From positions 434,001-498,000 of the forward strand of contig JAYWIR010000010.1 of the NCBI GenBank assembly GCA_036172245.1: 64,000 nucleotides of DNA. Direction: 5' to 3'. This DNA is from Raillietiella orientalis (taxonomy: Eukaryota). Below the pieces are notes generated by a model that did no database searches, was not told the DNA's origin, and was given only the letters and a program-made list of their open reading frames with translations. A program made the translations under genes and the position numbers. This document shows, in pieces, positions 1 through 64,000 of this stretch (positions are counted from its first letter, which is position 1; every line of letters starts with the position of its first letter).

Positions 1-1814
1 GGTCATCCGGAGCTCGGAGGTTGACCTTGGTCCCTTGCGAACCTTGGGCTTGCCATAGTTCGCTGATCCCACGTGTCGTCCGCCCTTGCATGTCGGAGTT
101 TCTACCGGAGCACTCGGCAGCGGCGTTCACACCAGTGGAAGATTACTCACAGCTGCCACCGACGGTCACATTCTTCCTCCTCTGCAGCCCATCTTTCCGG
201 CGGGCGGAGTGAAATCATCATGGCCAACTCTTCGCTCCAAAGTTCCTCCCCCACTCTTCAGGGCGGTTTCAGAATGTGTGGCGCTTCTGGTAGTGGCTAG
301 GCGGGGTCCAGGTTTCTCTCTATCTGCTCTGGTGCTCCGGACAGGGATGACCTCAGGTTGCCAACCCCGTTGAGCCTTCTCGTGTAGCCTAGGTGGAACA
401 TGTACGGCCAATGTTTCCAGACTTTGACATGCCTGATGATTTGCCGCAGATCCTGGTTTGGGGCAGAGCATGTGATGTCACACATGTGCACAGGAAGGGC
501 GCACAAGCACACGCACGATGCCTGCGCGTGCTTCCGGTCGCTGCAGACACACGAACTTCATTTTCACCTCGCTTTTTTCCCCGTTCCACAGCAGCCCGTG
601 ACTCAGAAGCGTCCCGTCCCACGTCCGGCTCTGGGGAGGAGCGCGTCCAGGCGTCCAGGAGGCGCTCTCCCGGTGTTTCGGGAAGAAGGGGGTGGGTGGG
701 ATCGCACCGTTGGCCGCCATGCCGCTCGCGCTGACGTCACGCCGCGAAGCCAGGCTCGGGCCTGCGGGCATCTCCGTCGCCGTCGCGCACCCCGGGGAGT
801 CGCCAGGGCAGCTCCTCCCGCCTCCGGGACCTCCCTCGCTCCCCGAGGAGGAGGAGGAGGACGCTCCCTCCCGGTGGTCGGCCGCGCCGCTTTCCGAGAC
901 GCCCGGCCACGGATGCGGACGGGCACGCGCGCGATCAGCATGGCCGCCAACAATGCAACCCAAACATACCAAATCTAAAAATAGCTGAACAAAGGAAGCG
1001 CGCGGCGGTCGACTGGAAAGCGTCCCGCCTGGCGTCCGGCCGCGCGGCGAAACTCAGCCGCCGAGGAGGGCCGCTCTCGCTCACTCCGTGCTCGCTTGCA
1101 CTTGTGATTACTTCATTCTTCTCCAGAAGAAAGGAGAAAAAGTAAGGAATTAACCTTTGAAATCCATTCTTCCTGCCGAGGTATCCCTCATTTTCACCAC
1201 TGTCTTGTATTTTGTTTTTGCCTCTCCCCCCCCCCTCCCCCTTCTTCCCGTTGTCACCATCGATCTTTATGATTTACGGTCTCAGCTGTGATTTGGGGAC
1301 GTCTCTGTGCAAAGGTAAATATCCGTGTGGACGAAGAGGTTTGCAGATGCAGCTTCTGCCATGACTACCCGCGTGGAGGAACCCGTCACGCAGTCCGTGT
1401 TCCCCCATGACACTTGTTCTCCTTGTTAAGAGGTTGTGTTCTTTGGGGGTGTCGTCCGTCGAGGCTTATCGCATACGTGTTTGCGTCTCCGTATTCAGTG
1501 TATCCGTATTGCAGATGGCTGCTCCCTGAGGTGTCCCGCCGCCAGGGCGTCTCCACGCGCGTGCGCGCCGGCAGGAGGAACGAGGAAGCTGTGCTTCCCC
1601 GGCTCTTCAAGAGAGGGCGCGCGCGACTCCTATCGATCGAAGTTGCGCGCACTTCGGCCGAATTGATTCTTGGTATTCGGAATAGGTGTCGGCTGGACGT
1701 TCCTTTGCCTTCTGCTGGACCGTTTCGGCTCTTATTTGCGGAATTCGACATGACTTGGCGAAGGGAGCGAAGGCGAGGAGAGGTGGAGGTGCGAAGGAGG
1801 ACTTCCAGAGGAAT

Positions 1815-1975
1815 TGCGGATTCTTGCCGTGGTGCCAGAAGGGCTTACGTGACAACCCACAAGTGGAATTCCATGTCCGACGAACGGTGGCAACCAATGA
1901 GCTGCATTCTACCCTCTGCCCCAATATCAACAGAGAGGTCCTCCCTTCTGCTTATCTTTTCATTGTTGCTTATCG
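1815..1975 (+). mobile_element. Highly decayed non-LTR RT fragment (motif remnants, internally deleted)
   Basis: With frameshifts reads ILAV-ARRAYVT (cf. hhhD-x-KAYD) then INREVLPSAYLFIVAY (cf. RQGDPLSxxLFxxxxE); spacing much shorter than in an intact RT. Confidence 0.35.
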
Positions 1976-2009
1976 AGAATCCACACGATACTCAATTGTT
2001 GACCTACCA

Positions 2010-2230
2010 CCGGCCCAATTCCTCTGAAGGGCGCTTCTCCGAAAGGAACAGAGCGCCTCTTGACACTATGGAGAGGTACCAGCCAGCTCAATGTTACTCG
2101 ATGGGGAGGATCTTCCTTCGAGATGGGGCACGGCTCCGTTTTCACAACCGTAAGGGAACCCTCAAGGAGTCCTTGATCCCCAGAAGGATCCCTGAGGGTC
2201 GAATTCCAATTGCGGCCGGTCAACGGAGAC
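2010..2230 (+). repeat. Unidentified dispersed repeat family 2, copy a
   Basis: GAAGGATCCCTGAGGGTCG...GGCCGGTCAACGG and adjacent sequence align by eye with 28200-28645 and 38335-38730. Confidence 0.7.
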
Positions 2231-5200
2231 ATCTCCCTTCCACCGGTGCTTCACCCAAAGCCTGCAGGCCAACCAGCGCCATCACGCGGATGATGGTGAC
2301 CCGAAACCCACCATGCACCCACCTGCTCTCGGCTTCGGTCCTTCCCCTGGGGGGATTCGAACCCACGACGCATGGTGCCGCGCGCAGGCCGCCAGCTCGG
2401 GCACCGAGGGAACCATCTGGCTGCCTACTACCACGCCTCCCCATTCGCCGAGTCATTCCTGTAGCCTCACCCCCCCTCCCGATGCGGGTAGCTGCTGTGT
2501 GCCCCACGGACTCGGTTCGAAAGTAGAGAAGCAGCTTCCCGTAAGTGCCGTCGCAAGAGGAAGGGCGACTCAGGGTGGAAGGGAACGGTACCAACAGGAG
2601 ATCCGGGGAAGGACGAAATGTCGCTGCGGAGACCACGTCCGGGAGCTCTCCCGAGCTGGGGAAAGAGGTCTGGTCCCGGATGCGGTTGAGAGGGTCCGTC
2701 CAGGTTGCGAGGAAAACGAACCCCGGTTAGGACGGGTATTCCCGAAGGCAGGGAAGGCAAGGACGGGGCGGGTGTCTTGCGCCGCGGGCAGCACGCGCAC
2801 CTTAGGATTCATCCGCGCGGAGGCGCCGGAACGGCTGAGCTGCGAAGGAAGGAGCTGTCCAGGCTGCTCCTCTGTCTGCCCACATCCCCCGCATCGCACG
2901 TGCTGAATAAATGGAAGCGCATGCGCGGCGTGCAAACGGGCCGGACACGGGTCATTTGTTCGTAGGAATCGGGGCATCTTTGAAGTGCGCTGTGCGCGCG
3001 TTCGGGTCCACATGCGAATGGGCAGGCGCATGCCGTCGCGGGAGCGAGGACACCGGAGGGGGGTATGTGTGGGCGGGGGGGCGCAGGGAAAAAAAGATGA
3101 CGTCAGGCGCGGGGCGAGCGAGGGCGACCAGCTCTGGGACGGTGCAGCGCCTGTCCGCCCTCCCGCCGGACAAGGAGCGCTGCGGGAAGTCGAAGGAACG
3201 TTGTACGCCCAACGCGGCTGGCAGTCTGCTCGCAGGCGGCCGCGAGGCGTTCGGAGCGCGCGCTCTTCTCCACAGCAGCGCAGAGAGGGCACTCCGTTCC
3301 GAAGGGCGCCAAGGCACCGTTGCCTTCGAAGGCGCCTCGACGAAGGAAGAGCTGGGGACCACGGGCCGCCTCGCTGCCCGCCTCTGCGCAAGAAGAGGGC
3401 ACACCCGTCCGCGAGGACGAGCTCTTCGGGAGCAGCGCCGACCCCGCACCGTTCCCGGAGGGACCGGCAAACCCGGGCGGGACGGCGAAGACGTCGCTCG
3501 GTCGCGCTTTCCGACGAGTCAGCTTCTTGAGGGAGTCCGAGCGCTGAAGAAGGCCAGTGCCATGGGGTCTCCCGCCTGCGAGGAATTTCCTGGTGCGGGG
3601 CTGTGGCCAGCGGCATCCGGCAGCGACGTGAACCAAGCACGACGCAGCGCAGCTGCACTGCGCGCGACCGCTCCGGCGAAAGGATGTTCCACGTTGCTGG
3701 AGGAGAGAGTGCAGGGTCACCCGCACTCTCTCCTCCAGGGTCTCCCGTCGCCCGACGTCGGCGGCTCGCTCTCCGACGCGCGCACGCCGACAACAATGGT
3801 CTGGGAAGCGCGCGGCGGCGGCTGACGTCAAAAGATGGCGGCGGGATTCTGCCTCGCTCGAGAAACCGCTTCTTGCGCGCGGCCTCGGTAAACCCTGGGT
3901 CCACGGCGGAACTTTCCGTGGGAGGAACGGAAAGCTTCCCCCCCCCCCCCTTAATTCGCTACAAACAAGAACGGAGCTCACCCCACCCAGCCGATGTATC
4001 AACTGGACCACAATCAAAATTTAAACCGCATAATCGTGCCCATCTGAGAAACCTTGTTTGAAGGGCAGTCGCTCCTCCCCCCCTCCCCCCCCCTTTAGCA
4101 TGCCTCCGGGCGCTGGTGGTCAGCGAAACGAAAACAATTTCCCCGATCGCGTGCGGGTAAAGACGCTCGGCAGAAGATCTTCGGCAGCCGCGCGCAATGA
4201 AGCGACGGCGCTCAGACGAGACGACGTCGCGCGCAGCGCCGCGAGAGCGCCCCACCCTCAATTCCGCGCGGGATGAACATCCATCCAGTCCCGGGCGAGC
4301 CGGCCATCCGGCGCGAATCGGTGCGGAGGACGGCGCGTCCCCGGGAGGAAATGACATCATTAAGCGAGCCGTTGAGGGCGCGAGGGCAAGCTGTCACGCG
4401 GAAGGGCAGGCCCGCTCCGCGAGGCGCGCGCGCCAACGCGCGTGATGAAATTTTCCCGTATAAAAATGATAATGAAAATAAAATCGCGGCCGTGCGTCCG
4501 GCCACCGCGGGGGCGCGCGAAATTCCGACCAGCCCAGACGTGACCCGCACGAAGAGCGAGAGAGCAAATCGAATGCGCGCAGACGCGGTCGCCTTTTCCG
4601 GGGAGTTACGCCCGCGGGAGCGCGCACCGATAACAGTTTCTTCGCTCTGGAAAGGCAAGCGGGCCCGTGGCCTCTCCTAAGCGGACCAGGCCGGGGGCGC
4701 CCGCCAAAGAAGAGGAAACGAAAGGAAAGGAGAGAAGCGAGGAGGAAGAGGTGGAACGGGGGGTGAAGCGGGGGAGGGGGGCAGGCTGCGCGGAGCGAGC
4801 GTTCCGGAGAGGAACGCGTTCCCTCGTCTCCAAGAAGTACACGGGAAGTACGCAAAGGGTCCGGGAGAAGCGCGCGCGGGCAAGACGACGTGTTCCTCCT
4901 CTGGCCGTCGGCAGAGCCACGGCGACATACGCCGGCAGCGCCGGAAACAGTTGGCACTGAAGAACGCGCAAGAGCGCGCCACTGCATCGTCTCTTCTGTT
5001 TTCGTTCCCTCCCCCTTTCCCTCCTTCCGAAGGAGAGAGGAACGGTCCTTCCTTCTTCCCCCACCCACCCACCCCCTACCCGAGGTGAGAACCTGCTCTT
5101 TGAAAAGAATTCAAGGAGAGGTGGGGAGGGGGGCAAAGACACGAGGAGCTCCGAAACGGACTCAGCAGCAGCACACAAAATCATCAAGTCGCCTCCGGAG

Positions 5201-6385
5201 CGTCGCTCGCCAGAGTGGCGATGAAGGGGGGGCGCCAATCCTCGTCTTGGGTGCCGTCTGGTTCCCCTGCTGCGCGCGTGCGTGCACCCCGTCGAGTGGC
5301 TCTGCAGAGAGAGATGGCTGATTCCTCCCCCCTCCCCTCCTTCCTTCCGGAACGAGAGCGAAGGGCGCGTGCGAAAGACGTATCGAAGAAGTGGATCGGC
5401 GGTCTACTTCTGGGCGCTGCGCGGACGGCACCGGCAATCGGGCGAGGGAACCTCCGGGCAGCTCGAATGCAGGTCGGCACGCGGACGCGGGCCGCGCGCG
5501 CCTCTGCGAGCCGGTGCGAGGATGGACGGCGGCCGCTCGAGGGTGGCGAAGACTCTTGGAGCGCGTCGTCGACCCCGCGTCGGAGGGATGCCGCCTCGTG
5601 CACCTGCCGGGAGTCCGCAGGTTCCGCGGACGCCGACGATCTGGTTTCGGAGGTCAATATCCTCCCCCGCGGCGCGGCGCGGACGCGACGGCCGCAAGAG
5701 AAAATGCCGCAGCCTCAACGGGGCGGATCCGATCCGATGCGGGAAGGCCTCGCTCGGGCGTCGTCCGGCCAGGAGGCGCTCGGCCCGCTGCCGCCCCCGA
5801 GGCGGGCCGAGCCCCAGCGGAACGCCGGGAATCTCTTGTTGCTGCTGCGGGCGCCCGAAGGCTTCTCTCGAGACCCACATCCGCACCCTGGAGGACAGGT
5901 TCGAGAGAGGGCCAGCGCGACCCGCGCGGTGAAGTCGGATGCCAGGAACGGGGGAACCCAGTTTCGTGGGATCACCTTTGAGGGGGAGGGGGCGTCCCCC
6001 TTTCGCAGCCTCACGGACCCCGCCGCTTGGAGCGTTCCGGCCGCGCAGGCGGGGGATCCGAAGCGGGCACCATCTCAAACGTGGAAGCAGATGTGGCCAA
6101 CCGAAGCTGCAGATGGTCGCTCTGTCGAGCGCCAGTCGACGGTCGCAGACAGGAGAGCCGAGAGCGCTTTTTCCTTGGAAGGAAGGGGAAACCTTGGCGA
6201 CTCCAAGATGAGAGCTGCGTCCCTCTCCGAAGAGGCCGGAGGGGACCGCGCACTCAGCGGGGAGCGACGGGCGAGGAGGAACTCCTCCTCCTCATTTTCT
6301 TCCCTTTCTCCGCTTCCTCCTCCCCCTTTTTTCCTCCTACTCTTGCCTTCCTCTTCTTCCTCCTTCTCTTCGTTCCTTCCTCCTC

Positions 6386-6399
6386 CTCCGCCTCGCTAG
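6386..6399 (+). repeat. Left target-site duplication (CTCCGCCTCGCTAG) of the LINE copy at 6400-7321
   Basis: Identical 14-mer at 6386-6399 and 7322-7335, exactly flanking the LINE fragment. Confidence 0.85.
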
Positions 6400-7321
6400 G
6401 TGGCAAGTCTGCTGCCACTTGCCACCTCGAGGTGGCAAGTCTGATGCCGTATCACAGGCAGAGAGAAGATGAGCGGCTGGACCATGGGAGAGCTGACAGG
6501 GGCTGACATGGCTACGACCCCTAGTGTCCAGCCGCGAGGACTAAAAAGATGGGGCGAGCTGCTCGGCATCCGGTCGGATGACTTGAAGTGGCCCCCGGTT
6601 CTAATTGGATCCAGGATTCTTCCCCTGAAGTAGCAAGAGTCGGCGCTTCTGTGGCTGCATTGGGGTCTACCCTGCAACGCGCGCCGCTTCCACTGGACGC
6701 GGGGAAGAGTAAATGCTGCGTGTGACAGGTGTGGGGAGCGGGAGTCCCTCCCCCACCTCCTAGTTGACTGCCCTGCCCTCCGGATTGTTTGGGATCGTCT
6801 TGGAACGGCCCTTGGGATACCGGTTGGTGGCAGCCCCAGAGACGTTTACAGTCTTCTCTTCGTACGGGACGCCCCGAGTCCAGCCGCAGCCTTGGCAGCA
6901 CTTTGCTGCATCCGTGGTATTGTGGCGGCCTGGAGTGATGCCGAAGATGAAGATTGCAACGTGACGGACGTCATCCCGTATGCTGTTCGCTTCCTGCAGA
7001 GAGCTACCGGATGGCCTCAGCTGGGTAGAATGAAGGAGGACCTCGAGGGCATCCTGCAAAGGATGGGCCCTCCCCGTAGTGGAATGTGATCCCTTCCCGG
7101 CCCTCCAAACACTTTTTGATTTTTTTTTTCTCAATTTTATTTTTATTTTTGCTTTCTCCCCCAGCCCCTTCCACTGCCGAGGAGAGTCACACCGGGCTGC
7201 GTCCCGGTGTCCCGGCAGGTCCGGTGTTGCGTGGCCGTTAGTGGAGCCTTGTACCACGTTTTTTTGCATTGACCATGCAAGAGGTTTTTAATAAAGAGGT
7301 CCCGGAGTATCCGGGTGGCAT
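6400..7321 (+). mobile_element. 5'-truncated L1/Tx1-like LINE: ORF2 C-terminus (zf-RVT/CCHC knuckle) plus 3' UTR; best-preserved copy
   Basis: Frame 1 reads PRGLKRWGELLGIRSDDLKWPPVLIGSRILPLK*QESALLWLHWGLPCNARRFHWTRGRVNAACDRCGERESLPHLLVDCPALRIVWDRLG...LEGILQRMGPPRSGM* (stop 7089); CDRC-x7-H-x4-C is the LINE ORF2 C-terminal zinc knuckle; T-rich tract, structured UTR, AATAAA near 7290; 14-bp TSD. Confidence 0.9.
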
Positions 7322-7335
7322 CTCCGCCTCGCTAG
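7322..7335 (+). repeat. Right target-site duplication of the LINE copy at 6400-7321
   Basis: CTCCGCCTCGCTAG identical to 6386-6399. Confidence 0.85.
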
Positions 7336-9989
7336 CACTTCGTCAGGGAAAGCTCCGCACGAAGAGCGGGTTCGGCCACTATTTTTGGAATCCAGGCGAA
7401 AATCCCGATGCGTGTTCAGCGACTTTTCCTTCGCCTTGCAGCGCAGGCCGAGGAGGGACGGTGAAGCTGGGGACAGGAAGGACGAGGAAGAAGGGACGGG
7501 GAAGACCGCGGAACCAGAGCTCCCTCGATGCCACTCTTCGCGCTCAAGCGAACGCCTACACCGCCAGCGGCCACGCGGCAGTCTCGACCACGAGGTCTCC
7601 CGCGGCAACGAAGGCGCGGAAGTCGCGGGACAGAACAGCGACAGCGACAGGGCGGATGGGAAGAGACGCGCGCGAGCCTCGGGCGGCAGCAGCGTTCCGG
7701 ACAGGCGGGCGTGTCCGAGCGGACGACCGCGCTGTCCGTCGGGTGGGTCCCCTCCGCGAGCTCTGAGGGCTAAGGAGGAAAATCCGGGAAACGCCCGGCG
7801 CTCGCTCGCCTGGAAAGGAAGCGAAATCGCCCCCGGGGGTTTCACGGAGCACCCCAGCAACAGCACTCGCTGCTGGAGTGCTCCGTGACCGCACCGCGAG
7901 AGACGATGGTGCGCGCGCGCTGGTAGGCAGCGATCGAACCAATGGGGGAGGGGAGAGACGTCTTCATTCAGAACACCCGGTCTCACACGCGACAAGGAGA
8001 AAAAGAGGAGGAAGCGTTGCCATGGCTTCGCTTCCCAGGAGCTCTCTCCCTGTGCTCCCCGAAGGTCCTCCTCCTTTGGTTTACAGCAGTTCAGGGGGAA
8101 GAATGGAATTTTCTTCGGGCACGATCGGTCCGCTCCGCCTGAGCCCCTGCGCGCGCAGGGAACCGTCGAGCCGGCCCGCTGAGGCCGGCGGAGCTTTCGC
8201 GAGTGGCCGCGAGCCGCGCGCGCCGAGGTGCAGAGAGAGAGAAGGAGGGAGAGCGCGCGCAACAACAAACCCCCGGCCCCGTTGCTAGGTGACGCCCGCG
8301 CGAGATCGCGCGCGAGAGGGCGAACCAACAATGTTCCGGAAGCGGCAGCGACGATTATTAACGGGTTGCCGCTAATTTCCCTCCTCCTCCTCCTCCTTCT
8401 CCCCTCCTCCGCCCCGCGGAGCTCAAGGAACGGATGCGCGCGCGTGAAGTTCAACGACTTTTCCCTCCGACCGGATGGAGGAAGTTCCGCGAAGTTGATC
8501 GACCAGGAGACCCAGAAATTTCGGTGGCCTTTTGTTCGCGCGCAGAGTCCCCCCATCCCCTCCCGCGTTTGCGCGTGCGATGGAGGAGGCGCGCGCATCT
8601 TGGCCCCCAGGGGGGGGGGAGGAAGGACCGACTCTGCCGAAAATCGCACCACTCCCCCTCCCTCCCTTTCTCTGTCCCCCGCCGCCCCCGTTCGGCCTCC
8701 CCGGGCTTCCCTTGCCCCTTTCCCCCACTACAGGGCAGGCTCCGGTGCTCTTCCTCAAGGGCGAGGCTGTGCGACCCTCTCCGAATGGACGCAGGACCAA
8801 GGAAGCGGAAGGTGCCTTCGCGCTCTCCTCAGGCACTATCCAACGTCCACCTCGGAAGATTTTCCCCAGTCTCACGGGGCGAGCGGAGCCGTCAGCAGGC
8901 CAGGGGACCCCACGAGCCCGGAATTCTTTTTTTCCCGAAAAAAGCGAGTCGGCCGTGGTCCTCCGAAGGCTGCAAGCGTCGCCGCCTCCGACGACGCCCC
9001 CCGTCCAGCTGACCCACGACCGAGGGACGTCCAAGCGAGAAAGGACGCTCCACCCCGGGTGGTCTCCCGCAGGACTCACCAGCTTCCACTCGGGGCATCC
9101 GGAACGACCCCCCCTTTCTTCCCCCGGTCACGTCCAGCGAGCGTCGGACTCCAGGGTTCGCCAGCCCTGAGAGCTCTCGCCTGGGGATCCATTCGCAGTC
9201 CCCTCTCGCCTTCGAGGGTGGCTGTTCCTCTCTTCCCAGGTGCTTCCGGGAGCACAGGCCGAGAGGGGCGGAGTGCGGACGGAGGGCATCCTCCTCCTCC
9301 CTTGCTCTTTTCTTTCTCCTCCTCTTCCTCCTTCCTTTCCTCCTCTTCCCTTCGTCCCCCCCCCCACAAGAGAGAAACAGAGAGAGAGAAAGAAAGAGTT
9401 GTTTGCGGTTGACGTGATGCCAGCGGGACCGGCTGACGTCTTTCGGGCGGTTGGCCCGGATGCGTTGGCGGCGCCTTCCGCCGTGGTAAATCTCTTTCAC
9501 GTGCGGACACTCTTGGAATTGTTTACACGGGCACCACCGCCGACCACTGCTGCCATCGAGGAGCCTCCCATAAAGCTGCGCGCGACGACTGCATGAATGG
9601 GCGCCGATTATAAATAACGCACATTGCGCGCGACACCTGCTGGCCGGTGCGCGCAGCCTGGCCGCCGCCGGCGGTGGAGGGACCAGCGCGTGCCAGCTGC
9701 GGGCGCGCGCCGTGCAGCGTCGGCACGTGGCGGTCATCTCGGAGGCCGCCCGCGCGGGCTCCGCAAGGAGGGAGCGAGAAGAAGGGGAAGAGGATCCTTC
9801 TGGAAGCGGCCCGGGGACGGAAGGGGCGATGTCCGGGGAGAGGAAGGCGGACGGGTGCGGAGGACCGCCCTGCGAATTTTCCAGATGAGTCCTAGAGAGG
9901 CCGGCGGAGGAGGGAGTCGCACGGGATGGGGTCCCTGGACGAAGAGCAAGAGCCGTGGGCTTTACGAGCACCCCTTGGGAGTTCCTGGG

Positions 9990-10240
9990 AGCAGCGCAGC
10001 GCAGAAAACGCGGGTCTGACGCTCGAGGCTGCCCAAGCGAGGGCAAACCTGGGGTGTTGTTGGGGACGGGAAAACAGTTGTGGGAGAAAAAGGGCATTCG
10101 GTGCCTCCGCCACATGCTCGAGCGGCGTCACTACCAGCAACGACATGTGCAACAGTCCTTTGGCACTCCGGCTGCCCTCAGCAATCTGAACCAGGTCTGG
10201 CGCCTGGAGACCGGCACCAGGGAGGAGACCGCATCCCGGT
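9990..10240 (+). mobile_element. Decayed LINE ORF2 post-RT fragment
   Basis: QLWEKKGIRCLRHML resembles the W-x3-GI-x2-L motif of Tx1/L1-like ORF2; similar peptides at ~38060-38095 (-) and ~53790-53825 (+). Confidence 0.35.
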
Positions 10241-11544
10241 AAGGGCAAGCCCTCCCTCGTGCGGCAGACGACGGGAGGGGGGAGGAGAGGCCCCCTCGTC
10301 TCTCCTCGCGTCTCCAGGTTTCCGAGCTCTTCGCTTCGGAAAGAGGTGAGAGCGAGAAGTCGTCCGCAACGGCTCTTCCCCTCTCGATGGGCCCCTGGGA
10401 AGCGCGGCTGGCCTCTGGAGCTCCCCGTAGCCGGTCCGGACTCTCAGTCTGCTTGCGCGACTCCCGAAGTCTAAGGCACCGGCGGCCATCTTCGTGGGCG
10501 TAGGGGCCTTCTCCGCGCACCGCTTCGTCTCGGGGATGAACGGCCTCTCCTCTCCAGGAAGTCCTCGCCACCCTCCGTCAGGAGGCAGGTGCCCCGGGCC
10601 TGCCAGCAGCTGACCGTCTGCCCTCTCCGGCAACTTTTGCATTCCCTCCGCGTGCCACACGCTGGCGGGAGGCCACGTCGTGGAACGGTCGTCACAGCAG
10701 CAGCAGCCCGGTTCTCCCGAGAACGCCTCCGATCCGGAGGCCAAGTCAGTCATCCTGGTGGTGGTCCGGACCACCCCCAGGATGACCACTGCCGCCGACG
10801 CTGCTGCCACATATCCGGCAGGAGGTCGCCGGATCCCGTTGACGGCCTCACTCCTTCAGTGAACTCTCCGGACAAAAAACAAAAACAGGGAAGGGGGGGG
10901 GATGAGGGCGCGAGAAGAGCTCTCTAGCGGAGGAGAGGAGCATGCACGTCTTGTCAGTGACCCACCACGCTGGGTAAGGGGGTGAAAGCAAGGGGAGAAG
11001 GGGGCAGGCATGAGAACGAGACGGAGGAAATTTGGGGTCCGCCACCCTCCCCCGCGAAGGGGTCGCGGTCCTCGACGGTTCCTTTCCACGCGCACTGTGC
11101 GACCCATCCGACGCTTTAGGGAGCGCCCTGCGCGAACGCCGATGGGTTCGGGTGCGCGCCCTTCCCGTGAGCTGTGGAACACTGCCGAAGAAACGCGGCG
11201 GGAAGAAACGACGCGCACCTTCGAAACGCGGGTCTTCTGGAAACAGCAGGAGATGCCTCGCCCCTTCCGGCCATCGGCCCTAAATTGGGAAGGAGGGTGG
11301 GAAGAAGATGCTCCGGACCACTTCGTCTAGGGAAGAGGCGGGGAGGGAGGAGGTAGAAAAAAACAAGACTGCAGCTAGCATGGGGGACTCCGCCCTTCGC
11401 TTCCGAAACCAGCGCGTGCGATGCAGGCGTGAAATCAGCGCGGTCAGGTAGGGAGAGGGGGAGAGGTCGAAGGCAAAGTCGCGAGCGGCTGCGGAATTTT
11501 GACTCATCGCCTCCGGCCCGCTGGCGCAAGGACACGCATCACAT

Positions 11545-11815
11545 CCCGGATGCCTGACCAAAAAGGCGCTGCGCCCTGCGCTTCCTGAGGAGGCAGCCGG
11601 ATGGTCCCACCTGGGACGTATGCAGACTGAACTTGCCGGCATCCTGGAAAGGATGTAGAGGACGACCCCAGCGGAACGTGATCCCTTCCCCAGCCCCTCC
11701 CTGCTTTTGTAAATAGTGTTTTCTTTTTTTTGTTTCTATTTCTCCTTTCCCCCTCCGCTGCCGAGTCGAACTCGCCAGCCTGCGTGCTGGATACTCTGCA
11801 AGTTCAGAATTTTTA
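11545..11815 (+). mobile_element. Short LINE 3'-end fragment (end of ORF2 plus structured 3' UTR)
   Basis: CGCTTCCTGAGG...GGCATCCTGGAAAGGATG...GTGATCCCTTCCC homologous to 6988-7100; UTR element CTGCCGAGTCGAACTCGCCAGCCTGCGTGCTGG at 11758-11790. Confidence 0.8.
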
Positions 11816-12377
11816 CGAAAAAAGGCGCTTCGTCCTGGGCGGAGGAGCAGGCTCGCCGCGGCGGGCACGTGCAGATGGCGGCCGACCAGAGGTCCTCCAA
11901 AAGAGCTCTCTGCCCGGAGGGAAGTCGCGGCGGCGGCTTCCTTTGCGGGGGGGGAGCATCCGGGAGCTCGGGGCCTGTGAAGTAGAGACGAAGAAGGGGT
12001 CGCGGCTTCCTCCCTCGGACACGGGGTCCGCCCTCGCTTCCGGCTTCTGTGATCCACTTGATGCGGGTGCTCGTGCGTCCTTCTAAGGGGCATCAATTCA
12101 AAGACGATATCTGGTCAAGCTACTCCTGGCGCGGCGGTGCAGACGCAACATGTCCAGCTGCGGACAAGAACCCCGGAAGATGGTCAAGCTGACCAGGACC
12201 AACAACCGGATCTTCTGCCGGCCCAAGTGAATGGTAGTGCCTGGCTGCAGAAAACCCTCCTCACGTGGACCAAGAATAACGAAGCGAGCACGGAGATGCG
12301 GCAGTGATTGCTGCGCTCCTACAACAACCACTCGATGAAGGATGTCATCGTGCAACCCACCAGCTGGGCGTGGGCTC

Positions 12378-13268
12378 AAAGAACCTCCCCGGCCTCAGCA
12401 CTGCCCTTCCTCAGGGAACACCTGGGCAGTAACCAGCCGGCTAGATGGGAGATCCGATGGGAGATCGGTGGAAGAGCGAAGGAATGAGGTGGGTGGACCA
12501 CGGGTCAGCTCACGGATGCTGCGACAACAAGTGCCCCACCGAAAGGACTATTGCTCTAAGGCGAGCGGCTGCGAATCCTACAGGAAGGGTCTCCTCCTGA
12601 AGTGGTAGGGGGGCGACGTTGATGCTGCTGCACCGGGACCTCCCATGCAACGTCCTCCAATCTCACTGGACCCAGGAAACTGTGGACCCACACTGCTGCA
12701 GGTTCGGGGAGCGGGAATTTCAGCTCTCCCACTTGCTTGTAGACTGTGCTGCCCTGCGGCCCCTGCGCTTGCGTTACGCAACGGCCCTCGGTGCACCGAC
12801 GGACAATTCCAGGGACGCGATAAAGGGCCTCTTCGTGCGCGACGCCCTTTCGCCTGCCGCATCCCCAGCACCTCTCTGCTGCTGCCTACGTGGGGTTGTG
12901 GCGGCCTGGAGCTACGCGAGAGGAGGACGGCGAGAAAGGGACGCCGTCCGCTTCGTCCTGCGCTTCCTCCGAACGGCAGCAAGATGGCCCCGCCTGGGGA
13001 CATACTCGGAGGGCATCCTGGAAAGGGTGCAGAGGACGCCTTCCAGCTCCCTTCCCTAACCCTCCCATTTTTGTGTGCAAACAGTGTTTTGTTTTTATTT
13101 TTATTTTTGTTTGCCTCCCATCCCCCCCCCGCTGCCGAGGCGAACCTCACCGGCCTGCGTGCCGGTTCCGTGGCAGGTTCCGAGCATTTTCGGACATTGT
13201 AGGGCCGACGGTCCTAATATGTATGTTTATTTTTATCAATAAATGCCCCGGCGTGACCGGGTGATAAA
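12378..13268 (+). mobile_element. LINE 3'-end block, copy A of three near-identical ~890-bp copies (dead ORF2 C-terminus plus 3' UTR)
   Basis: LLHRDLPCNVLQSHWTQETVDPHCCRFGEREFQLSHLLVDC = degenerate zf-RVT; nearly identical to 34114-35003 and reverse complement of 36889-37778. Confidence 0.9.
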
Positions 13269-13689
13269 CAATTTAGGGATGAGTGGTTCTTCCTTTCGGA
13301 GCCCCGCAAAATTCTTCGCCTGCTCCCGAAGACTGGAACGCCTTCTTGATGTCCGATCTGTTGTTTCTCTCTCCCTCTCACTCAGAAAGGGTCGATCGTG
13401 GGACCTTTGGCGGCGCCAACGACGATTGGATTCAAATCGTCTTCCGTGGTCGCTCGGCAACCTCTTCGAGCTCCGCATTCCCTTCCAGAGAAGATGCCCG
13501 CGACGGCAATGCGCGCCGCGGCTGGCCTCAAATGCCGCAGCTGTGGAAGCAGCCAGATATCACCCGATGAAAACGTCAACGGCCGGGATTGGAAGTCGAC
13601 CCTCCGGAGTCCTTCAGAGTTCAAGGAGCCTTCGGGTAGTGAAAAGGGATGCGTCTCCTCCTTCTTGGTCGGCGAAACCCTTCGTCGCG

Positions 13690-13845
13690 TTCCATGGGGC
13701 TGGTCGATACCTCTCCAGATTGTAAGAAGCGCGCTGCTCCCTCCGGGGTTCTCTTCAGAGGAGGAAACTAGAAGCAGCCCCCTCCAGGGGACATCTCCTG
13801 AGAGGGAGGTGGGCTTCCTTTCAAGTTTCCCTCTCAAAAGGTAAG
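13690..13845 (-). repeat. Unidentified dispersed repeat family 2, copy b
   Basis: Reverse complement GAGAACCCCGGAGGGAGCAGCGCGCTTCTTACAATCTGGAGAGGT...CCATGG matches 38495-38601. Confidence 0.65.
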
Positions 13846-14396
13846 AAAGGTGAACGTGTTCTGCGTTACGGGGAATCCGCGTTATACGAACCCCCCTGGG
13901 TGAGCTGATGATTGGGTGCGCGCGCGTGGTTGCCATGCGGGGCTCGAGGAAGAACCTCGGCAAGAGACGTGGGGGAGGAGTGGGAGGCACCTTCTGGTCC
14001 TTCCTCCTTCGCCCCCACCCGCTCGTTTTGCTTCTTCTTCGGCTCTCCGCTCCGCGTTTCTTGCTGCCGGTGCGCATCCCGCTCGGATGGGTGCGCGGTG
14101 CCCTCTTCGGTGCGGCTTTGAGAAACTGCACGCCGTCCGCCGTCGGTGGAAACCACCGCCGGCCGCATCCAACCAGATGCTGCCGGATGGATTCAGGAGG
14201 TCGAAGCGCAGGTGGGGATCCGTTGGCGCCTAACGGGAGGCTCGCGCCCCCCGAGGGCCTTCCACCCTCGCCTCCAGTGGCTTCGAGCTACCCCGTGGAC
14301 GATCCGTCCACTTGCAAAACAAAACAAAAAAATCTATCAGAGATCCTCCCCTCTCCCTCTGCAGGGAAACACGGAAACGAAGAGCCAATGGATTCG

Positions 14397-15420
14397 CACC
14401 CGGGTGCTCCGGGGCGTTTCTTTCATGTAAAAAGAATAAATAAACAATAGTAGTCTCTGTGCTAGGACCGGTGGTCCAACCAACCACGACCATTTGAATG
14501 GGAACCTGCCGGGCTGCCGGCACGCAGACTGGTGGGTCCGCCTCGGCAGCAGAGGGGAGGGGGCAAACAAAAACACAAATAAATAAATAAATTGGAGAGG
14601 GAGTGTAGGAAGGTTCGCTTTCTGCTGGGGGCGGACCTCCGCATCCTTTCGAGGATGCTGGCAAGTCCACTCTGAGTACTTTCCAGGTGGGGCCATCTTG
14701 CTGCCATCCAAAATGAAGTGGACGGCGAAGTGGATGTGGCACCCCTGTCGCTCGGTCCTCCTCGCTCCAGGCAGCTACAATCTCGCGCAGGCAGTAGAGA
14801 GATGCTGACGAGGCTGCGTGGGAGGGGGACTCTTGAAGCGTTCCTGGAGTCGCCTCAGGGGGTTCCTAGGGTCGCGGCGAAGCGTTTCCAGAGGGGCCAG
14901 AGGGCAACCCAATCCGCAAGCAGGCGCGTAAGGGATTCACGTTCTCCGAACCTGTCACAGTTCGAGCCCACACACCCCCGTGTTGCCGGAAGGCGTTGCA
15001 CGGGAGACCACGGTGCAGCAACGTCAACGCGGACTCCTGCCGCTTCAAAGGGAGAGTGCGTCTGTCCAAGAGTACTGCGGTCCCTGTAGATCTTCCAGCT
15101 GAATCTCCAGCAGCTCGCTTTAGCGCAAAAGTCCTCGAGGTGGGGCTCTCTGGGTTGAAGCGTCCTTAAGCTGGCCCGTCGTCCAGTTCTCTTCTCCTGC
15201 CGGAGATATCCGCGGAGATCTTCGAGCCGGAAGGCTGCTGCCCATGTGTTCCCTCAGGCAGGGCAGTGCTGAGGCGAGGGAGGTTCTTCCTGCCCACGCG
15301 CTTCTTCCAGGATCTTGGAGGAACTCTCAGAGTGTAGTTGTGGCGCGAAGCGCCAACGGAGGGAGGATGGGAAGGGTACGGCTCGCAGTGGCCTTCGTCC
15401 GAACACCCGTCCCACCAGTC
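14397..15420 (-). mobile_element. Diverged LINE 3'-end copy D
   Basis: Minus strand: EEPPSPQHCPA*GNTWA...LPLKRQESALTLLHRGLPCN...CDRFGERESLTRLLADW; structured UTR 14506-14549; terminal CCCGG-AGCAC-CCGGG hairpin near 14400-14415. Confidence 0.85.
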
Positions 15421-18400
15421 CCAGGTCCGTTGTAAGGGGAGCACAGGAATCCCAGAAGGAAGAAGGTTCGAGTCCCATCCGGAGTCTCCCATCTTCCATT
15501 TTTCAATCACGGTGGGTGCCCGTAGAACGCGTCCTGCATCACAGGAATCCGCGTTATACGAACCCCCACGGGTCACGCTTTGACAAATCGATGGCACACT
15601 TACGAAATGTATCTCCAATGTCATAACAGTAGAATGTTTTACACGTTTGCGTCCCTTCAAAATAGAAGGAGAGGAAAACACACACACACACACACAAGCG
15701 ACTCCTAGGCGAAGAGTTGGATGTTTTTCGGGTTTGTTGCTATTTAGTCGGCTTAAAGAATTTATAGCTGCAGCTCCATCCTTCTCCAGGATGGCGAGAA
15801 TTCGAACGGAGCAGAATTCAATCCACTTCAGTCACGTGTTCGCGTTCCCCTGCTGGAGAAAAACGGCTCGGCTGGCACCTCACCGCGGAAGCAAGATTTA
15901 TCGACAGCGTCATACAGGGTTGATTTATCGCTCTGTGCGAGGACTGCCGGCATCTTTTCTGCCGCCTCGTACGGGGGTCCGCTGCGCCGCCCTTCCGAGT
16001 CGCCCCGTTCGCTCTGGTTGGTTCTTGGCGCGAGGGGTTCGACCTCTTCGGCTGGTCCGGCCACTTCCGCGCCCTTCCTCCTCGTTCCTGCCGCCCCTCG
16101 TCCCTTTGCGCCTCTTGCTCCGAAACGGAGAGGCCCCCTGCCCTCCCCGACGCAGGCAGACGAAGAGCCTCTCGAAGAGGGCTCGGCACTCCCTCTGGCA
16201 AACTCGGCTTCCTCGCGAAATTCCTGAGCTTCTTCTTCCTCCTCCTGCTGTTGCTGCTCGGATGCGGACGGTGGTCTCCTTATTCCGCCACACCGATAGG
16301 CTGCCAGGAAACCTGAGACCACGCTGATTTGCTGTTGACCTTTGGAAAAGTATTCCCCGCGACTTCGTGATGCGCCCTCCCCCCCCCTCCCCCATGCCTT
16401 CCGCGAGCAAGAAATTACGCGGCTGTTAGCTGCGAAGCGAACGGACCAGCGTGTCACGCGGGACGAGCCAGTCGGAGATGCAGGTGCATCAAAGCCGACG
16501 GCCACCAGACGGACGGCTGCCGGAGCAGCGGGTGGACGGAGGCGCACAGCGCCTCCCAGGGGCAGGCGGGAGCCCGGACTTCCCGCGAGAAGACTTCAGG
16601 CAGTCCCCAAACGGAACGCCGTGGCTGCTGCTGCTGCTGCTCCGTGGTCTGTGGGGACTGACCGGTGGGGAGGAGAAATCCTGCTGGTCCTATGCAACTG
16701 CGCTATGGCGGCGGCTTCGCAGGAGAAGAGCTGACCGCTCCATCATCACCGCCGCTTTGCGAGCGCCTACGGCGGGTTGAGGCGCCTGCGGCAGCAGCCT
16801 GGGAGGAGGAGGAAGAGGAAGAGCGTGCGGCTTGCGCTGGGTGGATGAGCCAAACGCAGGAAGAAAGCTCTTCGGGAGTGCGAAACCGCATCGGAGGCAA
16901 CTCGGTCTGCGAAACTGCAACCGACTTCCGGGTGTGCCGGAACGCGGGACACGGACGCCACGCCCTGCCCGACGGCTTGCGCGAGCCAAAAAAAAAAAAG
17001 AGAAAAAGGGTCATGTGTGTGTTGCTTTCCGGAGAAAACCGTCATCGAGAGACAAAACAAACAGCACCAGCGCCAGGAGTCGTAAGCGCGGATGGCCCTC
17101 CCGGCTGACTTCGTCTCGAGATCGGCACGTCACGTGACGGAGATGCGCGCGCGCGCGACGGGTGCGAAGTCGCTGGTTCGCGCCGCGGCGGCTCGCTCCC
17201 GCCCTGTGCTTGGCAGGATGCACGCGTGAGATCCATAATTCAAGGAAAAGAGCGGCAACCCTTGACCTGCGGGACTTGGGCGCTACGTTCAGGACGTCTC
17301 TTGCAGGGCGAGCTGCGACGCTTCTCCGAGCTCGGCTCCGGCTGCTGTGGCACCCGGTGGCGTCGGGGTGCGTATCGCGACTGCGGACGGTAAACAGACC
17401 GAAGAATAAAGAAGAGAACGCAGAAGGGGGCAGTGGTTCCTGCGAAAGTCGGAATCATTCTGGTTGCCCTGGCGAGGAGTGAGCTGACTTGTCGCTGAGG
17501 ACCGCCTTGGGGAAAGAAAGGAAAAGACACGAAAAAGAAGGGGGAAAAAGAAAGGAAGGAAATAAATAAATCGGTAACTTTTTATGAGTGGGATCACCGG
17601 TACGTCCCCCTGGGGTCTTTTTCAGAGTGCTATTCACCCTCAATTCCTCCAGGCAAGGGTCCCTGTCGCCCTCTCAAGAAGCAGGTCGTCGTGTAGATGG
17701 CGTTCCCTGTACGCCTCGTGAGCCTCGCGTCGCAAATGCGCCGTGGGGAAGAGAAGAGTTGCGATCTCTCCGGCAGGCAGCACTGCCCATCTCGCAAAGG
17801 GGCGCGCGTGCAGGCATGGCCTCCGGACTTGTCTCCTGGGAGTGTCAGGACGCTCGTCGGAGGGCAACGCAACCCACAAGCCGGAAGGATTCCACTGTGG
17901 GGCCACGCCTCCTCTCGCACTGTGGCGCCGGCCAGCGTTTGCGAGGGAGGCGCCCGATGCGACAGCAGCAACGTCGCCGAATGCTGGCACCTTAGAGGAG
18001 GATGGGTGCTGGCACGACCGCCGCGGAGATCTGCCGGTCTTCCGGGGCGGGGAAGCGTGGGGGGAGGGGGTCTTGGCTTTGGCAACGTTTCCCTCCACCT
18101 TCCTGCTCGTCCAGCTTCCGATAGATAGGAAGCGCCCCCCCAAAGAAAGAAAAAAAAGAAAAAAAAAAGGGAGGATGAAACTGGACTCCGCGAGCAAGGT
18201 GCGGAGCTTCCCCGACGTCCACTCCGATCACGAGAATCCGAGCATCGCGGGGCGGCACCGGCTCTCGGTTGTCAAGCAGACAAAGCGCCAGGTTATCTCG
18301 ATCCCGTGTGCACAACGAAGAACGCAGTGGTTGATCGATGTAGCACTTTCCTCGCACAGCCCGATCTCCGAAGCATCTTCCCCGCATCCAGCTCGTTAGT

Positions 18401-21224
18401 CCGCTTTCCCGAGCCGGGCAAGTGTCAGATTCCATCCCGCTCGCGAAGAGCTCCCATTTGTAAACTGCCCATCAACTGCTCCCAGCATTAAGCAAGACGT
18501 AATTTGACTTGGTTTCATTGGATGGGTTGCTTTTGTTACACAATGGCGTTTATTCCTTCGAGAAAAAGGTTCACAATATCCATTGTGTGTCGAGGGAAGG
18601 AGGAGAAGAAAGCAGGACAAACATTACTTGGAGTTTATCTATTTTTGATGCATAATGTATCGCTGCAACTAGTATTTGGTAGTCGTTCTATTTGCTGCTG
18701 GCGCTTGCGCAGGGTGCATCCTCGTGACGTGTTTTCATTCTACCTCGGGCTGCACTCGATTTCACCGCATTTTGAGCTCGCCGTGTTTTTCTCTTCTTTC
18801 TTTTTTTTTTTGGCACACCGTACTTTGCTTGCGCGACCATTCGAACTGTGGTCATTTTGCCACTTCGCTCCGGTCCAGAAGGACATAGGAAACACGGACG
18901 GAGAACACACTGCCGTTGCCCCTACGAACACTCAGGGCAACGCGGATTTTTCAGCAGCCGCGCGCGCACCCGATTCCCTCACGTCAGACGATCGTCATGG
19001 CAACCCCTTCCCCCTCCCCTCCCCCTCGGCAAGCGACAGCAATGGTCCTCGACAGAACCTCGCCGCTCTCCCCCCCTCCTGTCGCGCGCGGCGCGCCCCT
19101 CAGCCACAGGGAAGCTCGGCCCGGCAGCCCCCTGCCACTTCTCCGGGGCAGTCTCGGCCGCCGCGACGACGGCGAAAAACCTCTCCCCCCCTCATCCCTT
19201 CATCCTTCGTATTCCCCCCCCTCCCTCACGCGCGCGCACGTGCCAGCTTCCGAAGCACTGTCGCTCAGGGCTTTCCATTTCTCGACCCTGGTTGCGCGGC
19301 GGATGCACTGAGCGCGACGGGAACGCCTCGCTCCACACCGGACTTCCCGTCGCCGAGAGGCAGCGCCGCTCCCGAAACAGGGCTCCTGCACTTGGGATCA
19401 CCGCCGCCGCCCCGCTTCCGTGGTTATCGTGACGTTGCCGCCTGGAGGGAAGCAGCGCGAAGGAAAGAGGGGGTGGGGAGGAAGCACTCAGCGCCTCCCA
19501 GCGCATCTCGTAGGAAACCAACCCCGAGGAGAGTCCCCGTGGATGCAGGGGGGGGCTGAGAGCCGCCTGGAGTCGGGCGATGAGTCCTTGCGAGCGCTCC
19601 CAGCGTGCGGGGAGCGCCCCATTGTTCCCCACCCGCCCGCTGCTGCCGCGAAGAGATGCCTGGCCGCTGCTTGCCCCGGCGAAGAACGCGGGCGGCGGAG
19701 GAATGCAGAGGACGCTCGAGCTCCCCCCCTCTCCCCCCTCCCCCGCTGCTGCTGCTGCCGTCGCCGATCTCTCCGCACTGTCTGGGACCGCGCGAACGAG
19801 GGCACTCCGGGAGCGACGTCGACACGCTCGGCGCCGGTGGCGTTTTTCCCCCCAACGGCGCGGGTTCTCTCGCGTGGAACCCGGGGCGAGTCTACGACAT
19901 CTTCTCCCTCCCGACGGGAGACCATTAGCCGAAGGAAGGAATTCTCACGGGCAGCGAAGGAGGGTCCTCGTCGCCCGGAAGACCCCTCCTCCCTGGCCGA
20001 AGAGCAGGGAGGAAGCAACGCGATCATTTTGCTGGCAGGCGCCCGGAGGGGACGTGGACCGGCGAAGGGGCTGGGAAGGGAGCGCCCAGCGTCGCAGGAG
20101 ACGGACTGACGTCGGATGCGTCGTCGTCGGGTTGCCTGGCGGCTCGCGCCGGAAGCGCCGGCGAACCGCCGCCGCCTCCCGGAGTGCCAGGAGGCTGCGC
20201 CTTTCTCCTCCGGACGGCGCGGCCCGCGTCCGCAGCAATAAAAGGAAGAGGAGACGACAGGAAATGCCCTCGGGCACTCCGCGACTCCTGCTTCCCTTCG
20301 AGAGGGGACCTCGGTGCACCAAGGGGTGACCTGCTTTCGAACGCAGCCGCGCGGGGTCCTTTCGGCGACCATGGAAACAGCAGTGGCGGATGTCAGCTCC
20401 GCTCCCCAGGCGCTGCCGGCCAGCGCGCGCCGGAGCAACTCTCCAGCCAGCCGGGTCGCAGGTTCGCACAGGCGCAACTCGGACCTGAGACCCGGCCAGC
20501 TGGCACCGGCGGCCGGCTCCACCCTTCCACCTGGCGCTTGACCGAAGGGCGGAAGCCGTTGCCACCACCCCGTGCCGGAAGAGGCGCGGCAAAGGAAGAG
20601 CGGACGTCTGGCGGCGACGCGTCTCCTTGTCGCCACCGCCACCGGTGATGCGTGCGGCCGGGAGCGTCACGGAAGGATGTGGGCAAAGGTTGCTCAGGAA
20701 CGGGCCCCCCGGTGCCATTTCGATCGCGTTGGGCGTTTCCTTTCGCATGCTTTCCGAGCCGCGGGTGAATTCCGGCGGCCGACGGCGCTGGTCCGTGGCG
20801 TAGACCGGCGGCTCCTCGGGGCAGGGTGCTCTTCCTGGGGGAAAAGACGTGGCGCCGTCTGCGACCCTGCAGGCGCAGCTAGGGCGCCTCAGTACGCCAC
20901 GTCTCGTTCCACCCCCGCCCTGGTCCGCGCCGAGGTCACTGGCGACCACCTGCTGGCAGCGACGCCGCTGCTACCACCTCTCGAAGGACCCTGGACGGAG
21001 AAGGAAAAGAAGCCTCTTCGCGTAGCGGCGCCAGCACACAAGGTGAGCGGAAGGATGGCGACTCCTGAGGCAGCTGGCGCTCCAGCCGAATGCGACCCTT
21101 GAAGGGCAGAGGGAGGACGCTGCTCAAGCAGCGAGCACGCAGTGCTTTGGGTGCGCTGCAGAGGGGCTTCTGCAGGGCAACTGCCCATCGTTGGAAACGG
21201 GGATCCTCCCATCCCCTTGCTTAC

Positions 21225-21605
21225 ATTCCTTCCTCCCCTCCGCACCCTTTCCTTCTCCCCTTCCCTCCCTTCTTCCCCGTTCTTTTCTTTCTCCTCCTCT
21301 TCCCTCCCTTCTCCTACTGCATCGTGTCTCCTTACCCTTTTCCTCTCCCTTCCTTCTTCCTCTCTTCCTCCATTCCTTCCCTTCCCTCGTCCCCTCTACA
21401 CCCTTTCCCTCCCCCTCCTCCTCCTCCACTTCTTCCCTCCCCTCCTCCTCCTTTTTTTCCTTCTTTCCAGTTCCTCTCCTCTTCCCATCCTCCTCCTCTC
21501 CTTCCTTCCCCTTCCTCCTCTTCTTCTCTCTCCCCTCCTCTTTCTCATTTGCCCCTCTTCCACTTCCCTTGTTTCCTCCTCTTTTCCTCCTGATTCTTTC
21601 CTTCG
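21225..21605. repeat. Low-complexity polypyrimidine (CT/CCT) tract
   Basis: About 380 nt almost entirely C/T on the + strand. Confidence 0.9.
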
Positions 21606-24600
21606 TTGCTTCTTGGTCCTCCACCCGCAGCATCTCCCTCCCCACCTGACCACCACGGTGCGGTGGTGGTGAGGAGATGAAAAAGAAGGCGCCACCTCCA
21701 AGCGCCCGTCCCACGCGAGAAGGGTGAGGCGCCAAGCAACGCGGTGCGGCGGCAGCAGCCATCGCCGTGTCAGCTTGCGGAGGACCCACGTGGCGACTTG
21801 CCCTCGGCACATGGGCGCGGCTGGCGAGCGTTTTCGGGTCCCCCCACGGGACGCGCGAGACGTATTTCCCTTTGTTTTCTTCCCGGCAGGAAGGAAGCGC
21901 GTCAGCGGCAACCGCGGCCGGTTGCTGGGGGAAGCCCGGGGCGGGAGAGGATGGTCGGGAGCCCCGAGAAAGGGGTGGCGCGCGCGGGGCCGGAAAGGAT
22001 CACGGGGCGGGAAGGGGCTCATTCTCCTGCCTGCGGAAAAGGTCGCGAGGAGCCTCGCGGCGAGGTCAGCGGGAGCTTTCGCGACGCGGGGAGGAGCGGG
22101 GGACGTTCGGCGGGGGAGAGGTCCACGGCGCGGTCGCGCTCCGAAGCCCGGAGGCGGCAGCGAGCGCCCCGCGGGGCGAAGCGATCGAGGCCCGGGCGGC
22201 GGAGGTGAAAGCGAAAGGGCGGCGGGTGAGGCCGAGGCGGCGGACGCCATGCCGTGGCGCCCCGCGCAGGCGCGCCGCCGCTCCGGTTCCCACCGCGAGG
22301 ATGCGAGCCGCCGGACTTCCCGCGCGGAAAAGGAGCCGTCGGGGGAAGCCGTCGGTGGCTCTTTGCTTGGAAACCGAGGCGGTGGGGGGAGGGGGGCAAC
22401 CGCTTTCGTTGCCCGTTGCTCCGGTTTTCCAGTGCCCATCGGGCCGAGGGCTCCTCGATGTCCCGGTCGCTCATGTAGGAAGGAGACTCTGCAAGACGAC
22501 GGTCTCCCTCCGTGCTCCCTGACGCGCTCCTCTGCAACGGTCCGATTTCTCGCGCATCTCGCGAGCTGGACCACGGACGCCGGCCGGCGCGTCCGGAAGC
22601 CGCGCCTTCCCCCCCACCCCACTTTTTCGTTTCGTTTCGGCACTTTCGATAGCAGGGAGCCTCGCCTTCGGACGTGCTCGCCTCTCCCTCTTTCTGCGTG
22701 CAGGCGCGAGATGGTGCCAGTCCCATGGAAACGAAAGGGTTCGTTTCGTTTCTCGGCAGGACAACAATGCGGCCACCGCCACGTTCCCTCCCCCCCGCCC
22801 CCGCACCCCCCCCCCGCGCGCCAATTACGTCCCTGAATCGAAAGGGAACTACGAGGTCTCCGACCGAGCGCCGACGGAGCAATCAACGCGATTGCCATTT
22901 TAGAAAATAAATAAAACAAATGCATTAGAAAAAAAGGGACAGTTGCGTCGGGTAACTTCTCAGTGGGCTCGTGGACGGACGCACTGCTGAGCGCCGCACG
23001 AGGAGATGGTCTCACTCTACGCGTCCACCGACCCCCCGTTCGAAGGTGGGGTACACGAATCCTCCGCCGACATTCGGATTCCTCGTTCTCCCACCATCCT
23101 TTCCACCACGCAACCCTTTGGGAACGCCCCTCCCTCCTCCTCGTAAAACAATTAAAATGAAGATCGTGGACTCCGCTCATCTCGAAAGTTCATTCATCCG
23201 GTCCCTTGGAACAAAGGAGCCTCGGCGACGGATCTGGCGTTGGCGCGATCATCCGGCGGCGAGCCCGGGTTCCTCGTTCAGCATCCAGTCGATCATCATC
23301 ACCGCCATCATCACTTCCGAGTCTGCGCTCTTCCCGAGAACCCACGCGGGAGAGCCGCCGCGTGCGCTCGCCGCGGGCCGCTTCGGACGCGCAATCTGCG
23401 AAGGTTTTGCGTCAGGAAGAAGGGCGTCCCCATCCTGCCGGACCGAAGGTCGGTCCGGCAGGGAAGCGAACCTTCCGTGAAACGGGGAAGACGTGCGTTC
23501 GGGCCGGCGCTGAAACGCCCTGACCGTCACGCGACACGGCCCCTCCCCGTGCCGGATCCCTTGGGAGAGGCAGCTGGAGGGAACAACAACAGCAAACAAC
23601 CAAGCGAAAGCCGCTTGCGTTCGTCTGGACCGGACGCAGCTCGCCTGACCTCTTACCAGCTGATGTGTTCCCGCCACCGTCTTTGGTGTTCCGCCCGCTC
23701 GGGGTCACGCGCTGCCTTCCGAGCGAACTGGCCGTCAGCAGTTCCTGTCGGAGGAACGCACGTCGGGTCCTTTCGTCAGGGGCTCAGGGGGGAACCCGGA
23801 TGGTAAGGAGGAGGAGAAAAACACGCGATCCACTTCCCTGTGTCCACCCCCGTGGCGCAAAGAGGGTGGCCTCCAACTCGCTGCCAGTCGGGAATTCTGG
23901 TCCACTCTTTTCACCGATCGAACGCTTCGACCGCCTCCGTCAAGCGTTGCTCTCCTTCCTCACCGGATGGGTGGTGGATGAAGCACCGGGTGGACAGGCG
24001 ATCGCTTCTTCCTTTCCCAGTCGGTCCTCCTTGGTTTCAGGGACGGGTCTGCGTCCGGACCGGGCGTGTGGCGAACCCACCCTCAAGTAGCCGCGTCTTC
24101 GTCAAGGCGCGCTCCAAAGCGCGAAATGACCCGTGACCCTCGGGCTGAAACCCGCTGCTGCCTTCCTCTTCGATCTCTGCTATTCCGGCCCGACTGGTAC
24201 TTCCTCACGTCAGCAGTCTCAACGTCTCTCGGCGCGCCCCCGGAGCGAAGGCACCTGCGGGGGCGCCTGGATGGCCATGCGGCGCTCCCACATCTGAGTG
24301 TCGAGAGATGCGCGCCTCCATGTCCGTGCCTCTCTCGCAGGGAGGAGGAGAAAGATGAAGGGAGGAGGAGGAAGGGAGCGGCGTAAGTAAAACCGGGAAC
24401 CCAAGGACGGAGCAGGGCTGCAGCTTCGAGTCCCCCTGCCCATCACCAATCTCGGAGTGGCAGATCTCCGGATGGAGCGTTGCGCGCCGTCAACCCAAAC
24501 CGGACCGCAAGATCCGAAGAGAACCGGCGGCAGTCCGCGTGTCTCCGCTTGCCCTCGTCCACCTCCGTGATTCGTTGTGGAATGGGCCACTGCGGAAGGG

Positions 24601-25469
24601 GCGGAAGGCGGGAACGGCTCCGAGAAGCCGCCGAGAGCCACCGTGGCGGAAGGGATCGGAGCCGAGGCGCCGAAGCTCACCGGCAGCGACGTTTTCGCTT
24701 GGACGCGGCGGAGGCCGCCAAAGCCCCGCGTTGCGAGTGCCACCGCCGATGCTGTCATCTTCGTTTCCCTGCGTCCGCACCTTTGCCGTCGATAAAGTCG
24801 TCCCCGTGTCAATGCTCCTTCCCCGATTTGCAATCGTAAAGATCCACGCATTAGTGGAATCCTCCTCCATTCCATCTGGTCTGGCTGCTCTCCGCCTGTT
24901 CCATTCTCTCCTGAGCCTCGTCAAATGTTCTCCAGATGATTGGATTTCTTCTAGGGTCCATGAAAGACTTTTATGATCCGGTGCATCCACCGCCGCACTC
25001 GCATTATGATTTCACATGCAGATCCCGAGGCACTATAAATCAAGAGTGCCAGGGTGTCAGGGATTCTTCCGAGGAGCGTCGTCCAAACTTTGGAAGTGGA
25101 GGGGAGGATTACATCAGCGTTGTTCTCGCGAGTAGCAGTGCGTGAAGGTGCAGATGCCCAGCGCGGACGTTTCCAGAACCCTTCGGGGGATGACTGCGCC
25201 GGCGGTGTTCGTTCCGCGCGCACCGAGTGCTGGCGAGTGGCGCCGGAAATTCCCGATCGAGGCGCGGGATTTTTTTTTCTTTTCGCCTCGCACATGCTGG
25301 AAAAGAGGGACGCGTCGTCAGGAGGGTTCAGGAGCGGAGGATGCGGGCATAGGGAGCACTTAGCCGGAGGAAACCCGTTGAGGTGACCCCGAGGTGACTC
25401 TGAGCATCCAAGGAAGAGAGGTTTCTTGGAGCTCGAAGAGTCCAAGAGCGGAGCCAAACTGTCTTTGCG

Positions 25470-25675
25470 ATGGCTTCCTTGTCCGCAACATTGAAAACGC
25501 TGGCAAATAAATAAGGGAATAAAGTTTGCACGCGCTTCGTGGTCTGCAGATAAGGAAAACCTTGGCAAGTTAGTAAATACATAATTACATAAATAAATAA
25601 CGTTTGCACGAGCTTCATAGTCCGCAGGTAATAAAAACCCTGGAAAATAAATAAATAAATAAGCGGCACGAGTTG
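25470..25675. repeat. Degenerate tandem repeat, ~3 units of 60-80 bp with TAAA runs
   Basis: GTCYGCA...AAAAC..TGG.AA..(TAAA)n..GCACG recurs three times. Confidence 0.7.
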
Positions 25676-27369
25676 TTTCCGAATGCACTTTGTTTCTCGA
25701 GGGCTCAATCGAAAGCGCAACTCAGTGGGAACAGCAGGTTTGGTACAGGTAAGCTGTGTACAAGCGAACGAAGCACTGTGCCGCCAGTTGACCTCAAAGT
25801 TCAGGAACGTCAAAGATGAACTTGCAGTCGGTCGAAGGTGTGAATTGGTCAGGCGATTCTTCTCTTTCTTTCCCGTTTGCCGTCGGGAAGGAAAATTCGG
25901 GAGTAGCATCCTTTGGCAGCGTTTCCTCATCGTGAAGACTTCTTTGATCGTCGCCCACGTGGGAGCCCGGAAAACGGGGCAACCCTTCAGCATCCCGAAT
26001 CCGGGGGAAGCCGTCGTCCTTTCATCCAAGGCTTTTCGCGTTCAGTCTCAGATTGGTCCGTCCACCTTCGAACCCTCCGGCCGAGTTTTCCGAGGGTTCG
26101 TTCCCAAGGCTGAAGTGAGCGAGTACTGGAATCTACACGGGAGAGAGGGGGAGGGGAAGAAAACGGCGTTTCCGCCTTTCGATTGATCCGGGCAGCCGTG
26201 GCGCAACTTTCGAACCCTCATCTCGGGCTCCTCTTCCTCGAACGTGGGGAACGCGCCTGAGCTTCCTTCACGGACCCAGTAGCGATGGGGAGAAGTCGGC
26301 GTTCCAGCTGAGCCGGCGGAGCGGAGTCCGTTCCGTTCTTCCGAGACAAAGACTCCGTCTCGGAAGAAGAGGGAAACACAATGGAAGGAGGGTCTCATGT
26401 TTCCTGCGTAAAACGCGCATCGCGGCGGCCGCGCGTGCTCTTTCGGAGCAGCCAAGCCGCCGGCGGCACGGAGAGCGCTGGAAGCTGACGCGCTTCCTTG
26501 GAAGCTGCGAGCGCTCCCGCTGCAACCTTGATCTACGCTCTCGTTCCTCCGCCGCGAGCGCTCGCGCAGTCCCAGACTCCAGGCGAGAGAGCCTCTCTCC
26601 TGGCGGGGCGCTCCATGTCCTAGATGGAGCGAGGTGCTCAGGCGCCGATGTTGTCCTCGGAGCCGAGTGTTAACGAATCTTCAGAATCGTCGCCGCCACT
26701 CACACCACCAGCGCTGTGGAGTTCCCTGCAAAAACCCGAACTCCGGACGCGAGACTGCCGTGTCGGGAAGACCACGCCTGAGGTTATTCCGCCGGTTTGC
26801 TCTGAGAGCCGCCAGTCCGGGGGTGGGGATGGGGTGGAGGAAGCGAATCCTGCTCCATCTCTGGAGAGAACGGACCACCACCTCTCCGAAAGGCTGTCAC
26901 AGGATGGTCTCTTTCCTGTTCCCAGGACAAGAAAACGAGTGGGAACGAATCTTCAGGCTAGGGACCGATTGCAGCCGGAAGAAGGTAAAGCATGCGGCAG
27001 AGTCAAAGAGAAGGCCAAACCTTCGAGGAGTCCGCGGAAGGATGGGGAAGCGAGGGATGGAACGAGGCGCGCCAAAGATTCGGGCTGGCCGGCGCTGTGG
27101 ACGCAGCAGCGAAGAGAAGACCGTGGCTCTGCCCTTTGCCCCGAGTCCCGCGGGATCTGCCCATTCTTCCTGGTGACCCTCCCTCACAGACAACCCTCTG
27201 CTGTCGACCCAAGAGTAGGGAGCGCGCGCAACCGGTCACCCCTCTGACGACGGACACCGAGAGGTGCGCGGGTTCGACCCTGCGGTGGAGCCTCGCGGAC
27301 AGTCACATTCCACCTGCAGGACACGCTCTCGGGCTGCCCTTCCTCGAGGGCGACCCCGCTGGACGAAGC

Positions 27370-27850
27370 AGGAGGGACGACACCGAAGCGAACTCTGTCT
27401 TCGGCGAGGACCAAGCGCAGGGCGTCCGAATGCTGGGCTTGTCGGGCCGCAACATGTTCCACGCCGCGAACTCTTCTCGTCGTTGGCGCCGCGCAAACGC
27501 TCGCTCTGCAGGTAACGGGAGGAAGGATCGCGGGACGAAGCCATGCCGTGTCGAGACTGGCACCACGGAACGTCCTGGTACCCTCTGCTGGCACAGAGCT
27601 TGCCACGCCCAGTCCACTTCGGGAAGGGTGCTGGAACGCACGCTGCTTCCGCTTCACATCGGCATCCCAATCTGTCGAGCGGAAGGTGGTGGGGAAGGCG
27701 GCTGGGCTCTGGGTGGAGCCGGAACGGACGTCGCGAACTGGGGGGTCGCTGATCAGGTGGTGCGACAGGTTGGGAAGCGCAGCCAGGGATCGCAGCGCGT
27801 GAGGAGCGACACCTACCGATATACCTGGAGGAGAGACGAGAGCCTTTAGC
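27370..27850 (+). mobile_element. Possible decayed APE-type endonuclease remnant of a LINE
   Basis: Collinear motif-like peptides RNVLVPS (cf. NVYAP), GWALGG (cf. WILGGDFN), RYTW (cf. YTW); weak. Confidence 0.3.
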
Positions 27851-28199
27851 CAAAGGGATCAATGGGCACACGGGACCTCCGGGATTTCGTCGTTTGCTGG
27901 AGCGTTCCACTCTGCCATCCGCCTTGGTCGTCCCGAAAGAGTTCCTCTCGAAAAGGGAACACGCTGCGGGAGCAACGTCGCAGGGCTGCTCCTTCTGTTG
28001 GCAAGGAAACTGACACCGATCTTTCCGGACAAAGTGGCTCCTGGATTGCGTGCACTTCCCGTCGAACAGCAGCGGCGTTCCTTTTTTTCTTTTTGGTTCT
28101 TCAGGAGTGCCGAAAAACCGTCCGCCTTTTTGGGGAGGGCTCACGGTGCTCTTTGACGCCGTCGGAGCCACACGAGGGTGCGTGTCAAGCCTTCGAGTC

Positions 28200-28645
28200 A
28201 AAGGGTTACCCCGGAGAGCCACCCTATGAATCTAGGAAGGCTCCGGAGGAAGGAGTCCGTTCTCTCACGCTTGTAGGGAAACCTCGAAGGGAACCATTGC
28301 CCTCGTTGTCTCCGGAGGGACCCCCGAGAATGGCACTCCTGAGATTGACCCCTCGAAGAGGATGAGCTCCTGGAATTCCTCCTCCAGAGGGAATGTGCAA
28401 GGGAACCGCTCCCTGTTCCCTCCTCTGAGGAGAGCCCCGAAGGAACGCTCTTACATTTCTCCCCAAAGGGAGCAATGCGTTTTTTTGCCCTCTGGAGAGG
28501 TGACCTCCTGGGAGGGACATCAATCGGCTCCTTGGCACGCGATGGAGGAGCCCTTTGCACGACTGGAAGGGAGTTGTGAAGGGCTCCTGGATTCCTGGAA
28601 AGACCCCATAGGGTCGACTTTCCCATCCCGGCCGGTCAACGGGGG
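28200..28645 (+). repeat. Unidentified dispersed repeat family 2, copy c
   Basis: CCGGAGAGCCACCCTATGAATCTAGGAAGGCTCCGGAGGAAGG aligns with the start of 38335-38730; 3' part aligns with 2160-2230. Confidence 0.75.
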
Positions 28646-28924
28646 TTTCCAGCTTCCACCAGTACCGCCCCCTAATGGGACAGAAACCGTCTTCAGAAAG
28701 CTCTGCAGGCGCTCGGCTCGTTTCAAAGAGGCAGGTTCTACCTACCCGAAAGGGCCGCGACGTGAAACACGTTTGTGGTCTCCCTCCTCTGCACCCTGAG
28801 TTTTGCTTTTCCCCTCCCTGCAGCATTAGGAAGCGGACAAAGCACCTCCCTCCTTATGGGCAAGGGAGACCCCGAGTGCGGAGGACTTGTGTGCTCCGCG
28901 CCGGGACGGCGGCCTAGGCCTCCT

Positions 28925-29290
28925 GACGCTGGAGAGAATGGAGCAAAGCAGCAAAGAGCTGCTGGGGATGCGGCGCACGAAGAGGCGTTTCATCGCGTTC
29001 CTGGAATTGTTCGTCGGTACATCGAGGGCTGTCGCGTAACGCAACCACAGGGCCGGAGGACAATACAGTCTACAGGCAGGTGCAGGAGCTGGGATTCCCG
29101 CACCCCAAACCTGCAGCAGTCTGCGTCCACAGTCCCCTGGGTCCAGTGAGATCAGAGGAGGTTGCACGGGAGGTCCGGTGCAGCAGCATCAACGTCGACC
29201 CCTGACAATTCAGGGGGAGGGGTCGGTTGTTTTTGAGCTCTGGGGACCACTAGAGGTCTTCCTGTAGGATTTCCAGCTCAGAGCGCTTTG
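28925..29290 (-). mobile_element. LINE zf-RVT fragment, close relative of copies A/B/C, lacking the 3' UTR
   Basis: Minus strand CGACGTTGATGCTGCTGCACCGGACCTCCC...LRYATALDVPTNNSRNAMKRLFVR, clearly homologous to 12575-12880. Confidence 0.85.
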
Positions 29291-29579
29291 GAGGGGATCC
29301 AATCGAATCCCGCCGGACTGACTGATGAAACCGACTCTTTGTTTACCCAATGAGGCGCGCCGCTGGTGCACTCGGCGGCACGGCGGACCCACAGGATCCC
29401 TCCTGGAGAACAGCAGGGACAGCAAGCGGCTCTCCACGGAGGAGCGGAACAGAGCGGCGACTTGAAGGCGAAACCATCAGGACACCTTTCACCACGTCCA
29501 CGGGAGGGGCACTTTCGAGAGCCGCGCCACTGACGATTGCGCTCTTCTGATGCCTCGCGGCGGAAGGCCGAGACGACGG

Positions 29580-29700
29580 ACGAGATTGAAAGAGCGGTGG
29601 GTCTGAAATTGCATATGTCGTTCCGATCCTCTTCCAGGAAAGTGTCCGTTGATGAGCTTTCAAACAGCAGTTTGTCCGGTGGCGCAGAACTCGACCCTCT
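29580..29700 (-). mobile_element. LINE RT N-terminal motif remnant
   Basis: FLEEDRNDICNFRPTALS resembles the LIPK-x-D-x3-NFRPIAL motif that opens non-LTR RT domains. Confidence 0.5.
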
Positions 29701-30249
29701 TTGAAAGTCTCTGTTAGGTTGGAGGTTGTGAGTCAAGAGACGGGAAGTTCTTGGAGCGTTCGTTGATGGCTTTCCTTCTTCCCCTTCCCAATTCCCTACT
29801 GTTCGTAGGAAGTGCGATGTGAACCTCCCCTCTCATGCCGTGAGCTGCTCTCGTCGGCTTGGATTCCCACTGGCTGCGGTGGTCGTTCCGAAGCCCAACG
29901 AAACGTCAGTTCCGAAGACTTTCAGCCGTTCCGGGGTCTTACCCTCGAGAGGGGCGGCGCGACTCGAACTGCCTGACCATTCTTCATCATCTCCTCGACA
30001 GACGAGATGTCTTCCGCTCTCCCGACACCGGGACCATTCGTTCGAGCTGAGGCTACGGGAAAAGGCACCTCCGCGCTAGCGGGCGATCTCTTTTCTGCCG
30101 CGCTCTTCCTCGATTCGGAAGGGTCCACTGGACAACTCTGTGCCCTTCTGGACCGTGATGAATGAACCGGAGTCCTCTCCCTTTGGTTGGGCTACTCAGC
30201 ACCCCATCCTCCCTCCCTATTACTGCTTTGATCCTGCTCAAAGGAGCAG

Positions 30250-30450
30250 GTACGTGCGGCCGTGTCTTCGGGAAAGCCGCTTCGACCAAGTCCACTTCTC
30301 GAGACGGTCAGCACAGCATCGGACCCGAAACGAGCCAGCCAGGTTTCCTGGTTGGGGTCTCCGAGTCACTCCGAGGGCTACCGGGAGGCGAAATCTTTTC
30401 ATTCACCGTCCAGGAGGAGACAGCCAATCGTTCCTGGCTCATTCCTATGA
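30250..30450 (-). mobile_element. LINE RT motif remnant
   Basis: GCLLLDGE*KDFAS (cf. LLLD-x-EKAFDS) followed by LVEAAFPK (cf. L-x3-GFP). Confidence 0.35.
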
Positions 30451-32858
30451 CCACGCCCTTCCGCCACTCTTCGGTCAGATTCCAGAAAGGTTCGGGAGCT
30501 TTGCTTTCTTCTTCTTCCTCTTCTTTTTTTCATTCTTTTTCCTACTCTTCCTCTTCTTCTTCCGTCGCGTTTCGAGAGCCGATGAACCGCTACCAGGTGT
30601 TGAAAATTCACAGATTGGGGTCGCAAGGAAACGTACGTTTCGAAAGGTGGGAATGGCCGGCGGATGGGCAGTGTGCAGCGACACACACTCACACCCTAAC
30701 CGAGCTACCGACCCAACTCTGCATCCCGGGAAGAAGCGAATGAGCATAGAGAAATGAGCATGAGTAGAGCGTGAGTCCTCGAGTGGGAAGCGCGAAACCC
30801 GAGGTACCGGCAGTCGTGTCAGGGCAGCGCAGGTGCGTTTGTGGTCGCGCCGACCGAGCCATTCCGCCACGAGTCTCCGGGAATCGCCCGCGCATTCCCC
30901 CATAACGTCTTTCCGGAACCACAGTTTGAAGGAGCCATGGGAATGACGAAGCGGTTCGAATGGGCGGAAAGAGGGTGTTCGAGAAAAAGGGGAGCCGAGC
31001 GGGCATCTGCGCTGTAGGCAAGCCGCGAGCGCACGGAGATCGAATCGGGGAGGTCCTGAAGGTCGAAAATTCGATCATCAAGGAGAGCACCCTCGTTCCC
31101 TCTGGTCGAAACACTTGGACAGTGAAGATTCGGCGAAGAGGTCTCGAAGAGGAACGCACTTCCTCTTCAAAGGCTACCGCTTTCCCGAGTTCCCAGCTTC
31201 TTCCCGGGCCCGCTCGAGTCGTCGCAGAGGCGGGCTGTTGCTCTTGGAATGCAGATCATTCCGAGTGGTTGCTTTCGGATGGCACATCTCCGCAGATGCT
31301 TGCAGTTGCCCTGGGAATGAACGCAGAGCTCTCGATCCCGAAAGAGTAAAGTAGCGAGTAAACGCGGCAGTCATTGAATTCCCGTCCTTTCGATGAGGAC
31401 GTACCCTCGTCTTGTACACTGGAGCCGTATGTACACTCCAAGTACTTGGTCTCCGTAATGAGGAACAATGCAAACGATTGGCTGACGAACCGGATATGCG
31501 CGTGTTTTGTATACATGAATAGAGAATAATAGAAGCTTGCAGTTTGTTGTTTTCTACGACAAGGTCCTCGGGTGAAACTCAGGTGACGTCAGAGGATGGA
31601 GGAAACCCACTTCATGGCACATGCCGGAGGCACATCTCATAGATGAGACGGTGGTGTCTCCGCGATGGCGGCGGGTGCAAATCCACTATCCAAGTAAATG
31701 AAATGCGCGGGGGAAAATGCAACATGGCGGCAACATGGACAGGGAAAAAACGGGAGCGCGGGAAAGCATCGATGAGATGATGCCTTTCCCTCGAGGCGGA
31801 TGCAGCTGGTGCTTGGCAGCTCGCGAAGCAGAGATGCCACCAGCACTCCCAGATGTGTTCGCCTTCCGTGTTCCTCGGAGGGGAGGTCGGCGTGCACGTC
31901 GCGTTCGCCGGCAAAGAGACGTCGTCGCGCTCCGCGGGAGCTTTCGATCCCGTTCCACTCTTTCTCCGGCTGCCCGCTCGTGGACCGGGCGTGTGGCAGA
32001 GTCTCTGAAATGAGAGAAACCCACGAGTACTGCGAAGTCAACCGCCTCGAGGCGCACCGCTGCTGCTCTCAAGTTTCAGTTTCCCGGAGATCGAGACTCC
32101 GCGCGCGATCAGTGCTGCCAGTCTTTCTGCTTCTCGGGCCGGGAGAACTCCCGTGGAAGGGTTTGGCAGTCGCGCTCTCCTCGAGGAACGGGCTATCTTT
32201 TTTTCTTTCGGGATAAATTTTCCGATTCAAAGAGATACGGATGCTGAGCGCAGGAGTGCGACTCGGGATGAATCTCGTTCTTGGAGAATCTTCCAGAAGT
32301 TCTTTTTTTTCTCTAACGTTCCTCGTGTCTCTTGTACTGTGAAGGAAGAAACTACGGCGGAACTAAAACACGTGAGGGTGTGGTCCGAAGCGGGCGAGTC
32401 ATGAACGCAAAGGTTGCTTGCAACTCTAAGAAGAGAATCCGCATCTTTGTGCTGGTGAAGCATGAAACGGCGACGATTACGTCATTCCAGAACTCCTGCC
32501 GATGCGGAGTCATTTGCTGTGTTTCCTCCCTCGTGTTTCTTGTTCGCCGTTTTACAAACGGACATCGAAAACATTCTTGGATGCAAATGAAAGTTGCATC
32601 TCACTGATCACACAGTTTTGAGCTTGCTTTCCACGAGCCACTTCTCGGCTGAGATCGGTGGTGCAGTGAAAATCAATTAATGATGCCTTAGGCGTGACGA
32701 ACTTCGTCAGCACTGGAAATAGAAATAAGGGCTTAAGGGGTCTTAAGGGGTGGGCAGTGTCTGAACAGTTGAGAACAGCGCTCAAATTTTCCACCCATTG
32801 CAAGGAGGCCTTTATCATTAAACAAAACCATAATGAAAGTCCATTAGAAGTGTTCAAG

Positions 32859-33520
32859 CGTGGTGAAACACTCGGTTTCACCACGTGCTCGGGACTTGCC
32901 ACGACCGGTACGAACACCCGCGAGATCCGTTTCCACAGCGACGGAGAAGGGAAAACCGGCAAAAACAAGGAAAAAGAAAAAGAGGAAACAAACAAAATAG
33001 AGAAAAATGGGAAGAAAACTTTCACTGGGGAAGGGGAGGGCACCAGGGATGGCATCACACTTCTCTGGCAGACGTCCTCGCCATCCTGTCGAGGATGCTG
33101 GCAAAAGTTCTGTCCGTATCTCGCCCAGGTGGGGGCCATCTCGAGGCGGTCCTCAGGAAGATTCACACCCAGTGGATGGCGTCCCTTCGATTCTGGCCTT
33201 CCACGCCGCCACGATCCCGCGAAGACAGCAGGGCACTGCAAGGGTCGCGGCCGGTGGCAGTGTGGCGCGCACGGAGAGGAGTTTGCAGATGTCCCTGGGG
33301 TCGCCAGCCGGGATTCCTAGGGTCATCGAGAGACTGTTCCAAAGGGACCGGGGGGCGGCAGGGTCCAGCAGAAGGTGCGGGAGGGCCTCCTTCTCGCCCC
33401 ACCTTCCACAGTTGGCATCCACACTCCCCCGTGTCCAATGATGAAGGCGCTCCTTGAACGGAATTCCCCAATGCAACACCAGAACGCCAACTCCTGCCAC
33501 TCGAGGGGGACGGTGAACAG
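32859..33520 (-). mobile_element. Diverged LINE 3'-end copy E
   Basis: VLHWGIPFKERLHHWTRGSVDANCGRWGEKEALPHLLLDP...CCLRGIVAAW; T-rich tract and UTR; perfect 11-bp hairpin CGTGGTGAAAC/GTTTCACCACG at 32859-32885. Confidence 0.85.
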
Positions 33521-34113
33521 CGCTCAAGTGCGGCAGGCGGTAGTTTGTCACGGGCTCTCTTTGTCACCCATCGCTATGCCTCCTCCCCTGAGTTTGTCAC
33601 ATCCTTCCTGGGGGTCATGCACTCCCGGCAGGTCCGCGAACGCGCCTCCTCCTCTGATGAGGAGCATCTCGTCCAATGGTGCAGTTTTTCTTGAACTTCG
33701 CTGACCGAGAGTGTCCCTGTGAGGGTTCACTGTGAGAGCCTCGTGCCGGCGTTAGCTGGAGCGCCATGAAAGGAAGATTTGGACCGGAAATAAAAAGGGA
33801 TATGGACGAGGTAAACGAAACCAATGGAGAAAACAGGAGGGGAAGGGACCATAGCGTTCGTCGCTTTGAGAAAGCGGCGTGTTGGAGAGGAAGCAGCCAA
33901 TCGTCACTCGGGAAACTCGAAAAAAAAAAGAAAGAAACAAAATGGGTCCTCTTGCTGATGGTGACATTCATGCCCACCAAAGGTTCTCTCCGGACAAACA
34001 GTCTTTCCGATCCCCGACTGTTGTATCTTCTTCGAGAACAAGAGCATCCTCCGGTGCTTGCAGGACTGATCAGGATCGTCGGCGCCCGAACTGCCAGCGC
34101 TGTGGACGGGCGG

Positions 34114-35003
34114 AAAGAACCTCCCCAGCCTCAGCACTGCCCTTCCTCAGGGAACACCTGGGCAGTAACCAGCCGGCTAGATGGGAGATCCGATGGGAGA
34201 TCGGTGGAAGAGCGAAGGAATGAGGTGGGTGGACCACGGGTCAGCTCACGGATGCTGCGACAACAAGTGCCCCACCGAAAGGACTATTGCTCTAAGGCGA
34301 GCGGCTGCGAATCCTACAGGAAGGGTCTCCTCCTGAAGTGGTAGGGGGGCGACGTTGATGCTGCTGCACCGGGACCTCCCATGCAACGTCCTCCAATCTC
34401 ACTGGACCCAGGAAACTGTGGACCCACACTGCTGCAGGTTCGGGGAGCGGGAATTTCAGCTCTCCCACTTGCTTGTAGACTGTGCTGCCCTGCGGCCCCT
34501 GCGCTTGCGTTACGCAACGGCCCTCGGTGCACCGACGGACAATTCCAGGGACGCGATAAAGGGCCTCTTCGTGCGCGACGCCCTTTCGCCTGCCGCATCC
34601 CCAGCACCTCTCTGCTGCTGCCTACGTGGGGTTGTGGCGGCCTGGAGCTACGCGAGAGGAGGACGGCGAGAAAGGGACGCCGTCCGCTTCGTCCTGCGCT
34701 TCCTCCGAACGGCAGCAAGATGGCCCCGCCTGGGGACATACTCGGAGGGCATCCTGGAAAGGGTGCAGAGGACGCCTTCCAGCTCCCTTCCCTAACCCTC
34801 CCATTTTTTTGTGCAAACAGTGTTTTGTTTTTATTTTTATTTTTGTTTGCCTCCCATCCCCCCCCGCTGCCGAGGCGAACCTCACCGGCCTGCGTGCCGG
34901 TTCCGTGGCAGGTTCCGAGCATTTTCGGACATTGTAGGGCCGACGGTCCTAATATGTATGTTTATTTTTATTAATAAACGTCCCAGAGTGACCGCGTGAT
35001 AAA
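34114..35003 (+). mobile_element. LINE 3'-end block, copy B (near-identical to A and C)
   Basis: Same AAAGAACCTCCCC start and same 146-aa degenerate zf-RVT ORF (34355-34795) as copy A. Confidence 0.9.
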
Positions 35004-35034
35004 TCAGAGACGTATGGAGGCGCCTCTTCGTAGG

Positions 35035-35455
35035 AGACGACTACCGCCAGCCGCAGCCCCATCAGCTCTCTCTACGCGGGGTCTTGGCTGCCCGGGGCCC
35101 CGTTGAAAGAGGTGACAACGACAGGGGCTCGTCTTGTGGTCCGCTTCCTGAGGATGGCGATATCTGGGGGACATGCAGTGCAAACTTGCCGGCATCCTTG
35201 TAAGGATGCAGAGAGCGCCTCTAGGCAGACGGCCCCTCCATCCCTCCCCCCCCTTCACTCCATTAAAATGTGTTTCATATTCATTTATTTATTTTTTAAT
35301 TTTGCTTTACTGTTGGTCCCCTCCCCTCTGCTGTCGAGGTGACCCTCGCCAGCCTGTGTGCCGGCGACCCGGCAGGTTCGTTGGAGGATGGACGTGGCGG
35401 GAGCGAGGGTTCCACCACCACATTGGAAAGAAATGTCCCGGGGCAACAGGGTAGG
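35035..35455 (+). mobile_element. Diverged LINE 3'-end copy F, directly tandem behind copy B
   Basis: VRFLRMA...CTTGCCGGCATCCTTGTAAGGATG; UTR element CTGTCGAGGTGACCCTCGCCAGCCTGTGTGCCGGCGACCCGGCAG at 35331-35375. Confidence 0.8.
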
Positions 35456-36888
35456 AAAAGAGGAACGCCGCGGCGTTGTCTCCCGAGCTCCCGTTCCGGA
35501 AGTCCAGAGCAGTTCGATGTCTCCTGGAGGGGAACGCGGACACGACGCTCAAGGAACGAACGACATCAGCAAGGAGTAGCGTGGTGGAACGAAGGGGAGT
35601 ACTGGGCAGCTCCGCGAAGGTGGTTCGAGCCAAGGTGCCGCCTCTCCCGAAGCGGACGGAGGCGCCGACGGGTTGCGCGCGTCCTACGGATGTGACGTTT
35701 CCGGGTTTGTTGCTCCGGATGGAGGAAAATTCCTACAGGACGAAGGACGCGCAGAGGAAAATAGGGAGGGCGACAGACAGAAATGGTGGTGGAACAGCAG
35801 AACAGGCGGGAGTTCCAAAGCCGACAAAGCCGGGGCAAAGCGGTTGACAAGGAACGGAATTTACCCCTAAGAAAAAAAAAAAAACGCACGCACGCACACG
35901 CGAAACGAAGAAGAAAATGCGTTTGCAAGAACTGCTTCTTCCTCTGCTTCTTGGGCAAGAGTCGGAGCTCCTTGCTCCCGCACCCGGGCAAGCCAGCAGA
36001 TCGGCTGGAAGACGACCCGGGACGAAATTTCAGCGCTCTCCGGGTCCCGAAACGCCGCCCTCCCGCCGGCCAGCCAGGGACTCGGACCCTCGTCGCACCG
36101 GGATGCGAACGCCACCAGACGGGCGAACGCGCTTCCGTTTCCGTTAGCGGAATCCCGCGGCGAACGGGTGGACGGACAGGGCCGGCTTGCGGCAGGCGGG
36201 GGACCGCGGTCAATACGCGCGTCTGCGCTGCTGATTTCTGATTCTGCTCTCCGACAACGCGGCGTCGAAAGGTTGTCCGATGAGAAGACCTTGTTTGGCG
36301 TGCGCAGGCGCGCCTCGCCCTGCTTTCGCCCCTTCCCCCTTTTCAGCGCGTCCTTTCTGCCATGACGTCGGCGAACGCTGGAAACCATTCCTTCCGCTCC
36401 TGAGGGATTTCCAGGATTGGGGGAGACGATGCAGGATGCGACTGATGCGAGGAGGCAGGAAGACGACGGACGACCGGCGTCAAATGGATGGACGCACGAG
36501 AGGTGATTCCCTCTGGGCGGGAACACCTGCAGCAAGAATTTTTGCTAGTGTCCTGCAACGTGCTCCCCTCTCCCTTCTCCCAGAGGGCGCACACGTGGTG
36601 TGCGCTGCGAAAAGTTGGCGCGAACACTTGGGCTCAGCCACTATGCGAACACCGCCAACGCGAACTGCCATCCGCTCGAAAATTCAGGTTCAGCGCTCCG
36701 GGCGGTTGCGGCTCCCAGGACGCGTAGTTCGCGTAGGGCGAAGAAAGGGCGCACGAAACGAACCCGCAGACCCGAAACTCGTCTTGGTCCAAAGGCACAC
36801 AGACGAAGGAAAGTCCGATGTGGTCTCGCCACGGCGGTCTCGCGGCCGGAGGTCGAGTCTTGCAGGAGGCGCAACTTCGCAACCCTGG

Positions 36889-37778
36889 TTTCTCACCCGG
36901 TCACGCCGGGGCATTTATTGATAAAAATAAACATACATATTAGGACCGTCGGCCCTACAATGTCCGAAAATGCTCGGAACCTGCCACGGAACCGGCACGC
37001 AGGCCGGTGAGGTTCGCCTCGGCAGCGGGGGGGGATGGGAGGCAAACAAAAATAAAAATAAAAACAAAACACTGTTTGCACAAAAAAATGGGAGGGTTAG
37101 GGAAGGGAGCTGGAAGGCGTCCTCTGCACCCTTTCCAGGATGCCCTCCGAGTATGTCCCCAGGCGGGGCCATCTTGCTGCCGTTCGGAGGAAGCGCAGGA
37201 CGAAGCGGACGGCGTCCCTTTCTCGCCGTCCTCCTCTCGCGTAGCTCCAGGCCGCCACAACCCCACGTAGGCAGCAGCAGAGAGGTGCTGGGGATGCGGC
37301 AGGCGAAAGGGCGTCGCGCACGAAGAGGCCCTTTATCGCGTCCCTGGAATTGTCCGTCGGTGCACCGAGGGCCGTTGCGTAACGCAAGCGCAGGGGCCGC
37401 AGGGCAGCACAGTCTACAAGCAAGTGGGAGAGCTGAAATTCCCGCTCCCCGAACCTGCAGCAGTGTGGGTCCACAGTTTCCTGAGTCCAGTGAGATTGGA
37501 GGACGTTGCATGGGAGGTCCCGGTGCAGCAGCATCAACGTCGCCCCCCTACCACTTCAGGAGGACACCCTTCCTGTAGGATTCGCAGCCGCTCGCCTTAG
37601 AGCAATAGTCCTTTCGGTGGGGCACTTGTTGTCGCAGCATCCGTGAGCTGACCCGTGGTCCACCCACCTCATTCCTTCGCTCTTCCACCGATCTCCCATC
37701 GGATCTCCCATCTGGCCGGCTGGTTACTGCCCAGGTGTTCCCTGAGGAAGGGCAGTGCTGAGGCTGGGGAGGTTCTTT
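36889..37778 (-). mobile_element. LINE 3'-end block, copy C (near-identical to A and B, inverted relative to B)
   Basis: Reverse complement matches 12378-13268 with only a few substitutions; identical 146-aa ORF at 37097-37537. Confidence 0.9.
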
Positions 37779-38150
37779 ACATCTGTGGGGTTGCCTTCGA
37801 AATAACCCAGGGTCGTGGGGCAGTGTTCCCACAGGGGCAGTCCACGGGCAGGTGTGGGAGGGGCTCCTGTTCCTCCCCGCACCTGCTGCAGTTCGGGCTC
37901 GCACAGCCCCTGGTTCCAGAGTGGCGTTCCTCTTCTCCTGAATTCCTTCTGGAAGGATCCCACGTCTGGCTGCGACGCACGCAAACTGCTGCTCGCGCAG
38001 CCGTTCTGCCCGAACCGGATGAGCAGGCGGCGCGCGGGATGGGCGGGTCTCCTCCATCCCCGGATGCCGCGCGTCTTCCCATCGCTGATAAATGCGGGTC
38101 ACAGAGGAGGGACCGCAAGGCGCACAGCACGCACGTTCGGGGTGTTCCCC
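37779..38150 (-). mobile_element. Decayed LINE ORF2 post-RT sequence upstream of copy C
   Basis: IYQRWEDA-GIRG and TPLWNQG peptides resemble Tx1/L1 post-RT motifs; same strand as and contiguous with copy C. Confidence 0.4.
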
Positions 38151-38334
38151 TGCCTTGAAAGGGGCATTCTTCCTCCTCGCAGCCGCGACGAAGAGCGGGT
38201 CACATGGGGTCGCTGCTTTTCCCTCTTCCCGAGACACGCCGCTGAGTACCTCAGGAACCATTGCGCTCCTGGCGGCTCACGCGGCTCTTTTAACAGTTCC
38301 ACGCCAACCGAGGACGCGTGCGACCCTTGAATGT

Positions 38335-38730
38335 TGGGTGTGTCTCCGGAGAGACCATCCTATGAATCCAGGAAGGTTCCGGAGGAAGGGAGTCTGTTCC
38401 TCCCACGTCTGGAAAGGGGTCCCGAAGGGAACCTCTACCTTGTTCTCTCCGGAGGGACCCCTAAAAAAGGCCGCTCCTGGTTTGTTCCTCCTAAGAGAAC
38501 CCCGAAGGGGCGTTTCCTAATTTCTCGGAAGGGTGCTCCCCGAAGGGAGCGGCACGCTTCTTGCACTCTGGAGAGGTGTCATCAATCCACCAGCTCCATG
38601 GTATGAGAGAGAAGGTCCCTCCTAGGAAGTGGGAGAGGATGGGGGGGGGGGATAGGACGGCTCAATTCTCACAACCAGAGGGGAGCCCCGAAAGGCTCCT
38701 TGATTCCTGGAAGGATCCTGGAGGGTCGTG
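38335..38730 (+). repeat. Unidentified dispersed repeat family 2, copy d
   Basis: Aligns by eye with 28200-28645 and 2010-2230. Confidence 0.75.
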
Positions 38731-40054
38731 ACACGCCGCTTTGTCCATAGCTGTGGCGAATGCGTGGTTTCGGTCCGGTTCAGGTAGGCGGGTTGTTACA
38801 AAGGTGGGGGTTGGCGGGGCAAGGTCGTCGTGTCGTGTTCGTTGTAATCGACCGATACCAGACGGGGGTGACCCGGGACGCGCAGCGGGCAGCCCGAGCT
38901 TTGTCGGGCCGGGCGCCTCGCGATCCGCGCCCTGCAGACTCGACGGGGAGGAGGAAGCCGCGACGCACTTCCGGGATCCGACAGCGTCCGAGGATGGGAG
39001 GTTGCCAGCGGCTCGCGAATCGCCCGCAAAATCCTTCGTTCTTTTTCTTTATCTTTTTTATTTTTTTTTCTGCGCTGCGGTGACCTTGTCGAACTCGTCG
39101 TGGGTGCGCGGTGTGGGCGGAAACTCGCTGCTTAGGAGCGCCAGTCCACGCGAGGGAGCAGCAGCACCAACATCCCACCTGCATTTCTGCTCGGAATGCG
39201 ACTAGGCAACGGTGCGAACCGCCGCGACGCCCATCTCCGTTTCGTCGGGAACGAAAGCCACCCAGTCACCAAGTGAACCCCCGGCCCCTTCCTTCCCTTC
39301 CAGGGTCTTAGCCGGCAAACTCAGCAGATCCTCGGGTTTTGCTGCTGCCTCTGCGCTTCGTCCCATGTCGCCGGGTTTCCCCGCTCCTACGGCTCTTCTT
39401 CATCGGATGCTCCTCAGTTCCGGGAGTGCCTCGCGGCATCCTCTTTCTTGCCGGCTCGGCGAGACGGATCAGGCGCTCTCCGAAGGAACGTTTCCTGGGC
39501 GCTTCCCGTGACTTCCTGGCTTGAGGAGTTCCTCGCACCCTCGGGTGGCGTGGGCGGTGTTCATAGAGCTTCTTGCCCCCCCACCCCCATCCCCGAAAAG
39601 GCGGACGGTTCTTCGGCACTTGGCGAGCCGCATTCCCGGCGGGCTCTCCCCTTGTGTTTTAGATCGTATTGCTGACCGCGAAGCCCCACTTAATAAGGAT
39701 CGAGAAGCTCACCCGGTTCGAGTCCTGAAAGCCCTTTCGCGTTCGAATTTTTGAGTACCGAATTTTAGGCACTTGGAAACTCGAAATTCACCAACAGAAA
39801 AAGCCTTGAGGGCGTGAAATCGTCGTCAGCGAAGAGCACGCGCAGATGGCAGCAACAGTGGGCGCACGTGGGCTCTTCCGAGGAGCCAGAGCGGGAAATG
39901 GGTCCCGCATGGTTCCTGCCGGCGCTCTGGCAGAGTTCCGGTTTCCTCTGTCCCATTCCCGTTCCGCCGTCTGTGCGGCTGCAGCGTCTTCGCGAAGAAC
40001 GGCAGGGAGGAGAGGAACCTCCCGCCGTGAGCTTTCGCAGGTTTCGGCAGCGCG

Positions 40055-40392
40055 GCGCTTGGCACGGATGGCGCATAGGTTTGTGCCTTCGAAGTGGCCG
40101 ACCAAATAGGTCTCGCCAGCTTCTTGCAGAGCAAACACCGCCGAGCTTTGGAAACTTCTTTATCCGTTTTGAAATCTCGGGCTGTCCCGCGTACCAAACG
40201 TTGGAAAGGCAGCTCGGTGCTCTTCTGGTAACGGCGGATCTCTCACAAGGCAACAGTGACTGGCCGGTAGCTGTGAGACTTCTTCACGCCTCCTGTGGCT
40301 GGAGCACTCTTGCGAGCCGCCTTCGTTGCCGACTGCTTCCTCGGAGCCATGCAAGCAGTTCTCTTACGAGCGGTTTGCTCTGTACGAGCCAT
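40055..40392 (-). pseudogene. H3: Histone H3 pseudogene (intronless, premature stop, 15-nt deletion, frameshift, 3'-truncated)
   Basis: Minus strand from ATG at 40392: [109 protein letters not shown]; stop at 40243-40245. Confidence 0.96.
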
Positions 40393-42558
40393 ACTTTATC
40401 AAGAACACACTTCTTCAACCACCAGGAACAACCACACCTTCAGCACACGTTCCTTTCGATGCTCTCTCAAAGAGACTAGCAGATGGGAGCGAGGGGGAAG
40501 GGGCAAGGGCCTTGCACCAAACGCAGGGAGAGAGCCTGCTTCGTGGAGGAAGGTTTGGCGTGCGCCCCTCGCTCGGGTGCTCTTTGGCGAGCCGCATCCC
40601 TGGTTGCTGGCCGGTTTCCCTTGCAGACTGCTCAGGTCGTTCGACGTGCGCCCTGTGAACTCAGGGTCACCGAGTGAGGCGAGGTCAGATCACCTCGCTG
40701 GCGCTCTACGCAGCTTTGGAGCTCGCTGCACGTCCGTCGCTCGTTGCCGCGCCCTGCTGCGTGAGAGTCCGCCGATTCGGGAGCCGAGACACTGCCGCGA
40801 TCCGGGAACGGGACCGGCGTGCCAGCGGAGCGAAGGCGGGAGCAAGAGGCACCCCTGCGACCCTCGTCCATCGCACCCATCATCCCTGGCACGCGGCGGC
40901 CAAACGCCCCCGCGCGTGCCAAACGGAACTCGAGCACACGCTGGCAGTGGGGCAACGGTGCTTTCGTTCGTCGCCTTGCCGCTGGACGGGCTGCCTCTCT
41001 GCCGGGATTTTTCCCGTCGCTCCTCAGAGGACGCCCTGAAGCCACCAAGGTCCGCTCGACTCTCCGTTTGCATTGGTGCGAGGTGACCCCCACCACCAGG
41101 GGCGGGTGGCGGATGGGGTGCGCGCCGGGCTGGCACCCCCTCCGCAGTTCCGCTCAAGCGGCGCTTCCCCTACTGTGGAGATGCCGGACACCGGGTTCCC
41201 TCCCTGCTCCCGGCAGGAAAGGGGTGGCTCGAAAGGAGGGTTTGAAACCCCTTTTTCCTTTTGCCGTCGCGGCTCCTACACCGAAGATGGCTGCTGCTCC
41301 TCCGAACAAAGAAGCAAAGATCGTCTCTTTTTGCAGGGGTCCGCGCTTCGCCGCGGGGAGCAGGTTGGGCCTCGGCTTTCCGGGTGCCCTCTATCCCTTT
41401 CTCGTGCTCCGCCTCGAATCGAGAGGCCGGGAGCCAGAAGCGGGGATCCTGCGCCGCACCTGGGGGTGGGGCAAGTGGAATCCACCGTGGCACCACCATC
41501 TCGGAAGCTCTGACTTTCGTAAATTTGCAAGATGGACGGCACAGGCGCTCCATACGAAGGAAGGGGAGGAGGAGGAAGGGAAGAGGGGAAGGAGGAAGAA
41601 GGAAAGAAGGGAGGAGGAGGAGGAGAGGTGCGGAGTAGCTACTCCTTCACCTTCACTTTACCCGATCTTCAAGTGAAGGAGATCCTCGTTTCTACGATGC
41701 TGTCTCCATAAGGAGTGGGGCACAGAGAATTCAATAGGCCAAACGGAAACCGGACCGCGCGCTCCAGGCCCCTCCACGTGGGGCACCTAATGAACTCGAA
41801 AGTCACCTAAAAGCATAGGAAACCCGATCCTACCGCCAGCGCAAACAGGGACCACTTAGACGAAGGTGGCTCAATCAGACAGGAACACGCTGTTAAGAGG
41901 AAAACAGAATGATTGATCCGGGCGCCATAATTGATCTTCGCGGAGTGGAGAGCAGCTCTCTGGGGGAAAGCGACGCTGGTGGGGCTGAAAGGCGAGGCGT
42001 GTAAGACGCCTCGCCTTTATTGCTCGGCCCTCGACACGATGATGGACGCGGATCCGAACGAGGGGACCCTCCGTCTGGGCCTCGTCGCGGTCTTCTTGGA
42101 GCAGCAGATTGCAACAAAGGGAAGCTGGTAAGGAGAGGAGGAAGCTGATCCTGCGGCTAAAGTTCCATGTGGGCTAGAGTGGGCGATCCATCGAATCACG
42201 CCCATCGGCTGAGTTCATCCCGGGCTGGGGATTCTGCCCCGAAACCCTCGCCGAGGCTCAGAAAACCTCGTCTCGAACGCCGCGCGCCTTTTCCGCCCTA
42301 CCCCGAAGCTCGTGCATGAGTGACCACTTCGGGAATCGTCTCTTGGCTTCCTTTCACCTTCGTGATGCCTCCAGACGGAAGCACACGCACTGCTGCTTTA
42401 AGAAGGCGCATAGAGGAAAGACAGGGGCAGCGACTAATATCAGCACGCGCTTATCCTCTTGATGCCAGCGGGGAGGCCTTGGAGCAGAGGTGCTCTGCAC
42501 CAGCTGGAGACTGCACCCAAACCACGTGTGGAAATCACGTGTGGCACAGGTCAGCCCC

Positions 42559-42934
42559 CGGATTGATGGTTGCATAGGAACCGCGGCTGGGGTCTTCGCC
42601 TCCTTCGCCACCAGCCCTTCCTCTCCCTGCCCGTCCTCTCTCGTCCCATCCTCGTCCTGAGGTGGTCGCATCTTCCTCCGCCCTCATCCACACCGGTAGG
42701 TTCCTCTCCACCTCGTCGGGCGTCGATGCCCCAGGCGTTCCCTTCGTCGGAAGCGCGTCCCCGATCCTCTGCGGGTCTGACAGCCGTCGTGGAGGCGGCG
42801 GCGGCGGCCATGTTGGATGCATTCTCCAAGACGCCTCGTTGGTCCGCGGCCCTCGTTCCGGGTGTCCCCCGTCCGATGGGGCTCTGACGGCCACCCCCCG
42901 CGCGCATCCGTGGCCGCGAAGTCTTAGCGTTCGA
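42559..42934 (-). repeat. Left arm of ~375-bp near-perfect inverted repeat (probable LINE RT-thumb-derived sequence)
   Basis: Reverse complement of 44983-45359 apart from a 1-nt homopolymer indel and edge mismatches; ends in RRRPQPRFLCNHQSGG. Confidence 0.85.
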
Positions 42935-43552
42935 CCTGCCTCCTCCCCTCTCAGAGACCTTCCGGACCCGCGCAGGGCGTTTGGCCAGCCCGCTCCGGAG
43001 ATGAACCTCTGCTTGCAGCTTCCTCCCGCCGTCGTCCCCGATGGACGGCACAGGCGCGCAAAGAGACCTCCATGAGAGGGGGTCGGACAGCCAGGGGCAC
43101 TCCCCGGAAAGGGGTAGGAAGCGCCCAGGGAATTTGGGGCATTTGCAGAGTTTTCGAGGATGCAAGGGACCGGTCCACAGAGCCAGACGCGGAAATCGAG
43201 GGTGCATTGAACCGGCGAGAAGTGCGGTGGTCACCAGACTCGCGCGCGGGAGTGAAGGCGAGGTGGACAGGCGCACCTCCGGAAAGGTCGCTGTCGTTCT
43301 CTTCAGCTCACCCTGCTTGATGACGACTTTCTAAAGATCTTCAAGCAACTTCTTCATTTTTTTCATTGCCCCCTTCTCCTCCTCCCCCGATCGGAGCGTG
43401 ACTGGAGCTGCGTTGCTACGCCGCCAGCTCCTGGAGCAACAGCTCTTTTAATCGGGAGAAACTATAGGGTTGCAGCCGCCCCCGTGTAGGAATTCTTCTT
43501 GTTGCCACCCAGTCATGCTGAGACGTTCATCGGACAAGAACTCATAGAGGTT

Positions 43553-44105
43553 GTGGTAGGACATGCGTAGTCCTACCACACTCCATTTTAACAGGTGACA
43601 TGCCGGACTGCTGGCACGCTGACCGGCGGCGTTCGCCTAGGCAGCGGGTGGGGGAGGGGGGGAGGAAAACAAAAAGAAAAATCAAATTAAAGAATAAATA
43701 AAAGTAAATGGACCATGGAACGGCGGGAAGGGATCTCTGCCCTTCCCGGTCCTCTGGAGGGAGCCCTCTGCATTTCCCCCAGGATGCCAGAGAGGTCCGT
43801 CCGCAGAGCGCCCCTGTGGGACCATCTGGCCGCTACCCTCAGGAAGCAAACGGCGAGCTGGACGGCGTCCCTTCCGTCTCTCTCTCTGTCGGCTTCGATC
43901 CAAGACTCCACGACCCCGCGGATGCAGCAAAGCGCTGCTGGGGCTGCGGCTGGCAGTAGAGCGTCCCGCACGAAGAGTAGCCGTAAAACGTCCCTAGGAG
44001 TGCCAGCCGAGATCCGTAGGGCCATCCCCAAACGTTCCCCCCATAGGGTCTAGGGAACAATGCAGTCCACAGGCAGGTGCGGAAGTTCTTGATGCCGCCT
44101 CCGCT
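43553..44105 (-). mobile_element. Diverged LINE 3'-end copy G
   Basis: GTPRDVLRLLFVRDALLPAAAPAALCCIRGVVESW...DLSGILGEMQR; UTR element 43600-43644; perfect 10-bp hairpin GTGGTAGGAC/GTCCTACCAC at 43553-43579. Confidence 0.88.
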
Positions 44106-44982
44106 CGGAATGTTCTGGAGTCTCCCAGACGGCGCAGGGAGCTTGGCGCAGCCTGAAACCACCACCGTCTCCACGGAAGACACGGCCAGCAGCACGATGA
44201 GAAACGTGGCCGACGTGCGAACCGGGGAGGAAACGAAAGGGCACGCTGCGGGCACGTACAGGGCAAGCCCTCGGTATTCCGCCAGAGAAACTTCCTTCCC
44301 TCCGTGACGAAATGGGAACACCGAGTCCCTCGCGAACAAGAGGGGGGGCAGGGGGGGGGAAGGACGAAAAAAAGTTATGAAGAAAAGCACCCCCAGGGGA
44401 TCGGGGGTTCTTTTTGCACATGCAAGGGTAAAAAAAAAAAAAAAAAAGGAAAAACCCTAGGATGTCCGAGTCCTTCTCTGGAAGACTTTCGGATTCCGCT
44501 CCGGACCCATCCGCCGTCTTGGAGACGCCACCGGGGGGAGGGGGTTCGTTCATGCGGCCGGAAGCGCGGGGACGGCGGTCCTTGGATGACTCGCCTTCTC
44601 CTCCTTCGGCCGCGAAACGGAACGGCCATCACTCTGTGCTCCGGTTGTGGCCTCATCTCCGCGCGTTTCACTCGGTCCGCCTTTCGGGTCAAGGTGAGAG
44701 GGCGCTTCATCGGACGGGCGCAGTGGCCCTCGGTTTCCCGCCGTCGTGCCAAGCCCCCTTGACCGCGTCCCGGTGTCGTGAAGGGGAGAAGACCAGGATT
44801 CTGGCCTTCCGACCACGCGGACCTGTTCTCGGGTTTCCAGGAGGCCTTTTTTCCTGGTTGACCTGGTCCCTTGGGTCTCCCGGACCGTGATGGATTTTGG
44901 AAGATGCCAAGGAGAGAGGAGAAGGAGTCCTGGGCGCTGTCCGCTTCTTCGAGGGTACCCCCAGAGCGTCCTGAAGGGAAGA

Positions 44983-45720
44983 TCGAACGTTAAGACTTCG
45001 CGGCCACGGATGCGCGCGGGGGGGTGGCCGTCAGAGCCCCATCGGACGGGGGACACCCGGAACGAGGGCCGCGGACCAACGAGGCGTCTTGGAGAATGCA
45101 TCCAACATGGCCGCCGCCGCCGCCTCCACGACGGCTGTCAGACCCGCAGAGGATCGGGGACGCGCTTCCGACGAAGGGAACGCCTGGGGCATCGACGCCC
45201 GACGAGGTGGAGAGGAACCTACCGGTGTGGATGAGGGCGGAGGAAGATGCGACCACCTCAGGACGAGGATGGGACGAGAGAGGACGGGCAGGGAGAGGAA
45301 GGGCTGGTGGCGAAGGAGGCGAAGACCCCAGCCGCGGTTCCTATGCAACCATCAATCCGTGAGCGGAGGTCTGCTCGTTCCTCAAAACCACCATCATGGT
45401 CCCGACCTATTTCCCTTGTTCTCGAAAAGGAGCATTCGTCCTTGGGGAGCGGCAACCCCCCCCCCCCGGAAGGCTCTTGGAATGCTGTTGAAGCGCACGC
45501 TCAAGAACAACACAGCTACTTGCAGCCGTGAGAAGGTGCCCGGGGGTTCGAAAGAGGGGGTAGCAGACGCCTCAGGGATCGCGGACCGCGGTGGTTTCGA
45601 TGGCCGCGTCCCTCACCTCACCGACCGCCACGGTCGCTCCGGAAGTGGTCTTGCGGTGTTGCATTGGGGGTTACAGTGCGAAGAGTGTGCGTCTCTGCAA
45701 AGTACCTTTGAGGCCGTTGG
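44983..45720 (+). mobile_element. Decayed LINE ORF2 fragment (thumb to start of zf-RVT); 44983-45359 is the right arm of the inverted repeat
   Basis: PRFLCNHQSVSGGLLVP (cf. LC-x-P-x3-GGLGxP) and later LAVLHWGLQC (cf. LLWLHWGLPC in the 6400 copy). Confidence 0.6.
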
Positions 45721-47221
45721 ATGAGCGCGCAGCCACGGGAGAGGGAAAGGGGGGGGGGGGACAAGGCGCGAGATGAAGGCTCTTGGAGCCCTGGAGGTCA
45801 CCTCGAAAGGCAGCAACGCGTCCGAGGAGAGCGCGAGCGCGTGAGGGTCACGCGGAGAGGAAATGACGACAAAGAGGGGAGCGGAGGGGAACGGGAATCC
45901 GTCACGAGCCCGAAGGGAACCTTCGATTGTTGCGTTTCCGCTCCCCCCTTTGGCGCTCATAAATCCCGAGTCGATAGCAGATTGAACTGCTGAACAGCCT
46001 CTACTGAAGGGGGAGGGGGGGAGCAGGATTCGTTTCGGACGCCGGGAAGCTGCGCAAGGAAGGAGATATCTATTAGGATAATGGATTTCATGTAATGGGA
46101 AGGAAGACCGGAAAGTAATTTACAAACACCGAGTGGATGCTGCCACAAATCTTCGAGAAGAGCGGGCAGCGCCCTCTCTGATTCCGAGGGGAAGAAGACG
46201 GGGCCGCTCCTCCGGACCATCTGGGGGCGGAACCTCAAGCACGCGCGCGCTCCGAGGAAGAGGAAGAGTCCCCCCCCCCCTCCTCCCTCAATCCTTCCCT
46301 TCCCTCGATCAGGCGATCTCGACTCTGGAGAGATGCCTTTACCAGGAGGCGCACGCGCGCGCCTCTGCCTCCTCTCCGCCCCCGGACGGCAGAGGCGCCC
46401 CTGTCGCGGGCGTGCTCGGAGGTTCCGGCTGCTGCCTTCCCGGCCGTCCTCAGCTTCCCGCTCCAGCGAACTTCATCTCGACTGCTGCAGTTGGAAAATG
46501 CAGATGCGGGGACCCGGGGTTTCGCCGCGGCGCGACCTCGTCGACGAATTCCGCCACATCACTGTCGGCGCTGCATTAATTTGTGCAGAGCAGCCATATT
46601 GTCATTCCGGGGAATCCATTTGATCTGTCATCAGTGATGAGTTCGTTTTTCCGCAGAGTCCTGCTGCGAGCCGGCGGCTTGCAGATCGATGGATCTTCAA
46701 AAAAAAAAAGAAAAAAGCGTACCATCCTGCTCAGGACAGAAACTACCTTGTCCCCCTTTCTGCCCGGTGTCGCATCCCAGCACCTTGCTTCCCAAGGGCT
46801 CTAGGGTCACCCGCGTTCGTCTCGGGCCAATGTGCCGCACGACCTCGTCGGGAACGCGGTCGTGCGAATAGACGCGACTTCCCGCGACCACCGTTCGGTC
46901 CATCGCAAGGGATTCGTTGCCGGGGGGATGCGGCGGGACCTCTGGCAACGCTGTGCCGAGGCGCGCGCGCCCCATCCAGCCAGCGGGAACGCTCCCGGTA
47001 TTCCTGTGAAATTCCAATTGCGTGAAACGCAAGATTCGATGAGATGATTAATTGCATGCTGCTGCTTCTTGAATCTGCATGTGCATGGATGGCGGCGCAT
47101 GCTCGTGCGGCTGGTTGCAATGAATATGATCACTGAATTCATAGACACAGCGCTTAAAGAGCTCCAATTAGCGATCGATAGAATGACATCGGTGGTAGGC
47201 GGAACTCACCTGCAGGAAACG

Positions 47222-47555
47222 GCTCTAGAGTACATGTATATATATATCTACTCTAGAGCAAAGAATGTTTACATATATACATATGTACTCTTTTCTCTAG
47301 ATACGTACTCTAGAACATTCTTTTTAAGTGTGTATATATATAGTATTCATTGTATGCATAGAGAGAGAGAGTAGGGTATTCTTTGCATTATCTAAAGTAT
47401 TCTTTGTATATATATACATATATACATGCTCTAGAGTCGTTTCCATATATATATATATATACATATATGCTCTAGAGTATGTATGTATGTATGTGTGTGC
47501 ATGAATATATACACACACATTGTTTTCATTATATATGTATACATATATAATGAAT
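47222..47555. repeat. AT-rich degenerate (TA)n/(TATG)n microsatellite punctuated by CTCTAGA
   Basis: TA/CA/TG runs with six CTCTAGA heptamers. Confidence 0.9.
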
Positions 47556-48379
47556 AGGGAGCATTCTCCCAGCTGCATTCTTCCTCCAAGGACGATCTTG
47601 CCAGTTTCCATAGTTTCGTGCTCCTGTTGCCTCTTGTTTTTAACCGGATTTTCTCTTGTTTTAACAGGAGGAACCGCAACTCGGGGCTCTCCGTGTTATG
47701 GCTGTTTAAGTGTCCTGCTCGAAATACATCAAGGTTAAGCAAATATTTCCCTGGTGATAAGGGATTTATCTCGCGGATGCAGATGGGAACGGGAAGCTTC
47801 CCGATAAGGCCAGCGCAAGTCATCCCATCGATCCCTGGGAGCACTGTTGAGACAACCGGAGCCGGTTTTCGACCACCGAATGCCTCAGGCGCGGCTGCTT
47901 ACTAGAAAGAAGAAGAAGAAAAGGATTGGTTGCGCTGGTGCTTGTTCCTCTTGGGATAATCGCCCCTCGGGAAATGAAAATCATCCCGCGCAAAAATCAA
48001 GCCGCTGTCCCCGACAAGGACCGCATCTTGCGAGCGAGTCAAGGTGCCCGGCAGATCCTCCGCGGCGGGCGATGGAAGACGTCTCTTTGCAGCCGTGAGA
48101 AGGAACACCCAGCGCAAGAACCTTTCCAACGGACGTGGGAAGGTTGGGGATCTTCCACCTCCTTTAATGCTCGCATCCTGGCTGGAAGAGGAAGCGCAGC
48201 CGGCGGCGGTGGACTTTGTTCACGGTCACGCCGAGTGAGGGAGTGGACGTTCCATCCTGGCGAGAATGGACCGATCTCTGGGACGGGTGCGCTGCTGGGA
48301 GGACGGTTGCTCACGACAGCAGCAAATTAGCTTTCGAGATCCGAATGTCGATCGGTGGTCCAGCGTGGATTACGGAGTA

Positions 48380-48955
48380 CTCGCGTGCCGCGGATGCGTA
48401 AACAGGAAAGCAGCGAACGGTACTTCCTCGAGATCCCAATGCACGACCATTGGTCCCGGAGTGCTCCATCCTTGGAACTTTGACCGTTGCTTTTTTAATA
48501 GCGTTATGGGTAGCTGATTTTTCCTTTCCCACTTTTGCTGCTTACCGCCTTCGCTTGAAGATCCATCGCGCTTCCGTCCAACTTTGGACACATTCCGCTT
48601 GCCTCGTAAAAAAGCTGCTAGTGAATGCCTCCCTCCCCCCAACACACACAAAAAAAAAGGAATGCCAGGTGGAAACCGGTGCCTCAGGCGAAAAATGGGG
48701 CTGAGTGAAATGAATAGTCACACCGAGTGAAATTGCACTCGTGGACCCATTTTTCATCACCCACGTGACTCCTTCTGGTTCCCGCTAAAGAGCAGTCTTT
48801 TCGCAAGCTGGAAATCCACTGTGCATCAGTCGGCTGTTTCTAAAATTCCAAATACCGAAATGGACGTCATCAAATCATTATTGGCAGCTCTTTGGCAATG
48901 GTGGAGAGATCGGCTTTGGACTCTTTCGGTCGATGGAAAGCTATCCTCCACAAAT
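48380..48955 (+). mobile_element. Possible heavily decayed PIF/Harbinger (DDE_Tnp_4-like) transposase remnant
   Basis: Collinear peptides VNRK ... GPGVLH..FFNS ... DSFWFPLK ... MVERSALDSFGRWKAIL resemble NRKG / PGSxHD / DSxYPL / VERxFGxLKxRWxIL; needs frameshifts and deletions. Confidence 0.3.
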
Positions 48956-49064
48956 CAACCGGGATTCACTCCTCCTCTCTGGTCGCCACCGTCTGATGGC
49001 ACCCACTTGTTGCTAACTTCTACAGGGATGGCACGCCCTTTCTTGTTCTATTAGCACCAGTACT

Positions 49065-49315
49065 ACACATCTAGAGATGGATAAACAAATATATACACAT
49101 CGACAGATAGACATAGATATGGACTTATGAGCACACAGGTTTAGATGCATAGATATGGATAGATAAGTAGATAGTCGCAGATATAGATAAATAGATAAGC
49201 ATTGATGTAGATAGATAGGCACATATATAGATAGACAGATAGACGTAAATAAGGATAGGCAAGTAGATAGCCATAGGTATGGACAGATAAGTAGACAGAC
49301 GTAGATATAGATAGG
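49065..49315. repeat. Degenerate (GATA)n/(TAGA)n microsatellite
   Basis: Imperfect TAGA/GATA repeats over ~250 nt. Confidence 0.9.
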
Positions 49316-50049
49316 TTGTTTTAATCTGGCCGCGAAGTCTCTCGCTTTCTGTGAAGCTTCCAGACAGCAGGCTTGCCGGAGGGAGTGAAGAACGAGATCC
49401 GTGGGTGCTAAGCCAAGTCCGCATTACCACGCACCGACTTCTCAGGTCAGAAGACTCTGCTCGAAGATGCTCCCGCGTCTGCTAAGGTCAAGTGCAGGCC
49501 CATCACGAGTTGCGTGCGGAGCGCTGACCCGGAAGACAACCCGTACGTTCTTGCAGCAGGTCGTCAACGCTCGGTTTCGCTTGCTGCTGCCGCCACCGTC
49601 GGATATCCCAGATGGTGGCAACCCTTCAGTAGAATCAGGCGCAAACGAAAAGGACCTCGCTCAGGGGGGATGCTCAGGCCCTTGATGACTGGTTTGAAAT
49701 CTCTGGATGACCAGCGCGCAAGCGCGTCCGCTACCTCCCTCCCGGCTGCACATTTGCATCTGCCGGGCGTGTCCCAGCAAGCTCTCCGAATGATTCCCCG
49801 CGCGCGGGACAGCGTTCAGAGACCCTGGCTATTCGCCTGTTCGAGCGCTTCCGACGGCCTCCCAGTGGCGCGCCTCCGCCTCTGCTGGAAGGGGTCTTTG
49901 GGTTCGTTTCGTGTACACCGGGATGAATGGGTAAAAACAGGGAAAGGTACGGAACGAGAGGGAGTGGGGAACATGGAAAAGAAAATGAAGAAAGGCTGGG
50001 GACGAGGGTCACCAGTGTCCGCCGTTCCTTTACTTCAGAGTCGGCGCTG

Positions 50050-50560
50050 GATGCAGACGATCTCCTCCTTGACTTCTTCCTGCAGATGAGGTCACCCGGC
50101 AGCCGTCGTCCGCACGTAGGCGGCTGCCATCCCAGTGACCTCCCTTCGCTGCGTCGTCGCCTCCAGTACATGGCAGGCCGTGACGACGGCGCTGCGATGG
50201 CAGCGACCACCACGTCCGTTGACAGCACTCCCGGCGCGAAGAACCATCGCAACAGGTCGTGAGCGGAGTGCCCCCTCCTGGTGCAGGAGGAGCGCTGACG
50301 CCAGCCTCCGCCACAGCTCCCGGAGGACACCGCACTCCAAAAGCAGGTGCAGCGGGAATGACTTCACCAACCTACACCAGGAACAGCAGTTTGGGGATGC
50401 AGCCCCTGTGGAAACGAGGGTGCCGGCGCTCGTTGGTCTGGGTGCCCCGGCTGAGGGAGAGCAGCGCAGCCCTGCCTCCGGGAGACCGGGAGCTCAGAAG
50501 CGCTCAGGCATCGGGCAAGGACCACGAGTTCCTCGGGGAGCAACTCGCGGAAGAGTCCTG
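50050..50560 (+). mobile_element. Decayed LINE ORF2 thumb/post-RT fragment
   Basis: DFFLQMRSPGSRRPHVGGCHPSDLPSLRRRLQYMA is homologous to the minus-strand peptide at ~55100-55215; QPLWKRG downstream. Confidence 0.5.
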
Positions 50561-52499
50561 TCTCCATAGCACTTGAAGTGGGCAGCATCCGCCAACTCGC
50601 ACGTCTTCCAGCCACCAAGGAGTTTTGTCCTTCGTCCCGCGATGGCGCAGGAGAGCTCTCCCACCTTGCCGGTTGGCAGCTGTCGTCTTGTGCCCTCAGG
50701 GCAGACAGCGCTGCGGCAAGGGGGGTGGAGGCCAGTGTCGACCACTTTGCCTTGTCTTGGATTACCACTTCGGAAGGTCATGGTAGAAAGTGCCGCAGGG
50801 GACAAAGATCCTCGGGGCACCTTCTCTGGAACAAAGATCAGGACTCAACAGCCTCCTGCCTCCAGGCGTGGGGCTTCATTGGGCAGCGGGAGACCCGCGG
50901 AAAGGCTTTCTGGGAGGAGGAGAGTTGCTTCGGGGGGGAGCCAAATCCCACGTCCTGTAACGAGAGCACGGGAGTGACCAGAGAGGTCCTCCGCTGCTGG
51001 CGCACCTCCGTAAGGAGAGTCGCGCAGGCGCACGGAACGGGGGAAAGAGCAGAGGAAATCGGACAGCAGATCGAAGGGGGCGCTGAATATGCTCCTTCCC
51101 CTCTCCCTCTGATTCGATTCCCGGGTACCCCCCGGTGAGGAATGTTTCCGGAGCTGCGGCGTTGCGGCGCGCCCGCGCAGACGGAAGCGTCGCCGGACTG
51201 CCGCGCAAGCGCGGAGCAAAACCCCGGGTCGGAAAGGGCGACTCTCCCGAAAGACGGCCGGTGAAGAAGAGTCCGGAGGGCACTCTTGGCGATCTTCCAA
51301 GGTCGGCATCGATTCGAACCGGCGAGCGGCTTGTGATTTGCTCGCTCCTGGGACCTCGGACAGAGGAGCGGCGGAACGTGCGAGTCGGATCTTAGCCTAC
51401 GGATCGGAGGGGTGTGGCAAGAGGGAAGGAGGGGAAAGGGGGGGGAAGGTAGGCCCTCTCTGCCCCTGCAGTGAGCAGAGGGGCTGCAAGATCCCGAGGA
51501 GGCAGCGAGCGTGGAGGTTTCGAGTGTTCTTGAAAAGAGGGCGGGCAAAGCGTCCAAGAAACGTCCGACGCGCACGACGGGGACCTGAGATGAGTCATCA
51601 AGAAAAGACAAAGAGCGGCGGAGGAAAGCGGAGACTCAGGGAGGAATTCCAACTATTCGGGGGGGCGACGGTGCTTCAAGAGGCCGGAAAGAACGACGGC
51701 GGGGCGGGGTGGCCGAAGAAGACGCGCTGATTTACCGCGCGCGCGCAACCACCTCACTGCCGGCACTGTCGGGAAGGCCGGAGAGGTGGGAGCCAGCGGG
51801 GAAGAGATCTGGCCTCTCTCCCTGAAGACCAGCGGTGATCCCCATCCCTGCCCCCCGCGGCCGGCGGCGGCTGCATTTCCTTGAGAAAGCGCGAGGAAGA
51901 AGGGGTACTGGCGTCGCTCCGGGAGGTGCGCTCCCCCCCAAGCGTCTCGTGGGAATCCGCTCTCCACCTGACCGACGTCGTCGGAGGGTATTTGCGGGAG
52001 AGGCGAGGTGGGGCGAGCCTTCCGTTGCTGGCGAGCGGGCCGAGCAGGCCTCTGTGCCAGTGCGGGGGGACTCCGCGGAGACGGACGTCACGTGACGGGA
52101 GGCTCGTCCGTCCGCTTCCCCCTTCTCGCAATGGCCCGGAGGACACTCCCCCCCTCTTCCACCAGGGTCGTCCGATGCTTCGCCGCCGCCGCCAGATCAA
52201 CAGCTGATCGCCAGCCGAAACCACCTGATGGCAACGCATGGGATGCCGGCGGCTGATTGTTCTTTTTCCCTTGTTGCTTCTTTCTTTCTTCCCCCCCCCC
52301 CCCCCAGCAAGAGGACGGACGACAGCCCTCCTCTTTTGATGCCCTCTGACATTTTCTTTGGAGCTTTTGGCTCCTGCGATCCCCGTGCGACGGTTGGCAC
52401 CTCCTGGGCAACTCCTTTCTGGAGTTGCCACCGGGTCACGCAAACGAGACCAGTAAACTCACGACCTTCGTTGTGGGGTGCATAGCTCCCTTCCTTCAC

Positions 52500-53165
52500 A
52501 ATCGATTCTGCAACGGACCTGCCGGGTCGGCGGTACGAAGACCGGCTGGGGTGAGCTCGGCAGCGGAGGGAAATATGGGAGAAAACAAAGAGAAAGAATA
52601 AATAAAAATAAATAGGAACAATTAGCAGGGTCGGGAGGAGACCACTGTCCGCTGTAGGGGACCTAGCTGCATCCTTTCCAGTATACCGGCTAGGTCGTCC
52701 GAATAGGTTCCAACTGGGGCCATTTGGCCGCTATCCGTGGGAAGCGAACGGCAATCTGGACGGCGTCCCTCCCGTCTCTCCCTCTGTCGGCTTCTCTCCA
52801 GGACGCCACGATCCCGCGGATGCAGCAGAGCGCTGCTGGGGCTGAGGAAGGCCATCATCCCTCACGAAAAGGAGACGCGAAACGTCCCTGGGGTTGCCAT
52901 GGGGGGTCCGTAGGGCCTCCCCCAAACATTCCCCCTCATAGAGGCTGGAAGGTAACGCAGTCCATAAGCAGACGCGGGAGGGATTCGTCCCGCATCTGCG
53001 ACAGACTGGGCTCCCCGACGTCCAGTAGTGTCGGCGGGAGTTGCAGGGAAAACCTCGGTGCAACGGCAGAAGTGCCGACCCCTTGCCACTTCAGGGGGGG
53101 AAGAAGAGGGGCGGCATCAGGGGCGACGGCGCTTCTTGGGCGGCCGATGAGGTTGGGGTGCGACA
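52500..53165 (-). mobile_element. Diverged LINE 3'-end copy H
   Basis: PPLKWQ...HRGFPCNSRRHYWTSGSPVCRRCG/DESLPRLLMDC...DDLAGILERMQ; UTR element 52519-52563. Confidence 0.88.
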
Positions 53166-54899
53166 AGTGACCATTCCCTGAACGCCTCGGCCTTTCGCTG
53201 CTCGACGGCGAAGAATTTTCGGAAACCCGGAAGCTGCGGGATCTCCGCGACATCCTCTGCTTCGGCGCGACGCGACGGAGGTGCTTCCGCCCAACCACTG
53301 CGTCCAGGCCAAGGTGAGTGCCACCGGCTCTTTCGCTGCTTCCTGCTTCTTTCTAGGGGAACCCGAGAGCCAGTCTCCAGGATGGATGCGGGATGCGTCA
53401 TCGGTGGTTGCCGCTGGTTTCCTCACAGCAGGTTTTCCTCCTGCTTCTTTCTTTCTCTCTCTCTCTCTCTCTTTTTACCTGCGTGCTTGGTTTGTCTCGT
53501 CTTCGGGGGTTGGCGGGACTGCACCAAAGGCCGGATGCTGAATACATCTCCGCTGCACCATCCGTCCACGCGGAGCGTCTCGTTCGGCGTCCGCGATGGC
53601 CGGGATGGACGACTTCTTGCCTGGCCTCCTCGCTTTGCTCCTCTGCCGTGTCGCCCCCGATCGCCCCTGGAAACCCCTCAGCACCCCAACCCCTTCGCGC
53701 TCCCTGAGCACAGAGGAGCCGAGGGTGGCGGTGTTCCGTCCGCTCCGACCCGTAGGTCGAGCGCGCTCCCATGAATCCACCGAAGCCCACGGCTTCGATA
53801 GATGGGCAGATGAAGGCATTCCAGGAGAAGTTTGGGAGTCATGGGAACGAGGCCTAAAAGAACTTCCATCCCTACCTTTCTCTCTTCTTGTTCTTCGTCT
53901 CTCTCGCTCTTTCCTCTTTTTCTCCCCACCCCCTATCCTCTCTCTCTCTCTCTCTCTTTTTTTAGAGAAACTCGCGCGCGTTTTTGGTTCCTTCATCCGG
54001 AAAGCCCAGGGGCCGCTTCTTGACGATTCAGGCCCCGAGCGGTTCACTTCGTGGGGTCGGGACTTGTCTTGAGGAGAGGGCAACCGACGTCTCTGCTCGC
54101 GCAGGACGGGGCAGCGGTCTGGAAGCCAGGTGGCTCACGGAGGAAGACGGGAGCCTCTCCGTGCTGCGTGATACGCGCGGATGCCACTCTTGCAGGGGAT
54201 GGGGGGCGGTCGCGCTTTCTTGCCCTGGCATCGCACTGTGGGGAAGAAAAATTCCCCGAATCAATGAAAACCCGGAGGGAACGGAGTCCCGTCCGCACGG
54301 GGGAGGACGACCCGCACGCGAACCTGCGAAAAGGTTGCCTCGTCGCGCTCCGTCGCCACCCCGAGAGCTTCAACCGCGCGAGCCGGCAGTACCGAATTCT
54401 GGAAGCGCGCCGGCGATGGGAGGAGGGCGTGCCTCGCCGTCACGCAGGCGGTTCCGCGGAGCGAAAGGGGGAGGGGGGACAGGCCCGCCAGAAGAACCGT
54501 CCGGGGGGAGGGTGGACATTCCCAGAAACCCTCCCCACGGGCTACGGGACGGAAGCGAACGAGAGGGAGCCGCTCTGGCCGAACGGGATGCGTGCGGCGG
54601 ACTTCCCCTGCGTGCCCGAAGCGTGTGAGAGTTAAGGGTCAGCCCGACGTGCCCGCAGGTGACCAGTTCTTCGCCTCCCGGAAGGGAACGCCCCCTTCCC
54701 CCTCCATCCCCTCGCCGACTGTTCTCGCCGCCCTGGGTGGACCCTCCGCATGCCGTCCGTCCGCGGAGGTCTGAGGCCGACCTCGCCGTTCACGTACGGC
54801 CACCAATCGGACATCCGCGGACCCATCGGCACGTCGCGAGTCCCGAGCACAAGATGTACACATGTTCGCATGGTTACACATATGATGGTTCCCCGAACT

Positions 54900-55230
54900 G
54901 TTCCAGGAGACGCAGGGCAATGGGATGGTTCCCCCGCCCCTCTTGTTGGGACAGCTGCGCCCTGGGGGACGCGTGGCAGCGGCGACTCGCTCCATCGCGG
55001 ACCGCGGGACCCCCCACCTCCACCCGCTTTAGACCTGCTGCAGCGCTTCTTCCCGCAAGGCAGACTTGCCGTGATGACAACGGGTGCCATCGATTCGTGC
55101 CGTGGGGACAGACTGCCGTGCACTGGAGCCTCGTTCTCAGCGAAGGCATGGCAGCCGCCTTGGCGAGGACGGCTGCAAGGTGGTCTCATCTGCCATAAGA
55201 GGTCATCAGGGAGGTCGCCACCGTGCACAG
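54900..55230 (-). mobile_element. Decayed LINE ORF2 thumb fragment
   Basis: DDLLWQMRPPCSRPRQGGCH/MPSLRTRLQCTAV; GG-x-PxL motif, homologous to 50050-50200. Confidence 0.5.
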
Positions 55231-58200
55231 TCGCTTTTAGAAAGAAAGGGAGGAACAGAACCAAAGACCCTCTGTCCCTACATACCCTCCCGTCTTCTTT
55301 CACTTATTTATTTCTTGTCCCCTCCCTCCCTTCCCTAATTTTTTTAGGGGCCGGTCTGCATGCCGGAAGTCGTCCCAACGAGGTCCGATTCTTCGCACAA
55401 CAGCCAAAAAAAAAAAAAAGCTCTCGTCTCTTTGCGGGCGCGCGCTGCTCTGCAGACTCCGTGCGAGGGTGGCCGGCCGAGGAGGAGAGGGAGGAATGCA
55501 GGGATCACTCCGAACGGCGAATCGGAGACGTCAGCGGCTTTTGGCTGCTGGAGGAACCCTCGCTGGAAGGAGGAGGCACAAAAAGGGCAGGGGGAAAAGA
55601 AGGGTGGAAGGAAGGGAGGCCCTTCGAGTCGACGGACGGCGCTTCGCGATGAACGCACGCAGACGCATGGGTGGAGGGTGGAGGGGGGGAGAAGAGAAGA
55701 GAAGGTTTACCCTGCGAAACTACCCCGAATCCCGGTACTGCCGGAATCGGGAGCCGCCGAGACTCCCGAACCCCTCTCGGCATCGCCATGGCAACAATGC
55801 GGTCCAATGGCTAGTCGAGTCGAGACGAGGCGAGTACGGGAGGGGAACCGAAGAGCGCTGCGGCGAAGGAAGGAGAGGCAAAAGTCCAGCGTGGGAACCC
55901 GCAATTAGTTCGGGGACCGCGCCGGGAGCTTCGAATTTTTTCGAAGGAGGCCGGGATGCGACGGGCGCGCCTCGCAGCGCCTCGCCGAGCGAACCGGCGG
56001 GACCCACGGCGGGCCGCGAGGCGGCGGCGGACGCCCGGCGAAAGGAGGAGAGGCGCAGGGGCGCAAAAAGGCAAGGCGTCCGCCGCGATGCCGGCCTGGT
56101 CATTAACAATGGAACTGTCGATAATCCCAAGGAAGGGAAACGATCATCAATAATTCCAGCAGCCGAGAGAGAGCATTCCACCAGGAGAGCGGCCGGGGAT
56201 GACGGGAAGGAAGGGAGGGGGGGATGAGTTTGATTGGAGGGAAAAGGGTGGCGGAATGCAACCGAAACGAAAAAAATAAAGATGGAGGACGGAGTCGCTG
56301 CTCGCCCGCCCCTCGAGGTGCTGAAGCGCGCGGCTTGAATCACGCAGCGGGCTCTTCCCCCTCTGTCTTGGACTTTGGGGCTGCGTTTCGGAGGCTGGAT
56401 GCCCCCCCCCCTTCGCCCCCCAACGCAAGATGCAGGACCACCGCGAGAATCGCCAGTGCGGCGCGCGGCTTTCGAAGCGGCCGGAAGAGCGCCGTTCGCG
56501 CGGCGACCGCCAACCTCTTCGGGGGCGTCGCGGCGTCTCTGGAAGTTCGCGCGCGCCCCCATCGCGGGTCCGGTAGGGGGAGCGGAACTCCCGGGCGCGC
56601 GCGCGCGTAGTCGCCGCCGGCACCGGCCCACTCACACGAACCGCAACCCGAAATTTCGGAGGGCGGCATCACCAGGAACGGTGGCGGCGGGGAGCGCCAC
56701 CGTCGCCCCGGTGCGCGGTAGCTCGCTCTCGGAGCGGGGTTTGAGCCTCCCGAAGACCTTCCGCGACCCGAAGAGCCCTTTCCCTTTCCGCGCGTCCCCT
56801 TCTGGGCTCCGCGCACGCTTCGCGCGAGGAGAGAGGGCTCCGACGCCGCCCCCTGGTGCGACGTCGCAGCAAATCCATCTTGAAGAGTCTCTGCTCCGCG
56901 AAAGCGACGAACAGAGCGTCCGCCGCACAGAATGTCCTTGCCGCCGACAATCGCGCCTTCTTTCAGCTCCTTTTTTGCTTCGCGTTGTTTGTTTGTTTGT
57001 TTGTTTGTTTGTTTTGCATTGCCTCGGGCATCGAATGGAAGCGTCGCTGGCGCGCCACTCGCCACAGACGATCCGCGCAGCTCCAAGCATGGCAAGACTC
57101 TGCAGGTCGGCTTCCGCGACGAAGGGATAGATGTCAGGAGCAGTCCGCGGGACGACGTTCCCCGATCCGGCGGCAGATGTCAGGAGAGGCTCCTCGGCGA
57201 GCTCCCTGCCTACGATGGGACCGGATGCTGCGGAGAGGTTTTCGCCTGTATCGGGGGGATGCAACAGATTTTCCGGATCACGGCGCCGTGTTTTCTTTTG
57301 TTTTCTCTGGGCGAACGGGTCGACGGCTCGGTGCAGCCCGCTCGGACGCGCTCGAGCGTTCAGGCGGAGGACAGAGAGCGCGCGTAGCAGGAAGCGCAGC
57401 GAGGAGCGAGTGACGTGTATCGGAAAACGAAAGGAAGTTGCGGAATGGACATCCGCTGCGCCCGGGTTGGCGTGTAGGTCGCGCGCGCGCGCGCTCCCGT
57501 CGTCTCCAGGGCTCGGCGTGCGCTGACGGAGCAGGGGAGAGACGCAAGGCGGCGCGCCGGTGCTGCTCGCAGCACGCGGCGACAGCGGCGTGAAGCGTCA
57601 GACAGACGACCGGCGCAGCCAACCAACCCTTCCCCCTTCCTCCCCCGTCTGCGCCCGCGCGGAGTTCTCCTCCACCCCTTTCCCAAGTGGCTTCCTGCGT
57701 GCTCCGGGCTGCTGCCGTGCCTCCCTGCGTGCGGCGGAGCCTTTCCTCCACGGTGCACCGCGCCCAGGGGCGACGCCGGTTCGCTCGCCGAGTCAGGTCC
57801 GGAGGCGTGTAGCCCCGCGTTGCCTCCGAGCGCCAGGGAGGACGCTGCCACGGAATCCGACCGGAGGCCCCCCTTGCCGCCTCAGCGACCCTGCCCGAGG
57901 AAGGAATGGACGGCTGCCCCTGGCCCCTCCGGACTAGGGCTCGCAGACCCGAGAACCCCTTTCCAGGGGCGCGCGGTGAAGCCTCAGGAAGAGCCCGGAG
58001 GGCCGCCCCGAGGCAATCTCCACAGGCGCCCCTCGAGCGGGAGGCGGTCCCAGCAGTGCGGCCCTTCGCACCCGACCCCCTCCTTTCCCTCTGCCCCGCG
58101 CTCCCGGCGTCGCTCCGCGGGGTCATTGACGCCTCCGCAGGGCGTCCGCCTCCGCTGATCCTGCCGCTACCGGATCCCGGGAGAGCAGCGCAGGGGCAAG

Positions 58201-59439
58201 GGAGAGACCCCCCGCCAGGGGTCTCGAGCTGCGAGGAGGGGGCGGGGCGAGCGAGCGCCCTCCTGCGCCGAGGAACTAGCGAAGTGTCCCGGGAAGTTCC
58301 TTCTTTCCTCCTCCCCCTCCGCAGAGGGTGCATCTCATGCTGCAGGTAGACCCCGCGGAGCACTCGCGCGCACCCCAGTACGCTCCTCCTCCCTCTCTGC
58401 CTTCCCTGGAGCCAAGAGGTGCACTTCCTCCCCCTCTGGAGTGAAGGAGAGCGCCGTGACCTTCCGGTTGGTGTCCGGCCCCGGGCGCGCGCCCCGTGAC
58501 CTCCGGAGGCCGCAGGCTGCGCGGCGGCAGCCACCGTGACATCAGGCCCGAACGAGGTCCATGAACGAGGGCGGCGGCGCTGGGGCCCTCGGGGCAAGGA
58601 AGCGGCGGCAAACGGAAGAAGAAGAAGAAGAAGAAGAGCGAGCGGCTGCGGCGGAAGCTGCGACGAAGCCCGGCCGCGTTGCCACGGAGGCGCCTGCCTC
58701 CGGGTAGGCACGGAAAGCGGCGCCCTCTTCCTAGAAAACCGGGGAGCGAGACGACCCCGCGCCTGCGGATCTTCCCGAAGAGGGAGGAGGGATCGACCCG
58801 GGGGACGCTTCCGCCGCCTCGACGAGCGCGCCACGGTGGCGACCGTCGCGACCTCGGGACGGCAGGCGAGTTCACGACGCAGCGACGACGACGTGACCCA
58901 GGCCAACAGGGGGTGGGGGGTTGCCCTCACAAGCAGGGGCTTCTGAGTCTTGCTCTGCCGCCCCGCAGGGGCGCCGGGACCGCGCGAGGAGGGCCGCCAG
59001 AGGGCTGCCTCCTCCGAGGACGGAGAGCTCCGGAGAGGAGGGGGATGGTTGGTGGGCGGAGCGTCGAGAGGGCACGCGGAGGACGACGGGCAGGGAGACG
59101 GAAAGAGAGGGAGGGAGGAGAGGGCACACCCGATGCCGCGCGGGTGCGCGGTCCCCGCAGGACCCCCCGTCAACACAGGCGGCACGGGAACTTCGTGAAC
59201 CTCCCGCAGCCGCGGCCCCCGGCTGCGTGGCCAGCCGCAAAAGGGCACACCGGAAAAGCAAAAGAAACGCCGGAAGGGCGAGGGTGACAGCTGCAGCAGC
59301 TGCAGCACGCGGGGGGGCACCGCCGCCGTCCGCGGGCGACGCGCTGCGGGCGATGGTGGCGGTTCGAAGGAGAGGAGCGACGAACGGGCGTCCTCCCGAG
59401 TCGGGGGTGCGAGTTCACCCGAGGAGGCGCTCACCACAC

Positions 59440-59630
59440 CCTTGAAGAGGAGGAGGAAGAGGAGCTGGAAGGGAAGAGGAAAAGGAGGGAGGGAAGGGGA
59501 AGAGAAGGGAAGAAGAAGACGAAGAAGGGAGAAGAGGAGGAGGAGGAGGAGGAATGGGGCAGGAGGAGAAGACAAAGAAGAGGAGTAAGGGAGAAAGGAG
59601 GAGGAAGAGAAGGGAAGAGGACGAGGAGTA
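59440..59630. repeat. Low-complexity polypurine (GAG/GAA) tract
   Basis: About 190 nt almost entirely G/A. Confidence 0.85.
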
Positions 59631-62600
59631 GTAGCTGTGGAAACGCGGGCTGCAGCAGATTCCGAGGAGCCACGCCCTTTCCAGGAGGCGAAATTCGATG
59701 GTGGCGCCTCGCCACCGGAGGAGAGGGGTCGGTCGGGAGTTACCCGGGCGTGGAGGAAGCGAGCGCTCCTCCTTGCGCCGCGCTTCCGGGATGCAGGGAC
59801 GCAGGCGGACGTGGCGGGCACCTGCCCTGTGCGCGCCACCCTGCCCGTCGTGGCGCGGCCCGGATGGAGATGGAGGCGGGGGCCTCGCCTTCCTTGAGTT
59901 GGGAGGAAGAGCGGGGGGAGGGGACGGGGTGAGAGGAGGAGGAGTTTCCGCGAGTCTCGCGAGGGTCTCTCCTGCAAGGATTTCGGAAGCGCGCTGGGAG
60001 GAGGCGGTAAGAGTCGTCCGCGCGTCGGAATGGGCGCTTTCCCGTTTTGTTTTGAACGGGAAGTAACGGGACCGCGTCCTCCGCGGTGCGCGGCATTGTT
60101 CCGCGGAGGGCAATAATGGGGGTGGCGGGGGAAGAAGAAAGGGGGGAGGAAAGGAAAGCATCGACAACAGGAGAGGTTCCTCGCAGCACGTCCGCGTCGC
60201 CATGGATTCCGGACTTCGGAATTCGGGTCCGGGGAGCCTCCGAATTCCTTCCTTGTTAGCTCCTCCGGCTCTCCCCCCTTCCTTCCTCCGCTCCTGCTGC
60301 GCCACCCGGTGAAGCTGGGAATCTTCTCGACCGGATGCTGCGATCCGAGCTCAGCGACTGATTCCCCGACGGCCCCATGGCCCCGGGGCAGAGCCGCGAC
60401 GATTGGTTCTCGGTACCCCCGAGGAGGGGGCGCTAAGGTTTCGTGAAGCCGGAGGGGAAGGGGGGTGGAAAGCAGTAAAGGGCAAAGGCGCGGAGGGGAC
60501 TCCCTCCTCCGATCCGAACCGGTGAGATGGGGGAGCAGCGAGAGTTCGCGGATGCTGGCCAGAGAGACCCCTCGCCCCACCCCGACCCTTCCCCAAAGCA
60601 CGCTCTCTCCTCCTCCTGGACGCCCCTCTCCCAGTGGTCAGCGCTGCCGCACGGTTCGCTCCACTCCGCCTTATCGATCGTCCTTCAAATTCTTCCCGGA
60701 CCCGCGAGAGGGCGGGCGCTCGGCAGAGCAGCCGCTCGGATGAAGGAGCTCGCGGATCAGCCATGTAGAACGGAGAGAGCGAGTTCGCCTGGATCCGTCC
60801 GTTGCCTGGAAACCACGCGATGGAAGGAAATGGACGTTTCCTCGACGACGCCGTTCGCGCCGGCATCTCTCGAGAACACCCGAGCGATTGTCTTCCCTCT
60901 TTTTGCTTCTCCCGCTCTCCTTCCGGCTTCCTCTGTCTGCTTCTGCATCCTCCCTTCCTCCCGTTCCATCTCTTCGGACGCTCAGTGGGAGCCCCCACGT
61001 GCTTCCCGCCCGGGCCCACCTCTCGCGCACAGCATACGTTCCTCGTGGGGTCAATCCCTCAGATAACTGGCAGGGCCCGGGATCCCATCCTGCTCCCCAC
61101 GGAAGGCGTGACTGGGAGGACCTCCTGCATTCTGGAGCGCCGCGCGGCGCCGCTTCCCTGCGACCCCGACCAGGAAATTTCGCGGCTCCAGGAGGCTCTC
61201 TGGATGGGACCGCAGCGGTGCTGCCCTGCGGAGGGAAAAGAAGTTCCTCATCGCGCAGGTAGCCGAGGACAGGGCGGGCACGAAGCCGTCATGCGGGTCG
61301 CGGCTTCACCCCGTTCCATCTCCGGCCAATTCCGCCGGGTACGGGGGTGTCCCAGACGACGTCGCGATGGGAGCGGCTCGGCGAAAGCGCCTCCGAGCCG
61401 CTCCTGGAACTCAAAGGGTAGGGACCACGGCAGAGGGTCAGCGGACAAAGGGGAGGAAGAAAGGAGGAGGACGAAGAAGGGAGGAAAAGGGAGGAGGAAG
61501 GCAAGATTGCAGCGGCTGCACAAACGAGAATGACGTCAGCGCACGAAAGGGAAAAAACAAGGAGACAGAAGAAAACCCCTTCGAGACCACGAATACGTGG
61601 AATGCAGCGGTACGGTTGCTACGCAACGTACTCCGATCAGGTTGATCAGGAGTCAGAAGGTGCGAGTAGAGCCGGCGAGGATGGGTGCCGGCGCAAGAGG
61701 AGAGAGATCCCGGCGTTTGCCGGTGACCGCGAGGAAGGTCGCCCGCCCCATCCCAGCGGGGCGGAACGCGCCGCGGAAGCCACGGAGGCGAACGCTGCCG
61801 CCGAGGTGTGTCGCCACCGCGTGTGCCCACGGAGGTCCTTCGGGAAAATTTCGATTTCTCCCTGCGAAGCGGCCGACGGTAGCCGAATATGCAAATGAGA
61901 GCAGCATCCTCAGCTGCGACGGATTACGCCCTATTAATCTTCCTTCCTGTTGCTTGGAATTGATTGCTTATCAACGAATTTATGATTCATCTCTGCTCAC
62001 GTGAGAGTCCTCAAAGTGGTTGTCAGGGCGAAATGCTCGAAAGGGCAAAAAGTATTTCGTATTCCGGGAGAAAGACTTTGGATGAGTGGCGCGGTCACGT
62101 GACTTAATGGATAATCAATGCAAACAGCTCCTCATTTGCCCGGCGTCTAGAAATTTCCGACTTTACCCGTGGAGAAGGGATCGCGACGCAGTTCGGCGAC
62201 GCGCGCGCGTGCGCGGCGCGTGCGGGCGGGTGGCGCGTTCCCAGGGCGCCGTGGGGGCTACGCGCATCACGGACGGGGGAGGGGACGAACGCGCGCGATC
62301 CGGGAATGCAAATGACGTCAGATCCTCCAGATCGATTATCAGCCGCGATCAATTCCGTTTGCCCCCAACGACTCCCCCCTCAAAAAGGCGAAGAGAAAGA
62401 TGAAGAAGGCGGAGGAGCAGGCAGAGGACCACCATGCCACCCATAGGATGCATGCAGAGCGAGCGCGCACGGATCTTCCGCTTTGCTCGGCTCGCACTGC
62501 TCTGGCAGCCCAAGGAGGGGGAGCAGGGAACAGCAGCTCCGTGCACCGAAAGAGTCCCCCTAACTCTGCGCCCGGGCCGGCATCCAAGGAACTCACAGGG

Positions 62601-62769
62601 GGTGACCGCCGGTGCGGCTCGGAGCGGTTCGCTGCTGAGGGCAAGAAGGACGATTCACGCTGTGCGTCTCGAGCTGGTCCCCAGGGCATCTCTGCGTGGA
62701 GGGGGAAGGGGGAAGACTCTGGCCGCAAGCAAAGAGAGCGACACCCAGCGGAACTTGGTGGAATCAGCG

Positions 62770-63880
62770 ATCGCAGTGACCTTCGAGTCGGCTGACCAGA
62801 GACGCAGCATCTGAACTAAGGAGGGGGGTGGCTGGATCTACCGACCGATGCCACGGACAAGATGCAGGCGCCCTGCGGAAGTCGGATGCTAGACCAGGTG
62901 GCGCTACTGCATCTTCCCCTCTCACTTTGCTTTTCCTCAGGTGCAGAACCGCGACCGCTCCAGGGGCAACCGAAAGAAGGAGCGTTGCATCCACCTCTGC
63001 GGATTTGGAAAGCAGAGGGTTGCCCCGGCCCCGTAGATGCGTGGAGACGGTCGTTCTGGAGGACCTGCCCGCACTCGTCGCAGAGCGAGGGTCCCGCTGG
63101 AGGCCGCGAGGGCCCGCGCGCAATCCTTGGACCAACGAAGAACCCGAGTGCTCTTTAGGAACACGCCGCTTCACCTTTCAGTGCGCTCATCACCATGGCG
63201 CTTCCACGCATGGCGGCGGAGTCGCTCACGGAAAATCGCCAGGCAAATCAGGAACGAGGAGTTCACCGCCGGGGGGAACGAACATCTTCCGACCTGCCAG
63301 TAGCTGACTTCCACAAGAAGAAGAAAATGACCTGCGGTGCATCAGGAGGACTCGCCAGTCGCACGGGGTGTCCATGGAAACGACACGTCAAAAGGGCACC
63401 GAGCAACCAGCTCAGGGCTCGAAGACAGGGAGTCCTTTCCACGCCCCTTCACGGAACTGCAACCACCGGAGAGGGGCGCAGGGTCGGAATGCAGTGAGGG
63501 AGATGCTGGTGGTGACTCTGAAGATTGCAAAATGTCCACTTCCCAAAGAAGGGCGACGAACTGACCAGCGCGAGCAGCAGCAGCCGGCGCAGCGCGCCTT
63601 CCCGGGCCTCCGAACGACGAGAGCCCCTTCCCCCTCCACCCCCACCCCACTGCGTTCGCGCGGCGAGCTTACTTCGACGGAGACTGGGGGCTGCTGGGTG
63701 ATAGGGCGAGGGGATGTGTCGCATGGAAGCAGTCATCCTAAGAGGTCATCCCCCCTGCGAAGCCACCCTGTTTGAACCTGAGGGTGCAAGATCGAGGGAG
63801 ACGCTGAACTGCTCCAAGAGAGCAGGCAGGGGTTACCCATATATCCTGCGCGCGGGTTCGAATCCCAACCGGGGGAAGGA
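62770..63880 (+). mobile_element. Probable internally deleted LINE ORF2 remnant (endonuclease to RT)
   Basis: Collinear motif-like peptides: GSRMLD (cf. SRLD), HFPKKGD near 63537 (cf. LIPKKGD), SRQGLPIYP near 63822 (cf. RQGxPLSP). Confidence 0.45.
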
Positions 63881-64000
63881 CTGATGCCGAGCAGTGGAGG
63901 GCGTGTCGCACACCCTCCTGCAGGAGGACGCTGATTGACCTTCGGGTGAGACACTGGTGGAAATCGGAAACTCTCGGACACCTCCGCTTCCTTTGGCCCT

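Follow-up and report, generated by a model that had tools for sequence, protein, structure and literature searches.

A conserved multi-hairpin tail of about 140 nt forms the 3′ end of a LINE-derived retroposon family in Raillietiella orientalis, as seen in ten copies within one 64,000-nt stretch of genomic DNA (GenBank assembly GCA_036172245.1, contig JAYWIR010000010.1, positions 434,001 to 498,000 of the forward strand), which we refer to as the window. An initial annotation of this DNA had proposed such an element, and its presence, on the sense strand and without poly(A), is confirmed here. The family consists of discrete, non-coding units of about 0.9 kb, made up of a remnant of the ORF2 tail, a pyrimidine tract and the structured tail, and at least one subfamily, represented by copies A, B and C, has spread recently. 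On the evidence of eight distinct sequences, the tail is probably of the stringent type and would allow mobilisation of the unit in trans by a partner LINE. Features of this kind are already known, and the finding leaves the present view of retrotransposition unaltered.

Discrete units with a decayed coding remnant

By blastn with positions 13041-13290 as the query, ten loci in the 64-kb window, the query itself included, matched at E ≤ 0.004: A (13041, +), B (37115, −), C (34777, +), D (11682, +), E (14583, −), F (43686, −), G (7135, +), H (35293, +), I (52608, −) and J (32981, −). Copies A, B and C are near-identical in this comparison, and D to J share 68-81% identity with the tail of copy A over shorter stretches. 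We also built a covariance model from the 58-nt core of the tail; an unfiltered run of this model over the window, on either strand, recovered exactly the same ten loci at 54-83 bits, with the runner-up at 13.8 bits; the number of related copies, given as about ten in the initial annotation, is thus supported by both searches. The window itself, at 61% G+C and with an observed/expected CpG ratio of 0.97, looks like repeat-rich eukaryotic DNA. The copies and two further partial copies extend as follows, with the basis of each assignment in brackets.

12362-13269 (+), copy A, whole unit of about 0.9 kb (start from the nhmmer 5′ profile; 3′ end where the A/B/C alignment stops)
36888-37779 (−), copy B, whole unit (alignment to A, 5′ profile)
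34107-35004 (+), copy C, whole unit with a mutated terminal hairpin (alignment to A, 5′ profile)
11567-11815 (+), copy D, partial, with the core present and the downstream hairpins absent (alignment, core model)
14391-15305 (−), copy E, whole unit with the same 5′ boundary as A (alignment, 5′ profile)
43501-44085 (−), copy F, shorter at the 5′ side, with a perfect 11-bp HPb (alignment, stem search)
6384-7322 (+), copy G, whole unit with the best-kept coding remnant, at 6634-7086 (5′ profile, zf-RVT-like frame)
35242-35460 (+), copy H, short, just past the end of copy C (blastn, core model)
52424-53101 (−), copy I, shorter at the 5′ side, with a decayed tail (alignment, core model, 5′ profile)
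32787-33563 (−), copy J, its 5′ extent mapped as far as 33563, with a perfect 11-bp HPb (core model, stem search)
28947-29277 (−), tail-less partial copy, coding remnant only (alignment, 5′ profile)
50538-50726 (−), partial copy, only the 5′ part of the unit (5′ profile)

Some of the copies lie in convergent pairs: A (+) faces E (−) with about 1.1 kb between them (12362-15305), and C (+), followed by H (+), faces B (−) with about 1.9 kb between (34107-37779).

In the nhmmer 5′ profile, six elements start within about 25 nt of one model position, namely A at 12362, E at 15305, C at 34107, B at 37779, G at 6384 and the tail-less fragment at 50726, and A and E share this boundary despite being just ~63% identical. 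The common starts therefore define discrete units of about 0.9 kb and not randomly truncated LINEs, so that the LINE setting envisaged in the initial annotation is replaced by one of non-autonomous units. Over about 895 bp, copies A, B and C share 98.8-99.2% identity, whereas the DNA to either side of them is unrelated; they contain no open reading frame and no RT. Since they are non-coding and lack an RT, any recent movement would have involved copying in trans. We saw no target-site duplications around A, B, C and E. Site-specific insertion was considered and rejected, as the nine 3′ flanks have nothing in common.

The body of the unit had been annotated as LINE ORF2, a description that survives only as a sub-threshold zf-RVT match and a CCHC-type motif in copy G. 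There, the frame at 6634-7086 matches zf-RVT with 18 bits (E 0.0048), short of the cut-off of 27.5, and holds a motif of the form CX2CX7HX4C (CDRCGERESLPHLLVDC); the other copies carry frameshifted forms of the same remnant of about 150-200 aa. In copy A, the degenerate ORF2 C-terminal remnant, recognised from translations and from its alignment to the zf-RVT-like frame of copy G, spans 12601-13059 (+), retains a decayed CCHC motif and ends at TAA. Across the whole window, 208 stop-free frames of at least 150 aa gave no Pfam match at E ≤ 0.001, and neither RVT_1 nor Exo_endo_phos was found at E ≤ 0.05 in 121 frames of 60-149 aa located up to 3.5 kb upstream of the copies on the same strand, or in two longer frames rescanned in the same way. 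The 331 frames scanned contained no RT or endonuclease domain, though heavily broken RT pieces could escape such a scan, and no autonomous, RT-encoding copy with this tail was found within the window.

Searched against 1.84 billion protein representatives, a profile of the remnant gave three matches, with no RT-bearing relative among them: one is a fragment of 87 aa that belongs to this family, and the other two are zf-RVT proteins with weak scores. A search aimed at longer relatives of the protein remnant in copy G likewise found none. In a protein atlas, 21 of the 30 nearest clusters lie within a zf-RVT set. A putative origin of the unit from a LINE is indicated by the CX2CX7HX4C motif, the weak zf-RVT match and the atlas lead.

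Several other features of the window were observed alongside the family. A histone H3 pseudogene lies at about 40050-40392 (−), with an in-frame stop and frameshifts, and Pfam Histone matches at E 3.8e-06 on 39791-40159. An inverted duplicate unrelated to the family joins 42551-42940 and 44977-45367 (391 bp, 98% identity), and an A/T-rich tandem repeat with a 78-bp period and 1.9 copies occupies 25518-25662. At 57281-60637 (−), a stop-free frame of 1119 codons has no Pfam match, GAAGAG-type repeats and a strong purine skew; it probably reflects base composition rather than a gene.

Architecture of the tail

The MFE fold of copy A comprises P1, P2 and P3, two more hairpins and a terminal hairpin, and is identical to the fold drawn for it in the initial annotation. 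Its elements, preceded by the pyrimidine tract, are listed below.

13066-13131 (+), pyrimidine tract, U-rich then C-rich, before the core and present in ten of ten copies (mean pairwise identity 0.43-0.44)
13132-13176 (+), core, with P1 at 13132-13136/13172-13176, P2 at 13137-13140/13145-13148 and P3 at 13149-13154/13161-13166 (MFE fold of copy A, pair counts)
13155-13160 (+), conserved hexaloop CUGCGU of P3, part of the core
13180-13193 (+), HPa, a small variable hairpin (MFE fold of copy A)
13194-13222 (+), HPb, the downstream hairpin, with the strongest covariation among the helices (pairing and shuffle tests)
13238-13243 (+), AAUAAA hexamer, 26 nt before the 3′ end (inspection of tails)
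13247-13269 (+), terminal hairpin CCCGG-N5-CCGGG (13247-13261) with an 8-nt tail, UGAUAAAC; the end of the element, without poly(A) (alignment, pattern match)

Conservation differs between these modules. Mean pairwise identity is highest in the core (0.67) and stands at 0.58 in the coding remnant and 0.55 in the terminal hairpin; the other parts of the UTR range from 0.31 to 0.44, and the flank is at 0.21. The place of HPa holds a hairpin in some other copies, the sequence of which is not conserved.

At the 3′ end, the sequence CCCGG-N5-CCGGGTG is exact in four tails (A, B, E and G) and has two mismatches in C and H. The terminal hairpin is 82% paired, and its covariation is at the level of shuffles (255/500), so that its support comes from sequence conservation. 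The tail after this hairpin measures 7-9 nt. Copies A, B and C end at ...GGGUGAKAAAY without an A run, after which their flanks are unrelated, and neither an A run nor a terminal repeat was found at the tail ends. Copy C differs from A at seven positions in its last 35 nt (34970-35004, +), with both strands of the terminal hairpin hit, and at about 1% over the other ~860 nt; error-prone initiation of the cDNA, conversion from another subfamily or chance are possible sources of this divergence. At its 5′ edge, copy G has a perfect 10-bp hairpin (6399-6408/6417-6426, +) following a CT-rich tract, and a 13-nt motif of this edge is repeated at 6431-6443 and resembles the 3′-terminal GGGUGGCAAC of F, G and I.

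The element had not been recognised as a named RNA family, and Rfam agrees: at gathering score, the whole window gave no match, and at E ≤ 5, the stretch 7000-14700, which holds G, D, A and E, gave 13 matches, none overlapping these copies. The repeat family may be catalogued already in Repbase or Dfam, our comparison having covered Rfam. An ENE-type triple helix was considered and dropped: on inspection, the stems are not separated by a U-rich internal loop, an A-rich tract is missing on the 3′ side, and Rfam gave no match. Outside the window, the core pattern matched 72 loci (42 metagenome, 2 viral-contig and 28 prokaryote), which score at most 19.8 bits against 54-83 for the copies described here and have neither the pyrimidine tract nor the tail; we attribute these matches to chance in GC-rich DNA.

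Base pairing and covariation of the helices

The core alignment contains ten copies with eight distinct sequences, all from one window and mutually related. Under the three-way-junction model, 82.2% of the core pair cells are paired, compared with 31-44% when the partners are slid, and the covariation score of 0.221, against a shuffled mean of 0.138, was reached in 2 of 500 shuffles, a control that eight related sequences can exceed through relatedness alone. The covariation signal of the core is carried by P3, where three of the six pairs show changes on both sides and the loop-closing pair is C-G, U-A, G-C or U-G among copies. P1 is near-invariant, wobble pairs aside, and never covaries; P2 is just 70% paired. 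Thus, P1 and P3 are solid, and P2 is weak and unreliable.

RNAalifold returned P1 and P3 without P2, with P1 instead extending into the strand that would form P2. This extended-P1 alternative is 83.2% paired and has a covariation score of 0.262, reached in none of 500 shuffles, which places it slightly above the junction model; one of its pairs is C-G, U-A or A-U depending on the copy. Under both models, 82-83% of the core is paired, compared with 25-53% when slid. The folding energies differ from copy to copy. In A, B and C the junction is favoured (−22.1 kcal/mol versus −15.6 kcal/mol for extended P1), extended P1 is favoured in G and E, and the two folds have equal energy in H. In D, F, I and J, which are decayed, both folds lie far from the minimum, and the consensus costs far more than the MFE. 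Because extended P1 scores slightly better, and given these per-copy energies, the three-way junction can be taken as secure in the young copies A, B and C but not in the others.

For HPb, pairing was assessed on six trimmed segments (A, F, J, H, G and I), with B and C identical to A in this part and D lacking it; copy E was omitted because its register is ambiguous. Both-sided changes occur at 6 of the 11 pairs, in nine cells, a count reached in 0 of 500 shuffles, and 77.3% of the cells are paired, compared with 34-44% when slid, although the choice of segment ends by the analyst and the omission of copy E bias these figures toward structure. Perfect 11-bp stems are formed at 43552-43580 in copy F and at 32859-32885 in copy J, and in the same register the two differ at four pairs with no mismatch. 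Longest-stem shuffles reach 11 bp in 15 of 1000 cases for F and 38 of 1000 for J, so each stem taken alone is just modestly unusual.

These results bear on the initial annotation in several ways. All the variant stems it quoted are present where it placed them, among them those at 7189-7210, 11775-11790, 11762 and 35335 and the two 11-bp stems of HPb, and the hexamer it read in A, B, C and the copy near 6400, which is G, occurs in all four as AATAAA. Its case for compensatory changes holds in P3 and HPb; P1 and the terminal hairpin, on the other hand, show none beyond controls, and the case for P2 is weak. Likewise, the three-way junction stands as the MFE fold of A but becomes, for the family, one of two near-equally supported folds. 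Its L1/Tx1-like placement of the family is tentative.

A probable stringent-type tail and its alternatives

We favour the reading of a stringent-type tail because the tail stays conserved and paired across diverged sublineages, matching stringent LINEs and precedents in the L1 clade. In this mechanism, the sense RNA would fold into a conserved core (P1, P3 and the hexaloop CUGCGU), a hairpin of variable sequence and the terminal hairpin, and the RT of an autonomous partner LINE, encoded outside the window, would bind the folded tail. Target-primed reverse transcription would then start a few nucleotides past the terminal hairpin, copies would hence end precisely and without poly(A), and short units could be copied in trans. 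Among the parts of the tail, the core would be the likely protein-binding determinant, HPb may serve as a structural spacer in which pairing alone matters, and the terminal hairpin with its 7-9-nt tail may mark the start site.

In stringent LINEs, the ORF2 protein recognises the stem and loop of the cognate 3′ stem-loop and begins cDNA synthesis at a defined end, and UnaL2 of eel and ZfL2-1 and ZfL2-2 of zebrafish, members of the L2 clade, have a conserved stem-loop near the 3′ end and no poly(A) dependence (PMC4176376). The tail in the window is similar in having a stem with a conserved loop (P3 and CUGCGU) and precise ends without an A run. Tails of the UnaL2/ZfL2 type consist of a single short stem-loop followed by short tandem repeats, whereas the present tail is multi-domain, measures about 140 nt and has no terminal repeat.

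In the L1 clade, LINE1-1_ZM with ZmSINE2/3 of monocots, and a green-alga pair, are described as LINEs and SINEs that share a conserved 3′ end ‘with a solid RNA structure’, within a line of LINEs that is usually poly(A)-dependent (PMC3472496). The non-autonomous units of the window, likened to these pairs by description, also carry a structured tail together with a zf-RVT-type remnant; unlike those SINEs, they retain about 600 nt of the ORF2 remnant and lack a head of the tRNA or 5S type. A multi-helix fold is also found in the R2 3′ UTR, which its own RT binds and on which cDNA starts at a precise end without poly(A). R2 inserts at one site of the 28S rDNA, unlike the copies in the window, the flanks of which are all different, and there is no match to an R2 RNA family, since no Rfam family matches at all.

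Part of the tail may act in forming the RNA 3′ end. Seven of nine tails have AAUAAA, or a hexamer that differs from it by one base, at 24-27 nt from their inferred end, and F and I have none; the constancy of this distance is partly built in because the 3′ ends of E to J were set by analogy with A. From this position the hexamer may set the RNA 3′ end, also under stringent recognition. There is a small chance that this is the main role of the tail, with the hexamer and hairpin directing cleavage, termination or protection of the RNA and the RT needing no fold. Such a role is compatible with the stringent-type reading, and the conserved sequence and the pairing of the terminal hairpin fit it. 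However, it leaves unexplained the covariation of HPb and the top conservation of the core, about 90 nt upstream, as well as the two tails without a hexamer, and the genomic copies lack the A run that a poly(A)-dependent RT would copy.

Compared with dinucleotide shuffles, the tails fold with a mean z of −1.82, whereas upstream coding controls give +0.21 and the 3′ flanks −0.71; individual tails range from −0.14 to −4.63, with copy I at about 0. These values argue against a tail without function, in which shared ancestry of dead copies would account for the similarity and the hairpins would be GC-rich palindromes picked by eye. That reading, which we consider rather unlikely, agrees with the small number of distinct, related sequences, with the lack of covariation in P1 and the terminal hairpin, with a consensus fold that is not the MFE in most old copies, and with the frequency of 7-8-bp stems in shuffles. 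It does not fit the higher conservation of the core relative to the coding remnant beside it, the excess of both-sided changes in P3 and HPb over shuffled and slid controls, or the perfect stems of F and J, which occupy the same place with four pairs changed.

Pairing support exists for both core folds, in different sublineages. It is conceivable, at long odds, that the core switches between the P2 hairpin and extended P1, gating RT loading or the start of cDNA, and that the unit is a distinct type of non-autonomous retroposon that keeps an ORF2 remnant and a multi-domain tail.

Energy alone cannot fix the strand of the element, because antisense tails have a z of −1.78, level with the sense value, and the A/C mismatches of P3 in copies E, H and F become wobble pairs if read antisense. 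Even so, a role at the DNA level or in antisense, be it as a palindrome bound by protein, as an antisense promoter or in recombination, is very improbable: the module always lies in one orientation, past the stop of the remnant and at the end of the element, the sense fold is lower in energy than the antisense fold in six of seven copies, and G-U pairs of the sense strand occur in P1, P3 and HPb. The compact branched fold of the core, with its conserved loop and junction, might suggest a catalytic RNA, for example a self-cleaving ribozyme, or else a mimic of a tRNA-like primer. This reading is scarcely credible given that no Rfam family, ribozymes included, matches the core at gathering thresholds or E ≤ 5, that ARAGORN finds no tRNA-like gene in the window, and that, to our knowledge, none of the known motifs of catalytic cores occurs in the junctions.

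The choice of the RNAs that a LINE RT copies, and hence of the parasites that ride along, lies with structured 3′ tails. If the stringent-type reading is true, this family, with its multi-domain tail, its naturally occurring compensatory variants and its young non-autonomous subfamily, would be a convenient natural system for mapping how an RT recognises its RNA, and the tail could seed the annotation of this repeat family.
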